Below the pieces are notes generated by a model. It made no database searches, was not told the origin of the DNA, and saw only the letters and a program-made list of their open reading frames with translations. Made by a program: the position numbers and the translations under genes. 64,000 bases of DNA from Rebecca billardiae RCC1528 (Eukaryota > Protista > Haptophyta). Location of the stretch: positions 2,232,001-2,296,000 of the forward strand of contig OZ251223.1 of assembly GCA_965240325.2 (NCBI GenBank). Direction: 5' to 3'. The stretch's first letter is position 1. Each line of letters opens with the position of its first letter. Below, piece after piece: positions 1 through 64,000 of the stretch.

Positions 1-770
1 GCGCTGAGCGAGGGTGGGTGCGCGGGCCGCAGCTCGACAGCGGCGCGCGCGTGCGCGAGCGCGGCGTCCAGCTCGCCCAGCTCGAGGGCTAGCCTCGCAA
101 GCCGGGGGTGCACGTCCACGCAGAAATGGTCCTCCGCCAGCGCGCGTCGCAGAGCCTTTGCGCTCGCGCGCGTCTCGCCCGCATACGCGAGTGCGTCAGC
201 GCGGGCGATGTGAAGCTCGCACCGATCCGGCGCGAGATTGGCGGCCTCGTCGAGCAGCTCGGCGGCTGCCGACCAGTCCGAAGCGTCGGCGCGATTGCGA
301 GCGATCTCGGTCAGTGCCGACACAAGCCCCTCGCGCGCGGCATCCGCCTCGGCACCGCCGCGTCCAGCCACCGCCAGTGCGCGCCGCCAGCGCGCAGCCG
401 CAGCATCCGCGTGTGGGGTCAGGCGTGCGAGCGCAGCGTGCGCGGCTGCGAGGGATGGCTCGAGCTCGAGCGCGTACTCAAGCGCTGCTTCCGCCTCGCG
501 CAAGTGCTCGTCCCCGATGCCGACGCCGCCACTCGCCAGCGCCTCGCCTAGAAAATAAGCCGCCTGCGCCGAGCGCGGGTCTGCGGTGTGCGCGTCTGCA
601 AAGCACGCACGCGCGGCTTGGAGCGCGCCGGCAGCCTGGAGCATGACGCCGCGTTGCACCCATTCCTCCGGAGACGTCGCAGCGGGCGCACCGCAGGGCG
701 TCGCGCGTGCCACGCCGGTGCCGAGCGCGAGGGAGGCGAACCACAACGACGGCCGGCGAGTTGGCGCCAT
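1..770 (-). CDS. TPR-repeat protein with N-terminal signal peptide (5' part; runs off the left edge)
   Basis: Manual translation from ATG 770: MAPTRRPSLWFASLALGTGVARA...AAYFLGEALA...EAEAALEYALELEPSLAAAHAALA...LGELDAALAHARAAVELRP. These are TPR-like helical repeats. The ORF is absent from the ORF track because it has no stop in the window. Confidence 0.8.
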   Translation of the reverse strand, partial: MAPTRRPSLWFASLALGTGVARATPCGAPAATSPEEWVQRGVMLQAAGALQAARACFADAHTADPRSAQAAYFLGEALASGGVGIGDEHLREAEAALEYALELEPSLAAAHAALARLTPHADAAAARWRRALAVAGRGGAEADAAREGLVSALTEIARNRADASDWSAAAELLDEAANLAPDRCELHIARADALAYAGETRASAKALRRALAEDHFCVDVHPRLARLALELGELDAALAHARAAVELRPAHPPSLS

Positions 771-952
771 CGTCGCGGGCCTTGGGCGGCGATCCTGCCG
801 ACGACACAGCGTCCTGCGCCGGATTGACGGTTGGCCTGCCGCGATAAATTGACTGCGCTGGGGGCGGTTGCTCAGAACGTCCGCCAGTTTCGTCGTCGGA
901 GCAGATTCCCGCCTTGAGGCGCGAACACACCGACGAATCAGTCCAGAACGAC

Positions 953-1930
953 ATGGCCGTCTCGTGTCTTCTCTCCATTTCCGTCGCCCTCGTGGCGTGG
1001 CACGGCGGTGCCACGCCGCGGGCCATGTCGTGCGTGTCCTCGCACGCGCGTATGACGTCCGTGGAGACGGCGCAGACGTCTGTCGAGGCACTCGCCGCCG
1101 CATGGAAGCTCGTGCGCCGCGAGGCGGATGCGCTCGAGGGCGCGCGGTACGAGATGCAGCCGACAGACCTGGCGAACGAGGCCGCTGTGTTCAAGGTGAC
1201 GGTCGTACGGAGCGTCGAGTCGCCTTCCATCGGAATCAGCCTCTTCGAGGCGGGCGCCGACGGCGACCTCGGCCTGGTCATCGTCGATGGCATCGTGGCA
1301 GGTTCGAATGCCGCGGCGCTCCCGGCCGGCTCTGTGCAGGAAGGCGACGTGCTCGTCGCGGCCGGCCTGCCGGGCAAGCCAAAGACGAGGACCGAAGGGC
1401 TCGCGTACGACGCAACGGTCAGTGTCCTTGCCGGCCTCGACCCGGCCGCCGGTGCCGTCGAGCTCGTGCTCAAGCGCGTGCGCCGCCGTCCCATGGTGGG
1501 GCTCACGCTTCAGTTCCCGCAGTCGGATGGTCGGCCCGACGCTCGCGTCGAGCTGCCGGCGGGGGCCAACCTGCGCCAGGCAATGCTCGCGCACGGCATC
1601 AAGCTGAACGACCCGCTCGCGCGGCGCTTCGACGCCGGTGTGGGCACCGGCGACTGCGGCGGCGAGGGATGCTGCTGCACGTGTGCCATGGAGGTCCTTG
1701 AGGGAGGCCAGCTGCTGAGCGCGCAGGGCACGCAGGAGGCGCAGATACTGCGCCGCTTCCCGCGCTGGCGGCTGGCGTGCAAGGCAGTGGTGGAGCGGCT
1801 CGAGGAGGATGCGGAGATGACGGTGCGTGTCACTCCGCGTGGCTGGGATGGCTTCTACGGTACGGAGGAGCGCGATGCGAACGGCAAGCAACTCATGCGC
1901 AAGGGCCAGAACTCTGACGAGCAGTATTAA
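953..1930 (+). CDS. PDZ-like plus 2Fe-2S ferredoxin domain protein, probably plastid-targeted
   Basis: Hydrophobic leader; PDZ-like IGISL...VIVDGIVAGSNAA...VQEGDVL; ferredoxin motif CGGEGCCCTC...WRLAC. Confidence 0.85.
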   Translation: MAVSCLLSISVALVAWHGGATPRAMSCVSSHARMTSVETAQTSVEALAAAWKLVRREADALEGARYEMQPTDLANEAAVFKVTVVRSVESPSIGISLFEAGADGDLGLVIVDGIVAGSNAAALPAGSVQEGDVLVAAGLPGKPKTRTEGLAYDATVSVLAGLDPAAGAVELVLKRVRRRPMVGLTLQFPQSDGRPDARVELPAGANLRQAMLAHGIKLNDPLARRFDAGVGTGDCGGEGCCCTCAMEVLEGGQLLSAQGTQEAQILRRFPRWRLACKAVVERLEEDAEMTVRVTPRGWDGFYGTEERDANGKQLMRKGQNSDEQY

Positions 1931-2284
1931 GCTGCTAGCTTAGGCTGCTTAGGCGGGCTATATTTACTATATTGATTGACTGCTGCTCCGATACGCTACA
2001 ACAATAATATTCGATCTACGGATGACATGCTAGCTGATATACGCGAATTTAAGCCTATAGCTGCTGTGTAACAGTACGTGCGTCTGACTAGTCTTATCCG
2101 AGTTTCAATATTATTGATAAAATAATTCAATATATCATTGGTAAACTCTTAAGACTGTAAAATAATTGCATCATGCTGTAAACACTCTCATCTGTAGTCC
2201 GTCACGCGGCTACGACCGTCGTGAGCCTAGCAGTAAGAACTCTACTGAACCCGGCGACTCAAGACTACGTTATTACGACGAAGC

Positions 2285-3673
2285 CTACGAGTGCGAATCG
2301 AGCAGCAGAGGCCGATGTCGATGATGAAGCGTGTGCTGCAGAGCGCCTGCGAGCTGCTCGACGTCACCGTGCGGCGCAGCAGGGAACGCCGCGCTGAGGC
2401 GCCTGCCGATCAGCACAGCCGCGGCGTCGAGCACATGCGCTGGCACCAGCTCGCCCGGCATCGGCCTGGCGAGATCGGCGCGGCTCGAGGCTGCGGCGTC
2501 GGCAGCCGCTGAGGCGACACGCCCGTTTGCGGGCGCGTTGATACGAGCCACTCCCTCCGGTGGCAGTCCCGGCGGCGGCTTGGGCACGCGCTCGAGAGAA
2601 TGGGCGGGCAGCGAGGTACGGCGCGCGCGCAGCGAGAACATGCGCAGTCGCCCGGAAGATGCCCGCATCGGCCGGGGCGGCGAGCCGTCGCCCGCATCTG
2701 CTGCCCTGGGCGGAGGCGGGTGTGGCTGGAGCCGCGGCATGCGCGCGGGCGCCGGGAGCGCTCGAATGTCATTCGCCGGCAGAGCGTAGTACACGACGAG
2801 CAGCCCGTCACCGCGCCGGCCGAATGGGGCGGCGCATGTGATCGCTCGCAGCCTCGCCACGTCTGTCGGCGGGTGTGGCCCCGTGCCCGCCAGCCCAGGC
2901 ATGGCTATCGGGTGCAGAGGCAGCTCGGCGCTCGCGCGGCCGTGCGTGACGAGCGCTGCCCACGCATCTCGGTGCGTCGGCCCCGTGAGCGCGGCGAGGC
3001 GTGCGCGGCCATCGCGCGCCGCAAGCGAGAGCATGGGCGCGTGCGAGTCCGAGCCCTCCGCCGGCTCGCCCCGCCCGTCCTCCACCGCGGCCGGCGCGGC
3101 CGGCGCGAGGAGGTGCACTCCCAGCACGTCTTGTCGAGCGAGCAGGGGGCCGAGCCAGAGCTCCTCGAACGGGGGGGCGGCGAGCAGCGGGCGCATGACG
3201 CGCTCCTCGAACCCAGCGAAAGCGGCGAGCGTGCGCGGCGCCTCGTTCGCCTCGTCGTGTGCGCCGTTGAGCGCGGAAGCGGCCGTGTACGACGCGAGTG
3301 CGGCATCCAGCTGCCCCTTCAGCGCGCGGTGCATCTGCCGCAGCTCTGGCCCGTGCGCGCCTTCGAGGCCGTCGGCCAGAATCGTTGCCGTCAGGCTCGC
3401 GCCGCGCAGCTCATCGCTTGCCTCGCACACGAGCGCGACGAAGAAGTGCTCGCGAGGCTGCACGACAGCGCACACGCCGGCGATGCCAACACGACGCTCG
3501 CCTCGCGCGCAGCCCATGCCCTGGAGCATGCTTGCAAGCAGCTTGCAGAGCGGCGCGAGCCGCAGCTGCACCCTCCCGCTGAGCAGTGCGCTGCCATCCG
3601 GCATGGACACGATCAGGCAGCGGCCCAACGGGCTCACGACCAAGCCACAGTGGACATGCGCCGCCGCCGCCAT
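2285..3673 (-). CDS. Hypothetical protein (N-terminus possibly longin-like)
   Basis: 462-aa ORF with coding-like composition, divergent from the TPR gene at 3792. The domain call is weak. Confidence 0.6.
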   Translation of the reverse strand: MAAAAHVHCGLVVSPLGRCLIVSMPDGSALLSGRVQLRLAPLCKLLASMLQGMGCARGERRVGIAGVCAVVQPREHFFVALVCEASDELRGASLTATILADGLEGAHGPELRQMHRALKGQLDAALASYTAASALNGAHDEANEAPRTLAAFAGFEERVMRPLLAAPPFEELWLGPLLARQDVLGVHLLAPAAPAAVEDGRGEPAEGSDSHAPMLSLAARDGRARLAALTGPTHRDAWAALVTHGRASAELPLHPIAMPGLAGTGPHPPTDVARLRAITCAAPFGRRGDGLLVVYYALPANDIRALPAPARMPRLQPHPPPPRAADAGDGSPPRPMRASSGRLRMFSLRARRTSLPAHSLERVPKPPPGLPPEGVARINAPANGRVASAAADAAASSRADLARPMPGELVPAHVLDAAAVLIGRRLSAAFPAAPHGDVEQLAGALQHTLHHRHRPLLLDSHS

Positions 3674-3791
3674 CGCCCCCGGCCCGCGGGCGGGACACAG
3701 AGGGGCACCGGCGCGCTCCGCCCGGACCCCGGCCGGACGCCGTTGTGCCGCAGCCCGTTACTGGGAGAGCTGCTGTTCGTCACAATCGGCG

Positions 3792-5924
3792 ATGGCGTCG
3801 TCCACGGCGGGCTCGCGCAGGTCCACGCCGGCGAAGCTCAGCCCGTACAGCTCGATATCGACGTCGCGCTCGCGCCGCCTGGTGGAGGAGTACAAGCACA
3901 ACCGCAGGCTTGTCGAGCGGCGCACCCCCGACGACTACGTGACCCTCGGCCAGGCGTATCTCTCGAGCGGATACGCCGAGCCCGCGATCCGATGCTTCTC
4001 GGTCGCGCTCATGGAGGGCCCGCCGCGTGTGGACGCCATCTTCGGCCGTGCGAACGCGTACGAGCTGATGGGCCGGCACGAGACCGCGATCGTCGACTAC
4101 ACCGCCTGCATCCAGCTCGACCCGCTCACCCCGCAGCTCTTCAAGTCGCGCGCGAGCGCGCTGCTCTCTCTGGAGCGCTACGACGAAGCCCTGCGCGAGT
4201 GGCACGCGGCGATGGCGATCTCGTCGTTCGACGAGGACCCGGACGCAAAGGAGGCGTACGGGCGCACGCTGTTTGAGCTCGGGCGGCACGAGCAGGCCGA
4301 GGCCGAGCTCACCGCCCTCATCAACGCCGACGGCACGCGCGCGTTCTCGCACTACTTCCGCGCGTGCGCTCGGCTCGAGCTGTACGGCGAGGGCGACCAA
4401 GGCGCGGCGAGCGACTTCGCGAAGGCGCACTCGCTCGACCCGAGCCTGCCGACGGTGCTTCGCGAGCGCGCCGCCGAGGACCTCGCCGCCGGGCGCGTGC
4501 TCGCCGCCGCGAGCACGCTCGGCCGCTGCATCCGGCTCGACCCGTACGACGCGACGCTGCTGCTCGAGCGCGCGCGCTGCTGGCTGCGGCTGGACGAGCC
4601 GCAGGAGGAGTCGGCGCTCGCCGACCTGGAGGAGTGCACCGCGCGGCTGGAGGAGGTGTCGGGGCTCTCGTTCGGCGGCACCTCCGACGGCCACGAGCAG
4701 ACCCTCATCGACTGCCTCACCCAGCACACCGAGCTGCTGCTACGGCGCGGAGAGGCGCACCGCGCGGGGCCGCTGTACGACAAGCTGCTGCGCGCGCGCC
4801 CGCCGCCGGACGCGCCCGTCTCCGCGGTGATGGGCCGGCTGCGCGCGACGCTGGGCGCGCGCGCGCGCGCACTCGCGCTGGGCGCCGCGTCGAGCTTCCG
4901 CTCGGTCCGCGGCGCCGCCGCCACCACCGGGCCGTGGCCCGCCGACGTGGTGCGCGCCGTCGCGCTCGACTCGGACACGCTCTGTGACTTGTACGCGGCG
5001 GACGGCGTCGGGCTCGACCGGCTCGTCGAGGCGGTGCTCGAGCTGCCCGACGCGCACTACTGCGCGGCGCAGCTGGGCGCGCGGCGCGCGCGCGAGCTGC
5101 TCGCGCCCGGCGAGCTGCGCGCCGAGACGCTCGCGCGCGCGCTCGCCGACTTTGGCGCCGCGCACCGCGCCGGCTTTGACGTGCGCTCGCGCGGCCGAGG
5201 CCGGCCGGGCGTGCTGGTCACGACTGCGTGGGCGGAGGGGTGCCTGGAGCCCGCCCCAGACCCGGCGGCCGAGCACGGCGTGCCCAGCCTGCGCGCGCTC
5301 GCGGTGACCGCGCTCGCGCTCGCCGAGTGCGCCGCCGACGACGAGTTCCCGCCGCCGCCGCCCGACGGCGCGAGCGCGTCGGGCGCGATGGAGGATGCGG
5401 CCGATGACGGCGACGGCGTCGGCAGCGTGCGGCCGAGCAGCCAGGGGAGCGCGCGCGACGGCGCGCACGGCGTGCCCGAGGCGCCGTTCGTGCACGAGGC
5501 GCTGGCCGCGCACGTCGCGCGCTCGTGCCTGCCGCTCGCGCCCGTGGCGGCGGCGCGGCTCCCTCCGCTCGAGGTGGGGCGCACGCTCCTGCACCACGTC
5601 GGCTGCCTCTGGCGCGCGGCCAGGCCCACCCAAGTGCCGTTCGAGCCCGCGCGCTGGGTCGCGGTCGCCGCGTGCGGCGGGCTCTTGTGCGCATCGCACG
5701 CGTACGGGGGTGCGATGCCCGAGCCCGCGCCGAACAAGCAGGCCAAGGGCACGCCGCGCGCAGAGCCGCGCTCCCTGCTCGCCCTCGCCGTCACTGCGCT
5801 CGGGAGGGCCATGCCGCGAGACCCGGCCGTGCCGCCCGAGCTGCCCGCAGCGGTGCGTGCTGCGCGGCGCGCGCGCGCGACGGCCCCCGCGCGCCCGTAC
5901 ACGCAGCGCACGTCCCGGCTCTGA
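3792..5924 (+). CDS. TPR-repeat protein
   Basis: Repeats such as YVTLGQAYLSSGYAEPAIRCFSVAL, AIFGRANAYELMGRHETAIVDYTACIQLDP and LFKSRASALLSLERYDEAL. Likely start at 3792 (MASSTAG). The 3' end could be extended by splicing. Confidence 0.85.
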   Translation: MASSTAGSRRSTPAKLSPYSSISTSRSRRLVEEYKHNRRLVERRTPDDYVTLGQAYLSSGYAEPAIRCFSVALMEGPPRVDAIFGRANAYELMGRHETAIVDYTACIQLDPLTPQLFKSRASALLSLERYDEALREWHAAMAISSFDEDPDAKEAYGRTLFELGRHEQAEAELTALINADGTRAFSHYFRACARLELYGEGDQGAASDFAKAHSLDPSLPTVLRERAAEDLAAGRVLAAASTLGRCIRLDPYDATLLLERARCWLRLDEPQEESALADLEECTARLEEVSGLSFGGTSDGHEQTLIDCLTQHTELLLRRGEAHRAGPLYDKLLRARPPPDAPVSAVMGRLRATLGARARALALGAASSFRSVRGAAATTGPWPADVVRAVALDSDTLCDLYAADGVGLDRLVEAVLELPDAHYCAAQLGARRARELLAPGELRAETLARALADFGAAHRAGFDVRSRGRGRPGVLVTTAWAEGCLEPAPDPAAEHGVPSLRALAVTALALAECAADDEFPPPPPDGASASGAMEDAADDGDGVGSVRPSSQGSARDGAHGVPEAPFVHEALAAHVARSCLPLAPVAAARLPPLEVGRTLLHHVGCLWRAARPTQVPFEPARWVAVAACGGLLCASHAYGGAMPEPAPNKQAKGTPRAEPRSLLALAVTALGRAMPRDPAVPPELPAAVRAARRARATAPARPYTQRTSRL

Positions 5925-6352
5925 CTCCGTTCTGCCCCTCACAACCCGCCCGCGCGTGAACGCCGCGATCGGACGCTCGCGCTCCACCAGCCGGGCGTCA
6001 CTGCGGGCGCAGACGCAGAGGCGATGCACGCCTTCCGAGCCCTGTGGGAGAGTGCGCGCCCAGCCGAGCCGGAGGAAGGGGGCAAGCCCAGCGGTGGCGG
6101 CGGCAAGAAGGGCGGGAAGAATAAGTAGCTCCGGTGAGTGGCCGTAGAACCGCGCCGCCCGAGCCGGCTCTTGGAATATGCTGAGGGACCTGCGTACACT
6201 GTGGGCGCTCAGCCTCAGGGGACCTGCCAGTGTAACGGCCTTGAACGGGAGTAACGGCCAACGGGTTACGCGTAACCCTTGAGATCTACACTGACAATCG
6301 TACGTCGTCAGACACTACTGAACCAACGGACCGCGGGACCGTACTGTACATA

Positions 6353-7020
6353 CAGGTGGGTGAGGGCAGAATGAGACAAAATCCCGGATCGTGTTTTGCG
6401 CTCCACCACGATGGCGCTCACGCCCTTCGCGCACGTCGTCGTGGAGGGCATCAGACGAAGAGTTCAAGCTGCGAGTCTCGTGGGCTAACTCCATGCCGTT
6501 GAGGAGCACGAGCACCATCAAGTTTGTCTCACTTTGGGGGGGTGAGGGCACTTTGAGACAAACCGCGTGCGCACGCCCGACGAGCTCACCAACTGGGGAG
6601 AGCAAGCTTCCCATGGGCTCTTGGCGCGTGTCTGACGTCCCTACTACCTCCCATGGCATGGCCAGCCGTCAGGTTGGCGTCCCCTTGCAGTAGTAGACTA
6701 CCTTGCTCACGTCACTGAAGGGCACCGTGCATCGCGGTTCACGGCCGTCTCACAGTGGCGGGGCACGTTCGGCGGCTACGTTTGGTGCGTGCAGGCCAGG
6801 CATGGGCAGCGGGGCGGCCTGCAAACGAGCGGAGGTGCCAGGCATGCACCTTGGGCACACATGTGACGCGTCTCGACAGACTTGCGTCCACCTCACCGGG
6901 CGCTGTAGCGCGTGCGAGGCGGGCGCCATGCACCACGCCCAGTGGGCGCCACTGGACCGCCACTGGGCCGCCACCTTTGTCTCAAAGTGCCCTCTGTCTC
7001 ATTCTGCCCTCATCGACCTG
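6353..7020. mobile_element. Non-autonomous Tc1/mariner-type MITE (668 bp)
   Basis: TIRs CAGGTGGGTGAGGGCAGAATGAGACA / TGTCTCATTCTGCCCTCATCGACCTG, with TA on both flanks (6351-52, 7021-22). Internal copies of GAGGGCA...TGAGACAAA. Confidence 0.85.
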
Positions 7021-7092
7021 TACACGGTCGTACAGCGGTACTTCAGAACTTCGTCGCGCGGCCGCGGCCGCGCCCGGGCGGGCGCACCCACG

Positions 7093-10000
7093 ATGCCCCG
7101 ACGAGACGCGAGCGAGAAGGCGACGTGCGAGGGCTGCGACTACGAGTTCTGCGCGAAGAACCTGGCGAAGCACAAGCGGTCGTGCGCAGCCTACCAGGCG
7201 CTACTCTCGAGGCAGCAGCAAGCTTTCGCTGCGTTTCACAGCTTGAAGCGCGGCGCGGTTGAGCTCGCGTCCGACCCCATCGAGGACGCAGACTCTGACG
7301 ATGACGATGCAGGTGCTGCGGGCGCAGCGCGCGCGGAGCCGAGCCGCCGGCGCATCGACGAACCCGGCGACGTCCAGCGCGCCAGCTGGACGCCGCCAGA
7401 GCCGCGGGCGAGACAGCCCAGCTGGACGCCGCAAGGGCCGCGGGTGAGCTCGGCCGATGACTGCGCTGCTGCCGACGCACTGGATTTGACTCAAGCAGAT
7501 GGCGACGGCAACGGTGATGACGCGCCACGCGCACTGCTGCCGCCCTCGAGCCACGGGTCGCTGCTCATGGAGATGGCGCGCGTGAGCGAGCAGATGAGCG
7601 CGGAGATTCGCAGCCTGAAATCGCAGCTGGCCGGCCTGCCGAAGCAAGTGGCGCAAGCGGTTCCAGATGCGCTGCAGCGGGTCGAGAAGGAGCAGCGCGC
7701 GCGGCGCGACGCGGCTTCCGCAGGGTCTCCACTCGCGACGCAGATCGGCCTCTGCGGCAGCGCTGCCGACATCGTCCGGATCCCCGAGGCGCAGATGCGG
7801 CTCGACCACACGGGCGTGGATGAGGTGCTCGTCTGCAACGTCTGCTTCAAGTACGTGCGGATGGGCGAGCTCGGGAGCGGGTACGGCATTGGGGTCTTCA
7901 CCTCGCTGGAGCGGGTGCCGCAGCTCAAGCAGCACGTGATTGCGCACCTCCTCAGCCCTACCCACCTGGACGCTGCGGCGAAGGCGGCGCTGGAGCGCAA
8001 GACGGAGGCGCTCAACACGACGGCTGGCCGCAACTGCGCGCGGCGCGTGCTGATGGTCGTGCTCGAGCACCAGAGCTACCTCGCCTACGAGCGGCTGATC
8101 GCGACGGGGTCCGCCGAGGGCGTGGAGGTCGGCACGCTCAACCACAGCGCCGACTTCGCGCGCAAGCTCGTCGCGAGCATGCATGTCGCTGTCCTCGACG
8201 CCATCGAGCGGCTGCTCACGACCGTGGACCCGGCGACCCGCATGCGGCCGGCGTTCGCACTAGTCGCTGACAAGGCGACGCAAGGGCGGCAGACGGGCCA
8301 GATGGTCGGCGTGATCGTCATGACCAAGGGCGTCAAGGCGGCGCTGCTGCTCGGCATCGAGGTGGTGCGCGCTGCCCTCGCAGAGAGCGGCGCGATGATG
8401 GCGCCGGGCTCGGGCCGGTACCTCGCGCTGCACCTCCTCGCGACTCTCATCGGGGGCAAGCCGCTCAAGCTCAAGAAGGCGGACGTGCTCGAGCAGCTGA
8501 CAGCGGTCGGCTTCGACGGGCAGTACATGGGCGCTGAGCAGGGCAACGCCTCCGGGCTCGACGTCGCTGGCGCGATGTGCGCCCTCCTCGACATGCGCCC
8601 CGGCTGGCTGCTGCCGTGGTGGGACGGCGCGCACATGCTCGAGCTTGCGGTCGGCGATGCGCGCAAGCTTGCCGTGCTGCGCTGGTGGGCCGACCTGCAC
8701 GTGTTCATCTCCGGCGTGCAGTCGAAGTACCTGTACGGCAAAGGCTTCGACCGCGTGTACCTCGCCGCCCGCCGCGAGATGCACAAGCTCGGGCGCGAGG
8801 TTCAGCAGGAGGCGGAGCGCCAGGCGGCGGAGCGGGCGGAGCCGAGTGCCGACGCCGACGAGTCTGAGCTGCCGAGCGGCCTCGGCGACTCTGGCGACCT
8901 CGGCGACCTCGGCTACCGCGGCAACGGGCAGTGGGCGGTCGAGTGCATCGAGCGCGAGCGCCGCACGAGTTTGGGCGCGAGCGAGTTTCTCGTCAAGTGG
9001 GAGGGCTGGCCCGCGGAGCACAACTCGTGGGAGAAGGAGGCGAACATCGACTCGGGCCTGGTCGCCGAGTTCCGCAAGCGCGCGGATCGGCAGGCGGTCG
9101 AGAACATCCAGCGCGGCGCAGGCGCGGCGAGCGGCGCGCGCGAGCACGCCGGTGCCATCGCTCGGCCAGCCACGGCGGCGCGCAGCTCGACGTGCGCCGA
9201 CGCCGACTCGACCGCAGCGGCTCGCGCCCCGACCACGTCGCTCAGGCGAGCGCGCGCACGACGGCATCAGCGCGCGTGTGCGCGGGCAGTGGGGGCGACT
9301 CGCAGCGCTCTACCACTTCTGCGACACGCGCATGGCGCAGTCCGAGCGCAAGGTGTACAAAAACTTCCTGCGCAACCTGCACCTCTTCGTGCTGGACATG
9401 AATGAGAACGCGTCGCCGGTCGAGGTCGCCAAGGCGCGCTCGCTCATCACCGCCGTGCGGCTCATGGGCGCCATCGACGTCCTGCGGCACGTCAAGGACG
9501 CGTCCCTCGCCGAGCAAAAGGTGAACTCGCTGCTGTGGGAGCGCGATGCTGCCGCTCGCGCCTTTATCGAGCTCCTCCGCCAACTCGAAGGCGACCTGCG
9601 CCGAGGCGACGTGTCGCGCGTGATGCCCGCGCCGGCCGGCTCGCAGCAGCTGGGCGTGCCCGCTCTCGAGTTTCTGCGCGCCAACATGGCCGACCTCGAG
9701 AACTGCACGCTGCAGCTGATTCGCGAGCACAAGGCGATCTCGCTGACGCTGCCCTCGGAGCTGCGGCTCGGCACAGCTTTCCGCCGCGAGTTCCCGATGA
9801 TCGAGTCGGAGCCCAAAGCGGAGGAGGCGCGACGCGCGATCAAGTTCGCGCTGAACGGCGTCGCCGAGATGGCGAAGCGCATCGCTGACAACTACGAGCT
9901 GCGCAGGTTTCGGCAGCAGGGCAGCGCCGAGCATCTGCTTGCGGCGATGGCGGGATGCCTCGACCTGCGCAAGATGGCCAGCTTGAGCGTCGAGGGCGAG

Positions 10001-10708
10001 CAGTACCGCACTCATGCTGCTGGGCATCTGCGCACCCTCGCCGGCTGGGCGCGCCCGTCTGCCGGAACGCCCTCCGGCTCCGCGCGCGGCGCGCGCACCG
10101 TCGCCGACTTTGTCGGCGCGCCCGACTCTGCTTCCTGGTGGCACGGCATCACGCTGCCGCGAGACGAGGTGGTCGTCGGCGAGTTCAACGCGCTCTGCCG
10201 CTTGCTGATCGACGCGAGTGAGCTGCACCGCGCGCGGTGGCTCGGGGCGACCAGCTCGACCGTGCTCGCGCAGGACGTCTTCTCTCTCCCCAAGTTCTAC
10301 GAGTGCTGCCCCAGCTACCTCTACCTCTTCCAGCACTGCGCGCTCAAGGGCGCGTCTGAGGCGGTCGTCGAGGGCATGGGAGGCGTGTGGGACCGCTGCG
10401 CGACGCCAGGGCGCCACCTCTCGTTCAAGGCGGGCGTCGAGGAAGCAGTGGTCTGCTGGAACGCGCCCAAGCCGCACCTCGCCGAGTGCACCCCCTTCCT
10501 CGATCGCGCGCTGTCGATCCACTTCAAGGGCAGGGCGTGGCACTTCACGCACACCTCCGCGGCCACGCGGAACCGCGCCGGGCAGAGCAAGGTCGTGCAG
10601 AAGCACGGGCGCGGCGGGTCCAAGCTGCCCGCTGACATCTGGAAGGTGCACGGTGGCACGCGCGCGGCGCGCCCGCCGCCCAACACGGCGCCGGCGCGCG
10701 TGTGCTGA
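7093..10708 (+). CDS. hAT-like (KIAA1586/ZNF862-type) DDE transposase with zinc fingers and an inserted chromodomain; one inferred intron (~9152-9245)
   Basis: N-terminal C2HC finger (CEGC...HKRSC); CNVC...HLLSPTH finger; FALVADKAT (D1); AVGFDGQY (D2); WDGAHMLEL (CxxH-equivalent); chromodomain WAVECI...FLVKWEGWPAEHNSWE; CDTRM; SEAVVEGMG (E). A GT-AG intron 9152-9245 (or GC-AG 9122-9245) joins the two ORFs in frame. Confidence 0.8.
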
Positions 10709-10998
10709 CATCCCCCTGCCCCGTGCTCACGCCTGCGCAGTGAGCGCCCTGCGCTTGTCGCTTGCGCCAATGTCGGCATCGAGGTCTACGTCACGCAGCC
10801 CCGCGCACGCCGCCCCTGCGGGCCGGCGCGCACGAAAACAGCCATAACTCTTCACCATCAACTCGGATCGAGGTGCGGATTGAAGCATTTGCATCGTCAA
10901 GAGCCGGCGCCCGAGCGACCCGCGAGTCGCAACTCGGGGCGGCACTGGCGCGGTGGCGTATCGGATCTGATGTTACATCAGCCTATGGGGGTACTGCT

Positions 10999-12679
10999 TA
11001 TGGCCCGCGGTGCAGGGCGGAGCGCGCAGCGTGGAGCCCGCACCAGCGGGCCCGAACAACGTTTCAAAAAGATCTTTGATCAAGAAAAAAGGGACGGGGG
11101 ACGATTTTCATGGCTGGAGGAGACCGAGTTTCGAATTTTGAGACCCTGCCTCTCTAACATGCATCAAGGCCGAAAAAGGTCGCGCCCACGGCAAGTTCAT
11201 AGTAAAGCGTGGAGTGACGCCCGTCCAAAAAACTTCACGCCCTTTAGGATCCCTAACGTAACGAACCGTTACAAGCGATTTTTCCGGCCAATGAGATTGC
11301 AGCAAGGTCCAAGGAGCGATGACGTATCTAGATAGACTGATTGCCGCGAACCGATGTGACCATGTACGTCCCTTGAATCAGTTGAATCAACTATTCAATC
11401 GCGCCGTGTCTGTATCAGGAGCCGACCGGAGGCAAGGGTCAGTAGCCGATGGGCCAACCTCGGCGAATCTCAATACTATCTGACGCGAACGGACTTGGTT
11501 GGGCGCGCGCGTGGCCCCGGGCGGCGGCCCACCAGAGGCGGCCCGCGTTTGGAGGCGAGCCACGGGCACGAGGCTCACGAGCGACCGCCACGGGTGAGGA
11601 CGGCGATGGGCAGGTGCGCGCGGCGAATGGCGCCTGGAGCGCGCGGCTGCGGCGGGTCCCGACTGCCGTCGACATCGCGTTCGTCGTGCCCCCGCTCACT
11701 CCGCGCGCCCCCGCCGCCCCTGCCGCCCTGTCGATGCCTCGGCGCGGCCTTGCGCGGCCCCGGCGTGTCCGCGAGCCGGCGCCGCAGCCGCCGCCCTGTG
11801 TTCGGGCTCTCGCAAGCTCGGGGGCAGCGGCGCCTGATGCCGGACTGATCGATCTCTGAGCCTTCGACTTCACCACGCGCCGCCCTTGCCATGCCTTTCC
11901 GGGGTCTCCCAGAACTCTTCTTGATTGAGAGAGAGCAGGCGCGCCGACGATCCGAGTCCATCGTCGGTCGACTCTGAGCGAGGGCTACGCCTCGGAACTG
12001 AACGGTACTCTACGAGGAGGACGAGCTGCGCGGGCGACGGTGGTGCGTGACGTCCCCAGAGCTGGCCGTGCCTCTGCAACGCGTGCCGAGCCTGATCGAG
12101 GTGTGTCAGCTGCCCGTGCACGCGCGGAGAGTGCGCGAACCGGATCACCGGTGCCCTCGCACCTCGGCACCGTGCTCCCTCGGGCTGTCAGCTCCGCGTG
12201 GCCTGGCGTGCACGTAGAGTTGCGCTCATGCGTCGATCACGCCTCGCGCCCGCCTGTCGGCCGTCGCGCAGGCGCTGGTCGAACCCTACTCGGACCCTAC
12301 TCCTCCAGCCCTACTCCCGGGCGCTGCCGGCGCGGGGGGTGACCCCGGGGACAGCGGTCAGCAGCAGCGGCCCGAACGAATCCGCGGCCCCGCACCGTGC
12401 TCCCTGGCTGTCAGCTCCGCGTGGCCTGGTGTGCACGTGGAGTCGCGCTCATGCGTCGATCACGCCTCGTCGCATCCGCCTGTACACAATCGGCGCCGCG
12501 CCGGCGGCTGCAATGGGCCCGCCCGGCGCGGCGGGCGGCGGCGCGCCGCTGATGGAGTCTAGTTGTACGGGCATATGCAACTGGTCTGTCAATAGACGAC
12601 TGCGACGGAGGGTGCACCGCCACCGCGGGCCCTGAACTACGTTCGTTCTACGGAAAAAGGACCGCGGAACGCGGTCATT
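10999..12679 (+). mobile_element. Helentron/Helitron2-like non-autonomous element, copy A
   Basis: 5' GGCCCGCGGTG (11002) is inverted to subterminal CACCGCGGGCC (12621-31), followed by hairpin GACCGCG-GAA-CGCGGTC (12660-76) and ATT. Both ends are homologous to 29725-31020. Confidence 0.7.
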
Positions 12680-14199
12680 CTATTGCTCGATAGTGATGAT
12701 GATCACTTTTTAGCTAACTATCATAGTATCTGTCGGAAGTTCTGTCGGAAGACCATGGGTACACGACCGCGTGTAGTTTGTATCAGTTATGATCCAGGGG
12801 GCTGGCCAGGGTAGGGCTGGAGGCTTCGGCACTAATCGGCCGCCAGCCTGATCACCCGGAGCCCGTTATAAAGGGGAATTTTAAAAAGATGCACGACTGT
12901 TATAGTTATACCATCGGCGACGGCTTCATGGGCGGTGACAGTTGGCGGGCGTCAATCTCGCCTGCCTGAGCTGTGTGCGTCTCTTATTCTTAGTAAACTG
13001 TTGATGATCGCAATGCTTCTCAAGTGACCTTTTTTTCTCGGCGCCAAAAAAAGTTTCCTTCGCGCGAAAAAAGTTTTCCTTCGCGCCAAAAAGTTTTTTC
13101 TTTCGCCGCTGCCGCGGTGGGGCCCAGCAACCGGTCCAGACCTCAGGATTTGGGAAACTCGGAAATTCAAAACCCGCCGCGTGCGCCGCGTGCGCCGCCA
13201 CAGCCATCCGCCGCGAGGCGCCGCCGGCTGCCGCGCCGCCGTGGTCGTAGACGTGCACGCGGCGATGGCGCACGCCGTCGGGCAGAGGCATAGAGCCTTT
13301 CTGCGCCGCCCTGCGCCGGGCGACTCGCGACTGCCCATCTTCTCCGCGCCTTGAGCCCGCACGGACGTGTGCGCCGCCTCTCACTTCAGCCGTGCTGTCA
13401 TCCCCGCAAAGTATGCGCGCGCTGAGAGCAACCCGAGGCGCGCATCCCAGGAAGGTGTGAGCCATGTTACAGTACAGTCGTAGGCGCGCGCCATGGTGCC
13501 CAGCGGCTTCCCGCGCGTGCGTGCCTCTCTGATGCCTCGGCAGGCAAGGCGCCCATGTCTCTGGCTGAATGCGGCGGCGGCGCAAGCTCGTGCTCGCGCG
13601 GGCCTCAAGCTGACCTTCGAGGTGCGAGGGCGCGAAGCGCTGCGCCACGCGCAAGCTACAGTAGTTCACCGCCTCGCTACCGCCCCGCTGCGTCCCATCG
13701 GAAGCTCTACTGGACATCGCGCGGCCTCGCCCTGGCGGCGGTAGGCGCGAGCGAGGTGGCGGCGGCGGCGGCGTTCAGCTGAGTCCGGGAGCGCGGCGCA
13801 CAGATTTCCACCCGGAAACTCTCCTGAGGAGAGTTTTGGGTTTGGGCTGGCAAATCCCGAGGTCTGGACCTGGCTGATTGAGACCCAGCCGTTTCATCTC
13901 CGCGACGTCGATTTTCTGGCGACGCCGCGGAGCGGCTGGCACTTTCCAGTAGCGGCGGCTCAGAGGCCGCCATCGTGCCGATGGCGAAGCGGCGCACGAA
14001 GCGGAACCTCGTCGAGCGAAGCCCCTCGCACGGAGGCGCGGGGGGCGCCAATGACGGCGCGCGCGCCGCCGCCGCGAATCGGAGCGGTCCGGATGGGTCT
14101 GGGCCGGCTGTCTCGCCTGGTGCGCGCCGCGTGCGCGCCGCGCTCACCGCACGCGCGCTGCTTGTTTGCACCCGGGTGGTTTTGGGCGCGACGGGCACA

Positions 14200-14730
14200 T
14201 GTCGGGCAACAACAGCCGTATGACACACTTGGACACACTTTGACGCGTTGGGGGGGCTGGTGGGGGTCATGCTTGACACGGCCCATGTGGCACCTTTTTG
14301 GTTCTCTTTGGTTCTCGGCCGCAATCCGTCATCGCACTCACGCCGTGCGCATCTGGCCGCTCCCGTTGCGCCCCGCCGTCCGCGCACGCCAGGCGAGCTG
14401 GTGAGTGTCCTCAGCAGTTCAACGTGCACCAGTCCCATCTACTAGAATGGGCCGGGTGGAGCCCTCATGGCAGCCTTTTCGCCAGATGAGTAGCATGCGC
14501 GCAGCGTTCACCGCGCAAGCATTGCGTTCGTTGCCACCCGGGATGGCTTGGCGGTTGCGACGGGCACATCGGTCGGGCGACAACAGCCGTATGACACACT
14601 TGGACACACTTTGACGCGCTGGGAGGGCTGGTGGGGGTCATGCTTGACACGGCCCATGTGAAACCGGCTTGGTTTTGTTTGGTTCTCGGCCGCAATCTGT
14701 CGTCTCACTCATGCGGTGCACATCTGGCCA
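14200..14730 (+). repeat. ~160-bp diverged direct repeat (two copies, ~14200-14360 and ~14570-14730)
   Basis: Shared CAACAGCCGTATGACACACTTGGACACACTTTGACGCG...GGTTCTCGGCCGCAATC. Confidence 0.9.
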
Positions 14731-16601
14731 GTCAAGTCGGTTGAGGTGCCCCCATCTCGGCGTGCGGAGGGCAAGTCGATGAGCAGCATTCAGCAGGTGG
14801 TGGCGCGCCTCCCCCGCACGCCGGCATAGTAACCCCAGCCGCGCTACCCGCCGTTGACAAGCACCCTCGCCACGAGGACTTAAACGACGACGGACGAGGA
14901 CGATACCGATTACTGGCGCGCGCGCAAAGATGAGTTGGACGCTGTGACTGTGAGTGTGACAACAACAGAAGCTACTGTAACTTGCTCAGCTCGATGCCAC
15001 CGTCCCGGGCGTCGTCACGTCGGCCTAGGAAGTGACATCTCGGCCGCCGTCCCTGCGTTGGGCCTGCTGCAAGAGCCAGCGAACAGGTAGCTTAGCTGCG
15101 AGTGCCGCCGCCGCGAGGCGGTGCCTTTCTTGCGCTCTCCGCGCGACAGTCGGAGACCATCAGCTTGGATGGGCCGGGCGAAGCCTCGTGCTCGGCGCTT
15201 ACGCCGCTTACGCCGCATGGGTGCCATACTCACCGTGCTCACACGGCACGGCTTGGTTATGCGTCGACACTGGTCAGTCTGAAGAGTGACGCCGGGACAG
15301 TGCCCCTATAACTGCAGTGCCACTCGCAGCTGCGCGTGCTGCGGGTGCTACTGTCAGCTGAACGCGGCCTCGTGACACAGCAGGACGCACTCTGAGACTC
15401 TGAAGCATGGGAGTAGGCGAAGCTGCCAAAGCTCCACCTATCTGCTTCTGCCATGAACACGAGGAGCAGCCTGTGCAGCTTGGGCTCTCGACGTTCGACG
15501 TGCAACATCATGAGCATCATTGCAGCAAGTGCCTCACTGGCGCGGACGGGACTCACGACGATCGCGCGTTTGCACGGCCTTCGCATGGCAGCCTGACGCG
15601 ACAACGTGCTGGCTATCTACTGAGCCTACTGGAGCCGTGATCGCTCGGCTCGCCGGCGCGCGTGTGTCCACAGGAGTGCTCAAGCCGGCGCAGCGGGCCG
15701 TGGTGCCGTGAGACTGAGGGTACATGATGCGGCGTGAGCTGGCGTGAGGCTGTCAACATGGGTGGCATCAGCACAGGTGACAGCGCAGACAGGGACGGAA
15801 CGCGTTACAGTGCGGACGGCGGAGGCGTAGGCGCTCGCGGGGGCGGCGACAGCGCGAGGGCAGGAGCGGGGACGGCGCAGCAGGGCCGAGGCGCCATGCT
15901 GGCTCCGGTGCGGCGGGCTTGAAACGGCCGGCCGCTTTTACTGGAAAGCGCCCGCCGCTCCGCGCCAGCGCGGAGCTCGTCAGACAGGGGCGTTGCGCCA
16001 GCTGGACAAACGCCCTCCGGTCTTTTCAGATCTGCGCTTTTCAAAACGAAATGTTCCGCGCTCTGTTTAGGGCGAAGCGCGGTGGATGGCGGCTCGCCGC
16101 CGCATGGGCGGGCGAGTCGCCGCTGCCCGCAGAAAACGTGCGTCGGAGGCAAGGAAGCAGGCAGATGGCGCGTCGCGCGCGTCGTAGAATTCGGCCGTGA
16201 CGCTCGCCAGCCTCAGCGCGCGCGGCGAAGCCAAGTCCATGGGCGCACTGCGTGCAGGCGGCACGGCCACGCCGCTCGGCCGCGCGACCGGCCTCGCAAG
16301 CGTCCTTGCGGCGCGAAAGGGCATCCCAGCTGCGGTCATTCGACTTGTGCGTCGGGAGACGTGTGCCATCTAGCCAACGCGCACGCGCCGCGAGCTGCAC
16401 GGCGTGCGCACACGTCGCCCGCCGCACCGGTCAGGCGTGCGCCGCAAGCGGCACAGCGGGAGAGGGCCCCGATCCGAGTGCAGGTCTCGCCGGGGCCCTC
16501 CACAAGTCCAAGGATCCTGGACGGTGGGTCCCTTCGCGTTTGTCCAGCTGGCGCAACGCTCTGAAGGCGGGGTCTCAACCCGCCAGGGTCTGGACCGGTT
16601 G

Positions 16602-19171
16602 GAGACCCCTTCAGGGAAATCGGCCTTGGCCCGGATGAAAGCTGCACTGGTGGCCCGGATGCCATCCGGGCCAAGCGCGGCTTGGCCCGGATGGCGAGAT
16701 ACATACGGGATGCCGCTCAGATCATATGCCGTGCGCGCGTGCGCGCGGCCTCGCGCCCGCGCACGGCCGGGCACGGGCGCCGCGGGCCGGCGTTAGCGGT
16801 CGCGCACCGGCGTTTGGGTGCGTGGTACCCGTCCCCGCCCTCTGAGCGTGCCCGCACGCCCTCCTCCGCCGCCGCGCAGCGCGCTTGTGCCTGCGGCCTC
16901 GCGGCCCGCGTGGGCGCGCCGAAAGCACGGGCGCGCACCGAGCCGCTTGTGGCGCATCAGGCCCGGCGCGTGGGCGCATGGCATGGGCATTGGTGAGCAT
17001 ACGCCTTCGGGCTTTCGCGATGCCGGCTGTGCTGAGCCTCCCGACCACGAGCAGCGCGCGTGGCGCAGCCGAGGCCAGGCAGCGGCTGGGCTGACGGCTC
17101 GGGCGCTCGGCGCCGCCAAGCGACACATCCGCGGTCAGGACGAGGCGGCACGCGGCGTATGTGCCAGCTGTAGACTGCATACCATGCGTCAAGCCGCGTG
17201 CGGAGTGTCAGAGCGACGATCGTAGCCGTCACGATCGCGCCGCGCGTGGGGATTGCACATCGGCCGTGTTCGAGCCCACTCCGGCCGCAGGCGTCGAGCT
17301 GGGAAAGCCGTGTAGTGCTGCGCGCCGGCGCGCACGCGCGCGAGTCAGGGCGTGCGCGCGGCCTCGCCCGCGCCTCGGCCATTCCATTGGGCGTGCTGCA
17401 CTGTAATATGGTGCCAGCGGCGCGGCCTGATGTCAGCTGTCGCCTTGTTGCAGGACACCTCCAGCCGCCCAGCCTGGTGCGCTCAGCGCCGTTGTGGCAC
17501 TGTGGTGTGTGTTCCGCTGACAGCGCGAGGCAATGTTTGACAGCATGTCGTCTGCGCACATGTGCCTACCATGTGTGGTAGGCCTTGTAGATGCTCAACC
17601 TGTGACTACTCGTTGCTTGTACCAGGGCCGCGGCGTGATCAGTGCGCAGAGTCAGCACTCTGACTCAAGCACGTCACTGCTGTCAGTGGTGTGCCAGCAG
17701 CGCCCAGGCTGCCGGTGCTTGAGACGGCGATGCATCAACGCCGCTGAAGACATTGCACGCTCGGAGTAGACCATGATCCCGCAAGTCGGTACGGCATAAG
17801 ACAACGCGTCCGATGAAGTCACATGCCCTACCACAAATCGCTGCAGCGAGGATACCCCTAACCCGTGTCGCATCAGACGAGTTGTCTGCCCTGGCACTCG
17901 GAATTGCTGAGGCGCGCGCGGGCCGAGCAAGCTATCAGGTCGCCACTCAGCTGCGATGAGTTGCCAGTTGATGCCATCACTACAGCTCAGCCGAGCGGCC
18001 AAGTCTGAGAGCGCGTCTCAACAGCGGCAAAAGCTGCATCATAGTAGAACTGTGACCGCTGTGCTGGCATCATCGTGAGCTCGTGGGCAACAGGCGTCAC
18101 AGCACATCGTCCACGGCGCAGCTGACAGCGCTGAGCGCATGCTCGCGCGTGCGTAGATCGAAGGCTGCCGCGCTCTAGAAGGCGTGGCCCAGCTGCTGCT
18201 CGGAGCAGTCCGCCTGATATATAGATCAAGCCCGGGGACGATGTGTAGTGCAGCGGGCGCATCATCGACGCTACTGTCTTCGACTGAGAGCGTGACTGAA
18301 TGAGCACTGTCACCATGTGCCGAGCCCACGATGAGATAGGCAGCGCCCACTCACCACACCGGTACAACATTGGTGCAAGCACGCCCGATGGAATGGCCGA
18401 GGCGCGGGCGAGGCCGCGCGCACGCCCTGACTCGCGCGCGTGCGCGCCGGCGCGCAGCACTACACGGCTTTCCCAGCTCGACGCCTGCGGCCGGAGTGGG
18501 CTCGAACACGGCCGATGTGCAATCCCCACGCGCGGCGCGATCGTGAGGGCTAAGATGGTCGTTCTGACACTCATCACGCGGCTTGGCGCATGGCACGTAG
18601 TCTACAGCTGCCGCATACGCTGCGTGCCGCCTCGTCCTGAACGCCGATGTGTTGCTTGGCGGCGCCGAGCGTCCGAGCGGTCAGCCCGGCCACTGCCTGG
18701 GCTCGGCTGCGCAACGCGCGGTGCTCGTGGTCGGGAGGCTCCGCACAGCCGGCATCGCGAAAGCCCGAAGGCGTATGCTCACCAATGCCCATGCCATGCG
18801 CCCACGCGCCGGGCCTGATGCGCCACAAGCGGCTCGGTGCGCGCCCGTGCTTTCGGCACGCCCACGCGGGCCGCGAGGCCGCAGGCACAAGCGCGCTGCG
18901 CGGCGGCGGAGGAGGGCGTGCGGGCACGCTCCGAGGGCGGGGACGGGTACCACGCACCCAAACACCGGTGCGCGACCGCTAACGCCGGCCCGCGGCGCCC
19001 GTGCCCGGCCGTGCGCGGGCGCGAGGCCGCGCGCACGCGCGCACGGCATATGATCTGAGCGGCATCCCGTATGTATCTCGCCATCCGGGCCAAGCCGCGC
19101 TTGGCCCGGATGGCATCCGGGCCACCAGTGCAGCTTTCATCCGGGCCAAGGCCGATTTCTGAAGGGGTCTC
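16602..19171. mobile_element. Long-TIR module (~800-bp arms, ~970-bp spacer) flanked by GGTTG direct repeats
   Basis: 16602-17401 is inverted to 18373-19171. Ends are GAGACCCC / GGGGTCTC, with subterminal GGCCCGGATG repeats. GGTTG at 16597-601 and 19172-76. Confidence 0.85.
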
Positions 19172-19177
19172 GGTTGG

Positions 19178-20230
19178 CGTGCCGCCGCTGTTGCGAGCGC
19201 GCGGCGGGCAGGCGGCGGCGCGGCGGCCCGGCTTGCGCACCCGCGGTGCGGCGGCTTGTGAGGGCGTGCTCCGCTGGGCGGGGCGCGCGCCGGATGTGCC
19301 CGCGGAGCCGGCGCTTGCGGACGGGCTGTTGCGGCAGAGCTTTGGGCGCCCTCCTGCGCCGCGCGTCTTGCGCCACGCCTCTCTCGCCTCGCCTCAGGGC
19401 AGCGCGCATGCGCGCGCCGCCTCGAGGCCAGCGCTGCCCGCGCCGCACGGCCGACCGCGCGCGCGCCGTGCGCGGCGTGGTCGGGAAGGAACGGGCGCTG
19501 CGTGCCGGGCGAGTTGGCGACACCACAGGCGCACGCCATGCCGCCACGCGACGCCGCAAAAAGGCACGAAAGTTGATCTGCAGAAGCTGTTGACGAGTGC
19601 TGATTACTTGTCGTGCCAAGCCAGACCTGAGCTTGAGGAAGATGATGAAAGAGCATCAGCGCCAGAAAAGCGTCGCATTCCGCACTTCTACACGCCCCTA
19701 CAGGGATGAGCATCCATGCGCAAGAGTAGCCCGCGCGCCCGTCTGGCACTGATCTGTGTCTCTGTGATCGTTCAGACAAGGGTCACAGCATGGCTGTGCA
19801 CACCATCTGTGCGCGAAGTCGAAAGAGGCATGCAACGGGCCGACGACACGCTCGTCAAGGCGTCGCGTGGCGGCATGGCGTGCGCCTGTGGTGTCGCCAA
19901 CTCGCCCGGCACGCAGCGCCCGTTCCTTCCCGACCACGCCGCGCACGGCGCGCGCGCGGTCGGCCGTGCGGCGCGGGCAGCGCTGGCCTCGAGGCGGCGC
20001 GCGCATGCGCGCTGCCCTGAGGCGAGGCGAGAGAGGCGTGGCGCAAGACGCGCGGCGCAGGAGGGCGCCCAAAGCTCTGCCGCAACAGCCCGTCCGCAAG
20101 CGCCGGCTCCGCGGGCACATCCGGCGCGCGCCCCGCCCAGCGGAGCACGCCCTCACAAGCCGCCGCACCGCGGGTGCGCAAGCCGGGCCGCCGCGCCGCC
20201 GCCTGCCCGCCGCTCGCAAGCGGCGGCACG
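19178..20230. repeat. Palindromic module (~370-bp arms, ~300-bp spacer)
   Basis: CGTGCCGCCGC...GCGGCGGCACG ends. The ORF track shows identical peptides on opposite strands. Confidence 0.85.
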
Positions 20231-20237
20231 GCTGGGC

Positions 20238-21344
20238 CAAGGGAGTCAAGGGTGCCCGCGCCCCAGTGGCGCGCTCGCCGGTGTGAGGATACACCTTTTT
20301 GCCCGCGGCCTGCGGCGGGCGGCGGCGAGGGCGTGCTCCGCTGGCGGGGCGAGCGCACGGGGCACGGCGCTGCGGGCGCGGATGTGCCCGCGAAGCCGGC
20401 GCGTGCAGACGGGCTGTTGCGGGAGAGTATTCGGCGCCCTCCTGCGCCGCGCGACTTGCGCCACGCCTCTTTCGCCTCGGCTCAGAGCAGCGCGCACGCA
20501 CGCGCCGCCTCAAGGCCAGCCTTGCCGCGCCGCAGCCGGCCGCGCGCGCGCCGTGCGCGGCGCGGTCGGGAAGGAACGGGCGCTGCTGCCGGGCGAGATG
20601 GCAAACGCATGTGCGCACGCCATGCCGCCCCGCGGCGCCGCGAAAGAGCACGAGAACGGATCCGCACAGCTGTTGACGAGTGCTGATCACTTGTCGTGCA
20701 CGAAGCCAGACCTGAGCTCGCAGAAGATGATGAAAGAGCATCAGCGCGAGGAAAGCGTCGCACCCAGCACTTCTACATGAACACGCGGTGATGAACATGC
20801 ATGTAAGAGTAGCCCGCGTGCCCGTCTGGCACTATTCTGTGTCTCAATGATCGTCCCAACAAGGGTCACGACCGCGCAGCCGTGCACACCATTTGTGACA
20901 AGTCGAAGAGGCATGCAAACAGACCGACGACACGCTCATCAAGGCGCCGCGGGGCGGCATGGCGTGCGCACATGCGTTTGCCATCTCGCCCGGCAGCAGC
21001 GCCCGTTCCTTCCCGACCGCGCCGCGCACGGCGCGCGCGCGGCCGGCTGCGGCGCGGCAAGGCTGGCCTTGAGGCGGCGCGTGCGTGCGCGCTGCTCTGA
21101 GCCGAGGCGAAAGAGGCGTGGCGCAAGGCGCGCGGCGCAGGAGGGCGCCGAATACTCTCCCGCAACAGCCCGTCTGCACGCGCCGGCTTCGCGGGCACAT
21201 CCGCGCCCGCAGCGCCGTGCCCCGTGCGCTCGCCCCGCCAGCGGAGCACGCCCTCGCCGCCGCCCGCCGCAGGCCGCGGGCAAAAAGGTGTATCCTCACA
21301 CCGGCGAGCGCGCCACTGGGGCGCGGGCACCCTTGACTCCCTTG
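20238..21344. repeat. Palindromic module (~400-bp arms) with CAAGGG termini, paralogous to the preceding module
   Basis: CAAGGGAGTCAAGGG...CCCTTGACTCCCTTG, with GCTGGGC on both flanks. The spacer is similar to 19550-19860. Confidence 0.85.
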
Positions 21345-22009
21345 GCTGGGCAGCCCCACCGCGGGCGGCAGCGGCGAAAGAAAAAACTTTTTGGCGCGAA
21401 GAAAACTTTTTTTCGCGCGAAGGAAACTTTTTTGGCGCGAAGGAAAACTTTTTTCGCGCGAAGGAAAACTTTTTTCGCGCGGAAGAAAACTTTTTTTGGC
21501 GCCGAGAAAAAAAGGTCACTTGAGAAGCATTGCGGATACTTCTTATTATAATATATGATAATGAAGAAACCTGAAAGTGAAATCTCCCAAATCTCGGCTC
21601 ATGATGAGTCGTCATCAGGCCGCAATATAACGATTTAACGACACAGGCTTTACGCCCAAGTCTCCTGATTCGTCGATGACTGATTCTAGGATGGATTCTG
21701 GCAGACTCTCTTGCCGCGCGCGCCTGATGACCGCGTATTTGCACATACAGGCAGCAGTCTCGGACTACGGGGTGACTAAGTTTTAGATAACACCGGCCCC
21801 TTGATATGGAGCGCGCGACAATGTTATAAGTTATTGCATACACTTACTGTATTGGCATGCATTTTCAAATTCCGACCGAATAGAAGATGGGTAACAGGCG
21901 CCGGCGCGCCGGCGCCCGGCGCCCGGCGCCCCCTAGAAATTTGCTGACGCACGACTCGCACGAGTGCCGAGAACCCTTGCCCCCCCACGGACACGCGCAC
22001 GACGCTGCC

Positions 22010-23500
22010 ATGTTCGCGCTGGCGGTGGCAACCGCGCTGTTCGCGCACGGCCAGGTCTCGACCGTGATCCCGGTGTCGTCCGCTCATATCTACCGCTACG
22101 ACCACTACCCCAACGTGTGCGACATGAACAGTCTGCAGGGGCTGGACATCTTCCCGGGCGGCTTTGGGACGTGCGCTACTTTCGGCGGGCAGTATTTCCT
22201 GTTCGGCGGCTGCCCGGCGGCTACCCCGGCGGTGTCTCTTTATGGCGATTCGGCGTGCGCGACCCTTGTCGGAGGGCCATTCCCACTCCTCGAGGACCAG
22301 TGCGTGACGACCTCGCAGGCAAACCCGGCGACCCCGCTCAAGCAGCAGTGGCACTGCGGAGACGACGTGGCGGCGAACGGCCTTGTGGACCCGCACTCGA
22401 GCTCCGGCGCGTTCACGTTCGACGCGGCGCTCGTCTACTACGCGACGTCCGACTGCTCGGGCACGCCCAACCGGTACCGCCTCGCCATCGCCGATCGCTG
22501 CGTGAGCGTGCCGGACGAGCTCAACCCGAGCACCGGTACTTCGTGGAGGATCGGCACGGGTGGCACGCACGAGAGCTGGGGCAGTGTGGACTGCACCGGT
22601 GATACGGTCGCTTCGACGTCCTACACCAACGAGCAGTGCGTCAACGACTTGGACGGGTCGTACAAGGTCTACCTGCCCTGGGCATGCCCCGCCGGCTGCG
22701 TTCTCGAGGCTGGCCCGCCACAGGCATTCCGCCGCGAGCGGCAGCAGCGGCGGCTGCTCTTCGGCCACTTTGGCCAGGTGGAGCCGCTCACGCCGTCGCC
22801 GCCGCCGCCGCCGCCGCCGCCGGTGGTCGTCTCGATGTCCTTCGGCGGCGATGTCTCCGAGTGGACCGAGGAGAAATCGGAGTCGCTCGTCTCGTTCGTC
22901 GCGCAGCAGCTCAGCACGGCGTGCGGCTGCGACTTTGACGAGTCGCGCATTCGCGTCGTGTCGGTGAGCGCCGGCTCCATCGCTGTCGTCGTCGAGATCA
23001 CCACCCCTCCGGCAAGTGACCCCGGCGCTGGCGGCGGCGCCGGTGGCGGAGGCTCGGCGGACGTGCCTGACACCTTGCTCGACCCGCAAGCCATCGCAGA
23101 CGTGATTGCCGAGACGGACACGGAAGAGCTCGAGGCGAGCGTGGGCCTGCCGGTCGAGTCGCTCGACGTCGCGATCCCGTCGCCGACGCCGACGCCGGTC
23201 GGGACGCCCACGCCCACGCCGGTGCCCACGCCCGCGCCCACGCCGGTGCCCACGCCCGCGCCCACGCCGGTGCCTTCGCCCACGCCCACGCCGGTGCCTT
23301 CGCCCACGCCCACGCCGGTGCCGTCGCCCACGCCCACGCCGGTGCCGTCGCCCACGCCCACGCCGGTGCCGTCGCCCACGCCCACGCCGGTGCCGTCGCC
23401 CACGCCCACGCCGGTGCCGTCGCCGACGCCCACGCCCACGCCGGTGCCATCGCCCACGCCCACGCCGGGCGCGTGCCCAGTCGGCTGCCTGCCGAACTGA
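22010..23500 (+). CDS. Secreted Cys-containing protein with C-terminal Pro/Thr (PTPTPVPS)n repeat
   Basis: Signal peptide [14 protein letters not shown], Cys-rich extracellular region, poly-Pro, and a PT repeat tail. Confidence 0.8.
23178..23466 (+). repeat. 24-bp coding minisatellite (PSPTPTPV units)
   Basis: Tandem CCGTCGCCCACGCCCACGCCGGTG units. Confidence 0.95.
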
Positions 23501-23816
23501 GGACGGGGGCCGGGCTGCGGTACAAGACCTGTACGGTGGACGGATGGACGGCGCGCGTCACTTCACTGACTGAGTCACTCGACGCCGCGTCGATCGCGCG
23601 CGCCCGTGTGCGCGCTCCGCTCACCGCTTCCAGTGACAGCAGCAGTGTTTGGCAGTGGTTCTGACATGACGGCGATGACGGCAATGTGCGAGTGAGACAT
23701 CGGCAGAATCAGCTGCTCCGTCGCTCCGCGGCCGGCTCACTGGCGACCGCTCAATACTCTGCTTACCGAGTTTATAATTTGCTTTTTAAAAATGTAGCGA
23801 ATAAATTAAATTATTA

Positions 23817-25464
23817 ATGGCGGGCCGTAGGTCCGCCCCTTGTAGTGCCCGGGAAAAAGATAAGAAAAAGAAAAAGAAAAAAGAAAATCGCCTCGCAAAG
23901 AAAAGAAAATCGCCTCGCTCACTGCCGGGTCGCTTCGCTCACTACCGGGCGCCCTCGCAGCTCCCACTGGGGACGCTCGGCCGAAAAAGAGTTGCGTCAT
24001 GGCGCGGAGCGCATGGGCGGCGCGCGCCAAATCCAACGCCGGCGCGGACATCGTGAGAGGACTCCCGAGGGGGGTTTTCGCCCGATTTGCGATTGCTGCC
24101 CTCGTCGTCTCGCGTGCAGGTCGAACGGGGGCGAAATCGACGCGTTTGGAGCGGTACGCTCGGCGCGTCGACACGATCGTGCGACCTGGGGCGGTCCTCG
24201 CCTGACTTGCACGTCGAGCGCTCGCACCGGCCATAGTAGCAAGCGCTGCGCATGACAGCCACCTCGCGTGATCCACCGTCGCGCGTCGGGCTCGGTGCGA
24301 GAAAGCCCTCATCACGAGGCGTCTCGCGGGCGGGAAGCGCCATCGCACGCGACGCAAGATTTGGCGCGGCCTTCTGAACTCGATCGCCGGAATCCGCGCA
24401 CCGGACTGTCGCGTGCCACAACTTCTCAAGGAACGGGCGCATGCAAATCCGTTTGCGTACAAGACCCGGTAGCGATCATCTTTCGCGATCGCGGCCAAAG
24501 ATCGCTCAACCCACGTCCGGCCTGCATTGCGTCGACGGTGGCCAATGCGACGGAGGCGCAGCGCAAAGCGGCGTACGAGGCGCACCGCACGCACCTGCTG
24601 GGTCTGCCGCCGTGGCAGGAATCGCGTCTTCGCGAGTCGACGACTGAGGCGACAGCGCGATACAACCGTTCCAGGGCGCTCACTCGCAAAGAGATGCAAC
24701 GTCGCGCGTGCAAGATCGCCGCGCCATCCTCCACCATGGCACGGGCGCTGCGGGACGAGGCCGACGTCGTGAAGCCAGTGGCACATGCGCTGCGCTTCAT
24801 GTGCCTGCTCGAGCAGCTCGTGCCCACCCTCGATCGCGAGTGGCACACGCTCTCGCACTGCGCGCGCGCGCACCACCGAGAGCTCCTGATACCGCCGAAC
24901 GTGCGAGTGCCGGACCTGGCGCGCGGAGCGGCGAGCGCCGACGAGCGCGTGCCCGGTGCGGACATTGGCATCCTGGCGACACACGATCTCAGCTAAATCA
25001 ACATAGAGAGACAGAGAGACAGAGAGACAGAATTCGGTAGGATGCACTAACTTCCGGACGACCTGAACAAATGAATCATGACATCACACTCCGCCACAAC
25101 TTGAACTGTTTTCGTGTTTAGCTCCAAGAACAAACCGTCACCGTCAGGCGTACATGAGCACGCCGCCGTCGCACGGCAATCAGTTGGCAGTGCGTGCGCG
25201 CAGTCGAAGGCTCGGCACGATGACGAGTAGCGCAGTGGGTGCACGAATACACGCGCAATCACACTGTCGGTGAGCTCGCACCAGAGTCATCTGTCGCGTT
25301 ATTATTCGTCAGTGCCGTCGGGTAGCTCACCATCATCTGTATGTCGCATTGTTATTATTCGTCATCCTGCCCGTCAATCCGCTAAAAGACGCGAACCCGC
25401 TGGGGAAATATTGCGACAGCACTGGCACGGCCCGCCGACCCCCCCGCCCGCCAGGGCAGAGTTT
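23817..25464 (+). mobile_element. Putative Helentron-like non-autonomous element (second family)
   Basis: 5' GGCGGGCCGT (23819-28) is inverted to subterminal ACGGCCCGCC (25427-36), followed by an imperfect hairpin GCCC-GCCA-GGGC and TTT. AT-rich flanks on both sides. Confidence 0.5.
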
Positions 25465-26076
25465 ATTTATATTATTGTTTAATAGTGAATAATAGTGAAC
25501 CGAGTCAGAACGTGCGTACTGTACCTTAGTACTACGGACTCAATTAGTTCTAGGACGAACTGACGTTGATTGACAGTCAGTCACAGTGGCAGCGGTGTCC
25601 GGATCGAATTCGATGAGTTTGGCATCATCGCGTCATCACTTCAAGACGTTCAAGATTCTTCATCAATGACGTCGCGAAACTTTGGGCAATATTTATGGCT
25701 CAGGCTCAGCGCGCGCATGTTATTTAAAGCTAGTTAGCATGATCGGCGCTCGAGCCGCCGCCGCCGCCGGGGCGCCCGATGACCCGCCTCATGACGGCGC
25801 CCGTGATCTGGCCGGCCCAGCTGCTTCGTCGTTCGGCAGCCCGGACCGAAGTTCAGTGTCGGCCTCGGGAGTGTCATGTGCATCAAGGAATTCCCCACCT
25901 CCCGCAGCTCTGACATTGTGGGCCGGCTCAGCGCCTCAGCCTCAGTCGAGACCAGCGTTACCAGCCGTCAAGCTTGGCGTCCGAGCTCCGAGTCCGGCGG
26001 CCACTTGCCCCCTCGCACATGCCGCCATGCCAGTCCGGGCAATGGGCGCTGCCGGCGCCGTGCAGGCGGAGGTGGG

Positions 26077-27295
26077 TCAGGAATGCGAGCCGACGTTCGA
26101 CGCGGGATCCGCCTGCATGTAGAGCTCCATCAGCTGCGACACCTGCACCGGGCTGAGGCCGACGTCAAACTGGTGCTGGCTGCGGTAGTTCAGCACCGGT
26201 CCAAAGATGTCCTGGTGGCGATGGCGGCGGCATGGGCGGCGCAGCACCGCGGGCGAATGCGTCGGCGATCGCGGTCGGCGCACCGCGCGCCCGATCGGCT
26301 GCGGAGCGCGGCCGGCGCGTCGCGCACCTCAGGGAGCGGCGGGAAGCGGTGGACGAGCTGCACGCGCACTTGTGTCGGGAAGGGGGAGCCCTCCTGCCCG
26401 CGACCGCCCCGGTGGTGCTTCCAGTGCCCGCTGCCCTTCCAGGCGGTGGGCTCGATGTTGTGCCCGACGGGCGACGTGGCCGTGAAGACGCCATAGAGCT
26501 GCCGGTCCGAGTAGTTGAAGAGGAACAGCGCCGAGTCGTGCGGCACGACGCTCTCGCCCGCGCGCTTGTACGACCTCGTGTCCGGCAGCCTGAGCGGTGT
26601 GTCGCGCGCGCGCGCGTGCAAGGGGCGGCGGTGCGTGAGCCGCGCGCACAGCTCGGTCCACGGCCGCCGGCGGAGGCAGCGCACCCGAAGAGCATGCGCT
26701 TGAGGCACTCAGCCATCGTCGCCTTGTTGCACCCGAAGATCATGCCCGTGCTCGTCCGGTTGTGCCGCCAGTTGGACAGCTTCTGGTAGACGGAGCCCGG
26801 ACCCGCCTCGCCTCGGCTGCTGACGCCCGCCGATGGGCTGGGCAACGCCTCGCGGCCGTTGGCCGGGGTTGGGACGACCATAGCCGCGGCGCGCGCGCGC
26901 ACGACCTCGTCGACCTGCGGCATGGATCGCGCCAGCTCGATCAGGAGCGCCTGCGCCTGCTCGCTCGAGAGCGCGCTCACAACCTCGTCCAGAGAGACGC
27001 GCGAGGCGACGGGCGGCGGAGGCGGTGGCGGCTCGTGCGGCTGTGGTGGGGGGGGCACGGGCGCGACGGTGTGCGCCGTCTCAGCGGCCTCGGGCTTCGC
27101 GATGGTCAGGTCCACGATTCGCTCCGCGGCCTGGCCGCAGAACGGGCAGCTGAGGCCCACGCCCGGCTTGACCGCGTCCGCGAGCATGTCGGCGCAGTCC
27201 TTGCAGAGCAGGTGCTGGCATCCGAGGATGCGCTTCTCGTTGGGGTTCGACCCGCAGATGCCGCACAGCGTCGTCTCGTCCCCCGCCTGCGACAT
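26077..27295 (-). CDS. RING finger plus DCD (development and cell death) domain protein; introns 26590-26684 and 26212-26327
   Basis: CGIC...CQHLLCKDC...CPFC RING. The spliced C-terminus reads GMIFGCNKATMAECLKRMLFGLP...LFLFNYSDRQLYGVF...NIEPTAW...SPFPTQVR...PLPE (DCD). GT-AG introns restore the frame. Confidence 0.85.
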
Positions 27296-27479
27296 TGTTT
27301 CCTCCCGCTCCCGGCGTGCGGGCGCGGACCCCGGCTCGCCGCGCGCTCGCTCCGACTCGGTGGCGACCTTGAATCCGGAAACTTATTGGACTACGACGCC
27401 GGACCCTGGTCCCTGTGTGCAAGGTGGCGGCTGCTCTCCATCTCGCCGCTTCCATCTGTGCCGTCTACGACTCGGGCCA

Positions 27480-28934
27480 ATGCCACTGGTCTCAGCGACG
27501 GGCCCGCCGCTCGTGGATGTCCTCGACGACCTGGTCTCGCGTTTCGTGCTCAACTGCCCCGAGGAAGAGAAGGAGTCGTTCGAGCGGCTCTTCTTCCAGA
27601 TCGAGTCAGCCTTCTGGTTCTACGACGACCACTACCGCGAGAAGTACCCGGACCAGTACCCGACGCTCAACCTCAAGCAGTTCGCCGAGAAGCTCTTCCG
27701 GCACTGCGAGGTGCTGAAGCCGTACAAGGAGCGCAGCGCCGAGCTCTTTGCCAAGTTCACCGACTACAAAGGCCGCGTGCCCACGTGCGGCGCCGCCATC
27801 CTCGACACGACGCTCACAAAGCTGCTGCTCGTGCGCTCGTGGAACGGCACGACGTGGGGCTTCCCGAAGGGCAAGATCAACAAGGGCGAGGCCGACCACG
27901 AGTGCGCGATCCGCGAGGTGGAGGAGGAGATCGGCCTCGACATCACGCACCTCGTCGACGTCGGCCAGTACCTCGAGCACAGCTACGGCAAGGGCACGAC
28001 GATGAAGCTCTTCCTCGTGTGCGGCGTCGACGAGCGCACGCACCTGGAGACGCGGACGAAGAAGGAGATCGGCGCGATCGTCTGGCACTCGCTCGCCGAC
28101 CTCGGCTCCGAGGCGGCGAAGAAGGACCGGGACATGTTCATCGTGCAGCAGCTGCTCGCACGCATCAAGAAGTGGGCGGCCGAGCGGCGCAAGGCGCTTG
28201 CTGGCGGCGGCGGCGGCAAGAAGCAGGCCAAGGCAGCGGCCTCCGCGACGGTGGCGGCGGCCGGAGCCACGACGAGTTGCGCCGAGTGCTCCGGAGCCGC
28301 ACCCGCCGCCCCCGCGCCGCAGGCGCCGCCGCCAGGCGGCTTCCAGTTCGGGTACGAACGCGAGCGCGTGGATGTGAGCGGTGGCGGAGTGATCGAGGGC
28401 GGGCAGGGCGGCCGCGGGAAGGGCGCGCGCGAGCGCGCGAGCGTCTCGCAGCAAGGTGGGCGGGCGGTGCCTCTCGACAACAAGGTGACCTTCGGCGCCG
28501 ACTCGAAGGCCAAGGGCTGGTCCGTGAAGGACATGTTCCGCACGAACGAGCAGAAGTTCAACCTGCAGTCGACGTACAGCTACGAGCTGTACACGACGAG
28601 CCTCTCGGGCAAGCCGAGCACGTGCGCGACACAGGAGACCACTCAGGCGGCGCGGGTGCGGCGCGCGGCGCAGCCGCCGCCGATGCAGACGCCGGCCACG
28701 CCCGCCGGCTTGGCGGCCGTGGATGCTGGTGCACCCATGCCAGCCTCCTCCGCGGCTTCAGAGGGCTCGGGGAGCCAGCGCGGGCGCGGCGGGCGATCGG
28801 GGCGTGGCGTAAAGGCCGCGGCAGCAAAGCAGGGCAGCGCAAGGGCAGGCTTCAGCTTCGACCATGCGGCCATAATGGCCACGTTCGACGCGACCGTTGC
28901 CGCGCGTCAAGCAGATCTGATCGCGGCGACGTGA
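27480..28934 (+). CDS. DCP2: mRNA decapping enzyme Dcp2
   Basis: Box A LDDLVSRFVLNCPEEE...RLFFQIESAFWFYDD and Nudix motif WGFPKGKINKGEADHECAIREVEEEIG. Confidence 0.95.
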   Translation: MPLVSATGPPLVDVLDDLVSRFVLNCPEEEKESFERLFFQIESAFWFYDDHYREKYPDQYPTLNLKQFAEKLFRHCEVLKPYKERSAELFAKFTDYKGRVPTCGAAILDTTLTKLLLVRSWNGTTWGFPKGKINKGEADHECAIREVEEEIGLDITHLVDVGQYLEHSYGKGTTMKLFLVCGVDERTHLETRTKKEIGAIVWHSLADLGSEAAKKDRDMFIVQQLLARIKKWAAERRKALAGGGGGKKQAKAAASATVAAAGATTSCAECSGAAPAAPAPQAPPPGGFQFGYERERVDVSGGGVIEGGQGGRGKGARERASVSQQGGRAVPLDNKVTFGADSKAKGWSVKDMFRTNEQKFNLQSTYSYELYTTSLSGKPSTCATQETTQAARVRRAAQPPPMQTPATPAGLAAVDAGAPMPASSAASEGSGSQRGRGGRSGRGVKAAAAKQGSARAGFSFDHAAIMATFDATVAARQADLIAAT

Positions 28935-28993
28935 CGGCAGCATGCACGATCGACGACGACGAGGCGCGCCGCACTCGGACGAGGAAATCACTA

Positions 28994-29498
28994 CAGGCAA
29001 TCGCGGGCAATAAGGAGCTGTCACGTTAAGAAACTGGGGCTTGCTATCTGCGGATCTGGCCTAGAAACTGAGGCTAGCGATTGGCTGGTTCGCTATACGC
29101 ATAGTCACACTAAGAAACCGGGACTACGTCGTCCCGGCTGACGAGTGGTCCGCCGAGGGGCGAGGCGCAGTCGGCCCGTCGGGGACGCGGCGCGCGGCCC
29201 GACTACGAGTACAGGCCAAGTCCCGACTTCTCCTGATGACTGACTCCTGGCCAGTGCACCGCAGCATCCATGCAACATCATGCCAGATTTGCTCCAAAAA
29301 GGCCCAAAATTTTCGTCGGCCTCGCCGGCCGGGCCTAAAGACTCAGCGGGGGGCTCTGCCCCCCTGCGCCCCCCGCGCCTGCGCGGCGGGCGGACCTAGC
29401 TAAGAAACTGAGACTCCGTAGGCGCTCGGGCTACCGAACGGCTAAGAAACCGAGGCTAGCCGTGAGATCTCTGACTTCTTATTGCCCGCGATTGCCTG
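28994..29498. mobile_element. Tc1/mariner-type MITE (505 bp)
   Basis: TIRs CAGGCAATCGCGGGCAATAAG / CTTATTGCCCGCGATTGCCTG with TA flanks. Internal AGAAACYGRG repeats. Confidence 0.85.
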
Positions 29499-29724
29499 TA
29501 ATCAGTGCTGCCCGAATAATATGAGGATCAGTGCCAAGTCGTGTAGTCAGAATCTAGTTCGTACCGTACACGGGGTTACACTACTAGCTAGCTGTCGTAA
29601 CATAGCAGCTATAGTTGAAGCAGCCTACGACTGACTTCGATGAAGCCGCCTATGATGCGGCCAACTAGATATCAGCGATTATCGGTTATAGTAGTGCAGT
29701 AGTATTAGTCGTCTGCTATTATTA

Positions 29725-31020
29725 AATGACCGCGTTCCGCGGTCCTTTTCTGCATAGAATCAACGCAGTTGGGGGCCCGCGGTGGCCGTGCAATCGCGGC
29801 TCTCCGCCGTAGTTGCAGTTCGCCAGTTGAAGTCGGTTCTGAGATGACTGAATATAAGCTATTACTAGTCCGACCGTCGCCCTGCCTGCGCGACCGCGAG
29901 ACTCATTCACACTTCACACAATCACAGCAGCGGACCTGAGACCGCACCCGGCACCGGTCGTCAAATCGGACGTCCGTCTGACAACTAGCTGCCAAATGTC
30001 CAACTGGCTGATCAGCTCGGATCCGACCCGTCCGCGATCGTGCCATCGGCATCGGAATTACTACTAGTAGCTGCCAAACTGTGTCCAACTCTGGCTGATC
30101 AGCTCGGATCCGACCCGTCCGCGATCGTGCCGAGTGAGTCGTGCCGCGGAGCTCGGAGTACTGAAGGAGTCGGGTGTGACAGCAGGGTGCTTTAGCGCTG
30201 CGGCCCGTGCCAGCCAACGACCAGACGTACTCTGGCCACTTGACCCGTTGCACGGGTGAGTGACCGTACGCCCTGCCTAGTGCCTACCGCGCGCGCCGCG
30301 CGACCGGCGACTCGGGGTGATGGAGAGCGGATGGCGACAGCAGCAGCAGTCCTCATGAAGACGATGAAACTGGCGGCACGGGTGCACGAGGTGGCAGGCG
30401 AAAGCGCGCCGACGAGACCGCATTTGACACACCTGAGCCGCACGCGCGTGCCGTCGCCGAGCCGGCGAGCGCTGCAAACGCGCAACCGTACCGCGCGCGC
30501 CACGACGGCGCGGCACTAGCTGATGCAGGCCGTACTGCCGGCACTGCTTCTGCGATCATGCGCCACGGTCGCAGCTGACTGCGTGAGCAGCAAGCGGGAG
30601 GCGGGTCCGGAGGCACGTGCAGGCGCCGTCCCGCATATCCGCCATCGCCCATCGTGCCGGGGCACGTCACCTCCGACGATCCGGATGTGTCCCAGTCCGG
30701 ACGTCACGCGATCCGGGAAGACGAGTACGATTCGCTCGTAACGAACCGTTACACTAATGCCACGGCCAGGCTCACGTCCCGTCCATCGATTACTTATGGA
30801 ATCAGCTGGGCGCGCTCTTTTTCGGCCTAATAGACCTCTCTATGCGATCTCAAAAACTCGAAACTCGGTCTCCGCCAGCCCTAAAAATCGCCCCCCGTCC
30901 CTTTTTTTCCGCCGCCCCCCGTCCCTCTTTTCTTGACGATCAAAGATCTTTTTGAAACGTGGTTCGGGCCCGCTGGTGCGGGCTCCACGCTGCGCGCTCC
31001 GCCCTGCACCGCGGGCCATA
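29725..31020 (-). mobile_element. Helentron/Helitron2-like non-autonomous element, copy B
   Basis: Reverse-complement homology to 11000-11270 and 12610-12680, with the same sub-TIR and hairpin but a different interior. Contains a ~60-bp direct repeat at 29986-30131. Confidence 0.7.
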
Positions 31021-31029
31021 AATAATAAG

Positions 31030-31248
<219 letters not shown>

Positions 31249-31643
31249 CGTAACCGTACGACTGGCAGACTGACGATCGGACATCGGTCGTCGTTATTGA
31301 ACTCGTTTACCTGCCTCGGTGAGGCTGAGTCCCTGGTTCCCAGAGTCACTAATTCCGCTATACCGTACAGTGAACTAGTCCGTCAGACTTTCATTCGTCG
31401 TCGTCCCGGTGGCTCGTCCGGCCGCCTCCGTTGGCGGGGGGGGCCACTCGCCCACTGGCGGCCATCGAGTGCCAGTGCCAGCGGCCGCGGGCGGCCGGGC
31501 GCGCGCGCGCATATGCCCGATATGCCGTACGACATGCGCGGTCTCAGGTCTGGACATGACGTAATTAACGAGTCAGAGTCAGAGTGAGCACTGAGCTCGC
31601 CCCCTTCCTGTTTCTCGTGCCGGGAGCTACAGTGACTACTAAG

Positions 31644-34600
31644 CTACTTGGACGCGTAGACATCCCAGCAGTCACCCTCGGCGTGCACAGCGCCGCCGTC
31701 GACGTCGTAGAAGCGGCCGGTGACCGGTCGGTCGCAGGCCAGGCAGCGCGGCGCCTTGGACGCGGCGTACTTGTCGTAGCAGTCGCCCTCCGAGTGCACC
31801 TTCCCCTCGTCCACCGGGTAGAACGAGCCCAGGACGGCCTCGCCGCAGCTCACGCACTTGTCGGCGTTCATCTGCCTGAACTTGTCGTAGCAGTCGCCCT
31901 CCGAGTGCACCTTGCCCGCGTCCGTGCGATAGAATGAGCCGAGCACGGGCTTCTTGCACGCGGGGCAGAGGTCGGCGTTGGCCGCCTTCCAGTCGGCGTA
32001 GCAGTCCGCGTGCACGCGCCCCTGCTTGGGCTCCTTCAGCGAGTAGTACCTCCCCTCGTCCACCGGCTCGGCGCAGTGCATGCAGCGCGGCGCGAAGCGC
32101 TCGCGGTAGCACTCCTTGCAGAAGCCGTGCACACCGCCCTCGTGCTCGTGCACGTCGAAGATGGGCCGCGGCGGGGCGGTCGGGCGCGCGCGGCCGCCGC
32201 CCGGCCCGGCGAAGGTGGCGAAGCTCTCCGTGCTCCGCTCCATCTCGAACGGCGCGCCGCAGCTGCCCGCGCAGCGGTAGCAGCCGGGGAGGCCGTGCCA
32301 GCGCACGTGCTTGTAGTGCCTGTTCTCGCGGCCGAGCGCGCACGGCTCTGCGCACGTCGCGCACTTGTTCCCGATCGGCTTGGCGCGCATCGCCGCGGCC
32401 TCGGCGCCGCTCGGCCGGAGCGGTGCGAGCTCTGTGAGCGTGAGCTCGGCGCCCTGCGCCTCGGCCGTCACCGTGAGCCCGTAGTCGCCCTCCCACCCCG
32501 GCGCCCACAGCGAGACCAGCACCACGTGCTGACCCCTCGCCGGGTCGATCTCGAGCTCGAGCGTCGCGCGCCGGTGCCACACAGTCTTCATCGCGCCCTC
32601 GAGCTGCTGCTCGGGCTCGAGGGGCGCGTGCACGTCCGCGTCCGCGCCGAGGACGAACACGCGGATGTGCATCTCGAGGAAGCCGCCGCCGCCGAGCGCG
32701 CGCGTGTCGGGCTGCGCGAGCGAGATGTGCGCGCGCGTCCGCTCCGTCGAGCTGAGCAGATAGCGCGGGTTGAAGCTCAGCAGCTCGTCCTCGCCGCCGG
32801 CGGTCAGCCCGGAGCGCCAGCGGCCTGTGACGTGCAGCATCGGGCTGGTGCGCGGCACGGTCACCACCACGCCCATGCGCGAGAAGTTGGCCATGAAGTC
32901 CGCCCAGGACATCCTGCGCCGCGTATTCGGCCGCGCGCGCGCGCGCGCTCAGCCGCACTCGCCCACGCGTGCCGGCGCGCGCGCAGCACCCCAGCCGGGC
33001 GCTGTCCGCGGCGCACGCTCCGCACCAGAACTCGCCATCGTCAGACTTGCTGTAGTCAAAGGCGGCGCGGGTCTCGTCTGTCCACAGCGCCGAGTTGTCG
33101 CCCCAGTCGCCCTGCCACTCGAACGAGCCCCAAGGGTTGCGCAGCCGGATGAGCCGATGGCCGAGCGCCTCCCGCAGCTCGAGCACGGAGTAGGCGTGGC
33201 TGCGGCCGCGCGGCGCACGAGCCGAGGGGACGGAGGGCGCACGGCGGCGCGCACACGGCGCCATGGCGCGGCACAGAGCAGCAGCGGCCTGGGCGATGAG
33301 CGTGGGGGCGCGGCGGTGGGGGCGGGGGGGCGTGCGCACGCGCGCACGCTCGCGCGCCACGATGCCTGCCGCACGCACCCGGACACAAGCCCCCCCGGGT
33401 CCTCTTTGGGCACGGACTCGGGGTCCTCCTTGCCGCCGCGCGAGCCGCGCGCGCCGCTCGCGCACAGGAAGCAGCGGTCCTCCTCCTCGCCCTCGTTGAT
33501 GGCGAAGAGCGCGAGCATCTCCTCCCAGAACGAGCCGTGGTCGGGCCGCTCGTCGAAGGAGATGTGGTCGACGCGCCCACCGGTGAGGTACGCCATCGTG
33601 TCCGCGGTGTCGCCGCCCTCGATCGCCTCGTAGCAGCCGTGGTACTTGGCCCACGCCTTCTCAAAGCACGCCGCCCAAAACTCCTTGCCAGAGTCGGAGT
33701 GGCAGAAGAGCTGCCGCTTGCTGCGCGCGTCGCACGGGAAGCGCGAGTCGACGACGACCGTGTGCCAGCCCATCCAGTCGAAGAGCTTCACGCCGAACAC
33801 GCCGAGCGCCGCGTGGTCCTCCACGAGCAGGTCCTTGATCAGGTGCTCCTCGTTGGCGATCGTCGCGATCGCTGCGAGCAGGTAGCAGTCCCCGATCTGC
33901 CCCTGGTTGATGTCGTCGGGCTCGATGTCCTTCGTGTCGCCCGCCTCGGTGAAGAAGAGGACGGGCTGCGAGGGCATCTCGGCGGGGCGGAGGAAGGCGA
34001 TCTCCGCGGTACCGCCGCCGAGGAAGTCCTCCGGCACGCGCTTCGGGTCGATGTAGATCGAGCGCGGGCCTGAGAAGTCCTCATCCTCAAACAGCCGCCC
34101 CTTGGACGCCGAGAGGCGCGCAGCCACCTTCTCGAGCTCGCGCAGCAGGTGCGGCGAGTCCTGCTGCAGCTTGTAGAACTGCGAGCTCCTGGCGGTCTCG
34201 CCATCCGGGCCGCCGGGCACGAGCGGCATCGGCTCGTCGTCCTCGGCGCCCGCCTCGTCCTCCGCCGCGTCGCCCACGCCGGGCCGGAAGGCGACGGCGA
34301 CACGCACGTCGCCGTCAATCATCTCGTACGTGTCCTCGACGAGCTCGTTCCGCGCGAGGCCGTCGAGCCGAATGACGACCTTGCCGATGAGGTCGTCCAC
34401 CCCATCCGCGTCCTCGTCCCACACGTCGATCACCACGCGCGCATCACCCGCCGTGTCCGCAAAGAAGAAGCGCTCATCCCACCTCGGGTTGAGCTCCTTG
34501 CTCTTGGTCTGCGTGCGCCGCTTCCGCGAGCGGGTGGCCTCGATGCACGCGACGCGGCAGTACGGATCCGATTTGCCGTCGGCATCCTTCGGCGCGAGGT

Positions 34601-34664
34601 TCGCCGCGCTGATGATCCGCACCTCCAGCTCGCCCCGCTCCTCGTCAGCGTTGGAAGCCGCCAT
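31644..34664 (-). CDS. Calpain-family cysteine protease: C2 - CysPc - domain III - LIM-like zinc-finger repeats; introns 33200-33378 and 32914-33025
   Basis: C2 (LAPKDADGKSDPYC...LNPRWDERF); catalytic triad QGQIGDCYLLAA, SGHAYSVL (across an intron) and RLRNPWG; C-terminal CxxC...H..C repeats. Confidence 0.9.
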
Positions 34665-35473
34665 GATGACGGCGCGAGAACGGTGCGCGCTTTTTGAATG
34701 CGTACGCCGCCGCCCTTTTCGCGCTCTACGAAAATGATTCTGAGCATCATCGTCATCGTCATCAAGATTGATGAGTGTTCGTTCAGTCGCCTCTCTGCCC
34801 GCAGCACCTGCGCCTGCTCCAGCTGCTGTCCCCCACGCGGACCGAGACTCGTCCATGGACGACGACTCGGACGACGAGGATGCGCAGCAGTCGGGGGCAA
34901 AGCGTACCCTGCACGCCGCAGCAGCGCCAGCCGCCGCCAGCAAGCCAGCTGAGCAGAGCGGCAAGCGCGCACGCGGCCGCGCAGGGCACACGGGGACGAC
35001 TACATCACCGCCGGATCACCCGCCAGGGCCCAGCGGCTGAGACGGCCGTCTGACATCCGGACCTGCACCCTCGCCCTCGCTCGGGGCACAGCAGGTCCAT
35101 GCGAGCCGCGCAGCGCAGGTGGATCGCGCTCCAGCAGCTCAAGGCCGCGCTCAAGCCATTCGATCGCGGTTCAGGCTATGCTCTGCCACCAGCGCCGACT
35201 TCGTGTCGACGATCGGGCACTGCCGACGACGAATCAGGAGACCTGCGCCGTCCTACCTGTGTCGTTAAATCATAGAATGAGTCAAGGGCGCGCGGCAGGC
35301 AGTTCAGTGTTCAGTCGCGCGCTGTCTTCTCGTCACTGCTCCGACGATGTTGATCGAAGCCCTGTGAAGCTCGTCTGTGGCGCGTCCGTCACACACTCAC
35401 TGCCTGGTCACTCACGAATCCTAAGTTATGGCTGTCGTCTAGACTCAGACGCTCTGACCGACTACGCTAAGAC

Positions 35474-37412
35474 TAGCCTGGTCCATCCCGATTTTCGCCA
35501 GTAAAAAAGCCTTTTCGGATTTTGGGCGCCTGATTTCTCCCGATTTTTCTCGTCGCTCGTCGCGCTCGTCAAAAATCGCCACCGGCCGTCCGACGGCTCG
35601 CCGCGACGAAGGTCGGGAAGGGGCTCGAGAGCCTCGACTGGACGACTGCGCCGCCTCATGTCAGGTGTAGTGCTGGACACATCGTTCGGGTGCCCCGGTG
35701 GTGTGCGTGCACACCTTGAGCGACATGTCTGCGTTGCTTCCGCCGCCCGCGGTCCGTCGCCAGGTCGACTTCTCGCCTGACGGCGCGCGTCGAACGCTCA
35801 CCTGCTGGGTTGCGCGGCGCCTTCGAGACGGGCCACCTCGGGTAATATGCGGGCCACGCGACGGCTCGTGTGGGCCACCGCCTACCCCTAGCATGTACTC
35901 GATGCCACCACCAGCGTTGGGCGCGCTGCGCATCGCCAACGCTTCATCCGGCCAGTCCCGTCACGTTTGCGCATGGGTCGTCCTGAGCGGCGGCTGTCGA
36001 TTTGTGCTCCTCGTGGAGCTGTATGACGGGCTGGTGGCGAGCAGGATGGCTCGCCTTGCGGGGCTGGGTGTGTACAGTCGCAGTGTAGTGGCTGCCGGCT
36101 GACTCCCATCGCCTGGGTGCTGCTTTACCGTCATGGCCTTTGCTGCGAGCACAAGGTCGAGGATCGTACCGCGGTCTGCGAGGCAGAGTCGACGGAGTCG
36201 TCGCTTGAAGATGGTTGAGAGCGCGCATACGTCTTCCTTGGTGTCGTGCGGCTACTCCAGCACGCAAGGCTCGCGCTCTGGCACGTGTTTGGTGTCCATG
36301 GGTGGCACATTGTGCCATTCGGGTGGCTCGGAAGCACGTGCTCGGGTGTCTTTCCCGTTTACGCGCGGTGGGCCAAGTCACCACGCACGGCCAGAGCATG
36401 TCATGGCACGCGGAGGGTGCCCATGAACGATCCCCACCCCGGTGGTGGCCGTAGGCGCACTCGAAGCGGTCGCATCGTCACCCGCGGATCACATCAGTCC
36501 GCCGTTGAGGCTGTCGGGCGAGCAAAGACGTGCGATCTGACCCTTGGACGGGCAGCTAGAATCGCGATTATGCCTCATCTAAGGACGCACATGTCGTCGT
36601 TGTAGGCAGTACTGATGCCCCAAGTGAAAGGGCGGGCGTGGCACGCGACTTGACAGCTTGAATGACTCGATGCACGCCGCCATGGACACGCGATCCGGAG
36701 GCCATTGCGAACCTGCCGTGTGGCTCACGGCGGCGCGCGTTGTGCCGCAGATCGGCCAGTTGCCACGCAGGAGATGGTCTCCAGACCAGGTCCAGCACCT
36801 GACCGACTGCCGCACGCCTGGCCGGGTGGGAGTCCGGCCCTCTTCTTGTCTGCAGGAGTGCGCGGAAGGCCAGGCGGAGCCTCGTCCGACCACTGCACCC
36901 CGAGCGCCGCACTAATCGTGCAGCCTGGGACAGCTACCCACCTAAGGCGAATATGTAACGACATAGTGGCATTTTAATTATACAGGTCCAGAACTCATAC
37001 TTATGCGGGTACATTGCCCATAATATGCGGGTATAAATGGGTAACATAGTCGATCTTGCAGTAGTTGAGTACGGCCACTTGCGCACAGACCACAGCCCAT
37101 CCTAATGGCCTGTACCAGGGTTCATGCTCGCCTCGACGTACGCCAATAAGTAAGTTCGTGCGTTTGGGCTCATTTCGGCTAAGTACTTACCCACATTCGG
37201 ACTGACGATTCTCTATGTGTCCGTAGTTGTCCGCGGCGCGCGCGCGCACGCTCACGACGGGCCGCGGATGCGATTTTTAGGCCGAAACTTTTGCTGCGCC
37301 CGGGCTGGGCCCATTTGATACGCTGTTTCCGGGTGTGAGCGCGTGCCTAGGGGCCCGCGTTCATTTGGCGATAAAATCCCCGAAAGTGCTCCAGTGCGTT
37401 TGGACCAGGCTA
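35474..37412. mobile_element. Non-autonomous TIR element with 7-bp TSD
   Basis: TIR TAGCCTGGTCCA / TGGACCAGGCTA, with CTAAGAC at 35467-73 and 37413-19. Confidence 0.8.
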
Positions 37413-37525
37413 CTAAGACGAGCCGCAGTGCGTAGTAGTACTAGTAGTCCTGTTGTGGGCCAACCTGCAGCCGGCAATAACGCGTGGCGTCAGCCCAAAG
37501 CGCAAAGCTAGTCCTCGTCACGGCA

Positions 37526-40500
37526 TCAGTGCGACGACAGCCGGCGCAGCGTCTCGCGGGCCTCGCGCTGCAGCGCGACGAGCGCCTCGAGCCGCGCGGC
37601 ATCCTCATCGGCGGCAGCTGCGACGGCGTCCTCGGCGCAGTCGGCCCCAGACGCAGGCCCATCCGCGGGCACGCGCTCTGCGCCGCATGCTGCCGCGGCG
37701 GGCGCCCCGGCCGCCGCGGAGGGGGGGCTCTGCGAGCCTGGCTGAGGCGCGTCTGCGCCGCGCGGCGCTGCCGAGCCCGCGCCGAGCGCTCGACGCAGCG
37801 CGCACAGCAGCCGGCGGTGCGCAACGAGCCGCTCGAGCGCCTCGGAGCGGCGCGCCGCCTCGAGCAGCACCGGCTCGGGCAGCTGCGCGAGGCGCGCGAC
37901 GTTGACGCCAAAGCTCGTCTCGAGCTTGCCGCGCGTGACGCGGTACAGCATCGTGATCTCCTTGGCGGCGCGCTCGCCGCGCGCAGGCGGCGGCGGCACG
38001 GCCTCCGCGCCACGCGCCGCGCCCTCAGCCTCGGCCGCGGGCGGGCCGGCCGCGCGCGTGCGCTCGACGTAGGCCATGTGCGCGCACGCGAGCCGGCGCG
38101 GGTATTGCACCTCCAGCTGCGCGAGCAGCGGGTAGTGCGAGATGAAGAAGCCGAGCGCGCGCGTGCGCGTGATCAGGTGCTCGAGCGTCGCCATCGCGAT
38201 CGCCGTGCCGTCGTGCGTGCTCGTGCCGCGGCCGAGCTCGTCGAAGAGAACGAGCGAGCGGTGCGTCGCGCGCGCCATGATGGCGGCCGCCTCGGAGAGC
38301 TCGACCATGAAGGTGGACTCGCCGCGGAGGATGTTGTCGCTCGAGCCGATGCGGGTGTACAGCCCGTCGCACGGCGTGAGCGTCGCCGCCTCCGCGGGCA
38401 CAAAGCAGCCGGCCTGCGCCATCAGCGCGATCGTGAGCGCCGTCCGCGCCAAGAGCGACTTGCCGCCAGAGTTGGGGCCAAACAGGAGCACAACCTGAGG
38501 ACCGCTCGGCTCGGCCGCGCCGCTCGGCGCGTGGGCGGCGGGGCCAGCGGCGGCTTGGGGCTCGGGCTCGGCGCCGCCGCCGAGCTGCACGTCGTTGGGC
38601 ACGAACGCTTGTCCGGCGCGCATGGCCAGCTCCACCGTCGGGTGGCGCGCGCCGCTGAGCTGCAGCGTCGGCGGCGCGCGCGCGCCGTCGAGCACCGTCG
38701 GCCGCGCGTACGCGTGCGCGCGCGCCACCTCGGCGAATGCGCAGAGCACGTCGAGCGTGGCGAGTCGGTGCACGAGCGCGCGGATGCGCGGCGTGTGCGC
38801 GCGCACCCGCGCGCACAGCGCGCCGAACGCCTCCTCCGCCTGCAGCTCGAACGTCTCGCGCAGCACGCCGAGCTGCGCGACCGCGCGCTCGACCTCGGGC
38901 GGTCGGAAGCGCACGCACGCCTTGGTGGCGCACACGCGCGTCCAGTCGGGCGGCATCTGCGAGGCGAGGGCGACGGGCACCTCGAGGAGGAACTCGTCCT
39001 TGAGCACCGTCTTGAACGCGAGCGAGGGCCGCCGGAGCAGCCGCCGCGCGGCCGGCAGCTCCTGCTCGTGCAGCGCCCTCAGGATGGCGTCCATCCGAGA
39101 TTGCGTCTCGCTGAGCGCGGGCTGCGTGCCGGAATCGATTTCGAACGCGGCAGCCAGCTGGCCGGCGAGCATGCCCTCGCGGCGCAGCCCGCGCATCCAG
39201 CCGCGCACCGCCTCGAGCAGCGCCGCGTCCGCGGACGCCTCGCTCGTCGGCCCACCCGAGCCGTCCGCGCCGGGCAGCAGCCGCTCGAGCAGCCGCGGCG
39301 ACGCGGCCGGCGGCGGTGCAACCCCAGCGGCCCTCGTGGGTGTGTCTGCGCCGCCGCCCCTCGCGCCCGCCGCATCAGGCGTGCGCACGCCGCGCACGAG
39401 CAGCTCGAGCGTGCTCTCGAGGGCGTGGAGCAGGTGCCACAGCTCGGCGGGCGCGCACCGCCCGCTCACGAGCCGCGAGAGCGCGCGCTCCACGTCGCGG
39501 CACGGCAGAGCCGCCAGGTGGCGCAGCAGATCGAAGACGGTCGGCGCCGGCCGCGCCACGGCCACGCCCGCGCACTCGTCGGCCGAGGCGCGCGCGGGCG
39601 GCGACGAGCCGAAGAGGCGCCTCGCGCCCGCGGCGGCGCGGCCGCGCGGCGCGCGGGCGCCGCTGTCGTCCTCGTCCAGCGCCTCGCGCAGCTCCTCCAC
39701 CGCCTGCAGCCGCGCGCCGATCTCGCGCGCGCACCGCAGCGGCGCGCACAGCCAGCGGTGCAGCAGGCGCGCGCCCGGCTGCGTGCGCGTGCGGTTGAGG
39801 TGCGAGAACAGGCTGCCGCGCGCGCCGCCCGCCGTGGCGGCGGCGCCCGCCGGTGGCGCCGTCGCCGAGGGCGGCGGCTCGACGACCTGCAGGTCCCGCA
39901 GCAGCTGCGCGCCCAGCGCGCACGCCGCCGCGTCCGTCCAGCGCTCGCACGCGCACACGCCCAGCCGCAGCAGCCGGCCGCACGTGCGCTCGCCCAGCAG
40001 GCCGCGCAGGTGGTGCGCGAGTGCGCCGAGCGCGAGGCCCACGCCGGTGGGGAGGGCAGAGGCGCGCTCGATGGCGCGCGCCGCCTCCGCCTCGTCCTCC
40101 GCCGCGCCCCCGTCTCGCGCGGCGAGCAGCTCGAGCGCGGCGCCCAGGTCGAAGGAGCCCGGCTCGACGAGCTCGAGCCGAGCGAGCTGGCCGGCAGCCG
40201 CGCCGGGCGCCGCCCCGAGCGGAAGGGCCGCGGCCGGGTCGGCCGACGCGTCGTCGGCGGCGGCGGCGCCGTCGTCCTCGCACGCCGCGGCGCCGAGAGC
40301 GGGCGAGGGCGCCGAGTCGGCTGCGTGCGCGCCACTCGCGGCGTAGTGCGCCACGGCCATCGCCGTCTGCTCGCTCATGCCCATGGCCGCGCGCGGTCGC
40401 GCCGGCAGTGCGCGCGGGGCGAGCACCTCGGCGGGTGCGAGCGCAGTCAGCCGCGCATGCAGCTCGGAGCGGAGCGGGCCGTCGTCGAACTCGTCGACGA

Positions 40501-41548
40501 CGAGCTCGGTGCTGTACATGTCGAGCACGACGATCGCGATGCGCGCACCGCCGCCGCTCCCCGCCACCGCCACCGCCGGCGGCAGCTCGTGCACGCACAG
40601 GACGCGGTTGGATGGCTGCAGCGACGCGCCGTCGGACGGCGGCACAAACGTGCCGCGCGAGTACAGGGCGGAGAGCTCGCGCTCGAAGGTGCCGGAGCGC
40701 GCGCCCGCGCCCACGCCCGCCTTCTTCCGCGCCGCCGTCTCCGCCTGCTCCACCACGCCCACGCGCAGGCCCGCGTGCAGCAGCCTCTGCAGGTGCACGT
40801 CGCGCCGGTTTGCCGGCACGGACGCGCACACGAGGTGGTGCTTCGTGTACGCGCGGATGTGCAGGACGGAGGCGGCGAGGCCCGCGTCCTCGCCGTACAT
40901 GTGGTACTTGTACCCCACCTCGAACATGAGCACGTGGCCCGGGTGCCGCGCCTTGAGCGCCACCACCTGCCGCTCGAGCGGCGTGAGCTGGCTCAGACCG
41001 AGCCGCGCCGCCACCGCCTCGACCGCGGGCACGGGCTCATTGGGCTGGAGCAGCCGGGAGCCCGGCGCGTCGGCGTCGGCGCCGCCGTCGGCCGGTGGCA
41101 ACCCGCCGCCGTTGCCATCCGCGTGCGCGCTGTCGCTCGTACCCAGGCTAGCCTCGCCGCGTGCCGTGCGCGGCGGCGCGCGCGCGCGCACTGCGCGCTC
41201 GCCGCCCGCGGCGGTTGATGCCGGGCGCTTGCGTGACGCGGCGGCGCGCTGTGGGGCGGTCGATGCACGGGCCAGCTCCACGGGCGCGGCCGACGCGCCG
41301 CCCTCGAAGGCGAACTCAACCACGCTGAACTCGATCTCCGCATCGCTGACCTCCTCGGCAGGCTGTTCGGAGGGACTGCTGTCGCCCCGCGGCTCGTGGG
41401 CGGGGCTCGGGATAGGCGGCTGAACGGCGGGCGGCTGCGCCGGCGCTGGTGGCGCGGACGGCGGCGCAGGCCCAGCGGCGAAGAAGCGGCTGATCAGCGT
41501 CTGCTGCGGGGGCGTAGCCGCGCTCGCGCCGGCGCGCCGCGCGACCAT
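37526..41548 (-). CDS. MSH3: DNA mismatch repair protein MSH3
   Basis: PIP box QTLISRFF; TPLERQV...EVGYKY...GEDA (MSH3-type domain I); GPNSGGKS; ESTFMVEL; DELGRGTSTHDG. Confidence 0.93.
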   Translation of the reverse strand: MVARRAGASAATPPQQTLISRFFAAGPAPPSAPPAPAQPPAVQPPIPSPAHEPRGDSSPSEQPAEEVSDAEIEFSVVEFAFEGGASAAPVELARASTAPQRAAASRKRPASTAAGGERAVRARAPPRTARGEASLGTSDSAHADGNGGGLPPADGGADADAPGSRLLQPNEPVPAVEAVAARLGLSQLTPLERQVVALKARHPGHVLMFEVGYKYHMYGEDAGLAASVLHIRAYTKHHLVCASVPANRRDVHLQRLLHAGLRVGVVEQAETAARKKAGVGAGARSGTFERELSALYSRGTFVPPSDGASLQPSNRVLCVHELPPAVAVAGSGGGARIAIVVLDMYSTELVVDEFDDGPLRSELHARLTALAPAEVLAPRALPARPRAAMGMSEQTAMAVAHYAASGAHAADSAPSPALGAAACEDDGAAAADDASADPAAALPLGAAPGAAAGQLARLELVEPGSFDLGAALELLAARDGGAAEDEAEAARAIERASALPTGVGLALGALAHHLRGLLGERTCGRLLRLGVCACERWTDAAACALGAQLLRDLQVVEPPPSATAPPAGAAATAGGARGSLFSHLNRTRTQPGARLLHRWLCAPLRCAREIGARLQAVEELREALDEDDSGARAPRGRAAAGARRLFGSSPPARASADECAGVAVARPAPTVFDLLRHLAALPCRDVERALSRLVSGRCAPAELWHLLHALESTLELLVRGVRTPDAAGARGGGADTPTRAAGVAPPPAASPRLLERLLPGADGSGGPTSEASADAALLEAVRGWMRGLRREGMLAGQLAAAFEIDSGTQPALSETQSRMDAILRALHEQELPAARRLLRRPSLAFKTVLKDEFLLEVPVALASQMPPDWTRVCATKACVRFRPPEVERAVAQLGVLRETFELQAEEAFGALCARVRAHTPRIRALVHRLATLDVLCAFAEVARAHAYARPTVLDGARAPPTLQLSGARHPTVELAMRAGQAFVPNDVQLGGGAEPEPQAAAGPAAHAPSGAAEPSGPQVVLLFGPNSGGKSLLARTALTIALMAQAGCFVPAEAATLTPCDGLYTRIGSSDNILRGESTFMVELSEAAAIMARATHRSLVLFDELGRGTSTHDGTAIAMATLEHLITRTRALGFFISHYPLLAQLEVQYPRRLACAHMAYVERTRAAGPPAAEAEGAARGAEAVPPPPARGERAAKEITMLYRVTRGKLETSFGVNVARLAQLPEPVLLEAARRSEALERLVAHRRLLCALRRALGAGSAAPRGADAPQPGSQSPPSAAAGAPAAAACGAERVPADGPASGADCAEDAVAAAADEDAARLEALVALQREARETLRRLSSH

Positions 41549-41714
41549 CAGAGGCGCGAAGGAAATGCGCGACGAAGGAAATACGACGCGCCGCGAGCCC
41601 GCGACGAGCGCGCGCCCAACTCTGCTTCGGCAGCTTTTGCAGTGCCAACCACGTCCAACCGCCGCCGTCGTGGTCGTCGTCAGCGCGACCGCCGCCTCCG
41701 ACACCTGGCGCGGG

Positions 41715-42971
41715 ATGTCGCACGACATTCGCGCGATGTTCGGCAAGAAGCGGGCGTCCGACAGCGCGCATACGCCTCCGGAGAAGCAGGCCCGGCACTC
41801 GTCTGCCGGCGCCGACGTCCGCGACCCGTGCGTGCTGGTCAGCTGGAACACGGCCAACCTGAAGAGCCGACTTGTCGGCACTCCGAGCAACCCGGGCGGC
41901 AACTTTGCCGAGCTGGCGGCGTTTGTGCGCGAGCACGACCCGGATGTCATGTGCCTGCAGGAGGTGCACCTGAAAGCCGTGTCCGCCCGGACTCGCTCCC
42001 AGCCCATCACGGACCAGGCCGAGACGAAGTGCCTCGAAGCGCTGCGCAGGCCCCCACTCGGCGCGTACACTGCTCACTGGTCGCTCGCGGACAAGCGGCA
42101 TGCCGGCACGGCGATCCTCGTCCATCGCGAGCGTGTGGGCGCGTGCCGTGTCGTTGGCTCGTTGGCCAAGGCGCTCGAGGGCCTCGGCGCCACGCCCACA
42201 GAGGTCGCCGCGCTCAACCTGTCGGACGACGCGCACGGCGCGCACGTGCACGACCCTGAAGGCCGCGTGCTGCACGCCACGTTCGCAACGTTCGACGTGC
42301 TCAACCTGTACGTACCGAATCGCGGCTGGAGGCCGGAGACGATCGATCGGCGCCGGCTGTGGGACGAGCGGCTGGAGCGCTTTCTCGTGGCGCGTGCGGC
42401 GCGAACGCAGCGTCCGCTCATCGTGTGCGGGGACCTCAACGTGACGGCCACGCCGCTCGACTCGACGGACGAGGCCTTCTTCCGCGCAGCTGAGCCGGAG
42501 CAGCCGGATGGCAGTGCGAGGGCAAGCTGGGCAAAGGTTGCCGCCGCAGACAGGGGGATACCCGGGTTCAGCGACAACGAGCGCACGCGCTTTGGCAACA
42601 TGCTTCGGCGGGCCGAGCTTGTCGATGTCTGGCGGCGGCACCATCCGAGTACCGAGGCGGCACCGCCCGCCGTGTCCGACGAGCAGCGGGAGCGCGCGTC
42701 CTACACGTGGCGTGGCGCGCTGCGCCGTGACGGCAACCCGTATCCCGCCCGATATGAAGGCAAGGCGCAGCGTCTCGATTACTTTCTGATGCCCCGGCAC
42801 CTGTGTGAATCGCGAGTCGATGCCTGCGCAATTCACGGCCGCGGTCGGAAGCGTGAAGGCTTCCTCGGCTCCGATCATTGCCCTGTCGTGCTCCGCGTGC
42901 GTGCCGAGCCCGAGTGCTCCACGCCCGCAGCTGCTGACAGCGCGCCCTCCGCAGGCATGCCAGCCAGCTGA
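41715..42971 (+). CDS. Exonuclease III-family AP endonuclease
   Basis: SWN, DPDVMCLQE, DPEGR, YVPN, CGDLN, PGFS...ER, YTW, RLDYFL, GSDHCP. Confidence 0.93.
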   Translation: MSHDIRAMFGKKRASDSAHTPPEKQARHSSAGADVRDPCVLVSWNTANLKSRLVGTPSNPGGNFAELAAFVREHDPDVMCLQEVHLKAVSARTRSQPITDQAETKCLEALRRPPLGAYTAHWSLADKRHAGTAILVHRERVGACRVVGSLAKALEGLGATPTEVAALNLSDDAHGAHVHDPEGRVLHATFATFDVLNLYVPNRGWRPETIDRRRLWDERLERFLVARAARTQRPLIVCGDLNVTATPLDSTDEAFFRAAEPEQPDGSARASWAKVAAADRGIPGFSDNERTRFGNMLRRAELVDVWRRHHPSTEAAPPAVSDEQRERASYTWRGALRRDGNPYPARYEGKAQRLDYFLMPRHLCESRVDACAIHGRGRKREGFLGSDHCPVVLRVRAEPECSTPAAADSAPSAGMPAS

Positions 42972-43261
42972 GTGAGGCGCCAACCTGGTGCCCGCGCCCA
43001 GGCGCCGACGGCTTGCCCTGTCAGTACCTGGGCCCGAGTCCGCGTCGCGCATGCACGCAGCTTCAGCGGTGACTGCGCCGCGTCAACTCGCGGCCAGCGC
43101 TGGAGTCGCCGCGTAGCATGTGGCATGGCCGACGACGGACGAGATGTCAGTTACCATCGGTATCGTCGCGCGCGTCATCATCATCATATCGTCGTAGTCA
43201 TCAGCGCGCCAGTCGTCCTAGTGTAAAATATTCAGTACGAGTAATAGTATATATCTCAGAC

Positions 43262-45928
43262 TCAACAGCGCCAGGAATAGGATGGGCTAGTCGCCGAGCG
43301 CGATGCCAACCGGTGGGACGAGCGGATGCCGCTGGGCTGGGGATGCTGGGGTGGCTGCAGCGCGTGCGCCGCCGTTGGGGACCCGCGGCGAGTGCGTTTT
43401 GCGGGGCGCGGCGGCGAGCGGCCCCCTGCCGTGTCGGGTGGTGGCGCCCGCTCGTCGGCTCCCGCCATGCCTGGCCGGCTCGCTGCCTGCGGCGCACCCG
43501 CAGGTGATGGCAGAGCTGCTCTCGCGGTCGGCGGCGGCACCGGGAGCGCACACGCGTCCCGTGCGCTCGCCGAGCCCCGCGCGTGAGACGGCGCCGCGCC
43601 GACCCCCTCGTCCACCTCGTCGTCCACCTCATCCGACACCTCGTCCGACACGTCCTCCGCCGCGCCATCCGTCGCGGCCTGGGCCGCCTCGGCGGCACGG
43701 ATCAGCGCCGCGCATGAGCCACGGCCGTCTCGGCGTGGCTGGGCGCCGGCGCCTAGCCTGGTGCCGAGCCGCGCCCCTTGCGCCGTGCAGGCCGGGCACC
43801 ACCAGCTGCCGACGCGTGCCGCCGCCTCGACGGGCAGGTTGGCGCACGCGAGGTGGTAGGTGCGGCCGCACGGCCCATGGCACTCGACGGTGTACCTGCG
43901 CCCAAAGCCCTTGTTGCACAGCGCGCACAGGCTCGGATCACACGGTGCGGACGGCGGCGGGATGGGGACGGCCAGCGCGACGGGCAGCGTGTCCGGGGGC
44001 TGCACGTCCGCCGAGCTGCTCGCGCCGCGCTTCGTGCGCCTCGTCTTGCCGCGCGAGGCGGGCGCGCACCCGCCGGCCGCGTCGAGCCCTTTGCCGCGGC
44101 CGCGGCGCCCGGCGATGGGCTCACCGAGTGCGACCGTCGTCGTCGGTGCCGCGTCGGCCGATGCGCTCGCGCGAGCCGCCTCCAGCGCGAGCGCCTCGCC
44201 CCCGTTGGGCTGTGCGCCCTCCACGGCGGGCGCCAGCCGGAAGCTCTCCGGCGTGAGCGCCGGCGGCGTCTTGTCGCGCCGCCCGACCAGGTTGGACGGC
44301 AGCACCGCCTGCCGCAGCCGGCGCAGCTCGGCGTACTGACGGCGCTGCGACTCGGTGGCGAGCATCGCGAAGAAGCGCGTGCGGCACTGCTGGTCGGTGT
44401 ACGGCCCCATCGCGGCGGCGACCTTCGACCACGGCACGAGCGTCCACACGCCGCACCCCGCGTCCGGCCGCCAGTGCGCGTTCACCAGCTCGCTCAGCCG
44501 CCGGTCCGCTGCCTCCGTCCACAGCTCGGCCTCGGCCGCCTGCTTGAGCAGCAGGGGGTCGAGCACGTTCATGTACCGCTCGCGGCACTGCGCGTCGGTG
44601 CGCCCCGGGACGGTGAGCTGCACGCGGTTCCACTGCAGCGCGCGATGGAAGGTGGTCGTGGCGCTCGTGCCGAGCGGCACGGTGCGCGCGCGCAGCGCCT
44701 CGGTCGAGTGCACCGCCACAGACGCCCCGAGCAGCACGTCTTCGGACGGCTCCCACCTGCCCGCGCGCCGGTTGGGCGCGAGCGTCCGCCAGCGCTGCAT
44801 GCACTGCTGGTTGGTGCGGTAGCGCATCGCGTCGGCGATCTGCTGCCAGTTCCCGCGGCCGTACTGCTCCACCGCCGCGCGCAGCTGCGCGTCCTCCTCC
44901 GCGCTCCACGCCGACTTGATCATCCTCGGGTTGAGCACGCGCTGGTACCGGCTGAGGAGCTCGATCAGCGGCCGCGCCGCGGGCTGGCGGTGGCCGTGCT
45001 CGCGAGCGATCTCGACCCACGAGCGCGTGCCGTCCTTGGCGAGCTCGACGAGCCGGCGCTCCTCGTCCTGCGTCCACTCAGAGCTGAGCCGGACAAGCGG
45101 GTTCTCGGGGTGCCGCCCCCACGCGCGCGCACACTCGGCCGCGGTGAACACGTGACGAGCGTCCGGCGCCGCCGAGCCCGCCGCGCCGCCTGCCGCGCCG
45201 GCATCGCTCGCGCCGTGCGACTCGGCGCACAGCACCTCGCTGACGTCCGCCCAGAAGCGCTCGTCCATCCCACCCACCGCCTCCACCGCGCGCACGAGAT
45301 CCGCGGTCGGCAGCGAGCGAATCCGCTCGGACTCGCGAGCGGCCATGGCAAACGCAACTGCAGCTTGGCCGCCGGCGCGTGCCGTGCGCGGCTGCGGCTG
45401 CTCGGGCGCACAGCTGAACGGGACCATGGCGGTCGAGTCGGGCTCGGCGGCGCGGAGGCCGAGGGCGCGCTCGGGCGCAGCAGGGCCCGTGCCGCCCGCG
45501 CGCGGCGCGCTCATCAGCCGCTGCCGCAGCTGCTGCGTCACCGCGCGGTCCAGCTCGTCCTTCCAGAGCTTGCTCCACACGAGCGGCTGCTCGGACATGC
45601 CGCCAACGGGCACGCCGCGGAAGATGCGGCGCGCGTGCTCGACGTCCGCGTTCGGCTCGGGGTACCGCGGTGTGGCGCCCGGGCCCGCGTCGAAGAACGT
45701 CTCGGCGACCGGGCGCGTGCGACGCCGTGTCGGAGCGGCATCAGGCCGTGCGACGGGCAGCTTGAGGCGCTCGCTCCGAAGTCGCTGCAGCTCGAGCCGC
45801 GCCTCGCGCAGACGGCTCCGAAGCCGTGTCTGCGCCTGCTCAACGCCGCCGATCGCCGCCATCACCTCGTCCTGCATGATGCGATTCAGCGCGAGCGCGC
45901 GCGCGAGCTCGTCCACGCTCGCGGACAT
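43262..45928 (-). CDS. SNAPC4 (SNAP190)-like multi-Myb protein with C-terminal PHD finger
   Basis: N-terminal coiled coil ALALNRIMQ; tandem Myb repeats (WTQDEE, WSAEEDAQL, WEPSEDVLL, VPGRTDAQCRERY); PHD CALC...CHGPCGRTYHLAC...WWCPAC. The exact 3' end is uncertain. Confidence 0.8.
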   Translation of the reverse strand: MSASVDELARALALNRIMQDEVMAAIGGVEQAQTRLRSRLREARLELQRLRSERLKLPVARPDAAPTRRRTRPVAETFFDAGPGATPRYPEPNADVEHARRIFRGVPVGGMSEQPLVWSKLWKDELDRAVTQQLRQRLMSAPRAGGTGPAAPERALGLRAAEPDSTAMVPFSCAPEQPQPRTARAGGQAAVAFAMAARESERIRSLPTADLVRAVEAVGGMDERFWADVSEVLCAESHGASDAGAAGGAAGSAAPDARHVFTAAECARAWGRHPENPLVRLSSEWTQDEERRLVELAKDGTRSWVEIAREHGHRQPAARPLIELLSRYQRVLNPRMIKSAWSAEEDAQLRAAVEQYGRGNWQQIADAMRYRTNQQCMQRWRTLAPNRRAGRWEPSEDVLLGASVAVHSTEALRARTVPLGTSATTTFHRALQWNRVQLTVPGRTDAQCRERYMNVLDPLLLKQAAEAELWTEAADRRLSELVNAHWRPDAGCGVWTLVPWSKVAAAMGPYTDQQCRTRFFAMLATESQRRQYAELRRLRQAVLPSNLVGRRDKTPPALTPESFRLAPAVEGAQPNGGEALALEAARASASADAAPTTTVALGEPIAGRRGRGKGLDAAGGCAPASRGKTRRTKRGASSSADVQPPDTLPVALAVPIPPPSAPCDPSLCALCNKGFGRRYTVECHGPCGRTYHLACANLPVEAAARVGSWWCPACTAQGARLGTRLGAGAQPRRDGRGSCAALIRAAEAAQAATDGAAEDVSDEVSDEVDDEVDEGVGAAPSHARGSASARDACALPVPPPTARAALPSPAGAPQAASRPGMAGADERAPPPDTAGGRSPPRPAKRTRRGSPTAAHALQPPQHPQPSGIRSSHRLASRSATSPSYSWRC

Positions 45929-46989
45929 GGCGGCACGCCGCACGTGCTCCAGTGATGTCTCGTCGGTGCACGGGTGTGTTGTCCGCCGACGGGGACGCAC
46001 GCACCAAGGGCTTGGGACGTCAACCCCCGAGATCGGGCTCGCAGCGGCCCGGACACGATGGCGCGCCCACGAGAGGCGCGCGTGCGTCCGCCTACCGGCG
46101 CTGCAGGCCGGCGCGGCTGATCGGCGCGGTCCACAGGACACGTGGGCACCGCGCGCGCCTCTTTTCCTGTCCTCTCGCGCTCCTCGCCGCGCGCAGTAGC
46201 CCGCTGCCAAGCCATCAACGCCTGCCAAGCGAGCCGGCGCGCGCACCAAGGGCGCGCGCTCGGCGCGGATAGGGCCAATTAAGGTCGGGGCACGGCATGG
46301 GCGAGTGGGCACGCATGTTATACACCGCTCGGGCGCACGCGCCCGGCGTTCTGCGCGCGCCCTTGCCACTGGCAAGTGCTCGCGCACTGCGCGCGTAACT
46401 CACGAATGGTGCACCTCGCGGCAGCCCGCAGGGTATGCTCTGCATGGAGGCATCCTTCGCTTCCCAGCGGGCGAATCGGTGCCAGCCGCAGCCTGGGGGT
46501 CGTCTGTGAGTACCCCGGTCCAAGATGCCCCATGGGCACGCTGATACAGGCCGCCATGTCGTCGATGCTGCCGAGGAGTGCCGAGCGGCCCTGCTCTGTG
46601 ACGTCCCGGCACATGGGCCTTGTCGACTCTCGACCTTCCGCTCCGAGTTCATCACGCCAGACGCAGGCGATGCCGCTGTGCACGCTCGCGTTCGACCACT
46701 TCGTACCCACCAGACCGGCCCTTCTGTCTCTGTTGGCGTGGGTGGCGTGCGCGCGCGCGCGCGTGCCGCCTGCCACAGTACAGTAGACGTAGTCGGTGCC
46801 GCGGACGCGGTGGCCGTGGGCCGCGTAGCGACCTGCTCGGATAGTCGTAGTCGCTTTAAAATAAGACTGCACAGCCTGGTTGATTTACATATACATCGTC
46901 ATCATCACTGCGCGATATTTGCTGATGCATCAGTGTCATCAGCGCTCATCATCACATATATTTATCGGTACAGTAGTTTAAGCGGCGCG

Positions 46990-47953
46990 CCAAAGCGCAC
47001 AGTACGCGCGCCGTGCAGAGGTGAGCTCGGGCACGACAGACGGTCCGCGCGCGTCTCCGTCTTGACCGAGAACTTCATCGCGGTGGCGATGGCGGACTCG
47101 TGCTTGGCCGCCGCCTGCCGTGGCGTGATCTCGCTCGACGACGCACCCGGAGGCGGTGACGCGCACGGGCAGGCGCTGCTCGCATGCCCGTTCCTCACCC
47201 ACTCGCAGATGCCGAGCGCGCGGCATGCGGTGCACTGTGCCAGCGCTGGCGCGGGGCACGCGCGCGCGCTCGCGCTGCCGCCATCGCCCGCGCCGGACTT
47301 CTTCGTCTTCTTCTAGGTGGGCGTCGAGCCCATCGACGGCGGTTCCATCTCTCGCCGCTGCTGCCGTACCCGCGTGCTCTGCGGGCGCGGCCGCGGCCGC
47401 CGGCGCCGGCACCTCGAGACCAGGCAAGAGGCGTGCCGCGGCCGCGACGAGCGCGGGCATCAGGTCGCCAGCCGTCACCTGGCCGTCGAGAGGCTTGAGC
47501 GCATCCTTGTGCGCCGCCGACAGCGCGCACACCGCCGGGCGTACGAGCAGCTGCCGCACGGAGCACACAGCTGTCGCGGGCTGGCTGCATCCACATCACA
47601 TTTCGAAACACCCGCTTCCGCTCGGCGCCAGCGCCGCGCCACTCAACCGCGGTTTCGATCGAGCGGAAGTGGGCGGGCTCGCGGACCACCTCGAAGCCGA
47701 CGACGAGGCCGAGCGCATCTGCGGCGCCGGGAAGCAGGAACCCGCCGGTGCCCTTGCATTTGGCCGGCGTCGGGAACCAATCCGCCACGCGCACAGCATG
47801 GAGCGCAATCGCTCCAGGAGCGGGCGCGCCTGCGAAGCGGAGGTCGCCCCCAGCACCGGCTGTGAAGCGGGCAGTGTACACGGACAGCGCGCCGTCCTCG
47901 CGCGCGAGGATCACGCCGTCTGGGAGGCCGTCAGTCAGATTGACGCGCGCCAT
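46990..47953 (-). pseudogene. Frameshifted ORF ending in a CCHC-like knuckle (possible gag/ORF1 relic)
   Basis: Coding-like segments in different frames and an in-frame TAG near 47313, then CTACRALGICEWVRNGHASSACP. Confidence 0.4.
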
Positions 47954-48106
47954 GCCCGCCGCAGCGGCGCAAGCGCCTTTGGCGACGGCGAGGCGAACGC
48001 CTGGCCTGACGCCGTTGGCGCAGCAGGCGGCGCGCCGAAGACACCCCCCCCACTGGGGGGGGGGTGTCGTCCGCTCCGGACCGGTTCGGGGGTTGACGTC
48101 CCAAGC

Positions 48107-48221
48107 CAAGGGCGGTAAGGGCTGTCAACTCCTGACCAGTGGCCAGCGGCAGCGCCAGAGCTTTGTAGCTTGCTCTGGCGCTGCCGCCACTGGTCAGGAG
48201 TTGACAGCCCTACCGCCCTTG
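48107..48221. repeat. 115-bp hairpin/MITE-like palindrome
   Basis: CAAGGGCGGTAAGGGCTGTCAACTCCTGACCAGTGG...CCACTGGTCAGGAGTTGACAGCCCTACCGCCCTTG. Confidence 0.9.
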
Positions 48222-48279
48222 CACGCACGGCTGCTGCGCGGCGCAGCGTCTCAAGCGTGCTCGCCGCGGCTCCGCCCAA

Positions 48280-50580
48280 GGCTTCATCCGGTTGCCACAT
48301 TAAGCCTTTGACCACCTGCCACATTAAGGGCCCCGCGACCGGCTGCCACATTAATTTAAGGCGACCGGCTGCCACATTAAGGATCCGCGCCAACGCGCGC
48401 ACGGCCACCGACACGCCACGCGCGGAGCGATGCGCCGATGGTCTTCGGCTCGGTCGCAAACGTCCTGAACCGCGCTGGCCTGGTCAGTCGCCCTTTGCTC
48501 GACGCAGTCGTGCACTGGCCGGCGGAGGCAGTGGCGCCGGGCGTCGGGAAGCACTTCGAGTTCCTCGGTGAGGCTGGCGAGCCCGCGCCCGACAAGAAGC
48601 AGCGTGGCGGCGCGCGCGCGCCGTGCTCGCGGTGAAGTACGTGCTGCTCGCGAAGGGAAAGCAGTTCAAGCAGGGACACCTCGAGCACTCGGTAGATGAT
48701 CTCGCCGTGCTCGCCGCTGACGGCCAGCGTGCGAAGCGCGCTGCTGGCATACACGGCGTTGAGCAGGTCACCGTGCGAGAGTGCTCCGTCAGACCCGTGG
48801 CCAAGGCCCTTGTCGATCAGCTGCGCTGAAGGGCGCGCGCAAGAGTGCGTGATGGAGGTCAGTTCCAGGCAGGCTCCATGTTGGCTGCAGCGCTGCGTCT
48901 GCGCAGCATGCCCCCGCACGCGCGTCTGCGGGCGCACGCCTGCGCTCATCTGCAACCTGCGCTCGAGCTCAGCCTTGAGCGCGCTCAGCGTGCCCTTCAG
49001 CAGCTCGAGCTGTTCCTCCTTGCGCCGCGCGTCCGCGTGCGCCGCGAGTAGGTGCTTGTTCAGCGGCTGCACCTGCACCGCCGCGTGCTCGACGCTTGCC
49101 TCGACCACCTCAACACGCACGCGCTCGCCGACGCGCTCCAGGGACTGCTGCGTCAGCTCATGCGCACAGTGGAGCGCCAGAGCGACACCTCCGCGCCGTC
49201 CACAGCGCTTATCGCCGGGCTGAGCGCTATGGAGAGCTACACGTGTGCCGGGGGCTCGAGCCCGACGACGCGAACGCAGTTCACCTCGCTGTACGACGAA
49301 CGCCACCTCGAGCGCACGAGCGCATGCGTCTACAGCGGGAGCACCGACGGCCGCTCCGGCAGGCTCGCCGCCGACTTCCCCAGTAGTAACTAGCATATCA
49401 AAGCCGTCTTCGGTAGCGCGCGAGGCTGGCTACAATACGGTGATGCTACACAACATGGGTTGCGTCACGCGCAGCACCACATGAGCGGCCGGCAGCGGCG
49501 TACCATCGGCTGAGCTGTTCCTGAGTCACTGTTCCTCTGCAGAGGAACGTGCACGCGCGCGTCGACGAGCACTTACGCGCTCCGCGGCCTTCGGCACCTT
49601 GACATCATTGCGCGTGCGCATGACAGGCGCGGATGATTGCGCACTTGCGTGTCCGTTAGCGGCGCGCACGATCCGCGAGCACCGTCCGCCGGGGCCTTGC
49701 CATTGTCGACCTTGGACGGCGCACGGCGCACGGCGGCGCGCTCGCAGATTCGGTCGGGTAGCCCTCGCTGGACATGTGCTGGCCTCTGTTGCTCCGCTGC
49801 TCATCGGACCGGGTGCCAATCAGTGGCCCACAATTGACGACCCGTTCGCCTGCCCCGCATGCTCGCACACGGGATGACTCAGCCTGGAGCCACCCCGGTC
49901 GAGATTTCGGGATGTCAAAGCAGTGGCCGAGCATGCGCTCAAGCGCTCTCGTCCGCATGGAGCGTGACCTCTACCGTTCTACCGTCTGAGCGTCTGCCGT
50001 CACATGAGTCGGACAAGTCCCCAAAGCTGGGTGCAACCAGTCCATCGGGAGTAGCCGCCAGGCCTCCCGCCACCACCGCAGCCGCGCCGCCCAGGGTTGT
50101 GAGTCCTGGGATTACCCGGGGTGGTCAGGCTGGCGCGCACGCTCGCGGACGCTTGGAACCCGCGCTCCCGCGCTGCGTCGCGTGTCACCCCTCGATCGTC
50201 GCCCCACCGCCACCTCTTCCATCCCATCACCACCTCTTCCTCGACATCCTCGGCCTTCGCCGCAGCACCGACGCCCCCGCGCGCGGCCGCTGTGGCAGCG
50301 GGCGATCCGCGTGCGCTGCGCCGCCGCGCCGCCGCGCCGCCCAGAGTTGTGCAGCGCGGCCTGTGAGTCCTGCGAGCTGCCCTGTGTGGTCAGGCTGGTG
50401 CGCACGCTCGCGAACGCTTCGAACACTCGCTGCATAGCGTGTCGCCCCTCGATCGCCGCCCCACCGCCGCGTTTTCCTCTACGCACGGCGGCCGTCGCCG
50501 CCGCACGAGCGCCCCGCTCGCGGGCCGCGCGCCTTAATGTGGTGGCGGGATTCGGCTTAATGTGGTAACCGGCTGAAGTC
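48280..50580. mobile_element. Mutator-like (9-bp TSD) element with decayed internal ORF
   Basis: TIR GGCTTCATCCGGTTGCCACATTAAGCC / GGCTTAATGTGGTAACCGGCTGAAGTC, with TCCGCCCAA at 48271-79 and 50581-89. Subterminal CCACATTAA repeats. Confidence 0.88.
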
Positions 50581-50646
50581 TCCGCCCAAGCTTGCGTGTG
50601 TTCAGTGTTGCGTCCAAGAAAGTCGTCGCGCGAAAACACGACTGTC

Positions 50647-51810
50647 ATGATGGCGCTCCCACTCGCTCTCGCGCTCGTCCCGGCGCTCGTCCAGCGCCCA
50701 TCGCCGCCGTCCGGGGTCACCCGACGCTCAGCAGTCTCGCTCGTGCCGCAGCTTGGGACGCTAGCCCTGACGGGGGCTGGCGTCGAGCGCGCCTCGCAGC
50801 CTGCGCTCGCAGCCCCAGCACAGGCTGCGTCCTCCCTCTCCATCCCGCCCTTTGGCGTGGGCGCATGGGCCTGGGGCGACACGCTCTTCTGGGGCTACGA
50901 CCAGAAGAAGGACGGCGACCTGAGCGAGGTCTTCGACTATTGCGTCGACAACGGCGTGACCTTCTTCGACACCGCCGAGGTGTACGGGCTCGGGCGCTCT
51001 GAGCAGCTGCTCGGACAGTTCTGCAAATCGAACGCAAAGGCCAAAGACGTCACCATCGCGACAAAGTTCGCCGCGCTGCCGTGGCGGACGAAGGCATCGG
51101 ACGTCATTGACGCGGCGCGCCGGTCGACGGACCGGCTCGGCAGGCCCATCGACCTGTACCAGATCCACTTCCCCAGCCCGTGGGCCAACGAGAAGTACTG
51201 GGATGGCCTCGGCCAGGCGGTCGACGAGGGCTTGGTCCGCGCGGCAGGGGTCAGCAACTACGGCGTCGACGCCCTCCGCGCGTGCCACGAGAAGCTACGC
51301 TCGCGCGGCGTCAAGCTGCAGACCAACCAGATCCAGCTCTCGCTGCTCTACCCGTACGCGCTCTCGAACGGCTTGAAAGCGGCGTGTGATGAGCTCGGTG
51401 TGAACGTGCTGAGTTACTCGCCGTTGGCCCTCGGGCTCCTCACGGGCAAGTACACCGCCGAGCGTTTGCCCAGCGGCCCGCGCAAGGGCCTTGCCGAGAA
51501 GTATTTCGCCGATCCGGCGTTTGGAGAGCTCACCGCGGCGATGGCCGAGGTCGGACGCAAGTCGGGCGGCGCGAATCCGGCGCAGGTCGCGCTCGCGTGG
51601 TGCATCGCAAAGGGCACGACGCCGATCCCAGGCGCGCGCACACTTTCGCAGGCCCAAAACAACCTGGGGGCGCGCTCGGTCAAGCTCACTGCGGCGGACG
51701 TGGCCACGCTTGATGCGAAAGCGGCTGCCATCAAGCCCGTCCTCTCGCCGGCGATGGCACCGTTCCCCAAGGAGGACATCCAGACGCATCTGCGCATGTT
51801 CGATTCGTGA
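50647..51810 (+). CDS. Aldo/keto reductase, probably plastid-targeted
   Basis: GVGAWAWGD, FFDTAEVYG, IATKF, IDLYQIH, GVSNY, YSPLALGLLTGKY, PIPGA; hydrophobic leader. Confidence 0.95.
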   Translation: MMALPLALALVPALVQRPSPPSGVTRRSAVSLVPQLGTLALTGAGVERASQPALAAPAQAASSLSIPPFGVGAWAWGDTLFWGYDQKKDGDLSEVFDYCVDNGVTFFDTAEVYGLGRSEQLLGQFCKSNAKAKDVTIATKFAALPWRTKASDVIDAARRSTDRLGRPIDLYQIHFPSPWANEKYWDGLGQAVDEGLVRAAGVSNYGVDALRACHEKLRSRGVKLQTNQIQLSLLYPYALSNGLKAACDELGVNVLSYSPLALGLLTGKYTAERLPSGPRKGLAEKYFADPAFGELTAAMAEVGRKSGGANPAQVALAWCIAKGTTPIPGARTLSQAQNNLGARSVKLTAADVATLDAKAAAIKPVLSPAMAPFPKEDIQTHLRMFDS

Positions 51811-52299
51811 GCGCACTCACTAACTAAATACGTACATAATTTGCTGACAGAATTTACGCCGACAGAATTTACGAGGCCACATCATGCACGGACGGTATTC
51901 AATCTGAAGATGATGACGATGCACTACAGTTTACTATATATATATATATATGTTATTTAGTAACGTGCACACTTGGTTAAGGCGTTACGGATTATTGACG
52001 CCGCATCCAACACTGCACAAAGACACCGCCACAAAACAGACCGGCGCAGGCAGGTGAGGGGCGCGTTCACGGCGTTGCCGCACCGTAAGCGGTCCGCCTT
52101 GCAGAGTGTCAGAAGAATAATTATAAGCAGCACAGTAACTATATAGAATAATATATGGCGAATCGATTCGTCACTATTCAGTACCGGTACGAATGATGGT
52201 ATCAGCAGTCATGTTTCATGCATACATCTGAGCCGCACGCCCGCACTCGGATGATCCGTCGGTGCCGATTCTGAGCAGTCGCCACATATATATATATAT

Positions 52300-53981
52300 G
52301 TCTAGCCACTCCGCCATGCCCGGCTCGTACAAGGCGTCGGGTACGAATGGACTCTGGAGCTGGATGGTCGCGGCGCGCGGCGTCGTGGAGTAGACAGACC
52401 ACAATGATCAATCATGGAACGATCAGGTTAGCTATGTTGGGATTTGAGCAACGAACGACAGCGGGCGCTGGCAGCGGCGTGGAACGACAGCGGGCGCTGG
52501 CAGCGGCGTGGCGGTTGAGCTGCTGCCCGAGGTCGAGAGGGCGCCCGCGAGTCGTCAGTCACTGAGCAAGGTCGACTAAGGCTGATGGCTCGCTGACACT
52601 GCAGTGCTTCCATATCCGCCAGAGGCCGAGGGTGGGCGGGCGGGCAAACGATGAAGCGTGCGGGTTGACGCGACAGCGGCGAGAGCAAGAGACCATTGCA
52701 TGAGGGGCGACGCGGCGAAGACAGATGATGACGTCGCGCCGCCGAACGATCAGGCGGGGAGCCGGGCCACACAGACAGCCAGCGACCTTACCGAGCAGAG
52801 GGGCTGCGGCGACTGCGGTGCACCTCCTGCAGCGGAGCGTGCACCCGGCAGTGCCCGATGCAGGCGATTCCCTTGCCCAGCTCGGCGCCTTCGTCGTGAG
52901 CAGCCCCATGGCGCCCCCGAGAGTGAAGCCTGATCGATCCGATGTGAGCGGTAACCAACCGAGTCCTGCAGGTGCGCCGCTGTGGGCCAGATTGGCAGCG
53001 CACCAGGACTCCTGCGCGCGGCGGTGCGCACAGGACAACGCAGGAATGCCGTGCGAGCCGGATTCTTGGCGTCGCTCATAGACACTCAGTTATAGGTTCC
53101 CTATAACGCCACGTCTAGCCACTCCGCCATGCCCGGCTCGTACAAGGCGTCGGGTACGAATGGACTCTGGAGCTGGATGGTCGCGGCGCGCGGCGTCGTG
53201 GAGTAGACAGACCACAATGATCAATCATGGAACGATCAGGTTAGCTATGTTGGGATTTGAGCAACGAACGACAGCGGGCGCTGGCAGCGGCGTGGCGGTT
53301 GAGCTGCTGCCCGAGGTCGAGAGGGCGCCCGCGAGTCCCGTTTATAAGTTGGAGCGGGCGTCCAAGTAGTCGTTGATGAATCCCGTTTAGAAATAGAAGA
53401 GACGAGGACTGCGCGGCCGCGCGCGCACGATCGATCGCGACGCGCGGCGAGCAGACACGCGTCAGAGTGCGCCGCACCCGCGCGACGCACGGGCGCGAGG
53501 CGAGCGCGTATCTCAAACGATGAAGCGTGCGGGTTGACGCGACAGCGGCGAGAGCAAGAGACCATTGCATGAGGGGCGACGCGGCGAAGACAGATGATGA
53601 CGTCGCGCCGCCGAACGATCAGGCGGGGAGCCGGGCCACACAGACAGCCAGCGACCTTACCGAGCAGAGGGGCTGCGGCGACTGCGGTGCACCTCCTGCA
53701 GCGGAGCGTGCACCCGGCAGTGCCCGATGCAGGCGATTCCCTTGCCCAGCTCGGCGCCTTCGTCGTGAGCAGCCCCATGGCGCCCCCGAGAGTGAAGCCT
53801 GATCGATCCGATGTGAGCGGTAACCAACCGAGTCCTGCAGGTGCGCCGCTGTGGGCCAGATTGGCAGCGCACCAGGACTCCTGCGCGCGGCGGTGCGCAC
53901 AGGACAACGCAGGAATGCCGTGCGAGCCGGATTCTTGGCGTCGCTCATAGACACTCAGTTATAGGTTCCCTATAACGCCAC
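52300..53981. mobile_element. Head-to-tail dimer (52300-53112, 53113-53981) of an element with a terminal hairpin, embedded in (AT)n
   Basis: Units run GTCTAGCCAC...GTTATAGG-TTC-CCTATAAC-GCCAC, with (AT)n on both outer sides. Confidence 0.8.
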
Positions 53982-56603
53982 ATATATATATATATATATA
54001 TCGTCGTAATAGTAGTAGGCTACTACGACTCAGCCAATCGCGTTTTCCAATAATTCCGGATCGGAAGGACCGTACTCCGTGACCGTAGCCAATCAACGCG
54101 CACGCGCGCTGCCGGCAGCCATCGACGTCGCAGTCGATTTCATCACCCGACGAAGTAATTATATTGATGGCAACGCTTGATGAATTGATTGAATCTTGAT
54201 GACGAATTGCCGAATTCCGTGCTGCTATGCTCGGTATTAATTATATGATCGGCTACGCCGATCTTCGGGTAGTAAACAACGAAGTTGAGGGCGCACGGCC
54301 CTGTTTCTAGTTGTCGCGTTCTTCATCACCGAATCACGTTGCGCGCGCGCCCGGCGCGTCGCCGTGCACGAGGGCGACTGCGAGCACGGGCGAAAGGGGA
54401 GCACGGCGTCGCCCGTAGCATATGCCACCTCGCCATCGTCGCGGACTCGGGCGCTCGCAGATCTAAGCCTGTGGCTCGTCTCGTCGGTCGGGCAGTCAGG
54501 CATCCGTCGAGTGATGACTGCGTCAGACGACTGCGCGTTGCAGCCGCAGCCATACCGTACATAACTACGCTCTCAGCGGGACTACGCGCGAGTTGTTCTG
54601 CCTTCTAACGGTGCCGGCACGTGGCGCGATCCGATTCTGGCGTCATTATCACTTGACGACTCGACTGATCACGACGAGTGGCCCTTCTCAAGCAAGTGCA
54701 GCGCAGCATTAGAAGTATAGCCTACACTACTCGTCCGTCATCGTCTGGTTCCCCTGAGAAGTCTTCTGGAATGCATCAGCGACATGCTCCCGCAGCCTGG
54801 TCAGTGGTCCAAGCCAGTCACATCCGGCAGCCTGACATCATCCCACATGCCGCGCGGGCAGAGAGGCGCGCTATGCCCACGCGACTGGCTTCCTAGAAGC
54901 TGCCGTGACGGAACGAGTGTCAGCAGTGGACCGCCGGCCGGTGCCGCGCGCCGCACCGCCGGGCCCAATGGCAACGAACACCCGGTGGCCGGCGGTGCGG
55001 CCCTAGGCTAGTGCGGCGGATCTATCGCGTATAACGACCGGCAGTGACGCGCTCTGCACCACGTACATTCGGACGCGGCAATGAGCAGCATGCACCACCG
55101 TCCGGCCGTCTCAGGTCGCTGTCGTCGGCAGCCAGCCGGTGCCGGGCACGGTGGCGCCGGGCGCTCGCAGCTGAAGGACCGCGATCAAGGATTGATTGCC
55201 AAGTCGTCAGCCGACGACTGGGAAGTTGAGCCTGATGCTGCCCGCTGCCGGTTCGCGGGACGAATGACGAGCAGCCTATGGTCCGTTGCTGGCTCTGCCA
55301 GGCCACTGGCAGCCCCCAGGCGCAGGCTGCCTCCTCCGAGTCAAGCTCAGCAAGACAGGCCCCCGCCCAAACGACACTGCCCACCTCGCCAGGCAAATGT
55401 GCCTATCCTAGCACCAACTGGCAGGCAGGCTCAGCCTGCGCAGCGGAGCACGCTACCCCTGCAAAGAGCAGCAGGAAGAGGCGCGCACTGAACGACACCT
55501 CCCCAGGCGTATATTAGCCATCGCCACCACTCTGCTTGCGTCCTACAGCGGCCCACGCCCTGACTTGATGCCCGATGTCGCACACATGTCTGACATACCC
55601 CCCTCTGCCTCCATAGCAGCACGAGTGAAATACAGGCGCCTCACAGCCAGGGCCAGTGGCCCAGACCCCTGCCCAGCTACTGTGGGCTCGCTGACAGTCC
55701 CCTCCGTCCCCTTCCCGGCCTTCCCCGCACAGGGATCGGCTAGAGGCTGGCCCTCTGCCCACACTGGGGCACCCTAGGGGGTGCCCCGTCTGCCGACTCG
55801 GCTCACACTCTGACGATGATCTCGAATTGCAAGGCAGTGCACTGCTTGTACCTGGGACCACCCCACAGTGTTGGGCTTGTATGCTGTTGGCAATGGCATA
55901 CCCCCGCCCCCTCTCACTCTCTGGAGGCGGGCTGTCCACAGTGGAGTGGTGTCAAGGCGCTAGGTGTCTCCGGGTCAGTGGACCGAGTGGTTTGAGGTCA
56001 CACTGGGTCGCCGCCAGTCTGATCACCCGGAGCCCGTTATAAAGGGGAATTTGTTAGAACTTAGGTAGAGATGTCTTTGTCCTATTTGAGTTCGCATTCT
56101 TCTATTACTTACTATCCAAAAGAATAAGGGGCAGTACAAACGCAATCATTGGCAGCGATATGCGGTGTCTATGCGTAACTTTTCACATCTAAATCAACGA
56201 CCTACAAAAATCCCCAAAATCCTGCGCGCATCCTCTTTTTTGATTTTGCGGAGCACGTGCGCCGCCCCCCCCCTCGGCTTTCGCTCACGCTCAGACCTTT
56301 CGGGGGGGGGGGGGGGGGTGCGCCATAATAAGCTTGCTGATCGTAGCAGACAAGCAGTCTGATGCGGCTACAATACGGCCGACCGACTGCCGGTCTGATG
56401 CGGCTACAATACGCCTACGGCCGACCGCGATTTCATCTGGATGCGGCGGGTGACGACTCCGCGAGTCCGATTCCGACGTCGGAGTCGGTTACTGCTCCAG
56501 ACAGACCTAGCTATTATAATGTTTAAATAGTTCAGTGAAGCCTACTCATCATTAATTAGTGTCAGTACTTACCGGCCGATGATACCGAATCGATCTCATG
56601 TTA

Positions 56604-57392
56604 CTACGATTCGGTCGACTCATACAGCGGCACACGACCACGCAATGCTACCGCCCTGCTCTTGGTGGGAGAAATCCTTGACGACGAGCCCGAGCGCCGC
56701 TTCATGAGAGCCAACTCGGGTGGTGGTGGCTGCCATCGCCTCGACCACAGCTTGGATGGCGAGTCTGGGGACATGAGCTGGCGCGGCATGTGCAGGACAT
56801 CCACGGAGGCGGCAGCGGCCGACGGCTGCAGTATCGTGCGCAGGGCGCGTGTCCACTGGTAGAGCTCGAACCGCGTGCCCACGCGGAACACGTAGCGCAG
56901 CATCTCACCGTGCACCCTGGACGGGTCGATGAAGTCGACTGCAAACACGTGCCGCCGCCGCCAGGTGGCAATGACCGCCACTCTTCGCATGTGCGCGTAC
57001 GGCAGGCCTTTGATCACGGTAGAGGCGCCATGCATCTTGTGCTCCGGAATCTCCTCGCGCGTCCAGCAAAGTCCTTTGTCGCTGAGAAAGGCGTATCGTC
57101 GCGAGCCAAAGGCCTGGAATCCAAAGCCAGCGTAAGGCGAGTACTTCACCACCGCGCCGCGAGTCGTCTGCATATACGACCTTCGCCGCCTCTCCGCCGC
57201 GAGCTCAGCCCACACCATGCGGCCTGCGCGTCGCCAACGGTGCGCCGCACGTCGTCGGCGCGCCGCACGCTGCCGCCTCAACGCGTTGAAGGCCACACCA
57301 ACGTAGATCATCGATCGAGCCACGTCGACCAACTCGCCCTCCGGGAGCGCCAGTGCGCGCCTCGCGCGCGGCGCCGCCACGGCATTCCCCAT
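56604..57392 (-). CDS. PH-like domain protein with possible N-myristoylation (MGN)
   Basis: GAVVKY...RRYAFLSDKGLCW...RYVFR...ELYQWTRAL. Confidence 0.7.
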   Translation of the reverse strand: MGNAVAAPRARRALALPEGELVDVARSMIYVGVAFNALRRQRAARRRRAAHRWRRAGRMVWAELAAERRRRSYMQTTRGAVVKYSPYAGFGFQAFGSRRYAFLSDKGLCWTREEIPEHKMHGASTVIKGLPYAHMRRVAVIATWRRRHVFAVDFIDPSRVHGEMLRYVFRVGTRFELYQWTRALRTILQPSAAAASVDVLHMPRQLMSPDSPSKLWSRRWQPPPPELALMKRRSGSSSRISPTKSRAVALRGRVPLYESTES

Positions 57393-57634
57393 GCAAGCCT
57401 GCTCGAAAAGGGGCGGACCTGGCCGGGCTTCCTGGGACCGCTGGTCACCCCTTTGTGCCTCTCCGGAGGCTACGGGGCGAACGGCGGAGGAAATGTTCTT
57501 TCGCGCGCGGGAAATCGATGAGCCGGTGATTTGTTTTTTTTGATATAATAAAAGTGGCCCGCGCCGGAAGGCGCGCGGGCGGCCGGACCGGACCGCAGTG
57601 GCAAGCTTGCCGTGACCGAAGGACTCGCGGCGCC

Positions 57635-58094
57635 ATGGGGGCAGGCTCGAAATTTCCGTAAGGCGCATTCGTTCGCGCGTTGCAGCCGATCATGGCTCTG
57701 AGCGCCTGGCGCCCTGCTGACCCTACGCCTTTGGTGCCCTGGACACCCTCTCTTCCTCGCGCGCAGGTACCCCAAGTGGGTGTGGACACCCTACGGTGGC
57801 TGGTGGTGTGAGCCGCCGAATTGGCGGGCGAACACGGCCATAGCCATGGCCGGGCTCTTCGTGACTCTGGGGTGCATCTTCTCCTTGTCCGCCTCAGTCG
57901 AGGTGCGCTGCATACACGCCGCCGTGCCCTGCGCCAGCCAGCTGCGGCTGTCTAACATTCTCCACGTGCGCCTCCTCTGTACGCGCGTCGCGCAGCGGAG
58001 GCCAAACCCACCAGTCCGGCCCATCCCGTCCGAGGCCTGGTCGAAGTGGGCTATCGTCGACCGTGCCAACGGCGAGGCGCGCAAGACATGGTGA
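57635..58094 (+). CDS. Mitochondrial complex I accessory subunit, NUUM/NDUFB6-like; introns 57658-57766 and 57903-57995
   Basis: Spliced product MGAGSKFPYPKWVWTPYGGWWCEPPNWRANTAI-(TM)-ERRPNPPVRPIPS. GT-AG introns. Confidence 0.8.
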
Positions 58095-58641
58095 GTGCTG
58101 CGCTATACGTCCCCCACTACGCCAGCCGGGCGTGGGGCGCGCACTTTGGCACCACTGCGCAACGCTGGTGCCTGGATTTCTTCCGATTCAGAGACGGCGA
58201 GCCTGCCGTGCGTTCTCGCGCGACCAGTCACCTGAAAGGCGCCCCATACGCCATGCTGAGCATGCGGCGGACGACCTACCCAATCACGGCGGAGAATTCC
58301 GTCTCCGACGCACAGTTCGATCCACACGCTGGCCGCGTGGCGCCATCCGACGCGCTGTTCGGCAACGCGGCAGCGGCTGCGGCCCGCGGCCGGCCGGACT
58401 CGGAGGCCGTTGCCCTTCCTCGGAGTCTTAACGACGACCGCAGTGAGCCTCAGCCCGAGCATCAGCCGAACAATCTGCGACGATGATGAGTGTGCAGACT
58501 ATGAAGTCCGCCTACTGTGTCTGCCTCACATATGTCTGGCCCGATCTGCCAGTCCTCACTCCGATCCGCCCGCCCCGGAGGTGACGAGTCCGATCTGGAT
58601 TCTGGGCCCGCCCGCCGCGCGGACTTGTGACGATACGACGA

Positions 58642-58741
58642 NNNNNNNNNNNNNNNNNNNNNNNNNNNNNNNNNNNNNNNNNNNNNNNNNNNNNNNNNNN
58701 NNNNNNNNNNNNNNNNNNNNNNNNNNNNNNNNNNNNNNNNN
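58642..58741. other. Assembly gap (100 N)
   Basis: Run of N. Confidence 1.
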
Positions 58742-59860
58742 ACGAGAATTTCGGAGTTGTGTGTTGAACATTTGTTACCATCCGGTCCGCGGTTGACCGG
58801 TAACTACTCGGTAGTACAATAAGTACACTCCTCACAGTCTCACTCACCGATGCCAGTCACCGAGTGCGGCAGTCCTGACTGAGACTGAGTCCGTCACCGG
58901 TCCGGGCAGACCAGGAGTGAGGAGAGTCCGCGGGGGCTGTCCGCGCCGCGGTACTAGCTTGAGTAGCTAGGCCGGGCCCGGGACAACTCGCGGTCGTTAA
59001 TACTCCGTACGTACTCGGGGCTCATGAGTCAGTCGCTGCCGGTCTGTCCATGACGCGGGCCCAGCAGGGCCAGGCCCGCCAACGGCTAAGGTGGCAGGTC
59101 CAGGACTCTTCGGGGGCTATGTGCTATGAGTCAGGGCCGCCCGGCTCTGCATCATCTCACATCTGATTACTTTTAGTTTTATTATAACTAACTACGACAT
59201 TTTTGATTGGATTTATTAGAAGAGGTCAATATTAATAACGCACGCGCTGTACCTATACGCGTACGGTACTACATTTTAAATATGTCGCTCGGATTAGACC
59301 GAGTAATGACTTGTAACTAACTAAACTAACTCGGAAATAACTAATAAGTAACCGTGCCAACCGACACCGTCATCCGATACTCGATAGTGTCTCGGGGTCA
59401 GTGACTTCACACTGAGACCGCCTGCACCCGAGCGGCGAGCCGAGTCGCCGCGCGGCACCGCGCGGTCGGTCAGGCTCAGCGTTCCGACTCGTCCAACTCC
59501 TAGGCCGGCCGCGATTCCTGGCGAAGGCCGATTGGCGATTGGCCCACTGGACCGCATATCGATCTCGCCGGGTCACTCCGACGACTCTGGGCCGACGTGG
59601 CTGCGCTGCGGCGGCAGCCAGCGCAGCTTGCAGCTGGGCGCCTTGGTCACTTGTTGACCGTGCGGCTGGCCGACAGGCTGGCACGCAAACCGAGTCGTCG
59701 CTGATGTTGTCCTTGAATGCTGATGCGTTGCTCTGTGTCTGCCATGGCGCTTGCCGCTGTGTCTGCCGTGGCGCTTGCCGCCGCACAACATCAGCACCGG
59801 CATGTCCTGACGGTGCGCGGTATCGGCCCCCACCGTCACTCGCACATCCCGGGCCCATGC

Positions 59861-60448
59861 TCAGAACCAGCTGCCCCAGCGAGGCGTCGTGGACGTGTAC
59901 TGCTTCCACTGGCGCGGGAAGCCCTTTGAGAGCAGCTTCTCCTCTGCGGGGATCACGATCTTGGAGAGGTAGGCGGGGAATAGCGGCGAGACGACCAGGA
60001 GTGCGATCGAGTCCAGCAGCACCGCGAGCGCTGGGATGAGTGGCCACGTGGCATCGTACAGCGGGTTTCTCGAGCGCTCGAAGGGGCCGGTCGTGACGAG
60101 ACCCTTGACCGGCGTGAAGCGGATCCCGGTCTGCTTGGTGGACAACTCGTCCTCGACCATGCGCTTCATGTTGAGCTGGTACGCGATCGCCAAGGCGAAG
60201 AGCGCGAGGCGGAGAGGGAACATCTTCAGGGGCCACGGCAGAAATCGCCAGCGTCCGAACATGCCCTGCAGGATCAGGCCAAGTACCACCACCAGCAACG
60301 CCGCGAGGGGCGGAAACACTGGGATCTCGCCACCGAGGCCCACGCTCAGCTGGGGCGACCCAGAACTTGGCGCCGATGGCGCCACGAAGGAGAAGTTGTA
60401 CAGCCAGTCAGCGAAGTGCTGCGCTTCGTAGAGGGGGTTGGCCGACAT
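59861..60448 (-). CDS. ICMT/PEMT-family membrane methyltransferase
   Basis: TM helices and LVTTGPFERSRNPLY...IPAEEKLL...WKQY...TPRW. Confidence 0.85.
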   Translation of the reverse strand: MSANPLYEAQHFADWLYNFSFVAPSAPSSGSPQLSVGLGGEIPVFPPLAALLVVVLGLILQGMFGRWRFLPWPLKMFPLRLALFALAIAYQLNMKRMVEDELSTKQTGIRFTPVKGLVTTGPFERSRNPLYDATWPLIPALAVLLDSIALLVVSPLFPAYLSKIVIPAEEKLLSKGFPRQWKQYTSTTPRWGSWF

Positions 60449-60743
60449 GATATCTCGCAATGTGCCGTGCTCCGAAGGCGTTCGCCGGGATGTGGGGGGT
60501 GTGCCGACCGTCGTTCGGGACGGGCGACCGACGAAAGCGCCGAGAAATCTCAAATCGGAAATCGATCGACCGAAACCGAAAAATGCGGAGGCGACCGAAA
60601 GCGGCTGTCAGAGAAATCTCAATAAATCGGAAATCGACCGACGTCGCGCCGAACTCCGCCGTGCCGCGGTACGAGCGAGGGCGCCTGGCCGTGAGGACGG
60701 CACGGCCGCGGAGCCTGCGAGCGTGCCGCCCGCCGGTAGCGAC

Positions 60744-62276
60744 ATGGCGGGGCTATTCCCGCCCGAGTTCGAGCAGCTCTTCAGGCAGATCCGCGACAAC
60801 ATGCCGCCAGGCGGCTACCCGGGCATGGGCGACTTTCCGGGCATGGGCAGCTCTCCGCCGCCGCCGCCGGCCCACGCGCCGGCCCACGGAGAAATCGTCG
60901 GCATGATCCATGCGATGGAGCGCGCCGGTCGGCCAGAGGAGGCGATGCTGCTGCAGCTGAGTAACATGGCCTTCAGCGACCCGCGCCATCGCTCGCGCAC
61001 CTTTGGTGACCCGCTCGTCGACCGGCTGATGAGCATCCTCCGCGAGCGCTACGCCGACCCCGAGTCCGACTTCCGCGCCAACTTCGAGCAGCGGACCTCG
61101 AAGCAGCTGCAGCGCGAGTTCGGGCTGGATGACGACGACGCGCTCACGCTGTACAACACGGTGACCAACAGCACGCGCTCGCCGCCAATGCCAGAGCGCG
61201 TCGCGGTCGTGCGCGCCATCCTGGACAAGTACTCGCTGCCCGCGGACGTGCCGCTGGGCAAGGGGTACGGCGAGACGCTGCTCGGCGAGGCGATCGACGC
61301 CTGTCGCGAGGACGAGCTGGGGATGGTGCGCTTCCTAATCGAGGAGCGCGGCGCGGACCCGACCATCTCGAACCACTTTGGCGACACCGCGCTCAGCGGC
61401 GCCGTGCGCGCGGCCAAGTGGGCAGTGGCTCGCTACCTGTGCGAGACCGTCCCTGAGGCGGCGATGCGCCCAATGCTGGCGGCGCGCACGAACACGGGCT
61501 TCTGCGCGCTGCGGCTGTGCGCGATTAACATCAGCTCGACGAGCTACGCGCAGGTGGACGAGGCGCTCGACGTCTTCCGCACGCTCGTGCGCCGCGGCGC
61601 GCCGCTCAACCGGGTCTCCTTCTCCGGCGGGTGCGTCGTGGCGAGCTTGCTCGAGGAGCCGGAGCGGAAGATGCGCCTGGCGAGCCATGAGCCGCGCGGC
61701 GAGCGCGGCCGGCGCGCGGTCGCATCGTGGCGCGGCGCGGAGGGCGCGCTGCGCGCCCTCTTCACCGGCGAGCGCGCGCACGAGATCGACATGACGCTCG
61801 CAATCAAGCACATGCGCGCGCCCAGCACGCTCGCTGAGGAGGCGGTCCGCTGCGCCGACCCGTCGTGCCGCGGGCTCGTGCTGCGCGCGGCCGCGGAGCG
61901 CGAGCGCGAGCGGCCGGGCAGCGGCGACCCGGACAACGTGCTGCAGCTGCGCGCGGGCGCGTCGCGCGGCAGCGTGCGCCATGGCTCGCTGCTGGGCGGG
62001 AGCCACGTGCCGCGCTCGGACCCGCCGGCCAACGCGTGTGCCAACTGCGCGCGCTCGCCGACGGCGCTGCGCTGCAGCGGCTGCGCGTACGCGCGCTACT
62101 GCAGCAAGGAGTGCCAGCGCGAGCACTGGGCCAAGCCGAGCGGCGCGCACCGGCGCGAGTGCGCCTCGGCCAAGCACAGGCTGCGACGCACCGTGCAGGT
62201 GCTCAGGCACGCGAACGGCGCGGACGTGGCGGACCCGCAGCACCTGCGGCGCGGCACGCACTACGGGTACAGCTGA
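60744..62276 (+). CDS. Ankyrin-repeat plus MYND zinc-finger protein (may read through TGA to 62885)
   Basis: YGETLL...MVRFLIEERGADP...FGDTAL; MYND CANC...CSGC...YCSKECQREHW...HRREC. Confidence 0.88.
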   Translation: MAGLFPPEFEQLFRQIRDNMPPGGYPGMGDFPGMGSSPPPPPAHAPAHGEIVGMIHAMERAGRPEEAMLLQLSNMAFSDPRHRSRTFGDPLVDRLMSILRERYADPESDFRANFEQRTSKQLQREFGLDDDDALTLYNTVTNSTRSPPMPERVAVVRAILDKYSLPADVPLGKGYGETLLGEAIDACREDELGMVRFLIEERGADPTISNHFGDTALSGAVRAAKWAVARYLCETVPEAAMRPMLAARTNTGFCALRLCAINISSTSYAQVDEALDVFRTLVRRGAPLNRVSFSGGCVVASLLEEPERKMRLASHEPRGERGRRAVASWRGAEGALRALFTGERAHEIDMTLAIKHMRAPSTLAEEAVRCADPSCRGLVLRAAAERERERPGSGDPDNVLQLRAGASRGSVRHGSLLGGSHVPRSDPPANACANCARSPTALRCSGCAYARYCSKECQREHWAKPSGAHRRECASAKHRLRRTVQVLRHANGADVADPQHLRRGTHYGYS

Positions 62277-62885
62277 GCGAGCACGTGCGGCCAGGCGGCC
62301 TTGGCGCGCGCCGATGGGCGCTCCGAGTGCGCGTGCGTCACGGCGCGCCGGCCGTGCCTCGGCAGCTGCCCACACCACGCGGAGACCAACCCGTTCAACA
62401 GCGCGCGCCTCACGACAGGCGAGGTGGTGAGCGAGCTCTCCGCGTGTGCGCGCGCGCACCTGCCGCTGGTGTGCGCGCTCACACCCGAGCAGCTGGCCGC
62501 GCGCTACCCGCTCGCGTGCATCGAGCGCTGGGGGAACCACGCCGGCGAGCACTCGGTCGCAGACGGCCGATCCGACGTGCCGCTGCGCGAGCTGCTCGGC
62601 GAGAGCTTCGACGGGTGCGAGTGGTGCGCGGCCGACGGGGAGCAGCACTTCTGCTTCTGCATGGGGACGGCCGTGAACAACAACCTCGTGGAGCACTGCA
62701 CCTTCTGCGGGCGCTGCTTCTACGAGTGCCACGAGTTCTCGCACTGCGCGCTCTGCCGGCACAAGGAGCCCGACGTGTGGGATGATGCGCGCAGCGACGT
62801 GAACGCGCCGGAAGCGCTGTGGGCGTTCGAGGAGCCGTCGTGGGAGGCGCGCGGGCTTGCGCGGGAGGGCTACTGGGGCTACTAG
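62277..62885 (+). CDS. Cys-rich in-frame continuation after TGA
   Basis: Same frame as the upstream ORF, coding-like codon usage, CxC/CxxC clusters, and no ATG near its start. Confidence 0.6.
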   Translation, partial: ASTCGQAALARADGRSECACVTARRPCLGSCPHHAETNPFNSARLTTGEVVSELSACARAHLPLVCALTPEQLAARYPLACIERWGNHAGEHSVADGRSDVPLRELLGESFDGCEWCAADGEQHFCFCMGTAVNNNLVEHCTFCGRCFYECHEFSHCALCRHKEPDVWDDARSDVNAPEALWAFEEPSWEARGLAREGYWGY

Positions 62886-63000
62886 TTAGTGTACTAGCTT
62901 TCTGCTCGTGGACCACGGTCGTCGTCACTACCAGCACTGGCATGCAGGCAGTCTGCTGCTGCTGACGATCGACGATGTCAGAAATATATATATATATATA

Positions 63001-63684
63001 TGCTGACCATCTCGCTGAGCCAGTCGCGCTACAGGGTGAGCGACGGCCGCAACGGTGCGGTGCGCCACCGCGCGGAACTCGTCCCGCGCGAGCGGCGCAA
63101 GCAGCTGCAGCTCCTCGACCGCGAGGTCTACGGCACGCTTGAGGGCCAGGTGGGCCCATACGAGGCGCGGCTCGACACCTTCCCCGCGATCGTCCCGATT
63201 GTCGTGGGGGCGTTCGGCGAGTGGAGCGCGGAGGTGGACCTCACCCTCAAGAAGATCGCCAAGATGGGGCGGGACACGTGGCGCGCGCGCCTCAGCGCGC
63301 CCTCGCGCCCCGCCGCCGAGCGCGCGCTGCTCGGCACCATGCGGCGCGAGCTGGGCATGCGCTGCCTGCGTGGCCAGGCCAAGATGCTCATCGCCCGCGC
63401 GCGCATGGCGCACGTGCGCCCGGGGGCACGCGCCCGCGGGGGCGCTGCATACGACGACTACTTCGAGACGACGGCTGACGACGCGTGGCACCGCGACCAC
63501 CGCGGTGGCGCGTGCGCGTCGACGCCAGACGGTGCGTCGAGCTTCCGCTCGGCGATGGAGTGATGGGCGACTATGAGGGGGGGGACGACGGCGAGGAGCG
63601 CTGATCCTGGTGTTTGTCTCTGCTGCTCGATCTGCTGCTACAGCTTGCTGACTCTGACGCCTGCCCGTTGCATACCACGTCGTT
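63001..63684 (+). mobile_element. 5'-truncated RLE-type (CRE/R2-like) non-LTR retrotransposon 3' end, within (AT)n
   Basis: VGPYEARL...PIVVGAFGEWS...MRRELGMRCLRGQAKML resembles the C-terminus of restriction-like endonuclease domains. Short 3' UTR, with (AT)n at both ends. Confidence 0.65.
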
Positions 63685-64000
63685 AATATATATATGCTGT
63701 CAAATGCAGCGCACAGAAAAAACCTTCGGACCACCAGGAAAACCCGAAAAGCGAATATAGAATATGTATTCAGCACTGGCGGCGTGCGCGCGTGCATCGC
63801 GCGCATCTTCCACGGCCGCCAATCAGCACGGTCCTCCCCAAGGGAGGTGCAATTGCGTTCGCGCTCTCGAGCCGAGCCGTGCGGCGAGCAGTCATGGGGC
63901 TTCTGCGCGCCATCTCGCTTGGCGCTCTCGTCACGTCGATTGCTGCACACGCGCCGCTCCGCTCGTCCTCGTTCGCGCGGCCCGCTGCCGTGCGCGCGAG

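Follow-up and report, generated by a model that had tools for sequence, protein, structure and literature searches.

Can a cut-and-paste transposase choose its sites by reading histones? The question is raised by a gene of the GC-rich alga Rebecca billardiae RCC1528, in which a chromodomain sits inside the catalytic region of a transposase. We analyzed a window of 64,000 nucleotides (contig OZ251223.1, positions 2,232,001 to 2,296,000); all coordinates below are positions in this window, and all features with a strand lie on its forward strand. The gene belongs to a 4.7-kb DNA transposon (6164 to 10907), which is the sole full-length copy of its family in the 72-Mb genome. The explanation that we consider likely as a whole is a divergent hAT transposon, from a clade with a chromodomain in the insertion domain, where that domain would serve chromatin tethering, and represented here by a copy that is probably non-autonomous.

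The chromodomain (8932 to 9081) is genuine, and its aromatic cage is intact. The Pfam chromodomain model PF00385 is matched over its full profile (1 to 53) with 46.3 bits (E = 4e-12; cut-off, 25.1 bits). In the PDB sequence matches, the cage residues W614, W636, and W639 align with the Phe and the two Trp that form the cage in CBX2 and CBX7. The fold model of the window protein shows strands at 387-395, 401-407, and 416-419 and a helix at 425-450 (model numbering), and superposes on solved chromodomains with an rmsd of 1.0 to 1.6 Å. A sequence-only reading of the window had noted a chromodomain with aromatic residues at all three cage positions, and these data bear it out. By sequence, the nearest chromodomains are those of CBX2 and CBX7; by structure, they are those of SUV39H1 and Rhino. 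The sequence of a chromodomain does not discriminate a preference for K9 from one for K27. Among the homologues P0001, P0002, and P0004, the cage consists of W or F, W, and W. A search for a chromodomain donor in the same genome returned three weak matches only, at 30 to 39% identity.

The enzyme that carries this domain has a hAT fold. Evidence for the whole protein comes from the homologue P0002, whose reading frame is uninterrupted; the two open reading frame (ORF) parts of the window were kept separate. An AF2 model of P0002 residues 270 to 1138 (pLDDT 84, pTM 0.81) recovered the architecture of Hermes, that is, an RNase H-like catalytic domain into which a large all-alpha domain is inserted. 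When this model was compared with the PDB using Foldseek, the best twelve matches were all Hermes. The hAT-like assignment first made from the letters of the window thus holds at the level of the fold. Sequence comparison gave no such link. Pfam hAT models (Dimer_Tnp_hAT PF05699, DUF4371 PF14291, and related models) had no match in the ORF parts of the window up to E = 1, in P0002, P0003, P0005, and P0006 up to E = 5, or among 38 long family members up to E = 0.01. When PDB sequences were searched with a profile of the family core, Hermes was not recovered and all matches were at chance level. DUF4371/FAM200-ZBED5 clusters came up at 0.88 in a language-model search for look-alikes, a result that we treat as a lead only. 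Because the Pfam hAT models and the sequence profile fail, membership rests on the fold, the motifs, and an 8-bp target-site duplication. We place the transposon in a branch of the hAT superfamily that is divergent in sequence and lacks annotation.

The motifs are spread over two ORF parts. The first (7093 to 9151; 686 codons) lies in frame 1 within an ORF at 6703 to 9405 (stop at 9403-9405), and its MPRRDASEK start aligns with the start of the homologue P0003. The second (9246 to 10708; 486 codons) lies in frame 2 within an ORF at 8645 to 10708 (stop at 10706-10708); it is 61% identical to P0002 (residues 3 to 468) and encodes what is left of the insertion domain together with the catalytic helix at the C terminus. 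Near the N terminus, a CxxC...HxxxC motif (7126 to 7185) is kept in P0003 and weakly matches Pfam zf-C2HC_2 (E = 0.42), suggesting a zinc-finger-like role. A BED-like CxxC...HxxxxxH finger (7834 to 7965) stands directly before the catalytic core and forms a beta-beta-alpha unit in the window model. The family consensus keeps its CxxC...H.....H pattern, and a zf-BED match was obtained in one family member only (E = 0.002).

Within the core, the predicted first catalytic Asp (D393) belongs to an ADKAT motif (8266 to 8280) that is invariant in close homologues, occurs in at least 90% of 94 family members, and occupies strand beta-1 of the model. The second (D475) belongs to FDGQY (8512 to 8526), which is invariant or nearly so and sits at the end of strand beta-4. 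These are followed by the DxxH motif WDGAHMLEL (8620 to 8646), whose W, D, A, H, E, and L do not vary; we take WDGAH to be the hAT C/DxxH motif, given the fold match to Hermes and what is known of hAT transposases. Further along, CDTRMAQSERKVYKNF (9320 to 9367) is the putative counterpart of the hAT R-W motif, and its R-M position would correspond to R318/W319 of Hermes. Hermes has R-W there, whereas the chromodomain clade has R-M and most of the wider family R-F. The presumed third catalytic residue is the Glu of SE in GASEAVVEG (10349 to 10375; family consensus E...E..G). In the RNase H fold, this Glu begins the final long helix, to which Hermes E572 maps by range, and its assignment is a provisional one made only by motif and range mapping. 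Like Hermes and other hAT transposases, the protein has a large all-alpha insertion domain within an RNase H-like core of the putative DDE type, a DxxH downstream of the second Asp, and a helix with the pattern S-E...G...R..L at the C terminus. It departs from them in having no Pfam hAT match, in that no sequence-level link to Hermes was found, and in carrying about 150 residues, including the chromodomain, within the insertion domain.

The position of those residues can be read from the order of the motifs, which runs ADKAT, FDGQY, WDGAH, chromodomain, C.TRM..SE, and SE..VEG. The chromodomain is flanked by disordered linkers, with the DxxH helix before it and the TR(M/F) motif after it. The linker that precedes it (8800 to 8931) is acidic and rich in Gly and Ser, has a pLDDT below 50 in both models, and is absent in relatives without a chromodomain. 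The spacing from YGKG to C.TRF is 24 to 34 residues in 26 relatives versus 169 to 186 in P0002 and P0004; P0005 and P0006 are also without a chromodomain. Motif coordinates, spacing, and the P0002 model therefore agree with the earlier placement of the chromodomain inside the helical insertion domain, after an acidic linker. The clade that has it consists of the window copy, P0001, P0002, P0004, and P0033. We suggest that this clade gained about 150 residues, comprising a disordered linker, the chromodomain, and a second disordered linker, in the insertion-domain loop between the long helix after DxxH and the helix of the TR(M/F) motif.

Is the gene still part of a mobile element? An identical octamer, CGCCCGAG, directly abuts both ends as an 8-bp target-site duplication (6156 to 6163 on the left, 10908 to 10915 on the right). 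The left terminal inverted repeat, CCGGCTCTTGGAA (13 bp; 6164 to 6176), marks the exact point at which the homology of all copies begins. Comparison with ten shorter derivatives identified the right repeat as a remnant, CAAGAGCCGG (10 of 13 bp; 10898 to 10907); the derivatives have the 13-bp pair CCGGCTCTTGGAA / TTCCAAGAGCCGG. Their sequence also reveals that the window copy is without about 290 bp of 3' subterminal sequence before 10898, including GGGACCTGC-type repeats. The 13-bp terminal inverted repeats and 8-bp duplications characterize the window copy and most of the ten other copies: among the nine with both ends, the duplications are perfect, with differing sequences, in seven and imperfect in two. 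Short terminal inverted repeats with an 8-bp duplication are also typical of Hermes and its hAT relatives (hobo, Ac, and Tam3). Consensus forms of the hAT duplication are nTnnnnAn and nnnTAnnn; unlike these, the duplications of the window family fit neither. The 5' subterminal region (6177 to 6276) is common to all derivatives at 90 to 96% identity and contains the short repeats GGGACCTGC and GTAACGG, which reappear at the right end of the derivatives in both orientations. These repeats are probably binding sites for the transposase. The terminal repeat extends beyond this genome, since CCGGCTCTTRGAA is conserved upstream of homologous genes on two metagenome contigs (L037 and L038), with a 12/13 match, CCGGCTCTTAGAA, 5' of the genes.

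Terminal inverted repeats, the CGCCCGAG duplication, and ten derivatives were thus found when copy number and ends were checked, and they bear on the two alternatives left by the sequence-only reading: the cut-and-paste transposase stands, and the domesticated chromatin protein does not. A host protein derived from a transposase would be in keeping with a core that is single-copy in the genome and with the presence of a chromatin reader domain. Against this, terminal inverted repeats and an intact 8-bp duplication enclose the gene, which is the one full-length member in a family that also has ten deletion derivatives and which shows a frame break, a nested miniature element, and a terminal deletion; furthermore, its relatives share the terminal repeat. 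We reject domestication on the repeats, the duplication, and the derivatives, and give it next to no credence.

The ten derivatives are non-autonomous copies of 2.6 kb that have one internal deletion in common. All of them lack the segment from 7600 to 9496, which spans catalytic core and chromodomain; the genome has one copy of this segment, and a search with the family core profile found no locus besides the window copy. Internally deleted non-autonomous copies of this kind recall the relationship between Ac and Ds. Six or seven derivatives are 98.6 to 100% identical to one another. The window copy diverges from the derivatives by 3 to 6%, so their immediate parent was another copy, missing from the assembly. 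A nested MITE-like element of 672 bp (6351 to 7022; no strand assigned), recognized by 28-nt inverted ends that are 93% complementary (inverted repeat I4), is likewise missing from the derivatives. About 70 bp separate it from the transposase ATG downstream, and it has at least 40 copies in the genome, some of them 100% identical.

The window copy also has a break in its reading frame just after the chromodomain (9152 to 9250), where frame 1 gives way to frame 2 at about 9245-9249. The sequence-only reading had the gene intact after one intron. In the fullest form of that account, splicing of a real 94-nt GT-AG intron (9152 to 9245) yields a complete enzyme of about 1170 residues, and the window copy mobilized the ten derivatives as their active source. 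Both ORF parts are indeed free of stops (686 + 486 codons), a GT at 9152 and an AG at 9244-9245 restore the frame, and the proposed acceptor coincides exactly with the switch in codon bias, as GC3 bias holds frame 1 until about 9245. The copy is, moreover, the sole family core in a genome with near-identical derivatives. However, P0002, P0004, P0033, and the decayed L038 copy read through the linker in a single frame, with no intron there. The proposed intron also keeps a coding-like frame 1, with G or C at 84% of third positions versus 61% in frame 2. A screen of candidate GT-AG exon pairs for stop codons found six pairs across 180 nt that restore the frame, because both frames overlap open from 8645 to 9405. 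Among the sequencing runs searched, no RNA run contained the locus. Short contigs from run X1, in which 17% of the words of the locus occur, match 8712 to 8903, 9219 to 9369 (unspliced), and 9389 to 9539 with no differences and cannot show splicing. On codon bias and homologue alignment, a frameshift at about 9245-9249 is more likely than an intron, and we regard the intact, intron-containing source gene as unlikely.

We therefore return to a divergent transposon whose window copy is probably no longer autonomous, given the frame break, the MITE between the 5' end and the ATG, and the loss at the right end, where 10 bp of terminal repeat and no subterminal repeats are left. An active chromodomain-bearing transposase is suggested, as P0002 and P0004 are long uninterrupted ORFs, Ka/Ks is 0.43 in the C-terminal half, and the window copy is the only core match in a genome with such similar derivatives. 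The segment might instead be a passenger in a tolerant loop, without a role or disabling the enzyme, in a clade that is dying. The host loop does vary in length across the family (24 to 34 residues), and damage is seen in the window copy, L038, and P0033. Yet copies that are only 57 to 64% identical overall have kept the segment with its three cage aromatics, and two of them are long ORFs, open throughout. The very recent spread of derivatives, which only the family's own enzyme should recognize, also argues against a passenger, an account that we find very improbable.

What, then, might the chromodomain do? A chromatin-reader module in the catalytic region means that the transposase may choose sites by chromatin state. 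The most likely function is that the flexibly tethered domain would bind methylated histone H3 tails, keeping the transposase, or the transpososome, at chromatin with such marks and so biasing integration of the element, as chromodomains do for chromovirus integrases. In its most specific form, this would be a catalytically competent hAT-fold transposase that reads H3K9 or H3K27 methylation and steers excision or integration by chromatin state; such a histone-reader-guided DDE transposase would have arisen independently of chromoviruses. We put this specific proposal forward tentatively, as a possibility that we would not yet favor. The domain could otherwise guide the transposase to its own copies, likely in methylated chromatin, and act in donor access, excision, or silencing feedback and not in the choice of target. 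A real, cage-intact chromodomain on flexible linkers suits this role. So do the eleven insertion sites, whose flanking GC content and target-site duplication sequences gave no clear pattern of preference; otherwise, the idea derives from general transposon biology. The present data do not separate donor from target recognition. Against donor recognition, the only experimentally supported precedent that we found, reported second-hand in PMC6839031 and PMC8502044, is target choice by integrase chromodomains. We judge a purely donor-directed role to be distinctly unlikely.

Tethering to marked chromatin, as we prefer to read the domain, has a parallel in the integrases of chromoviruses (Ty3/gypsy), which also combine a mobile-element DDE enzyme with a chromodomain. 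Chromoviruses are copy-and-paste retroelements with the chromodomain at the integrase C terminus, whereas the element in the window is cut-and-paste and has it in the catalytic region. The likeness concerns probable function only, and the window element stands outside that group. The chromodomain of LTR elements is associated with integration into gene-poor heterochromatin (PMC6839031; PMC12477816, citing Gao et al. 2008). Polinton/Maverick elements and adintoviruses resemble the window element in being DNA elements, and their integrase has a predicted chromodomain with a suggested influence on where they insert (PMC8502044). They differ in being large and virus-like, with a retroviral-type integrase from a different enzyme fold family and a terminal chromodomain. 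Throughout the literature searched, chromodomains of mobile elements occurred only at the integrase C terminus, in LTR retroelements and Polinton-like elements; hAT transposases with such a domain, and chromodomains lying inside a catalytic region, did not come up. Should the domain be functional, reading histones to choose sites of action evolved in cut-and-paste transposons too, and an entire folded module can be accommodated in one loop of the hAT insertion domain. It would also offer a compact natural template for DNA integration biased by chromatin state.

The family has 665 cluster representatives in metagenomes. A cluster look-up of the relatives returned unnamed metagenome proteins throughout. 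As the family is unnamed and without Pfam hAT matches, it shows that transposon annotation is incomplete for GC-rich marine protists. One more distant relative, P0096 (28% identical), has a chromodomain immediately after the DxxH position and may be a truncated or rearranged copy.

The window copy carries its transposase gene in two overlapping plus-strand open reading frames (ORFs), one in frame 1 (6703 to 9405) and one in frame 2 (8645 to 10708), the first part being read from the ATG at 7093. A Pfam search with the second part gave no match, none of 38 long family members matched the Pfam hAT models, and the family profile did not recover Hermes at the sequence level. A word-based search with the core returned six relatives, three with a Chromo domain, and a core profile search at E ≤ 0.001 returned 665 cluster representatives, every one an unnamed metagenome protein. 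We folded residues 270 to 1138 of P0002, an uninterrupted 1138-residue homologue on metagenome contig L037 that is 59 to 61% identical to the window protein, using a 94-row alignment (pLDDT 84, pTM 0.81). The twelve best Foldseek matches of this model in the PDB were all Hermes transposase, in agreement with the sequence-only reading of a hAT-like transposase. Conserved motifs fall in the model at the expected places: ADKAT on strand beta-1, FDGQY at the end of beta-4 followed by WD.AH, and SE..VEG where the last catalytic helix begins. The predicted structure shows that the enzyme has a hAT fold, which sequence models fail to detect.

The sole Pfam domain in the first ORF part is a Chromo domain (PF00385, residues 614 to 663, window 8932 to 9081; E 4e-12, above the curated cut-off), with the chromodomains of CBX2 (1e-10) and CBX7 (9e-9) as top PDB sequence matches. 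W614, W636 and W639 align with the three cage aromatics, which are retained in the homologues P0001, P0002 and P0004. The spacing from YGKG to C.TRF..SE is 24 to 34 residues in 26 family members, 186 in P0002 and 169 in P0004; the whole segment is absent from P0005 and P0006 (39 to 44% identity). This is a real chromodomain, conserved in a small clade and inserted in a loop of the insertion domain, and the earlier claim of an aromatic-cage chromodomain inside the catalytic core holds. Because pLDDT is below 50 on either side of it in both models, the chromodomain appears to hang from the helical domain on flexible linkers. In P0096, a distant family member (534-residue metagenome protein, ~28% identical), a chromodomain-like segment (E 6e-4 against the window chromodomain) directly follows the DxxH position and is the last part of the protein. 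It reflects either a capture that was earlier or separate, or rearrangement of the copy. Weak chromodomain matches (38 to 39% identity) also occur in the host genome, at G000:C3:1106646-1106882 and G000:C39:27278-27748, within open reading frames 1145 and 861 residues long.

The genome comprises 72 Mb in 41 contigs, with the window at C3:2232001-2296000 and G+C at ~67% throughout the window. Ten further loci match the first 171 residues of the protein together with the bulk of the second ORF part, while residues ~170 to 686 and the first 80 to 110 residues of part two are single-copy. By DNA alignment these derivatives correspond to window 6164 to 6276, 7029 to 7599 and 9497 to 10905, with an identical deletion of 7600 to 9496 in all of them. 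All copies examined at a given end share the same boundaries, CCGGCTCTTGGAA where homology starts and TTCCAAGAGCCGG where it stops (the left end at derivative locus L033 was not located). Of the nine other copies in which both ends are present, seven are flanked by perfect 8-bp direct repeats that differ in sequence by site. The window copy has its left terminal repeat at 6164 to 6176, a 10-bp remnant of the right one at 10898 to 10907, and the octamer CGCCCGAG on both sides (6156 to 6163 and 10908 to 10915). The terminal repeat is kept among the homologues too, with CCGGCTCTTAGAA located 425 bp (L037) and 200 bp (L038, a metagenome contig with a decayed homologue) upstream of their genes. A genome-wide DNA census recovered the ten derivatives and the window copy, plus a few fragments. 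Among the derivatives, six or seven are 98.6 to 100% identical to one another, and two are at ~92%. The derivatives have spread recently, and the chromodomain-bearing gene of the window copy is the genome's only family core, no other genomic locus matching the core profile. Such a set, a single element of autonomous type and its internally deleted dependants, is the classical picture. It rules out a domesticated gene, and with it the earlier alternative of a domesticated chromatin protein.

The gene had been read as intact after removal of one intron (9152 to 9245; ~1170 residues), which is doubtful. P0002 and P0004 read through the linker region as a single ORF, and in P0033, another metagenome homologue, and the decayed L038 copy the chromodomain and TR motif share one frame. 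Third-position G+C across 9152 to 9245 is 84% in frame 1 and only 61% in frame 2, with the codon bias switching between them at 9245 to 9249. Since both frames are open between 8645, where frame 2 opens, and 9405, where frame 1 closes, removing any 3k+1 bases restores an ORF, and six GT-AG pairs within 180 nt do so. A search of sequencing runs recovered the locus from no RNA run; an unspliced short contig from another run exactly matches 9219 to 9369, which speaks against a local assembly error there. The window copy probably carries a frameshift; a real intron at the break is rather unlikely.

The window copy is damaged in other ways as well. Nested in its 5' region, ~70 bp upstream of the ATG, is a MITE-like element of 672 bp (6351 to 7022) whose ends are inverted over 28 nt; it is absent from the derivatives. 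It has at least 40 genomic copies, several 98 to 100% identical, so movement of that family was very recent. The window copy's right end lacks the GGGACCTGC-type subterminal repeats that derivatives have at both ends, as well as ~290 bp present at the derivatives' 3' end (L027:8590-8882 at one locus). This subterminal region contains GC-rich CGCG-type tracts, and two of its motifs (~40 to 50 bp) recur at many unrelated genome sites. Ka/Ks between window copy and derivatives is ~1.3 to 1.45 over the N-terminal 169 codons and 0.43 over the C-terminal 400 (Ks ~0.045), and some of this divergence therefore arose under constraint.

Full-text literature searches turned up no cut-and-paste transposase, hAT or otherwise, that carries a chromodomain. 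For chromovirus integrases, passages in PMC6839031 and PMC12477816, both citing Gao et al. 2008, hold that the chromodomain biases integration, and a passage in PMC8502044 suggests the same for Polinton-like integrases. The window transposase may resemble both in this respect: its chromodomain would bind methylated H3 tails and keep the transpososome on marked chromatin, and integration would be biased as a result, as is held for chromoviruses. The eleven insertion sites gave no clear signal, and action of the chromodomain in donor-site access is a live alternative.

A plus-strand TPR-repeat ORF of 1028 codons (2838 to 5924; TPR_2, E 7e-14), probably a neighbouring host gene, stops ~240 bp short of the left end of the transposon, and a repeat-rich stretch lies downstream. 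Short repeats at 10998 to 11335, 12603 to 13002 and 19277 to 20000 recur in the flanks of the derivatives at L028, L030, L031, L034 and L035, and so copies tend to sit among other repeats; one lies nested inside the L034 copy, in its 5' region. The left terminal repeat at L037:1347 lies inside an ORF (L037:988-1389) with a weak Pfam hAT-dimerisation match; a different hAT element may have been the insertion target of the L037 copy. On L038, a MULE transposase fragment upstream (PF10551; L038:1680-2222) again points to surroundings rich in transposons.

Follow-up and report, generated by a model that had tools for sequence, protein, structure and literature searches.

An insertion hotspot for several transposon families in one arm of a terminal-inverted-repeat element of Rebecca billardiae

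Results

A host element with four inserts

The features of the locus are listed in Table 1, with positions given in the window, that is, the whole 64,000-bp stretch of DNA that was analyzed. The outermost layer is an element with terminal inverted repeats (TIRs), here called the host element, which begins at 13009, ends at 21534, and has an exact GAT on both flanks, as described in a first-pass annotation of this DNA. Between the outer TIRs that annotation placed a series of palindromic modules joined by GGYTGG, and it read them as an integron-like cassette array. We re-parsed the inserts by checking all registers for symmetric ends and flanking duplications. When four inserts are taken out, together with one of the two copies of each target duplication, a 1,057-bp non-coding TIR element is left. 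The right end peeled in this way matches the left end along all 144 bp of the arm, apart from a single substitution and some indels; the empty site was rebuilt from the left arm alone of this single host-element copy. Since the peeled arm is continuous, the proposed first module (13133-13870) corresponds to the host element body, and what were taken as its "20-bp arms" represent the inner end of the outer TIR. This TIR continues for ~25 bp further in from the GGYTGG that was thought to end it. The inversion of 13128-13142 to 16587-16601 is present; these 15 bp represent the host arm and its duplicated target.

Table 1. Features of the locus, in window coordinates.
Position	Strand	Feature
13006-13008	+	GAT, left target duplication of the host; exact match to 21535-21537
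13009-13152	+	Host left TIR, CGCAATG end; counterpart of the hotspot without inserts
13153-13849	.	Host element body, non-coding ("module 1" of the first-pass annotation)
13850-13869	-	Host right TIR, inner part; its last 9 bp (13861-13869) are the first GGTCTGGAC copy
13870-16586	.	Insert 1: 2,717-bp element, CTGG ends, 9-bp duplication GGTCTGGAC, diverged ~110-bp arms
15980-16564	.	Probable further element within insert 1: TCAGA ends, 24-bp exact inverted repeat
16587-16601	+	Spacer: second GGTCTGGAC copy, one host base, first GGTTG copy
16602-19171	.	Insert 2: 2,570-bp foldback, GAG...CTC ends, 5-bp duplication GGTTG (or 7-bp CGGTTGG)
19172-19178	+	7-bp spacer: second GGTTG copy, overlapping the first GGC copy (19176-19178)
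19179-20229	.	Insert 3: 1,051-bp foldback, GTGCC ends, 303-bp centre, 3-bp duplication GGC
20230-20237	+	8-bp spacer: second GGC copy, overlapping the first GCTGGGC copy (20231-20237)
20238-21344	.	Insert 4: 1,107-bp foldback, CAAGGG-N3-CAAGGG ends, 303-bp centre, 7-bp duplication GCTGGGC
21345-21534	-	Second GCTGGGC copy; host right TIR, outer part
21535-21537	+	GAT, right target duplication of the host
45998-48228	.	Control outside the array: CAAGGG-family palindrome and flanks

The host element lies about 470 bp upstream of a gene, and the GC content of its flanks is 39-48%, compared with 67% for the window. A 21-bp A-tract repeat occurs in both TIRs, in about 2.5 copies on the left (13041-13097) and 6.4 copies on the right (21378-21511). 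Within the body, 130 bp (13250-13380) are ~69% similar to the arms of inserts 3 and 4. The right arm also has extra stretches of 1, 3, and 4 bp beside the insertion site. These could be excision footprints, the difference being one between the host-element arms that other copies would polarize.

Ends, arms, and duplications of the inserts

The four inserts differ in their ends and in their duplications. The palindromes of inserts 2, 3, and 4 were already recognized in the first-pass annotation, and alignment of their arms bears them out, with the bounds of insert 3 refined from 19178-20230 to 19179-20229. Insert 1 had likewise been seen as a module, but was misplaced at ~13878-16578; it extends from 13870 to 16586 and has a duplication of its own, and GGCTGA at 13872, listed as a junction, sits within its left end. 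The arms of insert 1 are identical at about 87/96 positions, with many gaps. Those of insert 2 (16602-17401 and 18373-19171, ~800 bp) differ by 28 substitutions and three gap columns (96% alike), those of insert 3 (19179-19555 and 19859-20229, 377 and 371 bp) by no substitutions and six gap columns (98% identity), and those of insert 4 (20238-20639 and 20943-21344, 402 bp) by one substitution (99.8% identity). The probable further element in insert 1 is nested ~22 bp from the right tip of this insert and has no clear duplication.

At a fixed register, exact duplications of 9, 5, 3, and 7 bp, as read for inserts 1 to 4, have chance probabilities of 6e-6, 1e-3, 4e-2, and 2e-4, respectively. The lengths themselves are ambiguous (9/7, 5/7, 3/5, and 7/5 bp); for inserts 1, 2, and 4 the two readings differ by two because the outer bases of the duplication are complementary. 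For instance, the duplication of insert 1 becomes 7 bp long if its ends are taken as CCTGG. Its sequence fits the 9-bp and the 7-bp readings alike, of which the 8-11 bp of Mutator-like elements would cover the former only. The alternative for insert 3 is an imperfect 5-bp duplication with CGTGCC ends, whose fit to the left arm is slightly, and not decisively, worse (74.7 vs 78.7 for 3 bp). The host element and the inserts are non-autonomous TIR elements, with a clear duplication for the host and inserts 1, 2, and 4, and one of only 3 bp for insert 3. The PHIS groups make 3-bp duplications of the ANT, CWG, or C|TNA|G type (PMC4482050); neither GAT (host element) nor GGC (insert 3) belongs to any of these types on either strand.

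In agreement with the earlier statement that no intact enzyme is encoded inside, a Pfam scan of 14 ORFs and open frames within the structure matched no family. One interior frame compared with 1.8 billion proteins gave nothing, and Rfam gave no match. No element combining a THAP/P-type transposase with the ends of insert 4 was found within the 64-kb window. Viral contigs scanned for the sequence patterns yielded 0 matches. The sole metagenome pattern match falls in a gene of bacterial type, shows no similarity beyond the pattern, and was rejected as a coincidence.

Over 860 bp, inserts 3 and 4 share 85% identity, and their centres are equally long (303 bp). The two are unlike in the initial 60-100 bp and in their duplications. 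Their common body would suit a single P/Galileo-like transposase lineage with 7-bp duplications and a loose preference for G+C-rich sites, inserting repeatedly at the same site. Galileo-type foldbacks duplicate 7 bp, insert 4 combines the 7-bp GCTGGGC with long arms as in the P superfamily and Galileo, and a uniform 7-bp duplication fits three of the four inserts (1, 2, and 4). However, insert 3 has no 7-bp reading and no end motif is common to the inserts, and we consider such a lineage very unlikely. In length, sequence, and register the duplications are not uniform, which points to two transposases at the minimum and probably to three or four.

Long palindromes are difficult to assemble, and fold-back chimeras or collapsed repeats might imitate such a structure. 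This explanation is hardly credible: the two arms of an insert are not exact copies of each other, inserts 3 and 4 differ by 15%, removal of the inserts and duplications restores an intact arm, which an artefact would not do, and the nearby segment 25440-29018 matches a public contig at 100%.

The landing motif and a single 22-bp target

All four targets fall in one 22-bp stretch of the host right arm, at positions 853-861, 863-867, 867-869, and 868-874 of the empty element. This stretch carries GGTCTGG, GGTTGG, and GGCTGG consecutively. The hexamers listed for the junctions by the first-pass annotation do occur at the positions given there; they look alike because the staggered duplications copy the 22-bp stretch piecemeal. 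They are not one duplicated 6-mer, since successive elements are set 15, 7, and 8 bp apart. No tandem repeat was found at the junctions, where the spacers consist of complex sequence. Further, the element tips lie -11, -2, -1, -1, 0, +5, +7, and +8 bases from the nearest GGYTGG, and the ends of units cut at this motif are no longer symmetric (1-6 matches in 15 bases). The motif is common, with 105 matches in the window against 87 expected from shuffles. Folding of the junction DNA is no better than that of shuffles except at 16555-16620 (z -2.4), where the ends of inserts 1 and 2 are related and account for the fold.

A free member of the CAAGGG family outside the array served as a control. 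The tip pattern CAAGGG-N3-YAAGGG, present among the inserts on insert 4 only, recurs at 48107; the window contains four matches with at most one mismatch, compared with 0.3 expected. The recurrence belongs to a 115-bp palindrome (46005-46010 joined to 48113-48221, the element spanning 46005-48221) flanked on both sides by an exact 7-bp CACGCAC, which is unlike GGYTGG and has no 5-bp reading. Thus the CAAGGG family makes 7-bp duplications and is not bound to GGYTGG, contrary to the expectation that free modules would always be flanked by GGYTG. The control covers one family, through a short tip-sharing relative that is a different unit from insert 4. A 2.1-kb TIR element (46011-48105), with the duplication CCAAGGG or CAAGG, has in turn inserted into the tip of this palindrome and divided it.

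These observations bear on the proposed integron-like, site-specific addition of palindromic cassettes at one GGYTGG site. Bacterial integrons use a tyrosine integrase and an attI/attC core with a fixed crossover point, and their units carry genes. The locus resembles them in that units were added serially, and perhaps in one direction, at a single spot, and the four GGYTGG copies at the junctions and the gap-free, non-nested array speak for the analogy. Its units instead have TIRs and duplications from staggered cuts. No crossover point fixed in one conserved core recurs at every junction. The interior frames scanned revealed neither a recombinase nor a cargo gene, and the structure contains nothing like an attC site. 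A single site-specific integrase is contradicted by the differing duplications and registers and by the unrelated target of the free relative. What holds of the earlier model is the successive insertion of TIR elements at a narrow spot with duplication of target bases; the shared landing motif and the integron-like mechanism do not hold. GGYTGG is therefore not supported as the landing site of one integron-like system, and this model as a whole is most improbable.

Tightness of the hotspot and order of insertion

The array is gap-free and non-nested: four insertions occurred in 22 bp, and none of them lies inside another despite the kilobases of target offered by the earlier ones. With hits distributed uniformly within the host element, the chance that three later inserts fall within 22 bp of an earlier tip is ~5e-7. 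For an assumed 5,000 uniform insertions in a genome assumed to be 72 Mb, ~1e-5 clusters of this kind are expected. The locus is a real, tight, multi-family insertion hotspot and not a eukaryotic integron.

The hotspot lies 27-48 bp inside the array of 6.4 A-tract repeats, whereas the left arm, with its 2.5 copies, has no insert. The arm identity rises from left to right toward this array, from insert 1 to insert 4. It is a weak clock, a given order of four arising by chance in 1 of 24 cases, and the overlapping duplications do not show the order of insertion.

The tightness might also come from active targeting of ends, the transposases of several families being steered to resident TIR ends, where the ends are bent or have a protein bound to them. 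Stacks would then extend next to the most recent end, independently of chromatin. Each duplication abuts or overlaps the preceding one, and the control palindrome provides a second tip insertion in the same 64 kb. A likely third is the probable element at 15980-16564, near the tip of insert 1. Further, the right tip of insert 1 resembles the target to a degree that ~0.5% of random 12-mers equal; its other tip is like the target no better than chance (9%). Against a need for such steering, the same assumed 5,000 insertions would give ~1 cluster of four in 30 bp if they were confined to ~2% of the genome, and so a narrow preference for open chromatin could suffice for a single case. We regard active end-targeting as an unlikely alternative.

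Discussion

Our preferred explanation, to which we assign a probability of roughly two in three, is that a host TIR element was followed by four inserts of other families at a spot in its right arm set by the local context. The 1,057-bp non-autonomous element jumped into an AT-rich stretch upstream of the gene, as its GAT duplication and flanks show. Four non-coding TIR elements then entered the 22-bp stretch with duplication of the cut bases, by ordinary cut-and-paste and presumably using enzymes encoded elsewhere. The narrowness of the target probably reflects DNA or chromatin context rather than a sequence motif: the six-copy A-tract array probably excludes nucleosomes or binds a protein, and transposon ends already present at the hotspot may add to its attraction. 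Judging from arm identity, each newcomer would land between the previous insert and the array, producing a one-directional stack.

A more general proposal is that, in this alga, several unrelated transposases are steered to a fixed position just inside the A-tract array that one MITE family carries, or else to the termini of transposons already in place, so that stacks without nesting grow one way and record the order of insertion, and that hits at tips are possibly the source of foldbacks with the same body and different ends, such as inserts 3 and 4. We offer it as speculative and rather improbable. For the last part, insertion at a tip followed by arm-to-arm copying could swap ends between foldbacks and so yield this combination; we infer this route from the structures alone.

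Several known systems resemble the locus in part. SaTar arrays of guayule and rice consist of unrelated non-autonomous TIR elements arranged end to end without nesting (PMC5907723), and both they and the locus are non-nested linear multimers of unrelated elements. SaTars, however, have microsatellite targets, comprise MULEs only, and often lack duplications, whereas the present elements entered 22 G+C-rich bp of an element arm and made exact duplications of several lengths; having no microsatellite, the locus is not a SaTar array. Tandem P elements of Drosophila arise by double insertion at preferred sites near promoters (10.1101/158386). There, as here, neighbours are separated by target-duplication bases alone, but they are of the same family with the same duplication, in contrast to the four different ends and staggered, overlapping targets of the locus. 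MITEs are favoured targets in the multimers of rice and maize, where Ditto was struck by many families (reviewed in PMC5172404); these multimers, adjacent or nested, come from independent events, and their likeness to the locus is that a MITE serves as the target. The foldbacks Galileo, Newton, and Kepler have long arms and 7-bp duplications and were later colonized by other elements (PMC2775673). The Galileo hotspots are inversion breakpoints with nesting, while the locus is non-nested and no P-type transposase is linked to it.

The locus shows several transposon families converging tightly with neither a microsatellite nor a common target word. If the pattern occurs genome-wide, it suggests a shared context-based targeting rule and a route for the swapping of foldback ends.

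In keeping with a haptophyte alga as the source, the closest named relatives of an mRNA-decapping gene elsewhere in the window (27480-28934) come from Prymnesium and Chrysochromulina and are 46-50% identical to it.

Enclosing inverted repeats and enclosed genes

Two more inverted-repeat pairs, one within the other, surround the stack of four TIR inserts (window 10998-31021 and 12613-29792). Their repeats are about 145-170 bp and 68 bp long and their subterminal motifs are related, and the outer pair is flanked by AT or TA. Together with the stack, both pairs enclose three host-like genes, and the enclosing repeats, stack and genes possibly form a 20-kb gene-carrying element.

Host-like genes enclosed by both inverted-repeat pairs
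Gene	Window position
Proline/threonine-repeat protein gene	22010-23500
RING-DCD protein gene	26165-27295
DCP2 (mRNA decapping)	27480-28934

The stack lies in the upstream region of the proline/threonine-repeat protein gene. The protein is of secreted type, and its reading frame looks intact; a Pfam search of it gave no match, and a homologue search with residues 1-389 found none.

Other repeats and features of the window

Insert 1 of the stack contains a direct repeat of about 230 bp (84%; window 14129-14358 and 14493-14729). Near each flank of the stack lies one short dispersed repeat, of 43 bp at 98% (12839-12881/56010-56052) and 45 bp at 84% (21632-21675/35227-35271).

The 115-bp CAAGGG palindrome (window 45998-48228, with its insert), a relative of insert 4, is interrupted six bases in by a 2.1-kb TIR element with CTTGGGACG ends, whose own tip is complementary to the target duplicated on insertion.

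A 100-N scaffold gap (58642-58741) is distant from the stack. A 900-aa ORF (6703-9405) has a chromodomain match (Pfam E 5.5e-12). Finally, a unit of about 0.8 kb forms a head-to-tail dimer (52300-53981) with (TA)n tracts on either side, a setting that resembles SaTar, a microsatellite-targeting array of non-autonomous TIR elements.
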